DNA from: a virus | Taxonomy: Duplodnaviria > Heunggongvirae > Uroviricota > Caudoviricetes | Length of the DNA stretch: 39,557 bases | Reading direction: 5' to 3' (one strand) | IMG/VR virus record: IMGVR_UViG_3300029875_000298 | Shown: positions 1-39,557 of the stretch, one piece after another | How the letters are laid out: each line of letters opens with the position of its first letter | How positions within the stretch are numbered: position 1 is the stretch's first letter | The notes under the pieces: generated by a model | What the model was told of the DNA's origin: nothing | What the model saw: the letters and a program-made list of their open reading frames with translations, nothing else | Databases searched by the model: none | Made by a program: the position numbers and the translations under genes

Positions 1-1236
1 CTACGATAACCGCGCATTCAACATGGCTACCTGTTCGTCGTTCATGTCATCAATCCACATACCGTAAATTTCATACACCATCTGCGCAGTTTCATGCCCC
101 ATCTGGCTGGCTATAAATGCCGGGTTCGCTCCTGCCGTCAACAGCCAGCAGGCAAAAGTATGTCGCGTATGGTACGGATTACGGCGGCGAATACCAGCAC
201 GTTTTACTGCTGCATTCCATCTCGCACCCAAACTGCTTACCGAGTAATAAGGTTTCTGTTTTCCGTTACACATCCTGGGCATGAAAACAAAATGCAGTTT
301 TTGCTTTTCGGTTCTGCCGTACTCCCGATGATAAAAAGTGATTTCGCTTTTGCGATGATGCCCGGTCAGTTTGTATTGCTCCTTCAGTGCTTCAAGAGCT
401 GGCTGTAGTAGTGTTACCGTCCGGATCCCCGCATTTGTTTTTGGGGGACCGAACATATCAAGTATCGTCAGGTTTCTTCTGACATTCACAATTCCCTTCT
501 CGAAATCCACATCCTCCCACGCCAGAGCTGCCAGTTCCCCGTGACGAAGCCCGGAGTAAACGGCAAATTTCCACAAGTTCTGGCTCTGTCCTTTTTCACT
601 TTCCATTAATGCATTGAATTCTGTTTTAGATAACGGATCAGGCTTTATTCTGTTTCGCTGTAATTTTTTTACTCCTTCAAATGGTTTGGTTGATATAAAT
701 CCCGACTGATACGCAAAACGTAACAACGAACAGAGCAGGGCGATATAGTTATCAACTGTGCGCACGGTTCTTCCTTTTTTGTTGGATCTTGGATTATCCA
801 GGTAAAGTGTTTCTCCATGCAGCAGTTCATTCCGGTAGTTTAAGATATCGCTATAACGAATATGTGATATTGGGGTACTCTCACAAATTATTATCCTGAG
901 TGTTTTTAATTGTGATTTCGTTTTCTTCATTGTGTTTGTTGTTAACTCTGTCTCTTTAATTTTTGTCCAGATATCACAAAGCTCCCCGAACGTTTTTATG
1001 ACCCTCGTTGTCACCATTTTTGCCCCAGTGCTGGACTGGGGAAAACGTCTTAAATACTCAAATTCACCGGAGTTGATTTCATGAACTATCAACGATCTTA
1101 AATTCCCGGCCTTTTTAATGTTACTGTTAGTAACCTCCCAGCCTTTCAATGTTTCCCGACATCGTTTTCCTCGAAACATGAACCAGATGCGAATGTATTT
1201 ACCTCGAATCTCGACACCTGTTGGTAATTTAGACAT
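1..1236 (-). CDS. intR: tyrosine-type site-specific integrase (Rac IntR-like), 411 aa
   Basis: 411-aa ORF, near-identical over its length to my recollection of K-12 Rac IntR; C-terminal catalytic region with R..HxxR..Y pattern (HTRHTFACW..., YEIYG). Stop codon at positions 1-3. Confidence 0.9.
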   Translation of the reverse strand: MSKLPTGVEIRGKYIRIWFMFRGKRCRETLKGWEVTNSNIKKAGNLRSLIVHEINSGEFEYLRRFPQSSTGAKMVTTRVIKTFGELCDIWTKIKETELTTNTMKKTKSQLKTLRIIICESTPISHIRYSDILNYRNELLHGETLYLDNPRSNKKGRTVRTVDNYIALLCSLLRFAYQSGFISTKPFEGVKKLQRNRIKPDPLSKTEFNALMESEKGQSQNLWKFAVYSGLRHGELAALAWEDVDFEKGIVNVRRNLTILDMFGPPKTNAGIRTVTLLQPALEALKEQYKLTGHHRKSEITFYHREYGRTEKQKLHFVFMPRMCNGKQKPYYSVSSLGARWNAAVKRAGIRRRNPYHTRHTFACWLLTAGANPAFIASQMGHETAQMVYEIYGMWIDDMNDEQVAMLNARLS

Positions 1237-1237
1237 A

Positions 1238-1453
1238 TCATGAGTCTTTGATAAACTGATTTATCTTTGGATAGTTGTACCAGATAATCCCTCGCTTACT
1301 GTCTGGTTTCCCTAAAGGAGATACTCGTTTGAAGTGGAAGCCTTCCACCCAACAGTTCTGGCGGTATGCTTCAATTTGTCTGGCCCCCAGACCAGTGCGA
1401 AGCATCAGGCCGTATTCAACCATCCACTCTTCATTAAAGATTACTTGTGCCAT
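1238..1453 (-). CDS. xisR: excisionase-like protein (Rac YdaQ/XisR-like), about 71 aa
   Basis: Small ORF immediately upstream of int on the same strand, stop 2 nt from the int start; sequence [21 protein letters not shown]... matches remembered Rac YdaQ. Start chosen at the internal Met; the ORF track extends to 1477. Confidence 0.6.
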
Positions 1454-1552
1454 CGCATCACCTCTGGCAGGCGCCAATGTTAGACTGAAATTGACGCCCG
1501 ATGTTGATTATTAATAATCAGCTATGAAGTTTTAATTTGAATACAATGCAAT

Positions 1553-1741
1553 TCACGACGACTGAAGTTTCTCGCAATTAAAATTTATCAGTTTTACTTT
1601 CTGCTCTCTGGAAACGCCTGCTTCTTTTTTACCTGAGAGCATTTTTTCGCATTCTGATTTGGTTAATTTTGTTTTTGAGTACCTTGTCCAGTTAGTAGGA
1701 GTGCCACCTTCCTTTTCAATAGTGGCGGTAATTTTATACAT
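1553..1741 (-). CDS. ydaC: YdaC-like small protein, 62 aa
   Basis: Sequence MYKITATIEKEGGTPTNWTRYSK... recalled as Rac YdaC. ATG at 1741 overlaps the ralR stop by 8 nt; the 86-aa ORF-track version would overlap ralR by 80 nt. Confidence 0.5.
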   Translation of the reverse strand: MYKITATIEKEGGTPTNWTRYSKTKLTKSECEKMLSGKKEAGVSREQKVKLINFNCEKLQSS

Positions 1742-1928
1742 GAACACCTCCATTATTATTTCCAGTGGTTCGTTTATTCCATCGTTCGAGTGCTTCTTTT
1801 TCACTTCCACCATAGCCGGTTCGGGATTCGCATCCGTTACACTTCGCGCGGTAATATCCTGAAATGGCTTTCACCGTTACTGATGGACAACCACAAAAAG
1901 GGCATGGTTTGACTTTTTCATACCGCAT
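1734..1928 (-). CDS. ralR: restriction alleviation protein Lar/RalR, 64 aa
   Basis: MRYEKVKPCPFCGCPSVTVKAISGYYRAKCNGCESRTGYGGSEKEALERWNKRTTGNNNGGVHV, near-identical to remembered K-12 RalR. Internal ATG at 1928 is preceded by a GAGAG Shine-Dalgarno-like sequence; the ATG at 1943 has none. Confidence 0.8.
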   Translation of the reverse strand: MRYEKVKPCPFCGCPSVTVKAISGYYRAKCNGCESRTGYGGSEKEALERWNKRTTGNNNGGVHV

Positions 1929-1991
1929 TGTCTTTTCTCTCATAAAATAAAATTTTGTGATGGCGGTGAGGCTACACCGCCAAAGTAAATA

Positions 1992-3044
1992 TCAGGAGCC
2001 GATATATTCTGGTTTCATATCTGTCAGTGTCGTTTTATACGCCTCATATAATTCACCCAGATGTGGCCGGGCAGCATTCAGCGTATTTTCCAGAGCAGTA
2101 AATTTTTGTTCTGCTTCTGGATCACCTGAAGAAGGTAGGTCATTTATCATCTTCTCGATACGGGCAATAGCATTGAGACGGTGATGACGCTGAACCACTT
2201 TTCCTTTAAGTTCCGTATAGAGAGCGCCAAGTGTATTTTTATGATCTTCCACTTCCTGGCGAAGTGCTGTTGTTTCCCCGGTGCTTTGTGCCTGCTCAAT
2301 ACGTTCACGGAAAGCATCGATCCAGTTTTCCCCGGCATCCTGCTCAATAATTGTTGTTTCACGTTCCGCGCGGCAAGCGGAAGTGTTTTTATGTTCCTGA
2401 ACCGGATTAATGATTTTTTCCTGTGGCTCGTCCAGTTCGTCCCTGGTGTACACTCCAAGAATCACTTCGGGGCAATAAAGGCGCGCCCAGCGTTTCAGCG
2501 CCAGATAGGCAAGCTGCTGGCGAGGATCGTCGGCCCATAGCGTTGAATTACGTATTCTGGCCTGCGCCAGAAGTAATTCCAGTACGCGTGGTTTACTTTC
2601 GCCGCGTAGTGTTGCCTGGACACGAACACCGATCCCGTTTTCATCGGCCAGCTTCCAGCCAGGTACACGATATTCTTTCCCTTTGTCGCTCTTCCTGATT
2701 TCAAATTTCCCGATAATTTTTTCCCACGGCCCGAACCAGTCATATTCAATACGCCCGGTTAGCGGCCCACGAGTACTGATTACGGCATTAACCAGTTGCG
2801 CTTCATATCCGAGCACACCATTCACAACGAAAGTTTTCTGAGCTACTGCGTAAGGGTTCATTTGCCACTGCATCGCCTGCATGGTGATGGCCATGCAGTC
2901 TGATGGATTTCCCCGGAGGTGTTCCGGTACAGTAGCCATGCCGGAAGCCATTACCTGGGAAAATGTCTGAATTGCAGCCAGGGACTGAGGGCTGAAAACC
3001 GCAACATTAGAGTTAATATTTTCTTGTTGAGTTAATTCGTTCAT
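1992..3044 (-). CDS. single-strand annealing recombinase, Bet/Red-beta-like, 350 aa (not canonical K-12 RecT)
   Basis: Sits directly downstream of recE in the RecT position, but the sequence does not resemble K-12 RecT as I recall it. The motif DPRQQLAYLALKRWARLYCP resembles lambda Bet HPKRMLRHKAMIQCARLAF. Family assignment is by memory only. Confidence 0.55.
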   Translation of the reverse strand: MNELTQQENINSNVAVFSPQSLAAIQTFSQVMASGMATVPEHLRGNPSDCMAITMQAMQWQMNPYAVAQKTFVVNGVLGYEAQLVNAVISTRGPLTGRIEYDWFGPWEKIIGKFEIRKSDKGKEYRVPGWKLADENGIGVRVQATLRGESKPRVLELLLAQARIRNSTLWADDPRQQLAYLALKRWARLYCPEVILGVYTRDELDEPQEKIINPVQEHKNTSACRAERETTIIEQDAGENWIDAFRERIEQAQSTGETTALRQEVEDHKNTLGALYTELKGKVVQRHHRLNAIARIEKMINDLPSSGDPEAEQKFTALENTLNAARPHLGELYEAYKTTLTDMKPEYIGS

Positions 3045-3055
3045 TGTGTCCTTCC

Positions 3056-6000
3056 TCAGATGCTCAGTGCTTCAAGACGACGAAGATCAAAGTCGTTTAA
3101 TTCGTCGGTATAACTTTCGGTAATCGGTGCTGGCCAGTTGTTTGTCTCCAGGGCTTCGTTTATCTGGCGTAGCGTCCGGCGATATTCCTGTCGACCAAGT
3201 TCCAGGAGTTCCTGCGAGGCTTCCACGACTGCCACCCAGTGATAGCCAGCATCTTTGTTGACGAAGATCCAGAAAAATTTGTCCAGATTTGCCACATCGC
3301 AATACATTGCTGCGCTGAGGTGATAATCACGCTCAATAATTTCACGGTGCAGGCGATCTTTCAGTCGTTCCTGTCGCACATAACCGAGGCTGACTGACTT
3401 CACGTCGGCGCAAATGCTTTCGTATGGCAGCCGGATTTCGATATCAGGACGGACCCTGATTTCCAGCCCGGTTTCTTCATCAAACCCGAAATAGCTGATT
3501 TCAGATTTGCGATCCGGGTGGTTGAGTAGCCTTGCTGCATCAGTATTGTTTTGCAGTGCAGCGTGAATATTTTTTGCCTGTTCATACATATCTGAACTGA
3601 TAAACGTTTTCCCGGCGTTTTCTTCTTGCTGGCGTTTTTGCCAGTCCTCCAGGGTAACCAGTTCCGGGCGGATTTTCCGAGCGATTTCGGTTAATTGCTC
3701 TTTCGTGCCACTGATGTTGTAAGGCAAAGATTTAGCACGTTCTTTTTTCGCCAGTTCTGGATCTACAGTTTCAATTTGCTCCAGAAGTTGCTCCCGTGTT
3801 CCACTGGTTTTCAACAGAGGAGGGAGGTTTGCATTGTATTCTCTAATGCAGGCTTTCATTGCCGATGCAGTATGTTTCTCCTCCTCCGGAATACGCCGGA
3901 ATTCCACCGGAAGCGAACCGTAAAGGATGCCTGTTTCTTCGGCTCCAGCACTTACAGACAGTGGCTGTATAAGAGTGCTGTTGTAGCTTTCGATCCACTC
4001 TTTCATCTGCTCTGGTGTCATCAGTGCTGGCAGACTGGCATTGTGTTTTTTAATGATGGCGATCAGTTCGCTAGAAGTAGTAACCACATATTCAGGAACT
4101 GGTACCGGAATGGCATATTCATCAGCGAATTTATCCGTTTCCAGAACATAGCTGTGAATGATCCGCCCACGCAGCAGTGCATCACTTTCCTCGTTCGGAA
4201 TAGTTCCGGCAATGTGCCGTCCGTGGTAATACATCAGGCTGATACGGGCATCCTTCAGCATCGTGCTGCTTATTCCGTTGGCGGAGTGATAAACCTCGTT
4301 CGGGAGGTTTTCATAGCGGCCAGGCTCGAAATATGACGGCCACATGATTTCAGTTGCTACAGGAGCTGACGCTTCACCAGTTTCATCACTGCAATCACGA
4401 TGCGGATCGCTGCCAGCATTCTCATTGTGCGGATGTTCAGCGCCTTCCATTTCCACCGGATCTTTTTCCTTAGCTTCAACCTGATTCTCTTCATCGAATG
4501 TTTCCTGGTATGTTGCGTCGCCCGTCACCGCCCCACAGTCAGGGCAGTTATCTCCGCCAGTCTGACCGCAGGCATTGCAGACTATTTCCGGTTCCTGTTG
4601 CACTACTGGCTCAGGTTGTTTCACATCCGGGCTGGTTTTTTCCGTTTCTGGCTGGTTCTGGTACACAGAATCGCGAGTCTGGATCCCCTTAACCCATTTC
4701 GGATCGTTCGGGTCGCTAATTCCGTCAACAAATTCACCACGTGATGCAGCAAGCAATTTATCGGCATCGACAGGATTTTTTGATGGAATGTTTTTCCGGG
4801 CTTCATGGAGTTCTGCCCGCAGTTCCTGATATTTCGCATCAACAGAATTTACCTGTGACTGAGCATCCAGCGGCTGCGTGTCCTGATGATGTTTAGTTGC
4901 GTCCGGTTCCATTGTTTCAGCCTCTCCCTGTTCATCTGCCGTTGTTCCAGATGGTTGCGGTTTTTCTTCATCATCCTGTTTTCCTTCTTCTGTTACTCGC
5001 TGCGGCATCGGGGCAGAGGAGCGACCGCAGGCAATATCCACGATTTCCGGATCAGGGTTGGCATGATCGGTTTCAGTCAGTACTTTGTTCAGATATTCAG
5101 TGACGTGCGCGGGGGTGACCTCGATCCCAATTGGTGCTTCTTTTACGGACGCAACCACGATGGCGCGGGAATAATCCAGCCCGCCAGGCATGGTGATGAA
5201 TTTGTCGCGGAAAACAGAAAAGGGCGGTTTATTTTCAGCGATAATTTCCTCAATGCGTTTAGCGTGTGCCGGATGAAGGTTATAGATGTCCACGTCCATT
5301 GAACGGGCCAGTACGCCAGTGGCTACGTCGCGCGCCAGTGACGTAAGATCGTGGATGAAACCTTCGCCGCGATCGGTGAGGTTCCCGCCGCCAGCATTAG
5401 CACCAGAAGCCGTGCGAGTGATGCGTGAAACACGATTACCCTTCATCCACTCTTTTGTCAGCAGTCCTCGATCGGTGTAGTCAGCGTTCAGGTATGCTTC
5501 GAAAAAAGCAGTTAACAGTCCCAAGTCTGAATTACCAGGATTAGGGAAAACTTTGTCAGTGTCACGAACCAGTTTGTGGAGATCGCGAATTTCCAGCGGG
5601 TCGAGCAGGCTGGTTTTGTGGGAAACAGCCAGGGCAGTAACAGCCGGTAGTTCTTCAGCCCGTGCAATGTGTAATGCCTGGAGTTCGCCGCGTGAAACGT
5701 GCGTTACCGGTTTTTCGCTGCCGTGTTGAGCAAGCCAACGAATGGGCAGTTCCTGGCCAGAAATTGGGAGTAGCATATTCTCCTCAATCTCAGTCATGTC
5801 TTCGCCGTTGACGTTGGTATTGCCTTGATAGTGAGCGTTGTCTGGTGCTGCTCCCGGTTTTAGTTCCCATGTCATGGAGTCTTTGCTGAGTTGATAGCGT
5901 TCACTCCAGGTAAAATCGATCTCACCTTCAGCGGGCAGGTCATTAACGACAGGAAAATTCGTGGCAACAGCTTTAAAATAGCTGCTCAGTTTTTTACCTG

Positions 6001-6127
6001 ACTTAACGATCAGGTAGTCCAGAGTGGCACAGGTCGATTCAAAATCGTCACTTGCCCACAGGACGACGTCAGGTTCACCGGATGATTTTTTCGCTTTCCG
6101 TAACAGGAAGAGTGGTTTTGTGCTCAT
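3056..6127 (-). CDS. recE: exodeoxyribonuclease VIII (RecE-like), 1023 aa
   Basis: N-terminal ~560 aa ([26 protein letters not shown]...) matches remembered K-12 RecE; acidic low-complexity middle region; protein is longer than the 866-aa K-12 RecE I recall. Stop lies 11 nt upstream of the annealing-protein start. Confidence 0.85.
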
Positions 6128-6228
6128 TGTTTTTTAACCTCAACTCAGATTAAAATTCGTTTTGTTCAGTGAATGATCTTGCCGGATACACACTGTTCAT
6201 AGCCTGCGCCATACGCAGGCTATTTCTT

Positions 6229-6504
6229 TCAGATTTCACCTTTTAATTTCATTGCAATCAGAGTTGCCAGAAATCCGGCTTTTTTTTCTGCGGGCAGATT
6301 CTTTCCGATATGCACCAGGCTCATTTTTTTGACACCTTCGTGAAGTGTTTTAACGTTGCCTGATGGACCGTCGATATCAACTACAGTGAATGGGGTTTCT
6401 TTATTTTCTGTTTTAATCACGTAGCCAATACGCTTTCCTTCCAGATTAACTTCGTGAACAATGTCATCAGTAGTTACAACAGTGGCTTCATAACTGGTAA
6501 TCAT
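6229..6504 (-). CDS. racC: RacC-like protein, 91 aa
   Basis: MITSYEATVVTTDDIVHEVNLEGKRIGYVIKTENKETPF... matches remembered K-12 RacC. Start at 6504 is preceded by AAGGAG; the ORF track extends to 6552. Confidence 0.8.
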   Translation of the reverse strand: MITSYEATVVTTDDIVHEVNLEGKRIGYVIKTENKETPFTVVDIDGPSGNVKTLHEGVKKMSLVHIGKNLPAEKKAGFLATLIAMKLKGEI

Positions 6505-6578
6505 GTTTTTCTCCTTAATTAAGGTTGAGCGAATCCCTGCCATTGCTGGCATAAATTCAGTTTCGCATAGTCAGTTAA

Positions 6579-6749
6579 TTAAAGTTCGTGTGCCATCTGG
6601 TCTTTTTCGGCACATATTTCACTACAATATTTTTTCATTTCCGTCGTTGGGATAACTCCACGCATGAAATGAAGTGGTCTTTTAATGCTTTTGCTTTCTT
6701 TAACTTCTTTATCGCAAAGGTGGTAAGCACATTTTATTTTCTTAGTCAT
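6579..6749 (-). CDS. ydaE: YdaE-like Cys-rich small protein, 56 aa (below the ORF-track size cutoff)
   Basis: Hand translation of the minus strand gives [56 protein letters not shown]; its start overlaps the kilR stop by 1 nt (TGATG); located between racC and kilR as in K-12. Confidence 0.65.
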   Translation of the reverse strand: MTKKIKCAYHLCDKEVKESKSIKRPLHFMRGVIPTTEMKKYCSEICAEKDQMAHEL

Positions 6750-6970
6750 CACCATGACTCCGCCTTTACAGGTAAACCATCACGACCGAGGAAGACTTTA
6801 ATCATGCAGTCAGTAATGCATGTTTTTGTGGTCAGGTTACGAATATAAAGCTTTCGCTTTTTAATATTGTTTGCCGAGGCAATATATGTCCGGCCGTTAT
6901 GAAGAACATAATCACCAGGAGTCACACACTGACGAGGTATTTCATCAGTTCCGAAGTGATGAGCAATCAT
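6749..6970 (-). CDS. kilR: KilR, FtsZ-inhibiting killing protein, 73 aa
   Basis: [50 protein letters not shown]... matches remembered K-12 KilR. ATG at 6970 has GGAGA 5 nt upstream; the ORF track starts at 6988. Confidence 0.8.
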
Positions 6971-7141
6971 AATTATCTCCATTTTCACAAATGAACTTTG
7001 TTGATGCGGTGCCTGGTGCCTCCAGGTGACGTTAACCAGTTAACAATTAACGCCGGATAATCCACCCATAACACTGATGCTTTTAACTGTTCCGCGTGCG
7101 CTTAGCCGCATTCACCGCATCACAAAATTCACTTTAAAAAG

Positions 7142-7182
7142 GGCGGACATCAGCCGAACTTCAAGAAAAAACTGATGCCGCC
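7142..7182 (-). terminator. putative intrinsic terminator on the minus strand within the early-left operon (tL-like)
   Basis: Inverted repeat GGCGGACATCAG (7142-7153) and CTGATGCCGCC (7172-7182) with an 18-nt loop; on the minus strand the stem is followed by CTTTTT. Sits between the sieB region and the kilR start. Confidence 0.4.
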
Positions 7183-7400
7183 AAGACTACACACAGTAAT
7201 GTCGTTATTTACAACCGGAGGCGCACTCCCACCATTTAAATTTAACAGACAAGACCGACTCTTTATGGATATCGGAAATGCGCCTTCGTGTTGCGCCCAG
7301 TTTTATTTCACCACCTCCGGGCTTCGGTGGTCTCGGCTATACCCCTACAGCGAGAGCTTGTGTTAACATTTCAATACCCTTACAGTTGAGAGTTATTGAT

Positions 7401-7889
7401 ATGTTGGATGTATTTACTCCATTGTTGAAACTTTTTGCTAACGAGCCACTCGAAAGACTTATGTATACGATTATCATTTTTGGTCTCACTCTCTGGCTGA
7501 TACCGAAAGAGTTTACTTTCGAATTCAATGCTTATACTGAAATACCTTGGCTCTTTCAGATTATCGTTTTTGCCTTTTCTTTCGTGGTCGGCATTTCCTT
7601 CTCAAGATTGCGAGCACATATTCAAAAGCATTATTCATTACTACCAGAGCAACGAGTATTGCTTCGTTTATCTGAGAAAGAAATCGCTGTATTTAAAGAT
7701 TTCCTTAAAACAGGAAATCTTATTATCACTTCTTCTTGCCGTAACCCGGTTATGAAAAAATTAGAACGGAAGGGCATCATTCAACATCAGAGTGATAGCG
7801 CAAACTGTTCTTATTATCTCGTCACCGAAAAATACTCCCATTTTATGAAGTTATTCTGGAACAGCAGGAGTAGACGTTTTAATCGTTAG
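7401..7889 (+). CDS. sieB: superinfection exclusion protein B (SieB), 162 aa, membrane protein
   Basis: MLDVFTPLLKLFANEPLERLMYTIIIFGLTLWLIPKEF... matches remembered K-12 SieB; hydrophobic N-terminal helices. The ORF track begins at 7278 but the ATG at 7401 gives the 162-aa product. Confidence 0.85.
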   Translation: MLDVFTPLLKLFANEPLERLMYTIIIFGLTLWLIPKEFTFEFNAYTEIPWLFQIIVFAFSFVVGISFSRLRAHIQKHYSLLPEQRVLLRLSEKEIAVFKDFLKTGNLIITSSCRNPVMKKLERKGIIQHQSDSANCSYYLVTEKYSHFMKLFWNSRSRRFNR

Positions 7890-8041
7890 CTTACTGTGTG
7901 CTTCTCCAACCATCGGCGCGCACCAGTTTCGGTTTTAAATGTTTTGCTTTTGGTATACGTCATAGCAGTGAACGTTCCATCCTGGTTGGGGAACACGCCG
8001 CACACAAGGGATTCGTTATTGCCGAGGTCGATTTTTTGCAT
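7886..8041 (-). CDS. ydaF: YdaF-like small protein, 51 aa (below ORF-track cutoff)
   Basis: Hand translation: MQKIDLGNNESLVCGVFPNQDGTFTAMTYTKSKTFKTETGARRWLEKHTVS; GAGGTG lies upstream of the ATG at 8041; convergent 4-nt overlap with the sieB stop. Confidence 0.55.
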   Translation of the reverse strand: MQKIDLGNNESLVCGVFPNQDGTFTAMTYTKSKTFKTETGARRWLEKHTVS

Positions 8042-8051
8042 TTTTCGCACC

Positions 8052-8186
8052 TCACATCTTGTTGTTGCGGATAGAGGCTTCTGCCTGCCAGAGATCCCCG
8101 TCGTTGCTGCGTAAAGCCTGCACAGCCTGGCTGTAAGTGATGCCGCAACAATCCATCAAATACTGAACTACTTCGTAATGCACCAT
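8052..8186 (-). CDS. ydaG: YdaG-like small protein, 44 aa (below ORF-track cutoff)
   Basis: Hand translation: MVHYEVVQYLMDCCGITYSQAVQALRSNDGDLWQAEASIRNNKM; GGAGAG lies upstream of the ATG at 8186. The ORF track shows a different 63-aa frame (7960..8151), which I reject. Confidence 0.5.
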   Translation of the reverse strand: MVHYEVVQYLMDCCGITYSQAVQALRSNDGDLWQAEASIRNNKM

Positions 8187-8259
8187 CTCATCTCTCCCCT
8201 TAACGCCGGGTGGCGGAACTGTTTGCTGAGAACACCGTGCGGTGTTTTGATGGCTAAAA

Positions 8260-8320
8260 TTTAGAATAACCTAAGAATGATGGTCAAGTGTTTTGTGTAG
8301 AAAAACCTAAGTTTTTTGAT
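8260..8320 (-). promoter_or_regulatory. putative leftward early promoter with repressor operator half-sites (pL/oL-like)
   Basis: On the minus strand: -35 TTGACC (plus 8282-8287), 18-nt spacer, -10-like TAAATT. CTTAGGTT-type motifs (plus-strand AACCTAAG at 8268-8275 and 8304-8311) flank and overlap it, and are the reverse complement of the motif repeated in the racR-ydaS intergenic region. Confidence 0.4.
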
Positions 8321-8382
8321 GCAAAAAACACAACTGTTTGAAAATTTGTGTTTTTTATTACAGAGAGGGGTAAAGAGGGGGG

Positions 8383-8790
8383 TTATTTATTTGTGCTTCT
8401 TTTGCGAGCTTTGAGTAGTTCTTCAAAAAGTTTGTTGAAATTCTCAACTCTGGCACGCATCTCTGACAATTGAGCTTTTTGCTCTGATTCAGGCAGTGCG
8501 TCGAACAGTTGAAGTAACTCTTTTTGCTCTTCTGTCAGATTGGTTGGTTGGTTCGCCGGGATCGGTTCGCCTGGTTGCTTATCTTCATCCCCAAAAAGAA
8601 GCCAGGTCGGTGAGCACTGAAGTGCCTGACTCAGCGCGAATAATCTCTTCCCCGCAGGCTGTGTTTCATCCCTTTCCCACTGAGAAATTGTTACGTGAGC
8701 CACTTTGACCAGCTTACCTAATGCGGCCTGGGACAGTTTTAATTTTTTACGCCTGTGTAAGAGGCGGGCACCGAAGGTTTCGTTTTTCAT
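8383..8790 (-). CDS. racR: prophage repressor, HTH XRE-family (RacR-like functional position), 135 aa
   Basis: N-terminal helix-turn-helix (LSQAALGKLVKVAHVTISQWERDE); divergently oriented to the cro-like ydaS with a 76-bp operator-rich intergenic region. The sequence is not the 158-aa K-12 RacR as I recall it, so the symbol is positional. Confidence 0.7.
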   Translation of the reverse strand: MKNETFGARLLHRRKKLKLSQAALGKLVKVAHVTISQWERDETQPAGKRLFALSQALQCSPTWLLFGDEDKQPGEPIPANQPTNLTEEQKELLQLFDALPESEQKAQLSEMRARVENFNKLFEELLKARKRSTNK

Positions 8791-8866
8791 ATTAGGTAAT
8801 TCTAATTTTTCTTGACTTAGGTTTCTCTACAATCTAGTTTACTTAGGAAAATCTAAGGAGTTCGAT
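8791..8866. promoter_or_regulatory. divergent promoter/operator region between repressor and cro-like gene (oR-like)
   Basis: Palindrome ATTAG-GTAATT-CTAAT (8791-8806); TTGACT -35-like hexamer (8812-8817) fused to ACTTAGGTTT (8815-8824); second ACTTAGG at 8841-8847; AAGGAG Shine-Dalgarno at 8855-8860 before the ydaS ATG. Confidence 0.5.
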
Positions 8867-9094
8867 ATGTTGAAAACCGATGCTATAGCTTTTTTTGGCA
8901 GCAAAACGAAGCTCGCGAATGCTGCAGGGGTGAGGCTGGCAAGCATTGCTGCATGGGGGGAACTGGTTCCTGAAGGCCGCGCGATGCGCCTGCAGGAGGC
9001 ATCCGGCGGGGAGCTTCAGTACGACCCCAACGTTTATGACGAATATCGTAAGGCAAAGCGAGCAGGGAAGGTGATTCATGAAAATCAGGCATGA
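8867..9094 (+). CDS. ydaS: Cro/YdaS-like small DNA-binding protein, 75 aa
   Basis: First gene of the rightward operon, divergent from the repressor; strong RBS. Assignment to YdaS is positional plus partial recollection. Confidence 0.6.
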   Translation: MLKTDAIAFFGSKTKLANAAGVRLASIAAWGELVPEGRAMRLQEASGGELQYDPNVYDEYRKAKRAGKVIHENQA

Positions 9095-9500
9095 GCACAT
9101 CGAATCAGTGCTGTTAGCCCTGGCAGCCGAAAAAGGGCAGGCGTGGGTCGCTAACGCAATTACTGAAGAATATCTGCGCCAGGGGGGCGGCGAATTACCC
9201 CTGGTACCAGGCAAGGACTGGAACAATCAGCAGAATATCTATCACCGCTGGTTGAAAGGTGAAACGGAAGCGCAAAGGGAAAAAATTCAGAAACTGATCC
9301 CTGCAATTCTGGCAATCCTTCCGCGCGAGCTGCGCCACCGACTCAGCATCTTCGATACCTTGGAACGCCGTGCATTACTGGCGGCGCAGGAAGCGTTGAG
9401 TACGGCAATTGATGCGCATGATGATGCAGTCCAGGCCGTTTACCGGAAAGCGCATTTCAGCGGTGGTGGGTCGTCCGACGATTCTGTCATTGTTCATTAA
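9078..9500 (+). CDS. ydaT: YdaT-like protein, 140 aa (reported toxic partner of YdaS in Rac)
   Basis: 140-aa ORF overlapping the ydaS end by 17 nt, same length as K-12 YdaT; second gene of the rightward operon. Confidence 0.65.
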   Translation: MKIRHEHIESVLLALAAEKGQAWVANAITEEYLRQGGGELPLVPGKDWNNQQNIYHRWLKGETEAQREKIQKLIPAILAILPRELRHRLSIFDTLERRALLAAQEALSTAIDAHDDAVQAVYRKAHFSGGGSSDDSVIVH

Positions 9501-9512
9501 GCAAAAGTTTTC

Positions 9513-10370
9513 ATGCTGTTTGTGCTTATTCTAAGCAACCGGGCAGCATCATACGGGGCAATTATGGCCGCATTACCATACATGCAACTGTACATAGCTG
9601 ATTACCTGGCTGACACCATGCATTTGTCAGCAGAGGAGCACGGTGCGTATTTGTTGCTGATGTTCAATTACTGGCAAACAGGAAAGCCAATACCCAAAAA
9701 CAGGCTGGCAAAAATTGCCCGTCTGACTAACGAGCGATGGGCTGATGTTGAACCATCCTTGCGGGAGTTTTTTTGCGATAACGGCGAGGAATGGGTGCAT
9801 CTTCGGATTGAGGAAGATCTGGCATCAGTCAGGGAAAAATTAACCAAAAAATCAGCCGCAGGAAAAGCATCTGTTCAGGCCAGAAGAAGCAGAAAGGAAG
9901 CAGATGTTCAAACAAAACAAGAGAGAAATTTAACAGGTGTTCAAACAGATGTTGAAGTGGTGTTTGAACATGATGTCAACACAAAGGCAACTAATAAAGA
10001 TACAGATAAAGATCTAAAAACAGATCCCCCCCTAAATCCCCCCCGGGGGAATCGAGGTGTCAAAAAGTTTGACCCTCTGGATATTGCTTTGCCGAACTGG
10101 ATTTCTGTCTCGCTTTGGCGTGAGTGGGTTGAATTTCGCCAGGCATTGCGTAAACCGATTCGAACGGAGCAGGGCGCTAACGGGGCGATACGGGAGCTGG
10201 AAAAATTCCGCCAGCAGGGTTTTTCACCTGAGCAGGTGATTCGACACAGCATCGCCAATGAATACCAGGGCCTGTTCGCGCCGAAAGGTGTTCGACCTGA
10301 GACGTTACTCCGACAGGTTAACACCGTCTCGTCACCGGATAGTGCGATCCCGCCAGGCTTCAGGGGGTAA
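9513..10370 (+). CDS. ydaU: replication protein YdaU-like (DUF1376, lambda O position), 285 aa
   Basis: 285-aa ORF matching the length and position of K-12 YdaU; lies directly upstream of the DnaC-like loader. Confidence 0.65.
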   Translation: MLFVLILSNRAASYGAIMAALPYMQLYIADYLADTMHLSAEEHGAYLLLMFNYWQTGKPIPKNRLAKIARLTNERWADVEPSLREFFCDNGEEWVHLRIEEDLASVREKLTKKSAAGKASVQARRSRKEADVQTKQERNLTGVQTDVEVVFEHDVNTKATNKDTDKDLKTDPPLNPPRGNRGVKKFDPLDIALPNWISVSLWREWVEFRQALRKPIRTEQGANGAIRELEKFRQQGFSPEQVIRHSIANEYQGLFAPKGVRPETLLRQVNTVSSPDSAIPPGFRG

Positions 10371-10376
10371 CTGATC

Positions 10377-11123
10377 ATGAAAAATATTGCGACAGGCGGC
10401 GTTCTTGAACGTATCCGCAGGCTGGCCCCGCCACATGTAACCGCGCCATTCAGAACGGTAGCGGAGTGGCGCGAGTGGCAACTTGCTGAAGGCCAGAAAC
10501 GTAGCGAGGAGATCAACCGCCTGAATCGCCAATTGCGGGTGGAAAAAATTCTGAATCGCTCAGGCATCCAGCCGTTGCACCGTAAATGCTCGTTTGCGAA
10601 TTACCGGGTGCAGAACGACGGTCAGCGATACGCGTTGAGCCAGGCGAAATCTATCGCTGATGAACTGATGACCGGGTGTACAAATTTTGCGTTCAGCGGA
10701 AAACCTGGTACTGGAAAAAACCATCTGGCGGCGGCTATCGGGAATCGCCTGCTGAAAGATGGTCAGACAGTGATTGTGGTTACCGTGGCTGATGTCATGA
10801 GTGCTCTACACGCCAGCTATGACGACGGGCAATCAGGCGAAAAATTTTTGCGGGAACTGTGCCAAGTGGATCTGCTGGTTCTTGATGAAATTGGCATTCA
10901 GCGCGAGACAAAAAACGAGCAGGTGGTGCTGCACCAGATTGTTGATCGCCGGACAGCGTCGATGCGCAGCGTGGGGATGCTGACAAACCTGAACTATGAG
11001 GCCATGAAAACATTGCTCGGCGAGCGGATTATGGATCGCATGACCATGAACGGCGGGCGATGGGTGAATTTTAACTGGGAGAGCTGGCGTCCGAATGTCG
11101 TCCAGCCAGGAATTGCGAAGTGA
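10377..11123 (+). CDS. ydaV: DnaC/IstB-like AAA+ helicase loader (YdaV), 248 aa
   Basis: Walker [16 protein letters not shown] and Walker [10 protein letters not shown] motifs; 248 aa as in K-12 YdaV. Confidence 0.85.
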
Positions 11124-11145
11124 TTTTTACCGGGAGGAAATTTTA

Positions 11146-11892
11146 ATGGAAACCGTTTTTGATGCACTGAAAGCAATGGGAAAAGCCACGTCGGTAGAAC
11201 TGGCTGCGCGACTTGATATCAGTCGTGAAGAAGTGCTGAACGAGCTGTGGGAACTTAAAAAGGCTGGCTTCGTTGATAAAAGCGTATACACCTGGCGTGT
11301 GGCTGATAACAACGTTCAGCAGGAACAGCCAGAGCAGGCAGAACTGCCGGAAGAAACCACCACGGCAACAGTAGCGAAAATCTCAGAGTGCGATTTAACC
11401 GCGACGATTGAACAACGTGGCCCACAAACGGCGGATGAACTGGCTACGTTTTTCGGCACCACATCACGCAAAGTGGCTTCAACGCTGGCAATGGCAATCA
11501 GCAAAGGCCGTCTGATTCGCGTTAATCAGAACGGTAAATTTCGTTACTGCATACCGGGCGATAATTTACCAGCAGAGCCGAAAGCTGCATCGGTAACGGA
11601 AACTGATTTTAAAGCCTTTCCTCAGCCAGCAGGTGTTGCGTTACCGGCACCGAAAGATATTAAAACAGAAACGGTGGCGGACATTGTGCAGTCGCTGCCA
11701 TCGTTTACTGAAACGCGAGCGGATGACCTAGTTTTACCATCGCTGCATATGGCAAACCGCGAACTGCGTCGGGCGAAAAATCATGTCCAGAAGTGGGAGC
11801 GAGTCTGCGCCGCGCTGCGGGAGCTGAACAAGCACCGGGATATTGTTCGACAGATTTTCGATTCCTCCAGTCGTATTGTGTCGGAAAAGTGA
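11146..11892 (+). CDS. putative winged-helix DNA-binding protein (YdaW-like position), 248 aa
   Basis: ATG at 11146 preceded by GGGAGG; N-terminal region [43 protein letters not shown] looks like a wHTH. The ORF track starts earlier at 11095, overlapping ydaV. Confidence 0.45.
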
Positions 11893-11907
11893 TTGCCGGA
11901 GGCACCT

Positions 11908-12330
11908 ATGGCAAAAGTATTTACACCAGAAGAGCGGGAAAAAATTAAAGGGCAGGTTGTTGAACTTGTACGTCTGAGCGGTCGCGAGACGTTACGGCAA
12001 CTGGAAGCGAAAACAGGTGCGACAAGATATCTGATGAGTGTTCTCGCCAGAGAGCTGGTCGCCAGTGGTGATGTTTACAATTCAGGCTACGGATTATTCC
12101 CGTCTGAGCAGGCGCGTAAAGACTGGCAAAACGCCCGCAAAAAACTATCAAGGGCAAAGGTGAAGAAACCGGTTGTGGTTGATCCTGACCTTATCTGGTC
12201 ATTACCAGACGGAGAAATACGTCGTTACAACAGACGACAGAATATAATCTGTCGCGAGTGCCGGAAAAGCGAAGCTATGCAGCGAGTGCTGGCGTTTTAT
12301 CAGGGGAAATTTCAGGAGGTGATGCTGTGA
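11908..12330 (+). CDS. hypothetical phage protein, 140 aa
   Basis: ATG at 11908 with GGAGG upstream; basic C-terminal region with a CxxC pair (CRECRK). No family recognised. Confidence 0.4.
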   Translation: MAKVFTPEEREKIKGQVVELVRLSGRETLRQLEAKTGATRYLMSVLARELVASGDVYNSGYGLFPSEQARKDWQNARKKLSRAKVKKPVVVDPDLIWSLPDGEIRRYNRRQNIICRECRKSEAMQRVLAFYQGKFQEVML

Positions 12331-12581
12331 GCGAATCAAAATGTCAGGTTAATGGCAATCAGATAGAACCATGTGCGGTACTGGCAAAAGCCCTTGAGCA
12401 TGATGCTGAATACACGACGCGAAAAGGTCTGCTGATATACAAAATCTGGAATGAGAATTTAACTCGCGCCCCTGATTTGGTGACGTTGCGTTCCGGTGAA
12501 TTTTCTAAATCACCAGTTCGGGTTTCATTTTGCCCGTTCTGCGGTGAAAGTCTGAAAACGTGGGAGAACAGAAATGAATGA
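12327..12581 (+). CDS. hypothetical small protein with C-terminal CPFCG zinc-ribbon-like motif, about 84 aa
   Basis: Open frame with GTG at 12327 overlapping the upstream stop (GTGA), GGAGGTG upstream. C-terminus SFCPFCGESLKTW resembles the CPFCG motif of Lar/RalR. Start is uncertain; the ORF track calls 12258. Confidence 0.35.
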   Translation: MSESKCQVNGNQIEPCAVLAKALEHDAEYTTRKGLLIYKIWNENLTRAPDLVTLRSGEFSKSPVRVSFCPFCGESLKTWENRNE

Positions 12582-12885
12582 AATTAGAGAAATACCAGTA
12601 GAACGTGATGAATATGGCTGCTGGACACATCCTGAATATGAAAAATTCTGTGACGGTCGGGAATATATTTCAACGGAAGAGTTTAACGCCTGGATGGAGG
12701 AAAATAATCTTCAATACGTCCTCTGCTTCAGAGATGAAGGATGTGCTGACCTTGATGCGTGTGATGCTGATATTTCTGCATGGGAACCGGAACGACCAGA
12801 GGGCAATGGATGGTTTATTGGTTCAATACATGACACCGAAGATGGCCCGGTTTGTGTCTGGTTGCGAAATAAGGCTGAAGCATAA
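12574..12885 (+). CDS. hypothetical phage protein, 103 aa, acidic and Cys-containing
   Basis: ATG overlaps the upstream stop (ATGAATGA); GGGAGA RBS; followed at once by a terminator-like hairpin. No family recognised. Confidence 0.45.
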   Translation: MNEIREIPVERDEYGCWTHPEYEKFCDGREYISTEEFNAWMEENNLQYVLCFRDEGCADLDACDADISAWEPERPEGNGWFIGSIHDTEDGPVCVWLRNKAEA

Positions 12886-12892
12886 AGGTGAT

Positions 12893-12944
12893 AAACCACC
12901 TGATAACAAAACACTGAAAATTTAAATCAGAAGTGGTTTTTATT
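12893..12944 (+). terminator. putative intrinsic terminator closing the rightward early operon
   Basis: Imperfect inverted repeat AAACCACCTGAT ... ATCAGAAGTGGTTT followed by TTTTATT, starting 8 nt after the stop at 12885. Confidence 0.4.
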
Positions 12945-13090
12945 AAATCCTTAACCGGAGGGATTTCTGCACCCTCAAAACATCAGGAGGCCGCCCGAAA
13001 GGGCGGTGAGAAAATATAAATAAAACACGATGATTATTACGCTTAAAGAAATCAGGAAGTGAAATGGGGTGTTAGATGTTGCAAACTGTT

Positions 13091-13552
13091 TTATTTGTTT
13101 TGTAATGCTTTTTTTACAACCATAATCATAGAGCTAATGACCTCCAGTGTTATATTTAATGATAATGCAATGGATAATATTTCAAACGTGGTAAATAATC
13201 GCGCTCTTGACATAAAAAACTCCCATTTTGGATATTCTAGCAAAGGTATGTTCATCTCCCTTAAATAAGGAATAAAAACGGATGCACCAAGACAAAAAAT
13301 CAGGATTTTCAAATCTGATTCCAGCTTGACAAAATAATCATCAAATACATGTTTATTATTTTGAGGGCAGATGTTGATTAGCATGCTAAAAATTACTGAT
13401 ATACCAGCGATGATGCCACCTAAGGTGGCACCAATAATACCAGCTGAAGACTGTTCGATTATAGAGTAAGTGTTTTTATCCTCTGAGGAAAAAATAAAGC
13501 AAATTACACCAAGAACAATTAGTCTCACCATCAAGGTTGCTAGTTTTTGCAT
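13091..13552 (-). CDS. small integral membrane protein, 153 aa, about four predicted TM helices; second gene of the candidate accessory cassette
   Basis: Hydrophobic segments LMVRLIVLGVICFIF, AGIIGATLGGIIAGISVIFSMLI, ILIFCLGASVFIPYL, FTTFEILSIALSLNITLEVISSMIMVV; start overlaps the upstream gene stop by 13 nt; AT-rich. No family recognised. Confidence 0.6.
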   Translation of the reverse strand: MQKLATLMVRLIVLGVICFIFSSEDKNTYSIIEQSSAGIIGATLGGIIAGISVIFSMLINICPQNNKHVFDDYFVKLESDLKILIFCLGASVFIPYLREMNIPLLEYPKWEFFMSRARLFTTFEILSIALSLNITLEVISSMIMVVKKALQNK

Positions 13553-14424
13553 TTTTCAAACCGATAATCTTTTCTTACTAGGGAAATAATGTCCTTTACG
13601 TCATTTGCAGAATAACCACTTAATGTGCATTCTGAAAGAGAACCATCTACAAAAATTAATTTTGCTGTAGGCTCACTATTTAAAGTAATACTTTTGGCTG
13701 TAGGACTCTTTTTCCCTTTTATCTGCCAACTTCCTCCGCCATCATTAGTCCAATCAACTAAAACATTTGCCCATGTGGAATCACGAAGATTAAGATTTCC
13801 ATCTTTATTTTCAAATGTTGTGGTTAGAGCAGTAGCATTGGTATCATCTTCTATTTTGTTTAAGGCGTCTGTTAGTGCTTTTTTACTATCCCCAAAAATA
13901 TTTGGCATAACAAGAGCAAATGTCACTTGCTCAATATGCCTTAACTTGTCATATTCAACCCAAAAGTTGTCCTTCTCCAGACAAGGTTCAATAAATATGC
14001 GTAATCCTTTTTCGACGAGGTAATCATTGTTAGATAATTCCTCAAACATCATTGCCGCATTGTGAGCACTTTTAAAAACAGTGGTTTTTCGTTCAATTAA
14101 AATAACTTGTTCTTGACGATCCCATAACCATACTACAGGAGGGAAACTTGGAACATTGTATTCTTGAAAGTCCTCATTGTAACCATGCAGTTTCTTTTGT
14201 TTCGAAATCAAACCTGCCATGACGCCATCAGTCGGGGCGACAGAAAGTTTTAATCTATACTGCCAGTTTTTATGGACAGATGGTGTTTGTGACACTCGTT
14301 TTATATTTTTTGATGCGTGAACGATCGCTTGCTCGAAGTGTTCAATACATCGCTCTTCGCCACTATGCTGAAACAAATCTGGATCTCTGGGCTTTAATAG
14401 TACGCGTAAAGCAAAAAAATACAT
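13540..14424 (-). CDS. hypothetical soluble protein, 294 aa; first gene of the candidate accessory cassette
   Basis: ATG at 14424 with GGAGA 6 nt upstream and a sigma70-like promoter just upstream; the ORF track extends to a GTG at 14460 that would overlap the predicted -10. Possible hydrophobic-D ... ExK arrangement (VVWLWD ... VILIERK). No family recognised. Confidence 0.6.
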   Translation of the reverse strand: MYFFALRVLLKPRDPDLFQHSGEERCIEHFEQAIVHASKNIKRVSQTPSVHKNWQYRLKLSVAPTDGVMAGLISKQKKLHGYNEDFQEYNVPSFPPVVWLWDRQEQVILIERKTTVFKSAHNAAMMFEELSNNDYLVEKGLRIFIEPCLEKDNFWVEYDKLRHIEQVTFALVMPNIFGDSKKALTDALNKIEDDTNATALTTTFENKDGNLNLRDSTWANVLVDWTNDGGGSWQIKGKKSPTAKSITLNSEPTAKLIFVDGSLSECTLSGYSANDVKDIISLVRKDYRFEKCKN

Positions 14425-14452
14425 TGAGAATCTCCATATAAAGTTTACCGCT

Positions 14453-14480
14453 ATTATCACTATTCCGAGGAAACATTCAA
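14453..14480 (-). promoter_or_regulatory. putative sigma70 promoter for the minus-strand two-gene cassette
   Basis: On the minus strand: TTGAAT (plus 14475-14480), 16-nt spacer, GATAAT (plus 14453-14458), then about 25 nt to GGAGA and the ATG at 14424. Confidence 0.45.
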
Positions 14481-14504
14481 TGGGGGGGCTTCAAACTAAA
14501 ATTG

Positions 14505-14533
14505 TTGGCAGCAACATGTCCGATAGGTAGAAT
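14505..14533 (+). promoter_or_regulatory. putative hok/mok mRNA promoter
   Basis: -35 TTGGCA (14505-14510), 17-nt spacer, -10 TAGAAT (14528-14533); predicted transcript from about 14540 to the terminator at 14960 is about 420 nt, close to the roughly 400-nt hok mRNA of plasmid R1. Confidence 0.45.
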
Positions 14534-14589
14534 TGCTGCGGGTGCTTGAGGCTATCTGCCTCGGGCATGCCACCAAAGGCAGATAGATA

Positions 14590-14670
14590 GAGAAAAGCCC
14601 CAGTTAACATTACGCGTCCGGCAAGACGCTTAACATTAATCTGAGGCCAATTTCATGCTTTGCACATGTA
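14590..14670 (-). ncRNA. sok: predicted Sok-like antisense RNA (approximate position, inferred from locus architecture)
   Basis: hok/mok loci carry a short antisense RNA over the mok translation-initiation region; a weak minus-strand promoter candidate (TTGCCT-17 nt-TAACCT) lies just inside the mok 5' end. Boundaries were not resolved. Confidence 0.3.
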
Positions 14671-14867
14671 GGTTAGCCTCTTACGTGCCGAAAGGCAAGG
14701 AGAAGCAGACTATGAAGCAGCAAAAGGCGATGTTAATCGCCCTGATCGTCATCTGTTTAACCGTCATAGTGACGGCACTGGTAACGAGGAAAGACCTCTG
14801 CGAGGTACGAATCCGAACCGGGCAGACGGAGGTCGCTGTCTTCGTAGACTACGAATCTAGAGAGTAA
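14655..14867 (+). CDS. mok: Mok (modulation of killing) reading frame, 70 aa, in frame with and containing hok
   Basis: MLCTCRLASYVPKGKEKQT extension upstream of and in frame with Hok, as in chromosomal hok/mok loci. Confidence 0.7.
   Translation: MLCTCRLASYVPKGKEKQTMKQQKAMLIALIVICLTVIVTALVTRKDLCEVRIRTGQTEVAVFVDYESRE
14712..14867 (+). CDS. hok: Hok/Gef-family type I toxin, 51 aa
   Basis: MKQQKAMLIALIVICLTVIVTALVTRKDLCEVRIRTGQTEVAVFVDYESRE: single TM helix plus the conserved KDLCEV.IRTGQTEVAVF core of Hok/Gef proteins. Confidence 0.85.
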   Translation: MKQQKAMLIALIVICLTVIVTALVTRKDLCEVRIRTGQTEVAVFVDYESRE

Positions 14868-14937
14868 GAGTGACCAGGCGGGAGAGTAATCTCCCGCCAC
14901 CTCTGATGTGTCAGGCATCCTCAATGCACCCACACTT

Positions 14938-14960
14938 AACCCGCTTCGGCGGGTTTTTGT
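14938..14960 (+). terminator. intrinsic terminator at the hok mRNA 3' end
   Basis: CCCGC-TTCG-GCGGG hairpin followed by TTTTTGTTTTT. Confidence 0.65.
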
Positions 14961-15089
14961 TTTTATTTTCAACGCGTTTGAAGTTTTGGATAGTGCCGGA
15001 ATAGAATCAAAAATACTTAAGTAGCGCGCAGGGAGAAGAGGGATGGACCCCGAACAGGGGAGTGCTATTTATCTGGAAGGATTCTGTTG

Positions 15090-15350
15090 ATGAAAATCGA
15101 AGAATTGCGTGAAATTTTTAGTGAAAATGGCCTCTATACTGTGCGCGTTGAGAATGGCGCTATTGTCAGTCACTGCCGTATTAAATGTTTACAGTCTCAA
15201 CAAAGGAAGAGTGGAGCTGCGTTATTTTATTTTTGTAATGGACTTCTGACGGACGGTTTTATTTTGCGTGAGGACGAATTTGTCACATCATTAGGGGTTT
15301 TGAAAGAGATTGGTTTTAAGGCTGGTTTTTCTGCTTTTGCTGAAGAATAA
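15090..15350 (+). CDS. hypothetical protein, 86 aa, four Cys
   Basis: ATG at 15090 with GGAAGG 8 nt upstream; no family recognised. Confidence 0.4.
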   Translation: MKIEELREIFSENGLYTVRVENGAIVSHCRIKCLQSQQRKSGAALFYFCNGLLTDGFILREDEFVTSLGVLKEIGFKAGFSAFAEE

Positions 15351-15416
15351 ACTCATCTACAATCTTGAGCAGGATTGAACTCCTGCTGAGTAACACCGTG
15401 CCACCGGAGAAAGCCG

Positions 15417-16016
15417 ATGGCACATATACAACTGGTCAAACAAACCTCTTCCGGATTACTTCTCCCGGCGACGCCGGAGAGTTGTGATTTTCTGCATCAA
15501 ATCAAAATAGGCGAGTGGATACACGCTGATTTTAAGCGCGTTCGTAACTACGCATTCCATAAGCGTTTTTTCAAACTTCTGCAACTCGGATTCGATTACT
15601 GGACTCCGGTCGGTGGGGCGATCACTCCTCGCGAACGAAAACTGGTGTCCGGTTTCGTTGATTATCTGTGTGAATCAGTAGGCCGGGAACATACGCCAGC
15701 TCTGAGCGAAGCCGCAGAGCAATATCTGAATACAGTTGCGACACGCAGAACCCGAGATACAGCATTGCTAAAGTCGTTTGAGGCTTTCCGCGAGTGGGTA
15801 ACCATTCAGGCCGGATTTTACACCGAGCATATTTATCCGGACGGTAGCCGTGGGCGCAGGGCGAAATCCATCTCGTTTGCGAATATGGACGAAACCGAGT
15901 TTCAGCAGGTTTATAAATCTGTGCTGAATGTACTGTGGAACTGGATTCTGTTCCGTAAATTTTCCTCTCCGGAACAAGTCGAAAATGTGGCCGCGCAGCT
16001 ACTGGAGTTTGCGTAA
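15417..16016 (+). CDS. nin-region phage protein (possibly DUF1367-like), 199 aa
   Basis: Lies directly upstream of the YbcO-like and Q-like genes, as in lambdoid nin regions; the family name is from memory and unverified. Confidence 0.5.
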   Translation: MAHIQLVKQTSSGLLLPATPESCDFLHQIKIGEWIHADFKRVRNYAFHKRFFKLLQLGFDYWTPVGGAITPRERKLVSGFVDYLCESVGREHTPALSEAAEQYLNTVATRRTRDTALLKSFEAFREWVTIQAGFYTEHIYPDGSRGRRAKSISFANMDETEFQQVYKSVLNVLWNWILFRKFSSPEQVENVAAQLLEFA

Positions 16017-16306
16017 TGGTGGATTTACGTAAAGCGGCGCGGGGGCAGATGTGCACCGTCAGAATTCCTGGCTACTGCAATCACGATCCGGAAACGTCTG
16101 TGCTGGCGCATTACCGACTGGCGGGAACGTGCGGAACAGCGATAAAGCCACACGATATGCAGGCAGCGATTGCCTGTAGCTCGTGCCACGATTTAATCGA
16201 CGGGCGGGTAAAAACCAGCGATTACACCAAAGAAGAATTACGCCTGATGCATGCAGAAGGTGTTTTTCGCACGCAAGAAATCTGGAGAAAGGAAGGTTAT
16301 TTATGA
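16016..16306 (+). CDS. YbcO-like DUF1364 protein, Cys/His-rich, 96 aa
   Basis: MVDLRKAARGQMCTVRIPGYCNHDPETSVLAHYRL...ACSSCHDLIDGR resembles remembered DLP12 YbcO; start overlaps the upstream stop. Confidence 0.6.
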   Translation: MVDLRKAARGQMCTVRIPGYCNHDPETSVLAHYRLAGTCGTAIKPHDMQAAIACSSCHDLIDGRVKTSDYTKEELRLMHAEGVFRTQEIWRKEGYL

Positions 16307-16839
16307 TTTACCCAACAAATACAGGCAAAAGCGGGGAACACCTTCGTCTCACCACGCTGGAAAGTGTCTGGATTCAGGGAAAACTGCGCATGTGGGGGCG
16401 CTGGTCGTATATTGGCGGCGGTAAGACGGGGAATATGTTTAACCAGTTGCTGGCGTCAAAAAAATTGACGAAAACAGCCATCAATGAAGCCCTGCGCAGA
16501 ATGAAAAAAGCGGGAATAGAGAAAGCTGAGCTGGAAGCGTTTTTGCGAGAGATGATCAACGGCAAGCAAAAGAGCTGGCTGGCGCATTGTACTGATGCAG
16601 AGGCACTAAAAATTGATAGTGTTATAGGTGAAGTTCTGGCGGATCATCCAGGACTACTAAATGTCCTGAGTCAGCGTTATGTGGGGCGAGGGATGAGTAA
16701 GAGAAGGATGGCCGAGTTATTAAACGAACAGTACCCAGAGTGGGCGTTGATTACATGCCGACGTCGTGTTGATCAGTGGTTGCGTGTTGCTGAGTTCATT
16801 TTGTATTCACCTATGAGAGAAGCGTTCGATTATGCTTAA
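16303..16839 (+). CDS. putative late-gene antiterminator (Q-like), 178 aa
   Basis: Last gene before a promoter/terminator pair and the lysis cassette; contains LRMWGRW, reminiscent of the LERWGAW motif of phage 21/82-type Q proteins. ATG overlaps the upstream stop (ATGA). Confidence 0.5.
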   Translation: MIYPTNTGKSGEHLRLTTLESVWIQGKLRMWGRWSYIGGGKTGNMFNQLLASKKLTKTAINEALRRMKKAGIEKAELEAFLREMINGKQKSWLAHCTDAEALKIDSVIGEVLADHPGLLNVLSQRYVGRGMSKRRMAELLNEQYPEWALITCRRRVDQWLRVAEFILYSPMREAFDYA

Positions 16840-16846
16840 AAAATCA

Positions 16847-16875
16847 TTGCAAAATGAGCCACAAACTGCTTCAAT
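16847..16875 (+). promoter_or_regulatory. putative late promoter (pR'-like) immediately downstream of the Q-like gene
   Basis: -35 TTGCAA (16847-16852), 17-nt spacer, -10 TTCAAT (16870-16875); about 60-80 nt upstream of a strong terminator, the lambda pR'-tR' arrangement. Confidence 0.35.
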
Positions 16876-16933
16876 TTCGGTACGCTTCGCATAGCTGTAT
16901 CGCGAGGCAAATTAAGCGCATGAACTTTAATAC

Positions 16934-16963
16934 AACCCGCCATTGAGCGGGTTTTGTTGTTTC
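16934..16963 (+). terminator. intrinsic terminator (tR'-like)
   Basis: AACCCGC-CATTGA-GCGGGTT hairpin followed by TTGTTGTTT. Confidence 0.55.
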
Positions 16964-17094
16964 TGTGGCGTGATATCAGAAACGACATTTAATAATCGCC
17001 TTCAAAATAAATTTGTTTATACATTGTCATGTATATTTTAAGTGAAAGTGAATTATTCACATAAAATAAAAACACATAAATAAATTTACATAAC

Positions 17095-17123
17095 TTGACG
17101 CAAAGTGTTGTTGCGATTGGAAT
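17095..17123 (+). promoter_or_regulatory. putative promoter for the tRNA pair, with A/T-rich upstream element
   Basis: -35 TTGACG (17095-17100), 17-nt spacer, -10-like TGGAAT (17118-17123), preceded by an extremely A/T-rich tract (17040-17094); tRNA-Thr begins at 17202. Confidence 0.35.
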
Positions 17124-17201
17124 ATTAAATCGTATCATCGAAAACGGTTCTGAGGGGGAACTCTTCTTTGCTCGGTGATATCGCTCCCCTGAAGAACCAA
17201 T

Positions 17202-17277
<76 letters not shown>

Positions 17278-17280
17278 TAT

Positions 17281-17355
<75 letters not shown>

Positions 17356-17716
17356 GCATTTGAAACAAGCCTTATTGTATTGCGGCACTGGCGTATTTTT
17401 TTATTACGTGGGAGCAGGTTGTTTTGAAAAAGCATTCTGTTCTCTGGCTATGATTTGAGGCCGGGTGTAGCCTCAGTGCTGATTTTTTACGGCAGCAGAA
17501 TGGTGCATTATCGGTGGAGATTTTGTATTTCCTGGCAGGGTCGGTGATGCATCATTCTGGTGTTGTAAAAGCACCGCAGAGGCGTTCCTCAGGGCGAGGG
17601 TGGTTTAAAGAGTCGGTTTAGCGGGAAACCACAGTATCCATACGGCACGGAATACTTCGGGAGGCACCCGACGCCTCGGTTTTATAACAATTAAATAATT
17701 CATCCCTTAATTGACC

Positions 17717-17743
17717 AACCGCCGTATCAGGCGGTTTTTTTTA
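17717..17743 (+). terminator. intrinsic terminator-like hairpin in the tRNA-to-holin interval
   Basis: AACCGCC-GTATCAG-GCGGTT followed by TTTTTTTT. Confidence 0.5.
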
Positions 17744-18131
17744 TTCCTTTCTCAGGACAAAAAAATACACGAGCATCCAGGAATACTCGTGGGACAACGT
17801 CCTTTGGATAGCAATTTGCGAGAGGGTGAAAAGTAGCGCGGTCGTCGGATTAAGACCGCGGGACAAAGTCCATGAAGAAGAATAAGTATCGGTCTCCTTC
17901 CGGAGACGAGTTGATATTACTAAGCTTTAAAAATGGTTTAAATCCTCAGATCAACCTTAATTTCAGATAAGGTTTATTTCATTTTCTCCGCGTCACATCC
18001 GACGCACATCACATCAGATAACACCACACAAAAGGCATCTGCGGGTGTCTTTGACGGGGTGTTTTTTACGGGCCGCTGGTGGCCATTTTTTGTTTCCATT
18101 ACACAGCGCCCGCATCTGCGAGGTGGGGGTT

Positions 18132-18347
18132 ATGAAATCCATGGATAAGTTAACAACGGGTGTCGCCTATGGCACCTCCGCAGGCAGTGCTGGCTACTGG
18201 TTTTTACAGCTGCTCGATAAAGTCACGCCCTCACAGTGGGCAGCAATAGGTGTGCTGGGTAGCTTGGTATTTGGCCTGCTGACGTACCTGACAAACCTTT
18301 ATTTCAAGATTAAAGAAGATAAGCGCAAGGCTGCGAGAGGTGAATAA
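18132..18347 (+). CDS. S: pinholin, phage 21 S21-like, 71 aa with dual-start MKSM motif
   Basis: [71 protein letters not shown] matches remembered S21; two TM helices; GGTGGGGG RBS. The ORF track starts at 18045. Confidence 0.85.
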
Positions 18348-18844
18348 TGCCTCCATCATTACGAAAAGCCGTTGCTGCTGCTATTGGTGGCGGAGCAATT
18401 GCTATAGCATCAGTGTTAATCACTGGCCCAAGTGGTAACGATGGTCTGGAAGGTGTCAGCTACATACCATACAAAGATATTGTTGGTGTATGGACTGTAT
18501 GTCACGGGCATACAGGAAAAGACATCATGCTCGGTAAAACGTATACCAAAGCAGAATGCAAAGCCCTCCTGAATAAAGACCTTGCCACGGTCGCCAGACA
18601 AATTAACCCGTACATAAAAGTTGATATACCGGAAACAACGCGCGGCGCTCTTTACTCGTTCGTTTACAACGTGGGCGCTGGCAATTTCAGAACATCGACG
18701 CTTCTTCGCAAAATAAACCAGGGCGATATCAAAGGCGCATGTGATCAGCTACGTCGCTGGACATATGCTGGCGGTAAGCAATGGAAAGGTCTCATGACTC
18801 GTCGTGAGATTGAGCGTGAAATCTGTTTGTGGGGTCAGCAATGA
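18347..18844 (+). CDS. R: SAR endolysin (lysozyme, R21-like), 165 aa
   Basis: N-terminal signal-anchor-release segment rich in Gly/Ala ([20 protein letters not shown]) followed by a lysozyme-like domain; start overlaps the holin stop. Confidence 0.85.
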
Positions 18845-19305
18845 ACAGAGTAACCGCGATTATCTCCGCTCTGGTTATCTGCATCATCGTCTGCCTGTCA
18901 TGGGCTGTTAATCATTACCGTGATAATGCCATTACCTACAAAGCGCAACGCGATAATGTGAAGGAAAAACTCAACCAGGCGACCGCAATCATTACTGACA
19001 TGCAGATACGCCAGCGTGATGTTGCTGCACTCGATGCAAAATACCTGAAGGAGTTAGCTGATGCGAAAGCTGAAAATGATGCTCTGCGTGATGATGTTGC
19101 CGCTGGTCGTCGTCGGTTGCACATCAAAGCAGTCTGTCCGTCCGTGCGTGAAGCCACCATCGCCTCCAGCGTGGATAATGCAGTCTCCCCCAGACTGGCA
19201 GACACCGCTGAACGGGATTATTTCACCCTCCGGGAACGACTGGTAATGATGCAGGCCCAACTTGAAGGTGCTCAGCAATACATAACCGAACAGTGTTTAA
19301 AGTAA
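18841..19305 (+). CDS. Rz: i-spanin Rz, 154 aa
   Basis: N-terminal TM anchor and a coiled-coil-like periplasmic region; ATG overlaps the endolysin stop (ATGA). Confidence 0.8.
19061..19246 (+). CDS. Rz1: o-spanin Rz1 lipoprotein, 61 aa, embedded in the +1 frame of Rz
   Basis: [23 protein letters not shown]... has a lipobox-like LVVVGC and a proline-rich mature region; lies entirely inside Rz. Confidence 0.8.
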
Positions 19306-19442
19306 AATCTTAACTACAATATGATTCATTTTGATGATTGTTTCATAAGGAACAGTGAAGTAAGATCTAAGATGAGTTAAATTTTATACAGTATAATCAT
19401 AATGTTGCAGCAAGGTGGTTATAATTGAAAGAATATTTAGAT

Positions 19443-20900
19443 ATGAATACATCTCATGTAAGAGTTGTTACTCATATGTGTGGGTTCCTGGTTTGGCTCT
19501 ATAGTCTTTCAATGTTGCCACCAATGGTTGTAGCATTGTTTTATAAAGAAAAAAGCCTGTTCGTTTTCTTTATAACTTTCGTTATATTTTTTTGCATTGG
19601 TGGCGGAGCGTGGTATACAACTAAGAAATCTGGTATTCAATTACGTACCCGTGATGGGTTTATTATAATTGTAATGTTTTGGATTTTGTTTTCTGTTATT
19701 AGTGCATTCCCTTTATGGATTGACTCAGAACTTAATTTAACGTTTATTGATGCTCTATTTGAAGGGGTTTCTGGAATAACAACAACAGGAGCAACTGTAA
19801 TTGATGATGTTAGTTCATTACCTCGGGCATATTTGTACTATCGGTCACAGTTAAATTTTATAGGTGGCTTAGGAGTTATTGTTCTGGCGGTTGCTGTATT
19901 GCCATTATTGGGTATTGGTGGTGCAAAGCTTTATCAGTCAGAAATGCCAGGGCCATTTAAGGATGACAAACTTACTCCCCGCCTGGCCGATACGTCACGG
20001 ACACTTTGGATAACTTATTCTTTATTAGGTATTGCTTGTATTGTCTGTTATAGACTTGCAGGAATGCCTTTGTTTGATGCTATTTGTCACGGGATATCCA
20101 CAGTTTCGCTTGGTGGTTTCTCAACTCATAGCGAGAGTATCGGATATTTTAATAACTATTTGGTTGAGCTGGTGGCTGGTTCTTTTTCCCTGCTATCGGC
20201 TTTCAACTTCACCCTTTGGTATATTGTTATTAGCAGGAAAACGTTAAAACCTTTAATCAGAGATATTGAACTTCGTTTCTTTCTGTTAATAGCCTTAGGG
20301 GTGATCATTGTTACCTCTTTCCAGGTCTGGCATATAGGTATGTATGACTTGCCCGGAAGTTTTATTCATTCGTTTTTTCTTGCCAGCTCCATGCTCACTG
20401 ATAATGGTTTAGCTACGCAGGATTATGCAAACTGGCCCACGCACACGATAGTGTTTTTGCTGTTGTCAAGTTTCTTTGGGGGATGTATAGGTTCAACTTG
20501 TGGTGGAATTAAGTCACTTCGATTTCTTATACTTTTCAAACAAAGCAAACACGAGATAAACCAGCTTTCTCATCCCAGAGCGTTGTTGAGTGTAAATGTA
20601 GGAGGGAAGATAGTTACAGATCGTGTAATGAGGTCTGTATGGAGTTTCTTTTTTCTTTATACTCTCTTCACGGTGTTTTTTATACTGGTGTTAAATGGTA
20701 TGGGATATGATTTTCTTACATCATTTGCAACAGTGGCTGCATGTATTAATAATATGGGATTAGGTTTTGGGGCTACTGCATCGTCATTCGGAGTGCTTAA
20801 TGACATTGCAAAATATTTAATGTGCATAGCTATGATTCTTGGTCGCCTTGAAATTTATCCTGTTATTATATTGTTTTCAGGTTTTTTTTGGCGCTCCTAA
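19443..20900 (+). CDS. trkG: TrkG potassium uptake protein (TrkH family), 485 aa
   Basis: Polytopic membrane protein matching remembered K-12 TrkG (MNTSHVRVVTHMCGFLVWLYSL...); noticeably A/T-rich relative to flanking phage genes. Confidence 0.9.
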   Translation: MNTSHVRVVTHMCGFLVWLYSLSMLPPMVVALFYKEKSLFVFFITFVIFFCIGGGAWYTTKKSGIQLRTRDGFIIIVMFWILFSVISAFPLWIDSELNLTFIDALFEGVSGITTTGATVIDDVSSLPRAYLYYRSQLNFIGGLGVIVLAVAVLPLLGIGGAKLYQSEMPGPFKDDKLTPRLADTSRTLWITYSLLGIACIVCYRLAGMPLFDAICHGISTVSLGGFSTHSESIGYFNNYLVELVAGSFSLLSAFNFTLWYIVISRKTLKPLIRDIELRFFLLIALGVIIVTSFQVWHIGMYDLPGSFIHSFFLASSMLTDNGLATQDYANWPTHTIVFLLLSSFFGGCIGSTCGGIKSLRFLILFKQSKHEINQLSHPRALLSVNVGGKIVTDRVMRSVWSFFFLYTLFTVFFILVLNGMGYDFLTSFATVAACINNMGLGFGATASSFGVLNDIAKYLMCIAMILGRLEIYPVIILFSGFFWRS

Positions 20901-21037
20901 TATATGGCTGATTTATAATTGTGAGTTTAATATTATATTGACTCACTCATTGATCCAATACCTAACTTTACCAGCAACACCTCCGCCCCCAGTAGCACTG
21001 GCTGCTGGGGTGCGTTTTATTCATAAAGCAAGGCTGT

Positions 21038-21829
21038 ATGAGCGAGAAATTGAAGATCGTCTATCGCCCTTTACAAGAACTGTCTCCGTATGCACACAAC
21101 GCCAGGACACACAGCCCTGAGCAGGTGGCACAACTGGTAGAAAGCATTAAGCAATTCGGCTGGACTAATCCGGTGCTGATTGATGAAAAGGGCGAAATTA
21201 TTGCTGGTCACGGTCGCGTTATGGCGGCTGAAGTGCTCAAAATGGATTCCATTCCGGTCATCGTTCTGTCTGGTTTGATGGATGATCAGAAAAAGGCGTA
21301 CCGCCTGGCAGATAATCGCCTGCCGATGAATGCTGGCTGGGATGAAGATCTGTTACGGATGGAGCTGTCGGACCTAATCAATGCTGATTTTGATGTCTCC
21401 CTGACAGGCTTCAGCCCGACAGAAATTGATGAACTGTTGACGGATGTTTTGCCCGGTACAGAAAATGAGGAGGAGCCGTATACGACGAAAATTGATACGC
21501 CTGTTTATGAGCCGTCGGGCGGTAAACCGGATATCAGTGAACTGTACGACGATACGAAAACTCAGGAGCTGATCAGCCGGATACGTTCGGCGTCTCTTGA
21601 GCCTGATATTGAGAAATTCCTCCTGTGTGCGGCAGAACGTCACACGGTGTTTAATTTCAGCAGAATTGCGGACTATTACGCTCACGCCCCCGCTGAAATT
21701 CAGTGTTTTTTCGAGGAGTCGGCGCTGGTGATCATTGATTATCAGCAGGCTATTGAAAATGGATTTGTCCGGATGACGCAGCGCATGGTGGAGATCATGC
21801 ATGGTGGTGAGGAGGAGGAATATGCGTGA
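21038..21829 (+). CDS. ParB N-terminal-domain (ParB/Srx-like) protein, 263 aa
   Basis: Characteristic ParB-N motif region (LQELSPYAHNARTHSPEQVAQLV ... IIAGHGRVMAA ... AYRLADNRL); corresponds to the truncated ynaK pseudogene of K-12 Rac by position. Confidence 0.75.
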   Translation: MSEKLKIVYRPLQELSPYAHNARTHSPEQVAQLVESIKQFGWTNPVLIDEKGEIIAGHGRVMAAEVLKMDSIPVIVLSGLMDDQKKAYRLADNRLPMNAGWDEDLLRMELSDLINADFDVSLTGFSPTEIDELLTDVLPGTENEEEPYTTKIDTPVYEPSGGKPDISELYDDTKTQELISRIRSASLEPDIEKFLLCAAERHTVFNFSRIADYYAHAPAEIQCFFEESALVIIDYQQAIENGFVRMTQRMVEIMHGGEEEEYA

Positions 21830-22754
21830 TGATTTTTGCGCCTTTATTCTGACTCACGGGCGACCGGACAAAGTTCTGACTTACCGGACGTTGCGTCGTG
21901 CTGGCTATACCGGGAAAATTTTTATCGTTGTTGATGATGAAGATAAGACACGGCATCAGTACATGGCTGAATTTGGTGAACAGGTGCTGGTGTTTTCCAA
22001 AGCCGATATCGCCAGTCGTTTTGACGAAGCCGATAATTTCGGTGACCGCCGCTCAATTTTTTACGCCCGTAATGCCTGTTTCGACCTGGCAAAACTGGTC
22101 GGGTGTAAATACTTCATTCAGCTCGATGATGATTATCACGAGTTCCAGTTTCGGGTGGATCGCAACTATGACCAGGCCTATTTTCCGATAAGGAAACTGG
22201 ATGCGATCCTTTCTGAAATGCTGGCGTACTACGAATCAATACCTGCTCTTTCCATCGCTATGTCGCAGGGCGGGGATTTTCTTGGTGACAATGGCGGCCA
22301 TGCTTCGTGGGTGAAACGCAAGGCAATGAACAGCTTTATCTGTTCGGTTGATCGACCGTTCTCATTCATGGGGCGCATTAACGAGGATGTGAATACGTAC
22401 ACGAATCTCGGTCGCTGTGGTGAATTGTTTATGACGATCGGTGCTGTCCAGTTAGGGCAGAAACAGACGCAGAAAAACAGCGGCGGAATGACCGAGCTGT
22501 ATCTGGATTCCGGAACCTACGTTAAAAGTTTTTACTCCGTCATGTATGCGCCGTCGTGCGTAAAAATCTCACTGATGGGTGCCAGCCATAAACGCATTCA
22601 CCATCAGGTCACCTGGAACAACGCTGCAGTAAAAATCCTTCACGAAAAATACAGGAAGAAGACACCCTGCATATCAATAGGGGTGACAAATGATTCCGTA
22701 TTCGAAAGTCGAGTCTCTGGCAGCGTGCCGGATGACTGCACAACAAATCGCTGA
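21822..22754 (+). CDS. hypothetical protein, 310 aa, with possible GT-A-fold glycosyltransferase-like signature
   Basis: ATG at 21822 preceded by GGAGGAGG, overlapping the ParB-like stop. N-terminal pattern FILTHGRP ... IFIVVDDEDK ... FIQLDDDY has the spacing of a GT2-type strand/DD/DxD arrangement. Motif-level inference only. Confidence 0.45.
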   Translation: MRDDFCAFILTHGRPDKVLTYRTLRRAGYTGKIFIVVDDEDKTRHQYMAEFGEQVLVFSKADIASRFDEADNFGDRRSIFYARNACFDLAKLVGCKYFIQLDDDYHEFQFRVDRNYDQAYFPIRKLDAILSEMLAYYESIPALSIAMSQGGDFLGDNGGHASWVKRKAMNSFICSVDRPFSFMGRINEDVNTYTNLGRCGELFMTIGAVQLGQKQTQKNSGGMTELYLDSGTYVKSFYSVMYAPSCVKISLMGASHKRIHHQVTWNNAAVKILHEKYRKKTPCISIGVTNDSVFESRVSGSVPDDCTTNR

Positions 22755-22941
22755 CGTTCTGGATGTTGATCTGAACCGACTGAAAGAAAATCGGGAAGCA
22801 ATGACAGATTTTTATGCGGCCATCCGTAAGGGCAGAGCGAAAGGTGAAGCCGAGTTACGAGCGGCATTGTTTAAGCTTGCCAGAAAAGGGGATGCCTTTG
22901 CTCTGCGCGAACTACTCAGGGTGGATAAAAATCAGGACTAA
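22690..22941 (+). CDS. hypothetical small helical protein, 83 aa, upstream of the small terminase
   Basis: ATG with AGGGGTG RBS; overlaps the 3' end of the upstream gene by 65 nt, so one of the two boundaries may be wrong. Confidence 0.35.
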   Translation: MIPYSKVESLAACRMTAQQIADVLDVDLNRLKENREAMTDFYAAIRKGRAKGEAELRAALFKLARKGDAFALRELLRVDKNQD

Positions 22942-22944
22942 CTG

Positions 22945-24042
22945 ATGAGCAGACCGGACTGGGGGGCGTTGCAGCAGGAGTATATTGCTGAATACACCCG
23001 CTCCGGTATATCTCCGGTGGCATGGTGTGAAGCAAGGGGACTGAATTACGCAACAGCCCGTCGTTACATCAAAAAACCTCCGAAAAATGCGCAGACAGAA
23101 ATGCGCAAAACTGCGCAAAAAAGTGCGCAGAAAAAATCTGCGCAGACTGCACAAAAGCGGAACGAAAAATCTCAGGAAAAAAAGCCAGTATTCGATGCGG
23201 GCCTGAATGAGGGCGACGCGGAGGAATTTTCGTTCTGTCCCGATGAATTCGGCATTTCTGACCAGCAGGCTAAGTTTGCGATGCTTGTTGCTCAGGGGAA
23301 AAAGCCGACAGAGGCGTACCGACTAGCCGGTTATGAGGGGCAAGGTGCGACAGCTAACAGCAACGCCAGTCGTATGCTTAGAAATGCCAGGGTTTTTCGC
23401 GCTATCAGCTACTTCCGCAATCAGTACCAGAAACGCTATACCGCAGACCTGGATTTACTGGTGAGTCAGTTGATGGCCATTGTCCTGGCCGACCCCAATC
23501 AGCTTGCACAATTTCGCCGTGTTAACTGCCGTTATTGCTGGGGCGAGAATCATCTCTACCAGTGGCGCGATATAGCAGAATTCGACAAGGCAGCGGCGCA
23601 GGCTTCCAGAGATGGCAAACCCGAACCGGAATATGGAGGCCTCGGCTTTGTTGATAACGCCATACCCAATCCGGACTGCCCGAAGTGCTGCGGTGAGGGA
23701 ACGGGACAGCTTTATATGGCTGATACCACTCTGCTTGATGGGGATGCGCGGCAATTATATGCAGGGGCAAAACTCGGAAAATTCGGCGTTGAGATCCTGC
23801 TGGAGGATAAGGCTGCCGCCCGGCGTGAATTGTTGCGTTTGCTTTCTGCTGGCGGGGCTTTATGTGCAGATAAGCGGCTACAGGAACTGGAAATTGAACG
23901 ACGCAGAATGGAAAACCAGAAGCTGCGCAAAGAGATCGAAACGGTGGAAGATAATGAACATCCCCAGCCTGTGGCGATCAATATTAATGTGGTTGATGCC
24001 AGAAGAGTAAGGAGTGATGAAGATGATCTCTCCGACGCTTAA
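22945..24042 (+). CDS. terminase small subunit, 365 aa, with C-terminal Cys cluster
   Basis: Directly precedes and overlaps the large terminase; N-terminal HTH-like region; Cys clusters CRYCWGENH and CPKCCGEG. Confidence 0.65.
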   Translation: MSRPDWGALQQEYIAEYTRSGISPVAWCEARGLNYATARRYIKKPPKNAQTEMRKTAQKSAQKKSAQTAQKRNEKSQEKKPVFDAGLNEGDAEEFSFCPDEFGISDQQAKFAMLVAQGKKPTEAYRLAGYEGQGATANSNASRMLRNARVFRAISYFRNQYQKRYTADLDLLVSQLMAIVLADPNQLAQFRRVNCRYCWGENHLYQWRDIAEFDKAAAQASRDGKPEPEYGGLGFVDNAIPNPDCPKCCGEGTGQLYMADTTLLDGDARQLYAGAKLGKFGVEILLEDKAAARRELLRLLSAGGALCADKRLQELEIERRRMENQKLRKEIETVEDNEHPQPVAININVVDARRVRSDEDDLSDA

Positions 24043-25324
24043 TGTGCCTCAGGCGCGATTTCTTTCAATGCCCCATAAATTTAAAGCCTATATTGCTGGT
24101 TTTGGCTCGGGCAAAACATGGGTTGGGTGTGGCGGCATATGCAAGGGGATTTGGGAGCATCCAGGTATAAATCAGGGATATTTTGCGCCAACGTATCCCC
24201 AAATTCGCGATATTTTTTACCCTACAGTGGAAGAAGTTGCTGCTGACTGGGGATTGAACGTAAAAATTAATGAGGGAAATAAAGAGGTTCACTTTTATTA
24301 CGGACGCCAGTATCGGGGAACCACTATCTGCAGATCGATGGAGAAGCCACAAACGATCGTCGGTTTCAAAATTGGTAATGCGCTGGTGGATGAACTGGAC
24401 ATTTTGCCGAAGGAAAAAGCCAGAACGGCGTGGCGCAAGATAATTGCGCGTATGCGTTATAAGATTGATGGACTTCGCAACGGTATTGACGTTACAACCA
24501 CGCCGGAAGGATTCAAATTTGTCTACGAGCAGTTTGTTAAAGCCGTGCGTGAAAAAACAGAGCTGGCCTCACTGTATGGTCTGGTGCAGGCATCTACTTT
24601 CGATAATGAAAAGAACCTGCCAGCAGATTACATTCCTTCGCTTCTTGAATCATACCCTCCAGAGCTGATTAAAGCCTATCTTCGAGGACAGTTTACTAAC
24701 CTGACAAGTGGTACTGTTTACCATCAGTTTGACCGGAAACTGAATAATTGCGAAGAAGTGGAGCAGCCAGGGGAGCCGATTTATATTGGGATGGATTTTA
24801 ACGTTGGAAAGATGGCGGGGATCGTCCATGTGCTGCGTTTGGGGCTTCCATGTGCGGTAACTGAAATCATCAATGCCTACGATACGCCGGATATGATCCG
24901 CATCATTAAAGAACGCTTCTGGCTGTATGACGGGAATGATTACCGGAAAGTGAGGGAGATTTATATTTATCCAGATGCTTCCGGAGATTCCAGAAAATCA
25001 AGTAACGCAAGTACGACGGATATAGCCCAGCTTAAGCAGGCTGGTTTTAACGTTGTGGTGAACAGCTCGAACCCGCCAGTAAAAGATCGCGTTAACTCAA
25101 TGAATGCAATGTTCTGCAATGCCAATGGTGAGCGTCGCTATAAAGTTAATGTGAAGCGTTGTCCGGTATATGCCGAATCTCTGGAGCAACAGGTCTGGGA
25201 TGATAAGGGGGAGCCTGATAAAAAATCTGGCAATGATCACCCGAATGATGCCGGAGGTTATTTCATCGTTAAGCAATTCCCTATTGTCAAACCGACCGGA
25301 AGAGTCACATCACTTCGGATTTAA
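24014..25324 (+). CDS. terminase large subunit, 436 aa
   Basis: Walker A-like AGFGSGKTW near the N-terminus, acidic motif GMDFNVG, C-terminal nuclease-like region; followed by the portal gene. Confidence 0.85.
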   Translation: MMKMISPTLNVPQARFLSMPHKFKAYIAGFGSGKTWVGCGGICKGIWEHPGINQGYFAPTYPQIRDIFYPTVEEVAADWGLNVKINEGNKEVHFYYGRQYRGTTICRSMEKPQTIVGFKIGNALVDELDILPKEKARTAWRKIIARMRYKIDGLRNGIDVTTTPEGFKFVYEQFVKAVREKTELASLYGLVQASTFDNEKNLPADYIPSLLESYPPELIKAYLRGQFTNLTSGTVYHQFDRKLNNCEEVEQPGEPIYIGMDFNVGKMAGIVHVLRLGLPCAVTEIINAYDTPDMIRIIKERFWLYDGNDYRKVREIYIYPDASGDSRKSSNASTTDIAQLKQAGFNVVVNSSNPPVKDRVNSMNAMFCNANGERRYKVNVKRCPVYAESLEQQVWDDKGEPDKKSGNDHPNDAGGYFIVKQFPIVKPTGRVTSLRI

Positions 25325-25326
25325 TT

Positions 25327-26733
25327 ATGGCTGATATATCAACACCCAACCTCGACTATAACGATATGCTGGAGGCGTGGGATATTAACGACGCATTGAT
25401 GGGCGGTACGCTTGAAATGCGCAGGCAGGGGGAAAATTATCTCCCCAAATGGCCTAATGAAGATGAAGACGCTTATAAAAAACGCCTGTCTGTGGCTACG
25501 CTACTTCCTGTGTATGAAGAAAGCATCAAACAAAATATTGGGCGCATATTTGCAGAGCCGACAGTATTGAGTGAGGAAACGCCGGAAAAAATCAGGGAAT
25601 ATGCAGAAAATATCGACATGGAGGGGAGCCGACTGGATGTGTGGGCGCAGCAATTTTTCAGTCTCGCATTTCAGTATGGTGTGGCACATGCGCTGGTGGA
25701 CTATCCACGAACGGATATGAAAGAGATTCGGACAAAAGCCGATGAAAACGCGGCCGGTGGTCGCCCGTACGTTACGATGCTGAATCCACGCCAGGTTATT
25801 GGATGGAAATCGAAAGTTGAAAAAGGGAAAGTTGTTCTCACTGATTTGCGTATAAAAGAGGTCATCATTATTGATGGTGATGATTTCGGGCAGAAGAAGG
25901 TGGAGCAGATCCGCCATATTATGCCCCGTCGAGTTGAAATTTATCGACGCAGCGAAGGTACTAATGGCGAATCTGTCTGGACGCTTCATGAGTCATGGAA
26001 TACCAGCCGTGATGATATTCCTCTGGTAACACTGTATACGAAGAAAACAGGGTTTATGCGTGGTACACCGCCATTGCTTAATCTTGGCTTGCTGAATATC
26101 AAGCACTGGCAAAGCCAGAGCGAGCAGGACAATATTCTTCATGTTGCCCGCGTTCCATTGCTGGTGGCCTACGGGCTGGACAGGAATGAAGAACTGACGG
26201 TTGGTGCATCCACCGCTACGATTTTTGAGGACAGAACAAAAAATGGCCTCGAATATGTTGAACATAGTGGCGCAGCGATAGAATCTGGCGAAACATCACT
26301 TGAGAAGCTGGAAAATCAGATGCGTCATGCCGGCGCTAAACTTCTGCGGGCTGAAAATACATCCACCAAATCTGTTGATCAGACTAATGAAGAGCGGATG
26401 CAGGAACACTCGCCGCTTTATACAATGGCGAACTCCCTCGAAGATGCCCTCGATAATATTCTCCAGATAATGGCGGAATGGAGCGGAGAGAGTTGCGGTG
26501 GCAATGTGGATGTGCGCACTGAACTGGATATATCTGCCCAGGTGTTTGACTCATCCTCCGCGCTGGCTGTTCAGTCATTGCGTCAGGGCGGTGATATACG
26601 TCAGATTGATGCGGTTCGGGTGTTGCAGGCGTTGAAATTTATCGATCAGGATTCCCGTCCAGAGGAAGTGATCGATGAATTAAAAAATCAGAGTGTAATG
26701 CTGATGGAAATCAATGATGCAAACCGTGAATGA
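25327..26733 (+). CDS. portal protein, 468 aa
   Basis: Size and position, immediately after the large terminase and before a head morphogenesis gene. Confidence 0.75.
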   Translation: MADISTPNLDYNDMLEAWDINDALMGGTLEMRRQGENYLPKWPNEDEDAYKKRLSVATLLPVYEESIKQNIGRIFAEPTVLSEETPEKIREYAENIDMEGSRLDVWAQQFFSLAFQYGVAHALVDYPRTDMKEIRTKADENAAGGRPYVTMLNPRQVIGWKSKVEKGKVVLTDLRIKEVIIIDGDDFGQKKVEQIRHIMPRRVEIYRRSEGTNGESVWTLHESWNTSRDDIPLVTLYTKKTGFMRGTPPLLNLGLLNIKHWQSQSEQDNILHVARVPLLVAYGLDRNEELTVGASTATIFEDRTKNGLEYVEHSGAAIESGETSLEKLENQMRHAGAKLLRAENTSTKSVDQTNEERMQEHSPLYTMANSLEDALDNILQIMAEWSGESCGGNVDVRTELDISAQVFDSSSALAVQSLRQGGDIRQIDAVRVLQALKFIDQDSRPEEVIDELKNQSVMLMEINDANRE

Positions 26734-27829
26734 ACGGCTGCGTGATGAATCAATTGCTCATGCAGTCTGGATATCCCGCTATAGCACTGGTGTGGCTGCC
26801 AGAATGGTGAAAATACTGAATGACAGCGATGCGGAGCTTACAGCTCGCCTGCTGGTAGCACTGGACAGCCTCGATCCTAGTAGTTTTACCGTTACGCGCC
26901 TGGAGTCACTTCTGGCGAGTGTCAGAGAGGTTAACCGCACTGCTATTAACAGCATGTTTACCAGTCTCTCCGGAGAGCTGAACGAGCTGGCAATTTATGA
27001 GGTTGGTTATCAGTTAAGTCTGTTTGATTCTCTGCTACCTGATTTTGTTGCTGATGTTCACCCTCTGGTTGGTATCTCTTCTGATGCACTTTACGCCGCT
27101 GCAATGGCGCGACCATTCCAGGGACGACTGCTCAGTGAGTGGGCCTCAGATCTTGAGGCGGATCGGCTCAGACGCATAACAAATACGGTGCGTCAGGGTT
27201 TTTTGCTGGGGGATACCAATGAGCAGATCGCAAGAAAAATTCGGGGACATGTCAGTAAGGGATTTCAGGATGGTGCATTGCAGATGAGCCGGGCTAATGC
27301 GGCCGGCATTGCAAAAACAGCGGTTGGACATCTTGCTGCTACTGCTCGTGAGAGTTTTGCACGCGCGAATAATGATTTGATTAAGGGTAAGCAATGGTTA
27401 TCAACGCTTGATAATCGTACTACGCCACAATGTCGAATCAGGGATCGCCTCAAATATACGCTGGATAATAAACCTGTAGGTCACAGCGTGCCTTATTTGC
27501 AGGGGCCGGGAAAAATTCATTTCTGCTGCCGCTCAACGGAAACGTTCATTCTGAAATCAGCGAAGGAACTGGGTATTGATGTTCGTGATATTTCCCCGGC
27601 TGAGCGGGTCAGCATGGATGGCGTGGTGGCCGGAGATACAACCTACAGGGAATGGTTTTTGCGTCAGCCTTACACCAGACAAAAACAGATTGTGGGGGAA
27701 ACCCGGGCAAAGCTGATTCGGGATGGTGGTATGTCGCCAGATGAATTTTACACCGATAAAGGCGAATGGCTGACGCTGAAGCAACTCCGTGAGCGTGATG
27801 CACAGGTATTCAGAAAAGCAGGGATTTAA
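26714..27829 (+). CDS. head morphogenesis protein (Mu gpF / SPP1 gp7-like minor head protein), 371 aa
   Basis: Position after the portal gene; family recalled from general sequence character only. Confidence 0.65.
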   Translation: MMQTVNERLRDESIAHAVWISRYSTGVAARMVKILNDSDAELTARLLVALDSLDPSSFTVTRLESLLASVREVNRTAINSMFTSLSGELNELAIYEVGYQLSLFDSLLPDFVADVHPLVGISSDALYAAAMARPFQGRLLSEWASDLEADRLRRITNTVRQGFLLGDTNEQIARKIRGHVSKGFQDGALQMSRANAAGIAKTAVGHLAATARESFARANNDLIKGKQWLSTLDNRTTPQCRIRDRLKYTLDNKPVGHSVPYLQGPGKIHFCCRSTETFILKSAKELGIDVRDISPAERVSMDGVVAGDTTYREWFLRQPYTRQKQIVGETRAKLIRDGGMSPDEFYTDKGEWLTLKQLRERDAQVFRKAGI

Positions 27830-27933
27830 ATAAATCATTTATTACAACAGGCTACCTTCGGGTGGCCTTTTTTATTGCTGCGATCCGGATGGTGAGCAGC
27901 GTAACTGTCGGAAGACTTAAACCAGGTACTAAT

Positions 27934-28698
27934 ATGAAACTGAAAACGGTCGAGATTAACGGAAAACAATACGCAGAAATTGATACTGCTGGCCTGCCAG
28001 TTTATGTGCACGACGATGGTAAAGAAATCGGCTTCGATGCACCGCTGGCGACAAAAAAAATTACAGAACTTAATGGCGAGGCAAAAAATCATCGCCTGGC
28101 TAAAGAAGCTGCAGAGGAAAAACTGGCTAAGTTTGCCGCTATCGAAGACCCGAAGAAGGCGATCGAGGCACTGGAAATGCTGTCAAAAATCGACCAGAAA
28201 AAGCTGATCGATGCGGGACAGGTTGACCAGGTTAAGGCTGAAATTACGAAAAATTTTCAGCAGCAATTAGATGAAGAAAAGCAACGCTCTCAGATGCTGG
28301 AGAAGCAGCTTTACGATTCTATGATTGGCGGTAGTTTTGCGGGTTCAAAATATATTGCCGATAAAATTGCGATCCCGGCAGATTTATTACAAGCCCGCTT
28401 CGGGCAGGCATTCAAAGTGGAAGAAGGGAAGATCGTTGCTTATGACGCTTCCGGCAACAAAATTTATTCCCGCGCGAAGCCTGGCGAACTGGCGCAGTTT
28501 GATGAGGCGCTGGAGTTCCTCGTCGAAAATTACCCTCAGAAAGACTACATCCTGAAAGCCAGTGGCAACAATGGCGGCGGCTCCCGTCCGACACAGCATG
28601 ATATTGGTCAGAAAACGATGAAACGCTCTGCTTTTGATGCACTGGATGTTGCAGGTAAGCAAAACGCATTGAAAGACGGTATCACAATTGTTGATTAA
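27934..28698 (+). CDS. putative scaffolding protein, 254 aa
   Basis: Strongly helical, charged sequence (AKEAAEEKLAKFAAIEDPKKAIEALEMLSKIDQKKL...) immediately upstream of the major capsid gene; start taken at ATG 27934, the ORF track starts at 27862. Confidence 0.55.
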   Translation: MKLKTVEINGKQYAEIDTAGLPVYVHDDGKEIGFDAPLATKKITELNGEAKNHRLAKEAAEEKLAKFAAIEDPKKAIEALEMLSKIDQKKLIDAGQVDQVKAEITKNFQQQLDEEKQRSQMLEKQLYDSMIGGSFAGSKYIADKIAIPADLLQARFGQAFKVEEGKIVAYDASGNKIYSRAKPGELAQFDEALEFLVENYPQKDYILKASGNNGGGSRPTQHDIGQKTMKRSAFDALDVAGKQNALKDGITIVD

Positions 28699-28796
28699 CA
28701 CATTTGTCAGCTTCCGGATGGGAGCTGGTGTCAGGGCTGGATAGCTCATTACTCCATCTATTCACAATTACGCAAATTTTTAAGGAATATTTAATT

Positions 28797-29936
28797 ATGG
28801 CTGGAAATACCCTGACCGGGTTGATCCCGACTATTTATACCGCCCTGGATGTTGTATCCCGTGAGCAGGTAGGTTTTATCCCTGCGGTAGCAAAAAACGC
28901 AAAAGCTGACGCCGCAGCAAAAGATCAGACGGTAACCGCGCCAGTTGCGCCTGAGGCGAAAACCGAAGATATCGTACCGGGGCCGTCAGCTCCGAATACC
29001 GGTGATCAAAATATTGGCACTGTTGATGTGAAAATTACTAAATCCAAAATGGCACCGGTTAAATGGAATGGTGAAGAACAACTGGCTCTTGGCCCTTCAG
29101 GGACTTACAACACCATTCTGGCTGATCAGTTCAAGCAGGCTTTTCGCGCCCTTGCAAACGAGGTTGAGGCTGATCTTGGTGCGTTGTATTTCGGTGCTTC
29201 CCGCGCCGTGGGAACCGCAGGGACAACGCCGTTTGGTGTTAAAGATGATCTTTCTGATGCTGCTCTGGCTCGTCAGGTTCTGGAGGATAACGGCGCACCG
29301 ACAACCGATCTGCAGATGGTGCTTGGCTCCACTGCCATTGCTAATTTGCGCGGAAAACAGTCTGTACTGTTTAAAGTGAATGAATCCGGCACTGAACAGC
29401 TACTGCGTGAGGGCGTGTTGGGGCGTCTGGAGGGATTCAATATTCACAGTTCGGCAGGTGTAAAACGAGCGCCAAAGGTTGCTGCAACTGGTTATCTCGT
29501 GAATGGCGAGAAAAAAGAAGGCGATGTTCTTATTTCCATTGATACTGGTTCGGGGAGTATTTCTGCAGGTCAGATTGTTACGTTCGCTGGCGATCCGAAT
29601 CAGTATGTTGTGGCAGCAGCGACCAGCAATCTGATTACTCTTGCAGCGCCCGGACTGCGTCAGGATCTGGCCGATGATACTGCAATCACAGTTGTTGGCT
29701 CCTTTACTGCAAATATGGCGTTTGATCGCAACGCGTTTCTGCTGGCATCCCGTACTCCGGCAATGCCGGAAGGTGGCGATAATGCTGATGATGTAATGAA
29801 TGTTACGGACCCGATTTCAGGGATTACGTTCCAGATTGCACTGTATCGTCAGTATCGCCAGGTGCGCTATGAAGTTGGACTGGCATGGGGTGTTTCATCA
29901 GTGAAGCCGGCACATGGTTGTCTGATTCTTGGTTAA
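28797..29936 (+). CDS. major capsid protein, 379 aa
   Basis: ATG at 28797 with AAGGA RBS; followed by a strong terminator-like hairpin; position between scaffold and head-tail joining genes. Confidence 0.7.
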   Translation: MAGNTLTGLIPTIYTALDVVSREQVGFIPAVAKNAKADAAAKDQTVTAPVAPEAKTEDIVPGPSAPNTGDQNIGTVDVKITKSKMAPVKWNGEEQLALGPSGTYNTILADQFKQAFRALANEVEADLGALYFGASRAVGTAGTTPFGVKDDLSDAALARQVLEDNGAPTTDLQMVLGSTAIANLRGKQSVLFKVNESGTEQLLREGVLGRLEGFNIHSSAGVKRAPKVAATGYLVNGEKKEGDVLISIDTGSGSISAGQIVTFAGDPNQYVVAAATSNLITLAAPGLRQDLADDTAITVVGSFTANMAFDRNAFLLASRTPAMPEGGDNADDVMNVTDPISGITFQIALYRQYRQVRYEVGLAWGVSSVKPAHGCLILG

Positions 29937-29946
29937 ACATTCAAAC

Positions 29947-29967
29947 GGGGCTTCGGCCCCATTTTTA
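29947..29967 (+). terminator. intrinsic terminator-like hairpin after the major capsid gene
   Basis: GGGGC-TTCG-GCCCC followed by ATTTTTA, 11 nt after the capsid stop. Confidence 0.5.
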
Positions 29968-29978
29968 ATGGAGGGCAT

Positions 29979-30155
29979 ATGGCCGGATTAACTAAAGAGC
30001 AAAGAGCACAGCGTGAAGCCGCACAAAAAACGCAAATTGAGTTAGTGGTTATGGTGACCGATTATCAGATGTTTCCCGGCGCACCAACTATCGCTAATGT
30101 TCATCCTGATGAAGTTGACAACTGGAAGGCTATGGGCTGGAAAACTCAGGAGTAA
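29979..30155 (+). CDS. hypothetical small protein, 58 aa (below ORF-track cutoff)
   Basis: Hand translation MAGLTKEQRAQREAAQKTQIELVVMVTDYQMFPGAPTIANVHPDEVDNWKAMGWKTQE; GGAGGG RBS 4 nt upstream; fills the gap between the capsid gene and the next gene. Confidence 0.35.
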   Translation: MAGLTKEQRAQREAAQKTQIELVVMVTDYQMFPGAPTIANVHPDEVDNWKAMGWKTQE

Positions 30156-30158
30156 CAC

Positions 30159-30554
30159 ATGATCACTTACGTGACCTGTGATGACGTTGATAATGCGTTT
30201 GGGAACGCCTGGACGAGTGAGAACGCTAAAAATAAAGCTGTTTTAATGGCTAATGCCTGGCTTAATGGCTTCAACCTGAAAATTAACCCATCCCGTATTC
30301 CGGAAGAGGTAAAACTTGCGGGAGCATATGCAGCCAGAATTGCCTCATTCGGTAAGTTGTTTCAGCAGAAAAATGATTCTGGCGTTGTTATCAGTAAAGC
30401 CGTGTCGGCTGACGGGGTCAGTGTATCGAAATCATTTGCTGAGTTGCCAGCAAACAGCACTGCATTGCTTGAACCCGATTTACAGCTTGCGATAGCACTG
30501 CTGAAACCGTACGGACTTAGTCGCTCACAAGTCAGGGTTGTGAGGGGGGGATAA
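30159..30554 (+). CDS. putative head-tail connector / head completion protein, 131 aa
   Basis: Position in the head-tail joining block; CAGGAG RBS. Confidence 0.45.
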   Translation: MITYVTCDDVDNAFGNAWTSENAKNKAVLMANAWLNGFNLKINPSRIPEEVKLAGAYAARIASFGKLFQQKNDSGVVISKAVSADGVSVSKSFAELPANSTALLEPDLQLAIALLKPYGLSRSQVRVVRGG

Positions 30555-30937
30555 TGGGGCTTCGTGAAGAGATTCAGTCAGAGGTTGCCGCTGCTTTTGA
30601 TGAGGATTTAGCGGACGCCGTGAGTGATTTTTCTGGTTCTTACGTTACGCACCGGCACTGGGATCCTGTGACGGAAACTGGCGGCGAATCCACCGCAATC
30701 TATACCGGGCGAGGCGTGTTGACACGTTATAAGCTGGGCAGAATTGATGGGATTAATATTTTGCATGGTGACCTTAAATTAACCGCTCTGGTATGCGAGG
30801 TTACGGATAAACCCGCTGTCGACCATATTATTGAGATTTATGATCCTGTATCAAGGCAGTTACAACGATACGAGGTAATTACAGCGAGTGTAGATCCTTC
30901 CGCATCAGTTTACTCTATCCAGTTAAGGAGAGCGTAA
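30554..30937 (+). CDS. putative head closure / head-tail joining protein, 127 aa
   Basis: Translationally coupled (ATG overlaps the upstream stop); position. Confidence 0.45.
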   Translation: MGLREEIQSEVAAAFDEDLADAVSDFSGSYVTHRHWDPVTETGGESTAIYTGRGVLTRYKLGRIDGINILHGDLKLTALVCEVTDKPAVDHIIEIYDPVSRQLQRYEVITASVDPSASVYSIQLRRA

Positions 30938-31318
30938 ATGGCAAAGGCATGGGATATAGAACCGTCAATATTTGCCGGGATGATTGAGGAAGATGTGGGG
31001 CTGAAGATTCGCTACATCGCTATGCAGATTCTTACTGCTATTGATATTGCTGCTCCGGTTGATACCGGACGTTTCAGAAATAACAACCTGGTGTCGTTAC
31101 AGCATCCCGATTTTGGTATATCTGATAACGTGGATCCGAACGGTACGATTGCGGTTCAGCGTGGGATCGGGGTTATTTCGAAAGCTGCAAATTACGGAGT
31201 TATTTATATCCAGAATAACCTTCCTTATGCAGAGGCTCTTGAAAACGGTCATTCACAACAAGCGCCAACTGGCGTGTATGCCAACGCTTTTCATGGTGTT
31301 TTACAGGCTTACAAATGA
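30938..31318 (+). CDS. putative tail completion protein (HK97 gp10-like), 126 aa
   Basis: AAGGAG RBS; position; family recalled loosely. Confidence 0.45.
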   Translation: MAKAWDIEPSIFAGMIEEDVGLKIRYIAMQILTAIDIAAPVDTGRFRNNNLVSLQHPDFGISDNVDPNGTIAVQRGIGVISKAANYGVIYIQNNLPYAEALENGHSQQAPTGVYANAFHGVLQAYK

Positions 31319-31707
31319 CGTTTACTGAAATCAGAAATACGGTTATTTCCAGAATGACGGCACAGACGATTATTGATGGAAAAGACGTATTGTATCCGAA
31401 CGGGCCAACGTTCGATCCTTCCGGTAAATTAATCTGGGCGCGGTTAAGTAATATTCCCGGGCAGGCTGGAGTTAATGAAATTGGCGCGGGGCCGGTTGTT
31501 TATCGCACGGGGATAATCATTATTCAGTTATTTGTCCCCGCAGGTTCTGGTTCAAAACTCATTACTGAGACAGCCGATAAATTGCGGGAACTGTTTGAGT
31601 TTCAGGATGACGATCGTCTCAGTTACCAGGCTGTTTCCTCAATAGCCGTTGGCGAAAAGAATGGCTGGTTCCAGCTTAATCTTCAAATTCCATATCGCGC
31701 GCTCTAG
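31315..31707 (+). CDS. putative tail terminator / tail-tube joining protein, 130 aa
   Basis: Overlapping start (ATGA) and position immediately before the major tail gene. Confidence 0.45.
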   Translation: MTFTEIRNTVISRMTAQTIIDGKDVLYPNGPTFDPSGKLIWARLSNIPGQAGVNEIGAGPVVYRTGIIIIQLFVPAGSGSKLITETADKLRELFEFQDDDRLSYQAVSSIAVGEKNGWFQLNLQIPYRAL

Positions 31708-31733
31708 CGCAATTAATGACATAGGAGGCTCCT

Positions 31734-32696
31734 GTGAGTTCAGGTGCAAAGGTTATCTCGGCATTTATCCGGGAGACAGTTGCAGGCACTACGCCAGCAA
31801 GTGGTGACTGGAGTTTATTAAAACGAACAAGCTGGGGAGTAAAACCCACCCAGAATAAAGGCGAAAATAATGAGATTGGTGGCTCCCGGATGGCTCAGGG
31901 GGCGACGCCTGGCACTGTGGATGTCGGCGGTGATGTTGGTACCAAATTTCGCTGGGGTCAACATGATGATTTTCTTGCATCCTGTTTCGGCGCGGAATGG
32001 TCAGGCGATTCTCTGACAATGGGGAATGAGCGAATAACATTTTCTCTGGCGACCTATGCGTCCGATGTCGGAATTGCCTCTGTCGTCAGAGGAGCGCAGG
32101 TTGGCTCATGGAAAATGCAGATCCCTAACGACGGCGATATTACAGCGACCGTAACCTTTGCCGGGCTGGACTGGGAATCAAAGGCCGATGATACGAATTT
32201 TATCAAAGGCGAACCTGTGGATAGTGCAGGAAAGCTACGTTATTCGTTTAAGGAGGTTTCAGCAGTAAGCCTGAATGGTGTTGCCGGAGGTAACGGTTTT
32301 TGTATCGACAGTTTTGATATTCAGTTCGATAACAAACTCCAGACACAGCGTTGTATCGGGACTGGCTCGCCTTATGCAGGAGCAAATATTCCGACTACTT
32401 TTACACCGTCCGGTACGGTGACGCTTTCATGGTCTAAAGCTGCGTGGGAAATCTGGAGTAAAACACTGACTGGAGAAACAGTTCCGTTCAGCTTCACGCT
32501 TTCGAATGGAGAGGGGGCATACACTTTCAGTTTCCCGAAGGTTCAGGTGTCAGGTGAATGGCCTGATGGGGGTAATACCGACATTATCCAGGTTCAATTG
32601 AGCATTACCGCAGCAGATGAAGCACCTACGATAACCAGAAAAAAAGCCTCCCCGGCTGCCGTGATCGCAAAAGCCAGTGCTGAGGCGATTAGTTGA
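31734..32696 (+). CDS. major tail (tube) protein, 320 aa, GTG start
   Basis: GTG at 31734 preceded by TAGGAGG; position before the chaperone/frameshift pair and tape measure gene. Confidence 0.65.
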   Translation: MSSGAKVISAFIRETVAGTTPASGDWSLLKRTSWGVKPTQNKGENNEIGGSRMAQGATPGTVDVGGDVGTKFRWGQHDDFLASCFGAEWSGDSLTMGNERITFSLATYASDVGIASVVRGAQVGSWKMQIPNDGDITATVTFAGLDWESKADDTNFIKGEPVDSAGKLRYSFKEVSAVSLNGVAGGNGFCIDSFDIQFDNKLQTQRCIGTGSPYAGANIPTTFTPSGTVTLSWSKAAWEIWSKTLTGETVPFSFTLSNGEGAYTFSFPKVQVSGEWPDGGNTDIIQVQLSITAADEAPTITRKKASPAAVIAKASAEAIS

Positions 32697-32744
32697 TTTT
32701 CCGTTATTCCCCCTGTGGTACTGCACTACAGGGGGGCGCATTGA

Positions 32745-33206
32745 ATGAGGTTATGGATGTTTATTCTTAATCAGAAAATTATCATCGGTGGTGAACGCTG
32801 GTTTACCCCAATGAAGGACTTAAAACCTGTAGACGGGTTAAAACTGTTGGTGGCAAGCAGCGATAACGATCAGTATCGCTCCCGTAATGCATTAATCCGT
32901 CGCCACATTGAGAAAATGGATGCCAGTTTGCACGTCGGAACGAAGGAGTTTGATATTGCAAAGGTTTCCGAGGTGGATTCTGTTGATGATTTACTCATTG
33001 ATAATGCTGCTCGTTATCTGCTGAAAGACTGGAAAGGGGTTGGTGAACTGGTTGATGGTGTTGAGGTTGCACTGGAATATACGCCAGAACGAGGGATCGC
33101 GCTGCTTAAGCAGAATCCGGAGTTGTACTGGCAGATCCTTGCAGAAGCAGCCAGCATCGCCCAGGGTAAAGAGCAGCAGAAGCAGGATACGATAAAAAAG
33201 CCATAG
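32745..33206 (+). CDS. tail assembly chaperone (lambda G analogue)
   Basis: Position between the tail tube and tape measure genes; ends with the slippery heptamer A-AAA-AAG. Start uncertain (ATG at 32745, 32757 or 32811). Confidence 0.6.
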   Translation: MRLWMFILNQKIIIGGERWFTPMKDLKPVDGLKLLVASSDNDQYRSRNALIRRHIEKMDASLHVGTKEFDIAKVSEVDSVDDLLIDNAARYLLKDWKGVGELVDGVEVALEYTPERGIALLKQNPELYWQILAEAASIAQGKEQQKQDTIKKP

Positions 33207-33514
33207 CCGCCCAGCGGTGGTTATCGGAGTTCGGGGGAGAAAAGGGTGAAAAGGCAAGATGGAAGCGAGAAAAACTCAGGTTGCCACCGATACCGGAACC
33301 AGAAATAGACCCGGTGCTTAAGGAATTGTTGTACGCCTATTCGGTAATATCCCGTGCCCGACGTTATGCTGGAATGACTGGGGTGCCTTTGCCTTTATCT
33401 CTGACAGAGATAAATGAATATTTAGCCACTCATCCGGTATTGATTGAGCGCGATGAATTTGAAGCAGTGATCTTTGCACTGGATGACCAGTATTTTCAGG
33501 AGCAGTGTGTGTAG
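32745..33514 (+). CDS. tail assembly chaperone frameshift product (lambda G-T analogue) via programmed -1 frameshift near 33194-33200
   Basis: The -1 frame is open from the slippery site A-AAA-AAG (33194-33200) through 33514, and the ORF-track 77-aa ORF 33281..33514 is in exactly that frame. Confidence 0.5.
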
Positions 33515-33677
33515 TTGTTAATTACGTACACTCTGTTACAGAGATGTGATGGTGTCTTTAATTAAATCGATGATGCTCCTGGAGAAAAGCATTGCGTGGC
33601 CTCGTAATCGCTATATCTACTATTATGTCGCCTGAAACCCACTTCGGTGGGTTTTTTGTTGTCAGGAGTTTTAATAA

Positions 33678-36600
33678 ATGGCAGAGCAAACCTCGCGTCT
33701 CGCAATAATTATTGATAGCACTGGAGCGAAAAATAATGCTGACAATCTGACCTCCTCATTAGTCAAAATGACGCAGGCTGGGAAAACTGCTGCAAATAGC
33801 GCAGGGAAAGTGACTAAGGCAACAGAAGATGAGAAGAACGCGCTCGCAAAATTAAAAGCAGCTATTGATCCAGTTGGTGCCGCAATTGATACTGTCGGTC
33901 GACGCTATTCTGAATTAAAGAAATTTTTCGATAAAGGGCTTATTGATAAAGAAGAATATGAATTTCTTGTCCGTAAACTTAATGAAACCACAGAGGAATT
34001 GAGCGGGGTTGCGCAAGCGCAGAGAGAAGCCGAGAAGGCCGGAAAACTTGCTGCCGCCCAGCAGGAAGCGCAGGCTCAGGCCTTTCAAAGAATGCTGGAC
34101 AAGATCGACCCTCTGGCTGCGGCGCTAAGAAATCTTGAACAACAGCAGGATGAACTTAATGCTGCGTTTGCATCCGGGAAAATAAATGGTTCTCAGTTTG
34201 AGAATTATAGCCGAAAAATACAGGAAACACGGCGAGAGCTTACCGGAGAGGCTCAGGCAGAGCGAGAAGCAGCAAAAGCGCATGATGAACAGGTTGTTGC
34301 TTTGCAACGTCTGATTGCTCAACTTGACCCTGTCGGAACTGCTTTTAACCGCCTGACAGAGCAGCAAAAGCAACTCAGCGAAGCAAAAGCCAAGGGGATG
34401 CTTTCTCCTGAAATGTATGAGGAGCTTTCAGGAAAACTTCGTGCTATGCGGAGTGAGCTTGAGGCTACTCAATCGCAACTAAGCAAAACCGGAATGTCGG
34501 CAAAACAAACGGCTTTTGCTATGCGCATGTTGCCTGCACAAATGACGGATATTGTTGTTGGGTTGTCCACTGGTCAGTCGCCATTTATGGTGTTAATGCA
34601 GCAGGGCGGCCAGCTAAAAGATATGTTCGGTGGGATTGGCCCGGCAATCAAAGGTGTAGGTTCTTATGTGCTGGGATTAATTAATCCTTTTACCCTGGCC
34701 GCAGCAGCCGTTGGCGTCTTAGGGCTGGCTTACTATAAAGGCTCTCAGGAGCAGAACGAATTTAATAAATCTCTTATTCTTACCGGAAATCAGTTGGGGA
34801 CAACCAGCGGGCAATTGGCCGATATAGCTCAACGTGCCGGGAATGCGGCTGATTCGACAACTGGCGCTGCGGCGGCAGTATTAAACCAGCTTGTGCGTTC
34901 GGGAAAGGTAGCGAGCAGTTCGCTGGAGCAAGTGACGACAGCGATAGTAAAAACGAGCGAAGTAACAGGAATATCAACCGAACAACTGGTTAATGACTTC
35001 AATGAAATTGCAAAGGATCCTGTCAGTGCTATATCAAAACTTAATGATCAGTACCATTTTCTGACACTTGCGACTTATAACCAAATTAAGGCGCTACAGG
35101 ATGAAGGGAACCAGCAGGAGGCCGCCCGCATTGCGACAGAAGCATACTCATCCTCAATGATCCAGCGCACCAACCAGATTAAAGAAAATCTTGGTTATCT
35201 TGAGACTGCATGGAAAGCTGTCGCAGACTCCGCAAAATGGGCATGGGATTCCATGCTGGATATTGGCCGTGAGGCCTCCCTTGATCAAAAAATCTCAGAT
35301 GTTCTCCGTCAAATTGATGAAATAGAAAAAAATACCCGACCCGGAGTTTTCGGGTTAGGTGGCATTGGAGATGGCGGAGCTCAAAATAAAAAGCTGGCAC
35401 GATTAAAGCAGCAATTGGGCGTACTTCAAGCAGAAAAAATTGCTCAGGACGTACTAAATTCATCAATAAACGATTACAACAAGCGACAACAGGAAGGAAT
35501 TGAACTCAGACAGAGAGCAGATGCTTTTTCAAAACAATATCAGACCCGGGAGCAGCAGAGAGCTAGTGAACTTGCAAAACTGGAAAAGCTAAAGAATCAG
35601 TATTCAAAGGAAGAATATAATAATCTTATCGCTCAAATAAATGAGCGTTATAAAGATCCAAAGCAACCAAAGGCGAAAGGTTATTCGGATGATGCTGCCC
35701 AACGAATGATTGATCATCTGAATCAACAGAATGCGTTACTAAGTTCACAAGCTGAATTGACCGTTAAATTAAGTTCCTCTGAACAGGAACTGGTTAAGTG
35801 GCGTCAGCAGATTGCCGACCTGGAGTCACGACCGTCATCGAAATTAACCCAAGAGCAGAAATCACTTCTCTTACACCGGGAAGAAATAACCGCGTTGATG
35901 GAGAAAAATGTTGCGATTGAAAAAAATAACAGGCTAATCAAAGAATCCGCCGAAATAGCCGCATGGCGTGATTCATTGCAGGCTTCGATTGATAATCGTC
36001 AGCAGGGGTATGATATTCAGATTGCTGGTTATGGGGTTGGCGATAAAAATCAGCAACGCCAGCAGGAATTACTGCGGATTGAACGTGAATATAACAATCA
36101 GCGTCTGCAACTTGAACGTGACTATGCAGATAAATCCCGTGGAATGTCAAATCATGTTTTTCAGGAGAAAATGCAGGCTCTGAATGATGCTCTGGAACGA
36201 GAAAAAGAAATTGTCAGCCAGAAAAACGAGCAGCTCGATATTCTGGCAGGAGACTGGATTAGTGGTGCCTCCCAAGGATTCAATAACTGGCTGGATGACA
36301 CTAAGGATATCGGTGCGCAGATAAAATCAACCACGACTCAGATGTTTGATGGGATGACCGATGCGCTAGGTGATTTTGTCACGACAGGCAAGGCAAATTT
36401 TCGTTCTTTCGCTACTTCCGTGATTTCGGATCTTAGTCGAATTGCATTAAAGGCTTCAATCACTGGGATTTTCGACAGCATTAGTAACAGTTCTTCTGGG
36501 GGTATTTTAGGAACTATCGGGAGTGCTATTAGTAAATTTATTCCGAATGCAAAGGGCGGTGTTTATGAGTCTCCGTCATTGAGTACATATTCGAACGGTA

Positions 36601-36911
36601 TTTATGACTCCCCGCAATTTTTTGCTTTTGCAAAAGGAGCTGGTGTTTTTGGTGAGGCTGGACCGGAAGCTATTATGCCATTAACGCGAACTTCCGATGG
36701 TTCTCTTGGTGTCAGAGCTATTAATAGTGAAAGTGGTAATGGAGGCAGAGATATTACTTATGCCCCTGTATACCAAATCACTATTCAAAATGACGGCCAG
36801 AATGGAGAGATTGGTCCTCAGGCAATAAAAGCACTTATGGGGATGGTTGATCAGCGGGTGCAGGGCGCTCTGTTAAATATGCGACGTGATGGAGGAATGT
36901 TAAGTGGCTAA
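33678..36911 (+). CDS. tail tape measure protein (lambda H analogue), 1077 aa
   Basis: Very long, helical, repeat-rich ORF with hydrophobic segments, directly upstream of the lambda M/L/K/I/J homologues. Confidence 0.85.
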
Positions 36912-37242
36912 TACGGAAGAATTTTACTGGTTACCAGAGGATGGAATGAAAACAGAAAATAAGCCATCGATAAAAACTGTAAGATTTGGCGATGGTTATG
37001 AACAACGAAGCCCAAACGGACTTAATCATTCTCTGCGTGTATTTACCTGTGATTTCAGGGTTGAGGCGAATGAACGTAATTCATTTGAACTGTTTCTGGC
37101 TCGGCATGGAGGCTATAAATCTTTTTTTTGGCGCCCGCCGGGTATTAACAGAAAAATCAGAGTGGTGTGTCGAACGTGGTCAGCGACAGAACATATCACC
37201 TATACCGATTTTTCATGTCAGTTTGACGAAGTGGTGATCTGA
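36904..37242 (+). CDS. M: minor tail protein M (lambda gpM-like), 112 aa
   Basis: [16 protein letters not shown]...[11 protein letters not shown]... resembles remembered lambda gpM (VRFGDGYSQRAPAGLN...GGWKSFLWTPP). Confidence 0.85.
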
Positions 37243-37893
37243 TGCAGGACATACGACAGGAAACACTGAATGAATGTATCCGTGCAGAGCAGTCGGCCAG
37301 CGTGGTGCTCTGGGAAATTAATCTGACAGAGGTCGGTGGGGAGCGTTACTTTTTCTGCAATGAGCAGAACGAAAAAGGTGAACCGGTTACCTGGCAGGGG
37401 CGAAAGTATCAGGCGTACCCCATTCAGGGAAGCGGCTTTGAGATGAACGGTAAGGGCAGCAGCGCACGTCCCACACTTAAGGTATCAAACCTGCACGGCA
37501 TGGTCACCGGGATGGCGGAAGATCTGCAGAGTCTGGTCGGCGGAACGGTGGTCCGGCGTAAGGTTTACGCCCGTTTTCTGGATGCGGTGAACTTCGTCAA
37601 CGGAAACAGAGACGCCGATCCGGAGCAGGAGGTGATCAGCCGCTGGCGCATCGAGCAGTGCAGCGAACTGAACGCGGTTAGCGCGGCCTTTGTACTGGCC
37701 ACGCCAACGGAAACGGATGGCGCTGTTTTTCCGGGGCGTATCATGCTGGCCAACACCTGCACCTGGACCTATCGCGGTGATGAGTGCGGTTATAACGGTC
37801 CGGCTGTTGCGGATGAATATGACCAGCCGACGTCCGATATCACGAAGGATAAATGCAGCAAATGCCTGAGCGGCTGTAAGTTTCGCAATAACG
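37242..37893 (+). CDS. L: minor tail protein L (lambda gpL-like), 3' end lost in an assembly gap
   Basis: [38 protein letters not shown]... matches remembered lambda L; the reading frame runs into the N run at 37894. Confidence 0.8.
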
Positions 37894-37983
37894 NNNNNNN
37901 NNNNNNNNNNNNNNNNNNNNNNNNNNNNNNNNNNNNNNNNNNNNNNNNNNNNNNNNNNNNNNNNNNNNNNNNNNNNNNNNNNN
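37894..37983. other. assembly gap (90 N)
   Basis: Continuous run of n from 37894 to 37983. Confidence 0.99.
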
Positions 37984-38688
37984 CGATGTGCGCCAGCGGA
38001 GTCGTGCGGCTTCGTGGTGAGAACGCCGGAGGGGGAAAGATATTTTCCCTGCGTGAATATTTCCGGTGAGCCGGAGGATTATTTCCGGATGTCGCCGGAG
38101 GACTGGCTGCAGGCAGAAATGCAGGGTGAGATTGTGGCGCTGGTCCACAGCCACCCCGGTGGTCTGCCCTGGCTGAGTGAGGCCGACCGGCGGCTGCAGG
38201 TGCAGAGTGATTTGCCGTGGTGGCTGGTCTGCCGCGGGGCGATTCATAAGTTCCGCTGTGTGCCGCATCTCACCGGGCGGCGCTTTGAGCACGGGGTGAC
38301 GGACTGTTACACGCTGTTCCGGGACGCTTACCATCTGGCGGGAATTGAGATGCCGGATTTTCATCGCGGGGATGACTGGTGGCGTAACGGCCAGAATCTC
38401 TATCTTGACAATATGGAGGCGACTGGTTTTTACCGTGCCGCACTGACAGAGGCGCAGCCGGGCGATGTGCTGCTGTGCTGCTTTGGTTCATCGGTGCCGA
38501 ATCATGCCGCCATTTACTGCGGCGACGGCGAGCTGCTGCACCATATTCCTGAACAACTGAGCAAACGAGAGAGGTATACCGACAAATGGCAGCGACGCAC
38601 ACACTCCCTCTGGCGTCACCGGGCATGGCACGCATCTGCCTTTACGGGGATTTGCAACGATTTGGCCACCGCATCGACCTTCGTGTGA
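37984..38688 (+). CDS. K: tail assembly protein K (lambda gpK-like, JAB/MPN plus NlpC/P60), 5' end lost in the gap
   Basis: Open frame from the gap edge; HSHP...SEAD JAMM-like motif and a Cys-His region (DCYTLF..., HAAIYCGDGELLHH) as in lambda K. Confidence 0.8.
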   Translation, partial: RCAPAESCGFVVRTPEGERYFPCVNISGEPEDYFRMSPEDWLQAEMQGEIVALVHSHPGGLPWLSEADRRLQVQSDLPWWLVCRGAIHKFRCVPHLTGRRFEHGVTDCYTLFRDAYHLAGIEMPDFHRGDDWWRNGQNLYLDNMEATGFYRAALTEAQPGDVLLCCFGSSVPNHAAIYCGDGELLHHIPEQLSKRERYTDKWQRRTHSLWRHRAWHASAFTGICNDLATASTFV

Positions 38689-39233
38689 AAACGGGAGCCG
38701 AAGCTATCCGGGCGCTGGCCACGCAGCTCCCGGCGTTTCGTCAGAAACTGAATGAGGGCTGGTATCAGGTGCGCATTGCCGGGCGTGATGCAGGCGAAAA
38801 CGAATTATCTGCCCGTCTTAATGAGCCGCTGGCAAATGGTGCCGTGATCCACATCGTACCGCGTCTGGCGGGTGCCAAAAGTGGCGGTGTTTTTCAGGCA
38901 GTGCTGGGGGCTGCGCTGATTGCGGTGGCATGGTGGAACCCTGTGGGCTGGCTGGGTGCCGCGGCTGTATCGGGTATGTATGCGGCAGGGGCCAGTATGA
39001 TCCTGGGCGGTGTGGCGCAGATGCTGGCACCGAAAGCCAGAACTCCCCGCACACAGACAACGGATAACGGTAAGCAGAACACGTATTTCTCCTCACTGGA
39101 TAACATGGTCGCCCAGGGGAATGTTCTGCCCGTTCTGTACGGTGAAATGCGCGTGGGGTCACGCGTGGTTTCTCAGGAGATCAGCACGGCAGACGAAGGG
39201 GATGGTGGTGAAATCGTGGTGATTGGTCGCTGA
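38586..39233 (+). CDS. I: tail assembly protein I (lambda gpI-like), 215 aa
   Basis: MAATHTLPLASPGMARICLYGDLQRFG... matches remembered lambda I; overlaps the K 3' end as in lambda. Confidence 0.85.
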   Translation: MAATHTLPLASPGMARICLYGDLQRFGHRIDLRVKTGAEAIRALATQLPAFRQKLNEGWYQVRIAGRDAGENELSARLNEPLANGAVIHIVPRLAGAKSGGVFQAVLGAALIAVAWWNPVGWLGAAAVSGMYAAGASMILGGVAQMLAPKARTPRTQTTDNGKQNTYFSSLDNMVAQGNVLPVLYGEMRVGSRVVSQEISTADEGDGGEIVVIGR

Positions 39234-39251
39234 TGTAACATGTTTTATGTG

Positions 39252-39278
39252 AAACCGCCTGCGGGCGGTTTTGTCGTT
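39252..39278 (+). terminator. terminator-like hairpin between I and J
   Basis: AAACCGCC-TGCG-GGCGGTTT hairpin followed by TGTCGTTT. Confidence 0.4.
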
Positions 39279-39293
39279 TATGGAGCATGAGGT

Positions 39294-39557
39294 ATGGGTA
39301 AAGGTAGCAGTAAGGGGCATACCCCGCGCGAAGCGAAGGACAACCTGAAATCCACGCAGTTGCTGAGTGTGATCGATGTCATCAGCGAAGGGCCGATTGA
39401 AGGTCCGGTGGATGGGTTAAAAAGCGTGCTGCTGAACAGTACGCCGGTGCTGGACAGTGAGGGGAATACCAATATCTCCGGTGTCACGGTGGTGTTCCGG
39501 GCAGGTGAGCAGGAGCAGACTCCGCCGGAGGGGTTTGAATCCTCCGGCTCCGAGACG
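39294..39557 (+). CDS. J: host specificity protein J (lambda gpJ-like), N-terminal 88 codons only; continues beyond the window
   Basis: Hand translation MGKGSSKGHTPREAKDNLKSTQLLSVIDVISEGPIEGPVDGLKSVLLNSTPVLDSEGNTNISGVTVVFRAGEQEQTPPEGFESSGSET matches remembered lambda J N-terminus; this frame is absent from the ORF track because it has no stop within the window. Confidence 0.85.
   Translation, partial: MGKGSSKGHTPREAKDNLKSTQLLSVIDVISEGPIEGPVDGLKSVLLNSTPVLDSEGNTNISGVTVVFRAGEQEQTPPEGFESSGSET

What the first reader, a model, noticed from the sequence alone, without database searches (positions are those of the whole stretch)
14505..14960. Apparently intact hok/mok/sok-type toxin locus with 5'/3' fold-back complementarity
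The locus has a predicted promoter (TTGGCA-17 nt-TAGAAT), a 9-bp-stem hairpin near the 5' end (CTATCTGCC 14552-14560 with GGCAGATAG 14578-14586), mok (70 codons) in frame with a 51-aa Hok toxin, and a strong terminator. A 3' segment CCTCAATGCACC (14919-14930) is nearly perfectly complementary to GGTGCTTGAGG at the predicted 5' end (14541-14551), which is the fold-back-inhibition arrangement described for hok mRNAs. K-12 Rac carries no hok locus as far as I recall, so this looks like acquired cargo; hok/sok has been reported to exclude T4.
Basis: partly seen in the sequence, partly recalled or inferred. Interest (0 to 1): 0.5.

Follow-up and report, generated by a model that had tools for sequence, protein, structure and literature searches.

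The report
Intact hok/sok toxin locus in prophage
This is an ordinary, already catalogued hok/mok/sok (hokD/hokW-type) RNA-controlled toxin–antitoxin cassette. It sits at its usual place in a Rac-like lambdoid prophage, and every known regulatory element is recognisable and undisrupted.

Summary
The locus is a complete type I toxin–antitoxin cassette of the hok/sok family.

- **Family hits.** It hits Rfam RF01794 (103 bits, cut-off 59) and Pfam HOK_GEF (4e-23).
- **Fold-back pairing.** The predicted full-length mRNA pairs its 5' end (14540-14551) with 14919-14931. That pairing covaries across 52 distinct loci.
- **Antisense Sok.** The Sok gene, its promoter and its terminator align without breaks to sokW of phage 933W/Sp5, which has been tested experimentally.
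- **Not novel.** DNA at least 80% identical occurs in 4,724 of 5,426 complete E. coli genomes. The exact 551-nt locus is in a public gut metagenome. The exact Hok protein is on at least 1,000 contigs.
- **Not acquired cargo.** Full-length Rac-like prophages carry hok at this same position. K-12 Rac lacks it because of an internal deletion from ydaW to rzpR.
- **Allele-specific features.** There is a 4-nt duplication (14587-14590) between the 5' hairpin and the anti-SD box, predicted to cost about 1.7 kcal/mol. The Sok recognition tail is also diverged.

The mechanism is inferred to be the canonical one. The biological role (lysis helper, prophage retention or phage exclusion) is untested. Interest is low.

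The parts
14505..14533 (+). hok/mok mRNA promoter: TTGGCA (-35), 17-nt spacer, TAGAAT (-10)
   Evidence: 10 of 12 matches. The -10 and its distance to the mRNA start are the same as in R1, 933W and K-12 hokC. Homology with other loci begins at the -10; the -35 lies in locus-specific flank.
14540..14551 (+). Predicted mRNA 5' end, the tac (translational activator) element GGGUGCUUGAGG
   Evidence: Position 1 of Rfam RF01794. It pairs with fbi in the full-length MFE. It is invariant in 13 distinct hokD/W-type loci.
14552..14586 (+). 5' hairpin (10-bp stem 14552-14561 / 14577-14586). Bases 14558-14568 can alternatively pair with tac, forming the metastable hairpin.
   Evidence: I4. The MFE of the truncated RNA pairs 14542-14552 with 14558-14568.
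14587..14590 (+). Allele-specific 4-nt tandem duplication (AUAG) between the 5' hairpin and ucb
   Evidence: Absent from 933W, MN652886 and NY1601. Absent from all 5,426 complete E. coli genomes, best match 94.8%. No match in IMG/VR. Present in metagenome contig L089. It raises the predicted cost of the open tac-ucb form from +0.8 to +2.5 kcal/mol.
14593..14601 (+). ucb / anti-SD box AAAAGCCCC
   Evidence: It pairs with the mok SD (GCC 14597-14599 with GGC 14645-14647) in the full-length MFE. It is the partner of tac in the Rfam consensus structure. Its role follows R1 (PMC9841398).
14593..14663 (-). Sok antisense RNA, about 71 nt: 15-nt single-stranded 5' tail, long hairpin, UUUU tail. It covers the mok SD and AUG.
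   Evidence: Coordinates were transferred from annotated sokW of 933W. The fold is -28.6 kcal/mol, z = -4.7.
14670..14698 (-). Sok promoter: TTGCCT (14698-14693), 17-nt spacer, TAACCT (14675-14670)
   Evidence: Identical to 933W. Mutating this -10 in hokW-sokW abolished antitoxin activity (PMC8621323, Fig. 1E and primer YO-421). It was not listed by the consensus scan because the -10 matches only 3 of 6 positions.
14643..14646 (+). mok Shine-Dalgarno GAGG, 8 nt before the AUG
   Evidence: Read directly from the sequence. It is paired in the closed form. It corresponds to GAGG 105-108 of R1 (PMC9841398).
14655..14867 (+). mok reading frame, 70 codons, in frame with hok
   Evidence: The exact 70-aa product is in public databases, with 24 carrying contigs read.
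14675..14680 (+). dcb-like box AGCCUC, which pairs with the mok SD region in the open (truncated) form to build the Sok target hairpin. The predicted 7-nt loop is 14658-14664 (CUUUGCA).
   Evidence: Constrained fold. The element is named by analogy with R1 (PMC9841398). I read the loop positions off the dot-bracket string.
14697..14702 (+). hok Shine-Dalgarno AAGGAG, 9 nt before the AUG
   Evidence: Read directly from the sequence. The homology retained by the K-12 hokD remnant begins just upstream of this element.
14712..14867 (+). hok toxin gene, 51 aa
   Evidence: Pfam PF01848, 4.3e-23 and 81 bits against a cut-off of 22. PHROG 251 'MokW-like host killing', 1.3e-32. It is 96% identical to HokW and 92% to HokD. 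The exact protein is on at least 1,000 contigs.
14849..14855 (+). CUACGAA containing the Tyr47 codon UAC (A14851): candidate TadA A-to-I (Tyr-to-Cys) editing site
   Evidence: Identical to the anticodon loop of tRNA-Arg(ACG) argQ. The full-length MFE places it as a 7-nt loop on stem 14845-14848 / 14856-14859. Editing at the equivalent Tyr of hokC, hokD and hokE is reported in PMC12214031. The isolated hairpin is not significantly stable.
14877..14898 (+). 3' stem-loop (9 bp, GUAA loop): predicted 3' end and protective hairpin of the processed mRNA, about 361 nt
   Evidence: I6. Homologues vary on both arms of the stem. The equivalent R1 hairpin is needed for the stability of the truncated mRNA (PMC9841398).
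14919..14931 (+). fbi (fold-back inhibitory) element CCUCAA-U-GCACCC
14938..14969 (+). Intrinsic terminator (stem 14938-14955, then a T-rich run)

Best explanation
The locus is a complete hok/mok/sok type I toxin–antitoxin cassette of the hokD/hokW subgroup. It is carried at its standard position, between the replication module and the Q antiterminator module, in a Rac-family lambdoid prophage.

The mechanism below is inferred by homology to R1 hok/sok and to hokW/sokW:

1. A constitutive promoter (14505-14533) makes an mRNA of about 420 nt starting at G14540.
2. In the full-length mRNA the 5' tac element (14540-14551) pairs with the 3' fbi element (14919-14931). The anti-SD box (14597-14599) sequesters the mok Shine-Dalgarno sequence (14643-14646). 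The RNA can therefore be neither translated nor bound by Sok.
3. Slow 3' trimming back to the hairpin at 14877-14898 removes fbi.
4. tac then pairs with the anti-SD box. This frees the mok ribosome-binding site and forms the Sok target hairpin.
5. The short-lived Sok RNA (about 71 nt, minus strand, 14663 to 14593) base-pairs over the mok SD and AUG and triggers RNase III cleavage.
6. When Sok supply stops (loss of the prophage, prophage induction, or transcription shut-off by an infecting phage), mok is translated. The coupled translation of hok yields a 51-aa inner-membrane peptide that collapses the membrane potential.

The most likely biological role here, by analogy with the 93%-identical hokW/sokW, is to hasten host lysis and phage release on induction. 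Prophage retention and phage exclusion are alternatives.
For: Shown here:
- Rfam RF01794 at 103 bits against a gathering score of 59, full length. Pfam HOK_GEF at 4e-23.
- Gap-free, element-by-element alignment to annotated mokW/hokW/sokW.
- tac-fbi pairing appears in the MFE of a transcript with z = -8.2. Chance gives it in 5 of 5000 shuffles.
- Covariation of tac position 4 with fbi across 52 distinct loci: 26 U/A, 21 C/G, 2 U/G, 0 C/A. The fbi element always lies 44-57 nt after the stop codon.
- The Sok candidate folds as a single-stranded tail plus a terminator-like hairpin, z = -4.7.
- The Sok promoter is identical to that of sokW.
- The predicted processed length, 14540-14900, is 361 nt.
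- The exact allele recurs on many independent contigs with the same neighbours.

From the literature:
- HokW is toxic, sokW neutralises it, and mutation of the sokW -10 abolishes protection. Sok disappears and HokW appears on mitomycin C induction. Deleting the locus delays growth arrest and halves phage release (PMC8621323).
- The roles of tac, fbi, ucb, dcb and the 3' hairpin in R1 are validated by mutagenesis (PMC9841398).
Against: - There are no expression or toxicity data for this allele.
- The minimum-energy fold of the processed RNA stays in the closed/metastable form, with the open tac-ucb form 2.5 kcal/mol higher. The same holds for the functional controls (R1-type +1.5, 933W +1.7), so the calculation does not discriminate.
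- The allele-specific 4-nt duplication adds about 1.7 kcal/mol to that cost.
- The Sok -10 (TAACCT) is a weak consensus match.
- NCBIfam Hok models score below their curated cut-offs (53 against 73 bits). This reflects subfamily models, not absence of homology.
Confidence: 0.85

Rival explanations
1. The locus is structurally intact but functionally silent: a hitch-hiking remnant that no longer kills. One possible cause is that the 4-nt duplication between the 5' hairpin and the anti-SD box keeps the processed mRNA locked in the closed, untranslatable form.
For: - The duplication is unique to this allele among 5,426 complete E. coli genomes. It raises the predicted cost of the open conformation from +0.8 to +2.5 kcal/mol, above the R1-type, 933W and NY1601 controls.
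- In R1, single substitutions that stabilise the closed form or weaken the tac stem abolish toxicity (PMC9841398).
- Several chromosomal hok loci failed post-segregational killing tests.
Against: - The energy difference lies within the error of the nearest-neighbour model.
- All sequence elements, both promoters and the toxin ORF are unbroken.
- The exact allele persists at 100% identity over 551 nt in an independent metagenome contig. The same Mok is on at least 24 contigs with conserved neighbours.
- The Hok protein is a very common allele and differs from toxic HokW only in its last two residues.
Confidence: 0.12
2. The cassette is functional, but its selected role is abortive-infection defence of the lysogen against lytic phages such as T4, rather than helping the prophage's own lysis or retention.
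For: - R1 hok/sok on a high-copy plasmid reduced T4 plating efficiency by 42% and plaque size by about 85% (Pecota and Wood 1996, as cited in PMC8621323).
- Phage-induced shut-off of host transcription would deplete the unstable Sok RNA.
- The locus lies next to a variable cargo slot in the prophage.
Against: - The only tested close relative, hokW/sokW, promotes release of its own phage (PMC8621323).
- PADLOC has no model matching this Hok or its neighbours.
- The T4 effect of R1 hok/sok was modest and needed high copy number.
Confidence: 0.25
3. The 5'/3' complementarity and the small ORFs are a chance resemblance in non-coding prophage DNA.
For: Promoter-like hexamer pairs are not rare in this AT-rich region: 4 found against 1.2 expected.
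Against: Rfam E = 1.8e-22, Pfam E = 4e-23, covariation of tac with fbi, and thousands of homologous loci.
Confidence: 0.01

Closest known systems
mokW/hokW/sokW of Stx2 phage 933W / Sakai prophage Sp5 (experimentally shown type I TA; PMC8621323)
   Same: - About 93% DNA identity from the -10 box to fbi.
- Hok is 96% identical.
- mok is in frame with hok.
- tac, ucb, the Sok hairpin, the Sok promoter and the hok SD are identical.
- Both lie in a lambdoid prophage.
   Different: - 7 of the first 16 nt of the Sok 5' tail, and hence of its target loop, differ.
- This allele has the 4-nt duplication at 14587-14590 and 2 extra nt after the stop codon (14870-14871).
- The C-terminus is ...YESRE rather than ...YESEK.
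- In 933W, homology ends just after fbi, so that locus has a different terminator.
- The genomic position within the phage differs.
hokD (relF) of K-12 cryptic prophage Qin
   Same: - Hok is 92% identical.
- The 3' UTR has the same protective hairpin, fbi and terminator, and the same downstream neighbour, rem.
- RefSeq names most homologues of this locus 'hokD'.
   Different: K-12 hokD keeps homology only from just upstream of the hok SD onward. The promoter, tac, ucb, mok start and Sok are replaced by relBE. The window locus is the undisrupted form of what K-12 hokD is a remnant of.
hokC (gef)/mokC/sokC of E. coli K-12
   Same: - Same architecture with an in-frame mok.
- Same tac sequence (GGGUGCUUGAGG).
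- Same Sok start geometry.
- Hok is 78% identical.
   Different: In K-12 hokC, IS186 sits about 20 bp after the stop codon, and homology ends inside the 3' hairpin, so fbi is gone. hokC is a chromosomal locus, not a prophage one.
hok/mok/sok (parB) of plasmid R1, the mechanistic paradigm
   Same: All named elements are present in the same order with similar spacing: -10 to start, tac, metastable hairpin, ucb, mok SD, Sok, 3' hairpin, fbi, terminator. The processed RNAs are of similar predicted length: 361 nt here and 356 nt for the R1-type control cut the same way.
   Different: - Hok is only 43% identical.
- tac and fbi are the GGCGC/GCGCC variant.
- R1 mok is in a different frame from hok, by my own count from the R1-type sequence printed.
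- R1 is a plasmid, where the proven role is post-segregational killing.

Membership tests
[quoted passage not shown] | Small hydrophobic Hok/Gef-family toxin ORF (Pfam PF01848) | tested here: met
   81.1 bits, E = 4.3e-23, cut-off 22. PHROG 251, E = 1.3e-32. The family-invariant C15, T17, L29, E31 and E40 are present, as is the near-invariant Cys30.
[quoted passage not shown] | hok mRNA leader with the conserved tac-ucb / target-hairpin structure (Rfam RF01794) | tested here: met
   103 bits against a gathering score of 59, model positions 1-157 of 157, E = 1.8e-22.
[quoted passage not shown] | Overlapping upstream mok frame with its own SD, through which hok is translated | tested here: met
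   70-codon ORF at 14655-14867 with GAGG 8 nt upstream, overlapping hok in frame. Translational coupling itself is not testable here.
[quoted passage not shown] | 5'-3' end pairing (tac/fbi) that locks the full-length mRNA, supported by covariation | tested here: met
   12 bp with one bulge in the MFE. Chance gives it in 5 of 5000 shuffles. Across 52 distinct loci the pairs are 26 U/A, 21 C/G, 2 U/G and 0 C/A.
[quoted passage not shown] | Anti-SD (ucb) sequestration of the mok SD in the closed form, with an alternative tac-ucb stem in the processed form | tested here: inconclusive
   The closed pairing is predicted. The open form is 2.5 kcal/mol above the MFE, but it is also 1.4-1.7 above the MFE in the functional controls. 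Thermodynamic prediction cannot decide.
[quoted passage not shown] | Stable 3' stem-loop that defines and protects the end of the processed mRNA | tested here: met
   Perfect 9-bp stem at 14877-14898. Homologues vary on both arms. The processing itself is not testable here.
[quoted passage not shown] | cis-encoded antisense Sok RNA with its own promoter, single-stranded 5' tail and terminator hairpin, overlapping the mok translation initiation region | tested here: met
   The sequence is collinear with annotated sokW and sokC. The promoter is identical to sokW. The fold has z = -4.7. Expression was not tested.
[quoted passage not shown] | Hok kills when Sok is removed, and Sok neutralises Hok | not testable with these tools
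   Shown for hokW/sokW (PMC8621323) and R1 (PMC9841398), not for this allele.
Rac-family lambdoid prophage (context of the locus) | intR-xisR-ralR/ralA-recT-recE-kilR-sieB ... trkG gene order | tested here: met
   84-88% of window 1-25000 aligns at 96-98% identity to the Rac-type prophages of strains MEI003, N1420 and 042. RalA has an Rfam hit at 1557-1735. N1420 carries hokD at the syntenic site.
TadA A-to-I mRNA editing substrates (Tyr UAC to Cys) | UACG motif presented in a tRNA-Arg2-like anticodon loop | tested here: inconclusive
   CUACGAA at 14849-14855 equals the argQ anticodon loop and is a 7-nt loop in the full-length MFE. The isolated hairpin is not more stable than shuffles, and a competing hairpin exists. 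Editing was not tested.

The most novel reading that the evidence does not exclude
The Sok 5' tail and its target loop (14648-14667) may be a specificity-determining hypervariable patch. Across 13 distinct hokD/W-type loci, 13 of its 20 columns vary. That compares with 4 of 51 in the adjacent Sok hairpin and about 9% in the hok coding region. This would let several hok/sok cassettes on co-resident prophages work without cross-neutralisation. This allele, with 7 of 16 tail positions different from SokW and a 4-nt spacer duplication that shifts the closed/open equilibrium, would then be a distinct specificity and timing class.
Probability: 0.25. Interest if true: 0.3.

Novelty: already known. 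Interest (0 to 1): 0.08.

Why it matters
It matters little beyond correct annotation.

- The locus should be labelled mok/hok/sok (hokD/hokW type). The antisense Sok gene is one that automated pipelines omit.
- It is a tidy natural example of the undisrupted form of which K-12 hokD and hokC are each a different half.
- It shows that K-12 Rac is a deletion derivative that lost this cassette.
- The allele could serve as a natural variant for testing how spacer length between the 5' hairpin and the anti-SD box tunes the hok mRNA refolding switch.

Tried and rejected
- A protein alignment of eight diverse Hok sequences was too divergent for the search for related loci. A five-sequence alignment worked.
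- I hoped that folding the processed RNA (14540-14900) would show the open tac-ucb form. It did not, but neither did the R1-type, 933W or NY1601 controls. MFE prediction was therefore dropped as a test of function.
- I looked for the 4-nt-duplication allele in complete E. coli genomes and in IMG/VR. Neither search found it. An exact-protein look-up then recovered it in public assemblies. This rules out a sequencing artefact or a one-off mutation.
- The local fold of the TadA-like hairpin is not significant in isolation, so that point is kept only as a side note.
- 'Acquired cargo relative to Rac' was rejected.
- The two upstream ORFs gave no hits in Pfam, PHROGs, NCBIfam, PADLOC or PDB sequences.

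Full report
**Observation**

- Promoter: TTGGCA-17-TAGAAT lies at 14505-14533, matching 10 of 12 consensus positions.
- 5' hairpin: a perfect inverted repeat pairs 14552-14561 with 14577-14586.
- Reading frames: a 70-codon ORF (14655-14867) contains, in the same frame, a 51-codon ORF (14712-14867).
- Terminator: the stem is at 14938-14955 and is followed by a T-run.
- End-pairing: the 5' segment GGGUGCUUGAGG (14540-14551) pairs with CCUCAA-U-GCACCC (14919-14931). This gives 12 bp with U14925 bulged, at -21.1 kcal/mol.

The end-pairing is not chance. Only 5 of 5000 shuffles of the 3' UTR reach that energy. Over the whole window, both strands, the only other equally good site is the trivial reverse complement of the 5' end itself. 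The 421-nt transcript folds far better than shuffles (z = -8.2), and its minimum-energy structure uses the end-pairing.

**What it is**

Rfam RF01794 is named 'sok' but models the hok mRNA leader. It matches 14540-14714 on the plus strand over its full length, at 103 bits against a gathering score of 59. The 51-aa product is a Hok/Gef protein (Pfam 4.3e-23; PHROG 'MokW-like host killing' 1.3e-32).

DNA searches place the locus in the hokD/hokW group:

- Similar DNA (at least 80% identical) occurs in 4,724 of 5,426 complete E. coli genomes, with a median of 2 and up to 10 copies per genome. It is usually annotated hokD.
- It also occurs in 110 phage records, including 933W, where mokW, hokW and the antisense sokW are annotated.

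Alignment to 933W, to the GenBank 'phage Rac' fragment MN652886 and to strain NY1601 is collinear from the -10 box to the terminator. There is no IS element, frameshift or premature stop.

**Antisense gene**

I transferred the sokW annotation onto the window. Sok would start at 14663 on the minus strand, 7 nt downstream of a TAACCT -10 (14675-14670). A TTGCCT -35 lies 17 nt further upstream (14698-14693). Sok would end in the U-run at 14596-14593.

The 71-nt RNA folds into a 15-nt single-stranded 5' tail plus a long terminator-like hairpin (-28.6 kcal/mol, z = -4.7). It is complementary to the mok SD (14643-14646) and AUG (14655).

The promoter is identical to that of sokW. In hokW/sokW, mutation of this -10 abolished protection against HokW (PMC8621323). 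The consensus scan misses this promoter because its -10 matches only 3 of 6 positions.

**Regulatory anatomy**

In the full-length MFE:

- tac (14540-14551) pairs with fbi (14919-14931).
- The mok start region (14655-14673) pairs with 14899-14918.
- The mok SD pairs with the anti-SD box (GCC 14597-14599 with GGC 14645-14647).

A perfect 9-bp hairpin at 14877-14898 corresponds to the R1 hairpin that protects the 3' end of the processed mRNA (PMC9841398). Trimming to this hairpin would give a 361-nt RNA. An R1-type control cut the same way is 356 nt.

When the tac-ucb stem is imposed, the SD region (GAGGC, 14643-14647) pairs instead with 14676-14680. This builds a hairpin whose loop I read as 14658-14664, which faces the 5' end of Sok.

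The unconstrained MFE of the processed RNA stays in the closed/metastable form. The open form is 2.5 kcal/mol higher. The same holds for the R1-type (+1.5), 933W (+1.7) and NY1601 (+1.4) controls. The calculation therefore cannot judge function.

**Phylogenetic support**

I fetched 80 loci from GTDB species representatives. Of these and the reference loci, 55 (52 distinct) have a recognisable tac and enough 3' sequence. The best tac partner almost always lies 44-57 nt after the stop codon.

Position 4 of tac covaries with its fbi partner:

| tac position 4 / fbi partner | Distinct loci |
|---|---|
| U / A | 26 |
| C / G | 21 |
| U / G | 2 |
| C / A | 0 |
| Other (no clear fbi match; at least one, L024, lies at the K-12 hokC position and has lost fbi) | 3 |

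Related sequences inflate them, so they represent few independent events. Even so, the pattern matches the published covariation analysis of the family, which I recall from Gultyaev, Franch and Gerdes 1997 and did not check here.

**Intactness relative to tested homologues**

Hok differs from toxic HokW only in its last two residues and is 92% identical to HokD. The exact 51-aa sequence is on at least 1,000 public contigs. The exact 70-aa Mok is also in the public collection, with 24 carrying contigs read. A gut-metagenome scaffold is 100% identical over 551 nt and has the same neighbours.

Four features are specific to this allele:

1. A 4-nt tandem duplication at 14587-14590, between the 5' hairpin and the anti-SD box. 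It is absent from all 5,426 complete genomes and gave no match in IMG/VR. It is predicted to cost about 1.7 kcal/mol in the open form.
2. Two extra nucleotides after the stop codon, shared with L009.
3. An A at 14709 where the other 12 distinct loci have G.
4. Seven differences from SokW in the first 16 nt of Sok.

None of these disrupts a known element.

**Context, and the 'acquired cargo' idea**

Window 1-25000 aligns at 96-98% identity over 84-88% of its length to the Rac-type prophages of strains MEI003, N1420 and 042.

In N1420 the gene order is ydaU-ydaV-DUF1627-DUF977-(QueH)-hokD-...-DUF1367-DUF1364-DUF1133(Q)-tRNAs-lysis-trkG. MN652886 ('Escherichia phage Rac') annotates mok and hok between ydaW/lygF and rem/irsA/ybcO/q.

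In K-12 Rac, ydaW is shortened and abuts the rzpR pseudogene. K-12 has therefore lost the whole segment that holds hok.

So hok is a standard component of this prophage family, not an acquisition. What varies is the slot immediately upstream of hok:

- two orphan ORFs here, in L089 and in NY1601;
- QueH in N1420;
- different small ORFs in MN652886.

**K-12 relatives**

- hokD in Qin retains homology only from just upstream of the hok SD onward, including fbi, the terminator and the neighbour rem. Its leader is replaced by relBE.
- hokC keeps the leader, but IS186 truncates it within the 3' hairpin.

This agrees with the literature statement that the K-12 copies are inactivated by IS elements or rearrangement (PMC12214031).

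**Mechanism and role**

The canonical hok/sok mechanism is inferred by homology (PMC9841398). It runs as follows: an end-paired inert mRNA, slow 3' processing, refolding, then either Sok binding with RNase III decay or mok-coupled hok translation and membrane damage.

For the biological role, the closest tested relative, hokW/sokW, loses Sok on RecA-dependent induction. It produces HokW about an hour before endolysin, advances growth arrest by about 40 min and doubles phage release (PMC8621323).

R1 hok/sok on a high-copy plasmid modestly inhibits T4 (cited in PMC8621323). A survey preprint finds hok enriched in prophages but not near defence systems (bioRxiv 10.1101/2025.08.07.668861).

I therefore rank the roles in this order: lysis or induction helper, or prophage retention, first; phage exclusion second. 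None was tested for this allele.

**Verdict**

The item is an already known, very common kind of locus. Interest is low.

Noticed in passing
window 13091-14460 (minus strand): ORFs 13540-14424 (294 aa; 306 aa from the GTG at 14460) and 13091-13552 (153 aa, hydrophobic): Two overlapping orphan ORFs lie directly upstream of hok and are transcribed away from it. They occupy the slot that holds QueH in strain N1420. They have no hit in Pfam, PHROGs, NCBIfam, PADLOC or PDB sequences. The same pair sits next to hok in NY1601 and in metagenome contig L089. A soluble protein plus a small, apparently membrane-spanning protein in a prophage cargo slot could be an unrecognised defence or exclusion module.
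   Followed up: partly
window 14845-14859 (hok codon 47, A14851): The Tyr47 codon UAC sits in CUACGAA, which is identical to the anticodon loop of tRNA-Arg(ACG) argQ. In the full-length MFE it is presented as a 7-nt loop on a 4-bp stem. This is probably a TadA A-to-I (Tyr-to-Cys) editing site, like those reported for hokC, hokD and hokE (PMC12214031). The local hairpin is not significant on its own, and a competing palindrome UUCGUAG/CUACGAA exists.
   Followed up: partly
window 14648-14667: The stretch encoding the Sok 5' tail, the target loop and the first mok codons is the most variable part of the locus. Across 13 distinct hokD/W-type loci, 13 of its 20 columns vary, against 4 of 51 in the adjacent Sok hairpin. 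This may mean relaxed constraint, or selection for non-cross-reacting Sok specificities.
   Followed up: partly
window 1557-1735 (+): A full-length RalA sRNA (Rfam RF02694, 215 bits) is present. It is the antitoxin of the RalR DNase type I toxin-antitoxin system. The prophage therefore carries two unrelated type I systems.
   Followed up: no
window 17202-17274 and 17281-17352 (+): Two adjacent tRNA genes lie downstream of the Q-antiterminator region. Strain N1420 has tRNA-Thr and tRNA-Gly at the syntenic place.
   Followed up: no
window 14482-14488: A G7 homopolymer lies between the orphan ORF's promoter-like site (minus strand, 14480-14453) and the hok promoter. The run is about 12 G in NY1601. 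It is a length-variable tract of unknown consequence.
   Followed up: no
window 15087-15350 (+): The gene just downstream of hok is a Rem homologue (PF27490 in L089; PHROG 340). It preserves the hokD-rem adjacency seen in K-12 Qin.
   Followed up: partly

What the first reader, a model, noticed from the sequence alone, without database searches (positions are those of the whole stretch)
21038..22754. ParB-N-domain protein coupled to a possible glycosyltransferase-like protein just upstream of terminase
The 263-aa protein has a clear ParB N-terminal (ParB/Srx-type) motif region. Its 310-aa neighbour starts within the ParB stop codon behind a strong RBS, and its N-terminal third shows a strand-DD-DxD spacing (FILTHGRP, IFIVVDDEDK, FIQLDDDY) that recalls GT-A-fold nucleotide-sugar transferases. 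In K-12 both genes survive only as fragments (ynaK, ydaY), so the intact pair is uncharacterised. A nuclease or NTPase-like ParB domain with a transferase next to the packaging genes could be a DNA-modification or anti-restriction module, or a packaging accessory.
Basis: inference. Interest (0 to 1): 0.55.

Follow-up and report, generated by a model that had tools for sequence, protein, structure and literature searches.

The report
ParB-adaptor plus DNA-type glycosyltransferase phage module
Two overlapping genes just upstream of the terminase in this E. coli Rac-like prophage encode a ParB-like adaptor protein and a glycosyltransferase of the family that puts sugars on phage DNA, yet the phage has no enzyme to make the hydroxymethyl base such enzymes normally need, so what receives the sugar is unknown.

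Summary
Two intact ORFs overlap by 8 nt behind a strong ribosome-binding site, directly upstream of terminase in a Rac-like prophage: 21038-21829 (263 aa) and 21822-22754 (310 aa).

The 263-aa protein has a ParB/Srx N-domain, a disordered linker with an invariant YEP motif, and a conserved C-terminal domain (CTD) absent from Pfam.

The pairing was found wherever it could be tested. Every TAGT locus with upstream sequence has the partner upstream, and 80/80 CTD-seeded loci have TAGT downstream. The pairing spans phages of Proteobacteria, Firmicutes, Actinobacteria, Bacteroidota and haloarchaea. Some phages carry only the YEP+CTD part.

No recurrent TET/JBP dioxygenase or hydroxymethylase accompanies the pair. 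Both genes are under purifying selection, and the pair is dispensable for the terminase.

Best reading: a late-expressed, ParB-tethered DNA glycosyltransferase analogous to the ParB-dependent T-dioxygenases, with an unknown acceptor.

Verdict: new variant of a known kind, moderately interesting and directly testable.

The parts
20987..21019 (+). Terminator-like hairpin (10-bp stem, 7 GC pairs) with a T-rich tail. It lies between the low-GC trkG insert and the ParB-like start.
   Evidence: terminator scan. One search shows trkG at 37-39% GC against 47-50% for the pair. That this is the trkG terminator, read through by Q-antiterminated late transcription, is inference.
21038..21829 (+). ParB-like partner protein, 263 aa. 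K-12 ynaK is its 86-aa N-terminal remnant.
   Evidence: dN/dS 0.11-0.16.
21038..21442 (+). ParB/Srx N-terminal nucleotide-binding-type domain (aa 1-95) plus a helical segment (aa 96-135). This module is also found fused to phage DNA methyltransferases.
21443..21544 (+). Linker predicted to be disordered (aa 136-169). It contains the conserved P-x-Y-E-P...P motif (aa 155-164, nt 21500-21529).
   Evidence: pLDDT below 50 for aa 136-169. Y157 96%, E158 85%, P159 99% and P164 96% conserved. The motif is present in standalone CTD proteins.
21545..21802 (+). Conserved helical C-terminal domain (aa 170-255), absent from Pfam. It is the TAGT-specific partner element.
   Evidence: No Pfam family above cutoff. 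1179 clusters at 50% identity in 1.84 billion representatives. R201, A211, Y214, E226 and D234 are 99-100% conserved. It occurs as a standalone 128-157-aa ORF upstream of TAGT in a Vibrio phage and in L201 and L260. 80/80 CTD-seeded loci have TAGT directly downstream.
21809..21819 (+). Shine-Dalgarno run GAGGAGGAGGA for the glycosyltransferase, lying inside the 3' end of the ParB-like gene.
   Evidence: Read directly from the sequence.
21822..22754 (+). TAGT-family GT-A glycosyltransferase, 310 aa. The last ~25 aa are an E. coli-specific tail, since most homologues are 285-290 aa. Motifs: R14 (21861-21863), DDD 102-104 (22125-22133), ED 188-189 (22383-22388), HH 260-261 (22599-22604).
22690..22941 (+). 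Small ORF of 83 aa from the first ATG (PGAP starts it at 22732). It has a TerS-associated HTH-like region and overlaps the 3' end of the glycosyltransferase gene.
   Evidence: PHROG 309 'terminase small subunit' at 8e-23. Annotated as hypothetical in RefSeq.
22945..24042 (+). Terminase small subunit.
   Evidence: Pfam Terminase_2 at 2.6e-8 and PHROG 51 at 2e-76.
24014..25324 (+). Terminase large subunit.
   Evidence: RefSeq annotation of near-identical records.

Best explanation
This is a self-contained two-subunit phage module for post-replicative glycosylation of DNA.

The 310-aa protein is a metal-dependent (DxD) GT-A glycosyltransferase that uses a nucleotide sugar. It belongs to the TAGT/JGT family, whose characterised relatives put sugars on hydroxymethyl-pyrimidines in DNA.

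The 263-aa protein is not a partition protein. It is an adaptor or activator. Its ParB/Srx N-module is the same module found fused to phage DNA methyltransferases, and it engages DNA, possibly in an NTP-dependent clamp-like way. Its YEP linker motif and C-terminal domain bind and position or activate the transferase. This parallels the ParB-like activators that phage thymine dioxygenases need in order to act on double-stranded DNA.

The two genes are translationally coupled. They sit at the head of the late operon, so progeny DNA would be modified shortly before packaging. The presumed purpose is to blunt host nucleases or other DNA-sensing defences in the next host.

Shown here: the folds, family membership, conserved motifs, pairing wherever testable, synteny with terminase, purifying selection, dispensability for packaging, and absence of a recurrent hydroxymethylating enzyme nearby.

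Inferred: physical complex formation, DNA as the substrate, timing of expression, and the anti-defence purpose.

Unknown: the acceptor atom and the sugar.
For: 1. Family and chemistry.
- Pfam TAGT at 6e-35.
- R14, D102-D104, E188-D189 and H260-H261 match the R...DDD...EDY/F active-site motif. That motif is reported for experimentally active 5hmC-DNA GT-A enzymes and for T. cruzi JGT (bioRxiv 10.1101/2023.12.21.572611). These residues are invariant across 8 homologues at 24-48% identity.

2. The partner looks like a DNA-modification adaptor.
- ParB/Srx fold.
- Its N-module matches the N-terminus of ParB-fused DNA methyltransferases (PADLOC 1.8e-38; PHROG 498 at 2.5e-50).
- Its architecture is NBD, short helical segment, unstructured linker and CTD, with no HTH. 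This is the architecture described for ParB176, which activates its cognate T-dioxygenase on dsDNA (PMC13229309).

3. The pairing holds wherever it could be tested.
- 80/80 loci of the E. coli-type clade have the partner upstream.
- All Porphyromonas-type loci with upstream sequence have it too.
- The reverse test gives 80/80 CTD-seeded loci with TAGT downstream.
- Start and stop codons overlap or abut in all of these.
- Cultured phages of Lactobacillus, Nocardia, Porphyromonas and Haloarcula show the same order ParB-TAGT-terminase.

4. Standalone YEP+CTD proteins upstream of TAGT identify the CTD as the TAGT-specific element.

5. dN/dS is 0.06-0.16.

6. The pair's GC content matches the phage backbone, and a terminator-like hairpin precedes it.

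7. A TAGT-bearing phage contig carries a separate four-gene GT2 cluster beside its capsid gene. TAGT is therefore not simply the virion-glycosylation enzyme there.
Against: - No hydroxymethyl-pyrimidine source was found. There is no Tet_JBP or thymidylate-synthase-like hydroxymethylase in the window. None is recurrent among 222 neighbour ORFs from 44 diverse loci; the only thymidylate synthase family hit was a single Thymidylat_synt. None was found in the complete 31.8-kb genome of phage c5. The known acceptor of this enzyme family is therefore apparently missing.
- The neighbour scans list only the 25 most frequent families, so a single weak Tet_JBP hit could be hidden.
- Family member GREB1 glycosylates a protein (PMC7968844), so DNA is not the only possible substrate.
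- The C-terminal ~100 residues of the transferase and the CTD are modelled with low confidence.
- The Box II arginine is lost in some partners, such as NTR1 and the Porphyromonas phage. The catalytic Glu of GERR is His here. NTP dependence is therefore doubtful.
- No parS-like repeat was found.
- No experimental data exist for this pair.
Confidence: 0.5

Rival explanations
1. The transferase glycosylates a protein rather than DNA. The target could be its own partner, for example the nearly invariant Tyr157 of the disordered YEP motif in a glycogenin-like priming reaction. It could also be a terminase, portal or virion protein, or a host protein.
For: GREB1, a TAGT-family relative, O-GlcNAcylates a protein (PMC7968844). 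The YEP motif is conserved yet predicted to be disordered, as expected for a docking peptide or a substrate peptide. Glycogenins are among the structural matches. No hydroxylated DNA base is available in these phages.
Against: The partner's N-module is the one fused to DNA methyltransferases. All catalytic and C-terminal motifs are shared with the ParB-less clade, which sits among replication and nucleotide-metabolism genes and in one locus next to Tet_JBP. A phage with a dedicated capsid-adjacent GT2 cluster still keeps ParB-TAGT. The glycogenin similarity is generic GT-A similarity.
Confidence: 0.17
2. The pair does act on hydroxymethyl-pyrimidine DNA, as its relatives do, but the hydroxymethyl base comes from elsewhere. 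Possible sources are an unrecognised oxygenase in the phage, or foreign hmC/hmU DNA, for example from co-infecting T-even-like phages. In the latter case it would be an inter-phage competition or exclusion function.
For: The active-site and C-terminal motifs are invariant between this clade and the Aeh1-type clade of T4-like phages. O'Toole et al. report that thousands of contigs retrieved with their phage-5mYOX profiles lack a TET/JBP annotation and may encode highly divergent, unannotated 5mYOX-like enzymes (PMC13229309). Several ORFs have no Pfam hit.
Against: Phage c5 has no unassigned ORF longer than 208 aa and none matches an oxygenase. The module's position suggests late expression rather than expression in lysogens (inference). 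The same two-gene unit, with no conserved third gene, recurs in hosts as different as Lactobacillus and Haloarcula.
Confidence: 0.12
3. The ParB-like protein is a nuclease or site-recognition accessory for DNA packaging (pac/cos handling). The transferase is then an unrelated passenger gene.
Against: Prophages whose TerS region matches at about 90-92% nucleotide identity lack the pair and carry a KilA-N gene or enterotoxin genes in the same slot. The pair accompanies at least three unrelated terminase types. The partner is tied to TAGT, not to the terminase: standalone CTD+TAGT in a Vibrio jumbo phage sits among replication genes. 80/80 CTD loci have TAGT downstream.
Confidence: 0.06
4. The ParB-like protein is a partition or segregation protein for a plasmid-like prophage state.
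For: It is annotated as a 'chromosome (plasmid) partitioning protein' in GenBank phage records. It has a ParB_N domain.
Against: The window has no ParA gene and no HTH/parS-binding domain, and no parS-like repeats were found. The TIGR00180 score of 36 is far below its cutoff of 58. The prophage is integrated, with integrase and excisionase. The protein is always coupled to a glycosyltransferase.
Confidence: 0.02

Closest known systems
Phage 5mYOX/TET-associated GT-A DNA glycosyltransferases and kinetoplastid base-J glucosyltransferase JGT (Pfam PF20691 TAGT; Iyer et al. 2013; Pyle et al. 2023/2024)
   Same: Same Pfam family. GT-A fold. R...DDD...ED(x3)Y motif. Phage-encoded, and often near ParB and terminase genes.
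   Different: No TET/JBP dioxygenase, C5-methyltransferase or hydroxymethylase accompanies it, so the canonical 5hmC/5hmU acceptor is apparently absent. It is coupled wherever testable to a YEP+CTD partner protein. Activity is untested.
ParB-dependent phage thymine dioxygenases (5mYOX176/ParB176; O'Toole et al. 2026, PMC13229309)
   Same: The partner has the same architecture: ParB NBD, short helical segment, ~35-50-aa unstructured linker and CTD, with no HTH. It is encoded next to a post-replicative DNA-modification-type enzyme in a cluster that also contains terminase. NTP-motif residues are largely conserved.
   Different: The partnered enzyme is a glycosyltransferase, not an Fe(II)/2OG dioxygenase. 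Whether the CTDs are homologous could not be tested because no sequences were available. Activation has not been demonstrated here.
ParB-N-fused phage DNA methyltransferases (PHROG 498; PADLOC MTase_II PDLC03229; Kaljevic et al. 2025, PMC12704722)
   Same: The N-terminal ~145 aa (ParB-N plus helical segment) are clearly homologous (2.5e-50 and 1.8e-38). These proteins are enriched in prophages.
   Different: There is no methyltransferase domain. A YEP linker and CTD replace the fused enzyme, and the enzyme (TAGT) is a separate, translationally coupled polypeptide.
T4 alpha- and beta-glucosyltransferases
   Same: Both are phage enzymes that glycosylate DNA after replication to evade restriction. 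This comparison is functional only.
   Different: The T4 enzymes have a GT-B fold, act on pre-replicatively incorporated hmC, and have no ParB partner. The PHROG label 'beta-glucosyl-HMC-alpha-glucosyltransferase' on PHROG 842 is a transferred name, not evidence.
Chromosomal/plasmid ParB, Noc and KorB (ParB-CTPase clamps)
   Same: ParB/Srx N-domain fold with a GxxR arginine and a DN (Box III-like) motif.
   Different: No HTH, ParA or parS. The GERR motif is GHGR here. The protein falls far below the TIGR00180 cutoff.

Membership tests
TAGT (PF20691) / JGT-type GT-A DNA glycosyltransferases | Matches the family profile above the curated threshold | tested here: met
   121.5 bits against a cutoff of 27.5, E 6e-35, aa 8-222 covering profile positions 4-205 of 205.
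TAGT (PF20691) / JGT-type GT-A DNA glycosyltransferases | GT-A (nucleotide-diphospho-sugar transferase) fold | tested here: met
TAGT (PF20691) / JGT-type GT-A DNA glycosyltransferases | R...DDD...ED(Y/F) active-site motifs | tested here: met
   R14, D102-D104 at the end of strand beta4, and E188-D189...Y193. These are invariant or nearly so. The motif definition comes from bioRxiv 10.1101/2023.12.21.572611.
TAGT (PF20691) / JGT-type GT-A DNA glycosyltransferases | Genomic association with a TET/JBP dioxygenase or another source of hydroxymethyl or hydroxy pyrimidine | tested here: not met
   None in the window. None is recurrent in 222 neighbour ORFs of 44 loci. None in the complete phage c5 genome. 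By contrast, one Tet_JBP was found among neighbours of the ParB-less Aeh1-type clade.
TAGT (PF20691) / JGT-type GT-A DNA glycosyltransferases | Transfers a sugar to a base in DNA | not testable with these tools
   Requires biochemistry or nucleoside mass spectrometry.
ParB/Srx N-terminal domain (ParB-CTPase fold) | Profile match and fold | tested here: met
ParB/Srx N-terminal domain (ParB-CTPase fold) | Nucleotide-binding motifs (GxxR P-motif arginine; Box I N/R; Box III) | tested here: inconclusive
   N21 99%, R23 81%, G57 100%, R60 91% and D92-N93 99-100% conserved. However, GERR is GHGR here, and the arginine is lost in NTR1 and the Porphyromonas phage. Binding was not measured.
Partition ParB (ParABS) | HTH parS-binding domain, a ParA partner and a centromere site | tested here: not met
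   No HTH family hit. TIGR00180 scores 36 against a cutoff of 58. No ParA in the window. No parS-like repeats.
ParB-dependent post-replicative DNA-modifying enzyme pairs (PMC13229309) | Partner architecture of NBD, short helical segment, unstructured linker and CTD, without a DNA-binding domain | tested here: met
   AF2: NBD 1-95, helices 103-134, pLDDT below 50 for 136-169, helical CTD 170-255. Compared with the published description.
ParB-dependent post-replicative DNA-modifying enzyme pairs (PMC13229309) | The cognate enzyme is a 5-methylpyrimidine dioxygenase whose activity on dsDNA requires the ParB | tested here: not met
   The adjacent enzyme is a glycosyltransferase, not a dioxygenase. 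Dependence is not testable here. It may work like this family, but it is not a member as the family is defined.
ParB-N-fused DNA methyltransferases | ParB-N module covalently fused to an N6/N4 methyltransferase domain | tested here: not met
   The N-module is homologous, but no methyltransferase domain is present.

The most novel reading that the evidence does not exclude
The YEP-CTD partner and TAGT form a two-subunit enzyme that glycosylates ordinary, unmodified DNA directly. The acceptor could be an exocyclic amine, a ring or phosphate oxygen, or a DNA end made during packaging. No hydroxymethyl 'handle' would be needed. The ParB module would load it onto phage DNA before packaging. This would be a new DNA modification chemistry, present in about one in six complete E. 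coli genomes and in phages of at least five phyla, including haloarchaeal viruses.
Probability: 0.2. Interest if true: 0.85.

Novelty: new variant of a known kind. Interest (0 to 1): 0.55.

Why it matters
All well-understood sugar modifications of phage DNA start from a hydroxylated base: hmC, hmU or 5-hydroxycytosine. Mining studies noted that about 65% of phage glycosyltransferase contigs lack any enzyme to make such a base, and set them aside as less likely to act on DNA.

This locus puts a concrete, tractable example of that unexplained majority in E. coli.
- It is a two-gene unit, consistently paired wherever testable and under strong selection.
- Its non-catalytic subunit carries the DNA-targeting module of phage methyltransferases.
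- It resembles the recently discovered ParB activators of DNA dioxygenases.

If it modifies DNA, it reveals either a new acceptor chemistry or a hidden source of hydroxylated bases. It would also extend the 'ParB as activator of DNA-modifying enzymes' principle from oxygenases to glycosyltransferases. If it glycosylates a protein instead, that would redefine a large 'DNA glycosyltransferase' family. Either way the experiment is simple: express two genes, or induce a prophage, and run nucleoside mass spectrometry.

Tried and rejected
No interface evidence was obtained.
2. A Foldseek search against AFDB50, meant to test similarity to JGT and GREB1 models, was unavailable.
3. Iyer et al. 2013 (PMC3763556), which defined TAGT, is not held. 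What it says about ParB-TAGT pairs is known only through citing papers.
4. The supplements of PMC13229309 and PMC8256090, which would give sequences of ParB176 and of the tested GTs, are not held. Direct sequence comparison with experimentally tested proteins was therefore impossible.
5. A repeat search for a parS-like or other conserved site around the pair gave only short matches at chance level.
6. Literature searches for ynaK and for HHTV-2 DNA modification gave nothing relevant. The first ParB search was uninformative.
7. A sequence-only search of solved structures with the GT profile gave nothing meaningful.
8. The idea that the CTD's YEP motif is shared with the N-terminal extension of Aeh1-type TAGTs was considered. 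It was left as a weak resemblance only. That extension has its own W..W..MPxY/F...KTKSxWYP signature and did not match the CTD profile.
9. 'Relic pseudogenes' was rejected on the basis of dN/dS and widespread intactness.
10. PADLOC gave no defence-system hit for the transferase.
Full report
**Context.** The window is an E. coli Rac-like lambdoid prophage. The gene order is intR, xis, recET, kilR, sieB, repressor region, replication genes, a Q-like antiterminator, two tRNAs, the lysis cassette and trkG. The two genes of the finding follow, and then TerS, TerL, portal, head and tail genes. trkG is a low-GC insert at 37-39% GC. The pair, at 47-50%, matches the phage backbone.

**Observation.**
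- The ParB-like ORF is 21038-21829 (263 aa).
- The second ORF starts at the ATG at 21822 and ends at 22754 (310 aa).
- The ATG lies 2 nt before the ParB stop, so the overlap is 8 nt (ATGCGTGA).
- A GAGGAGGAGGA Shine-Dalgarno run precedes it.
- The three quoted peptide strings are present.
- The pair is common. 1566 of 5426 complete E. coli genomes have a match, and 889 cover at least 80% of it. Ten sequenced induced phages carry it at 98% identity.
- Both genes are under purifying selection wherever dS is not saturated. dN/dS is 0.11-0.16 for the ParB-like gene and 0.055-0.08 for the GT.

One detail is wrong. K-12 has an ~11.56-kb deletion joining window 21291 to 32855. ynaK is therefore the first 86 aa of the ParB-like protein. 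ydaY corresponds to window 32856-33206, in the tail-chaperone region. The transferase is absent from K-12.

**The 310-aa protein.** It matches Pfam PF20691, the 'TET-associated glycosyltransferase' (TAGT), at E 6e-35. It matches PHROG 842 at 9e-104. Recent PGAP runs call it 'GREB1-related protein'.

R14, D68, R83, D102-D103, D189, G222, T224, K235, P244 and H260-H261 are invariant across eight homologues at 24-48% identity. These homologues come from Lactobacillus, Nocardia, Porphyromonas, Vibrio and Aeromonas phages and a haloarchaeal virus. The pattern fits the R...DDD...EDY/F active-site signature. Pyle et al. describe that signature for phage GT-A enzymes that glycosylate 5hmC in DNA and for T. 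cruzi JGT. By analogy with other GT-A enzymes, H260/H261 would be the third metal ligand and the 'xED' motif the catalytic base. That assignment is my inference from general GT-A knowledge.

The conserved C-terminal 100 residues are modelled poorly.

**The 263-aa protein.** It has three parts.
- *Linker.* Residues 136-169 are predicted to be disordered. They nevertheless contain a nearly invariant P-x-Y-E-P...P motif.
- *C-terminal domain (CTD).* Residues 170-255 form a helical domain with no Pfam family above cutoff.

I compared 67 non-redundant partners (below 80% identity) drawn from 146 full-length pairs. The CTD is the most conserved part. R201, A211, Y214, E226 and D234 are 99-100% conserved. 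Y157, P159 and P164 are 96-99% conserved. The ParB motifs N21, G57, R60 and D92-N93 are 91-100% conserved.

There is no HTH, no ParA, and no parS-like repeat. This is not a partition protein.

**Coupling.** This is the strongest result.
- In 80 of 80 IMG/VR loci found with an E. coli-type TAGT query, a ParB-N+CTD ORF lies immediately upstream, overlapping or abutting.
- The same holds for every locus with upstream sequence among 80 loci of a distant Porphyromonas-type clade, which is ~27% identical to the E. coli protein.
- The reverse test used the CTD as query, so it was blind to the transferase. It found TAGT directly downstream in 80 of 80 loci. One of these needed manual checking.
- Cultured phages show the same order, ParB-like, TAGT, terminase. 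Examples are Lactobacillus phi jlb1 and c5 (in c5 it sits right after the cos site), Nocardia NTR1, a Porphyromonas phage, and the haloarchaeal virus HHTV-2.
- An independently annotated metagenomic contig gives HNH, ParB_N, TAGT, Terminase_4, TerL.
- In a Vibrio jumbo phage and in loci L201 and L260, the partner is a standalone YEP+CTD protein of 136-157 aa with no ParB-N. Similar 128-144-aa proteins exist in the representative library.

The YEP+CTD element is therefore the transferase-specific partner. ParB-N is a usual but separable addition. The CTD family has about 1179 clusters at 50% identity.

**What is missing.** The family name implies a TET/JBP dioxygenase that supplies 5hmC or 5hmU.
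- None is in the window.
- I scanned 118 and 104 neighbour ORFs from 44 diverse loci against Pfam. Terminase families dominate. No Tet_JBP appears among the listed families. There is one thymidylate synthase family hit (Thymidylat_synt) and a few N6/N4 methyltransferases.
- Only the 25 most frequent families are listed, so a single weak hit could be hidden. The conclusion is 'not recurrent', not 'never'.
- The complete 31.8-kb genome of phage c5 has no candidate.
- By contrast, a third TAGT clade has no ParB or CTD partner. This is the Aeh1-type clade, from T4-like Aeromonas phages and relatives. It carries a ~100-aa N-terminal extension and sits among ribonucleotide reductase, helicase and recombination genes. 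One Tet_JBP neighbour was found there, and no terminases.

**Dispensability.** In E. coli this terminase almost always travels with the pair or with its deletion remnants. However, two prophages whose TerS region matches at about 90-92% nucleotide identity lack the pair. They carry a KilA-N gene or enterotoxin genes in the same slot between the lysis cassette and TerS. The pair also accompanies several unrelated terminase types. It is therefore cargo in the lysis-terminase slot, not part of the packaging machine.

**Mechanism.** O'Toole et al. (PMC13229309) showed that one subclass of phage thymine dioxygenases needs a cognate ParB-like protein to act on dsDNA. That protein has an NBD, a ~20-aa structured segment, a ~50-aa unstructured linker and a CTD, with no DNA-binding domain. 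Both the NBD and the CTD are required, and the pairs are cognate-specific. Glycosyltransferases, ParBs and terminases are the commonest neighbours. ParB-domain proteins also accompany phage C5-carboxymethyltransferases and are fused to methyltransferases.

The protein here has the same architecture. Its N-module is the methyltransferase-fusion module, and it is always coupled to a DNA-type glycosyltransferase. The most economical reading is a ParB-tethered or ParB-activated DNA glycosyltransferase. It would be expressed with the late genes; a terminator-like hairpin at 20987-21010 precedes it. It would modify progeny DNA before packaging. I put this at about 0.5.

The weak point is the acceptor. 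Three options remain:
- canonical DNA is glycosylated directly, which would be new chemistry;
- a hidden source of hydroxylated base exists;
- the substrate is a protein, possibly the partner's own conserved tyrosine.

**Novelty.** The family, the ParB/GT/terminase co-occurrence and the idea that ParB directs modification enzymes are all in the literature. The following do not appear in the papers I could read:
- the bidirectional TAGT and YEP-CTD pairing, found wherever it could be tested;
- recognition of the CTD as the transferase-specific element;
- the systematic absence of a hydroxymethylating enzyme in this clade;
- the contrast with the ParB-less, Tet_JBP-linked clade.

I could not read Iyer et al. 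2013, which may cover part of this.

I rate it a new variant of a known kind, with interest 0.55. It is not a categorical surprise, but it is a clean and abundant E. coli entry point into the unexplained majority of phage 'DNA glycosyltransferases'.

Noticed in passing
window 21038-21829; RefSeq NZ_CP196316.1 3424677-3424934: In records 100% identical to the window, PGAP annotates only the first 258 nt of the intact 263-aa ORF, as 'ynaK pseudogene, missing C-terminus'. The cause appears to be that the K-12 reference protein is itself a deletion remnant. Many E. coli genomes therefore hide an intact gene behind a pseudogene label.
   Followed up: partly
window 19425-20900 and 20987-21019: trkG is a low-GC (37-39%) insert between the lysis cassette and the ParB-like gene. 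It is followed by a strong terminator-like hairpin just before the ParB-like start codon.
   Followed up: partly
window 21291 / 32855 (K-12 junction); many E. coli records: The region is a deletion hot spot. K-12 lost ~11.56 kb, from inside the ParB-like gene to the tail-chaperone region. About half of the E. coli genomes with a match keep only N-terminal ParB fragments or GT fragments fused to tail, Lom or IS sequences.
   Followed up: partly
window 13091-14460, minus strand: Two adjacent ORFs (153 and 306 aa) have no Pfam or PADLOC match. They occupy the position where related prophages carry QueH, Hok/Gef and a Doc-family toxin. They could be a variable cargo or defence islet.
   Followed up: partly
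window 17202-17355: tRNA-Thr (tgt) and tRNA-Gly (tcc) genes lie between the Q-like antiterminator and the lysis genes.
   Followed up: no
L010 3689-4885 (Aeromonas phage Aeh1) and L172-L196: A ParB-less TAGT clade carries a ~100-aa N-terminal extension with its own conserved signature (NPWDxW..MPxY/F ... DVxxFxKL ... KTKSxWYP). In some loci this seems to be a separate upstream ORF. It may be an alternative accessory domain replacing the YEP-CTD partner.
   Followed up: partly
L197 17837-20316: A metagenomic phage contig with HNH, ParB, TAGT and terminase also carries four consecutive GT2-family glycosyltransferase genes downstream of the capsid gene. This resembles virion-glycosylation clusters and is separate from TAGT.
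   Followed up: no
L199 and L200 (E. coli ETEC1734 and CFIAFB20190172 prophages): Prophages with a closely related TerS carry a KilA-N gene, or enterotoxin A-family plus ADP-ribosyltransferase/AB5-toxin genes, in the lysis-terminase slot instead of the pair. Their portal-position gene is annotated 'anti-CBASS protein Acb1 family'.
   Followed up: no
window 22690-22754: The E. coli transferase has a ~25-aa C-terminal tail not found in most homologues, which are 285-290 aa. The tail overlaps the start of the 83-aa HTH-like ORF that precedes TerS.
   Followed up: no
L001/L003 11921-12586 (related Rac-like prophages, not in the window): Closely related prophages encode an 'epoxyqueuosine reductase QueH' homologue in the early region. 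This is unexpected for a lambdoid prophage.
   Followed up: no
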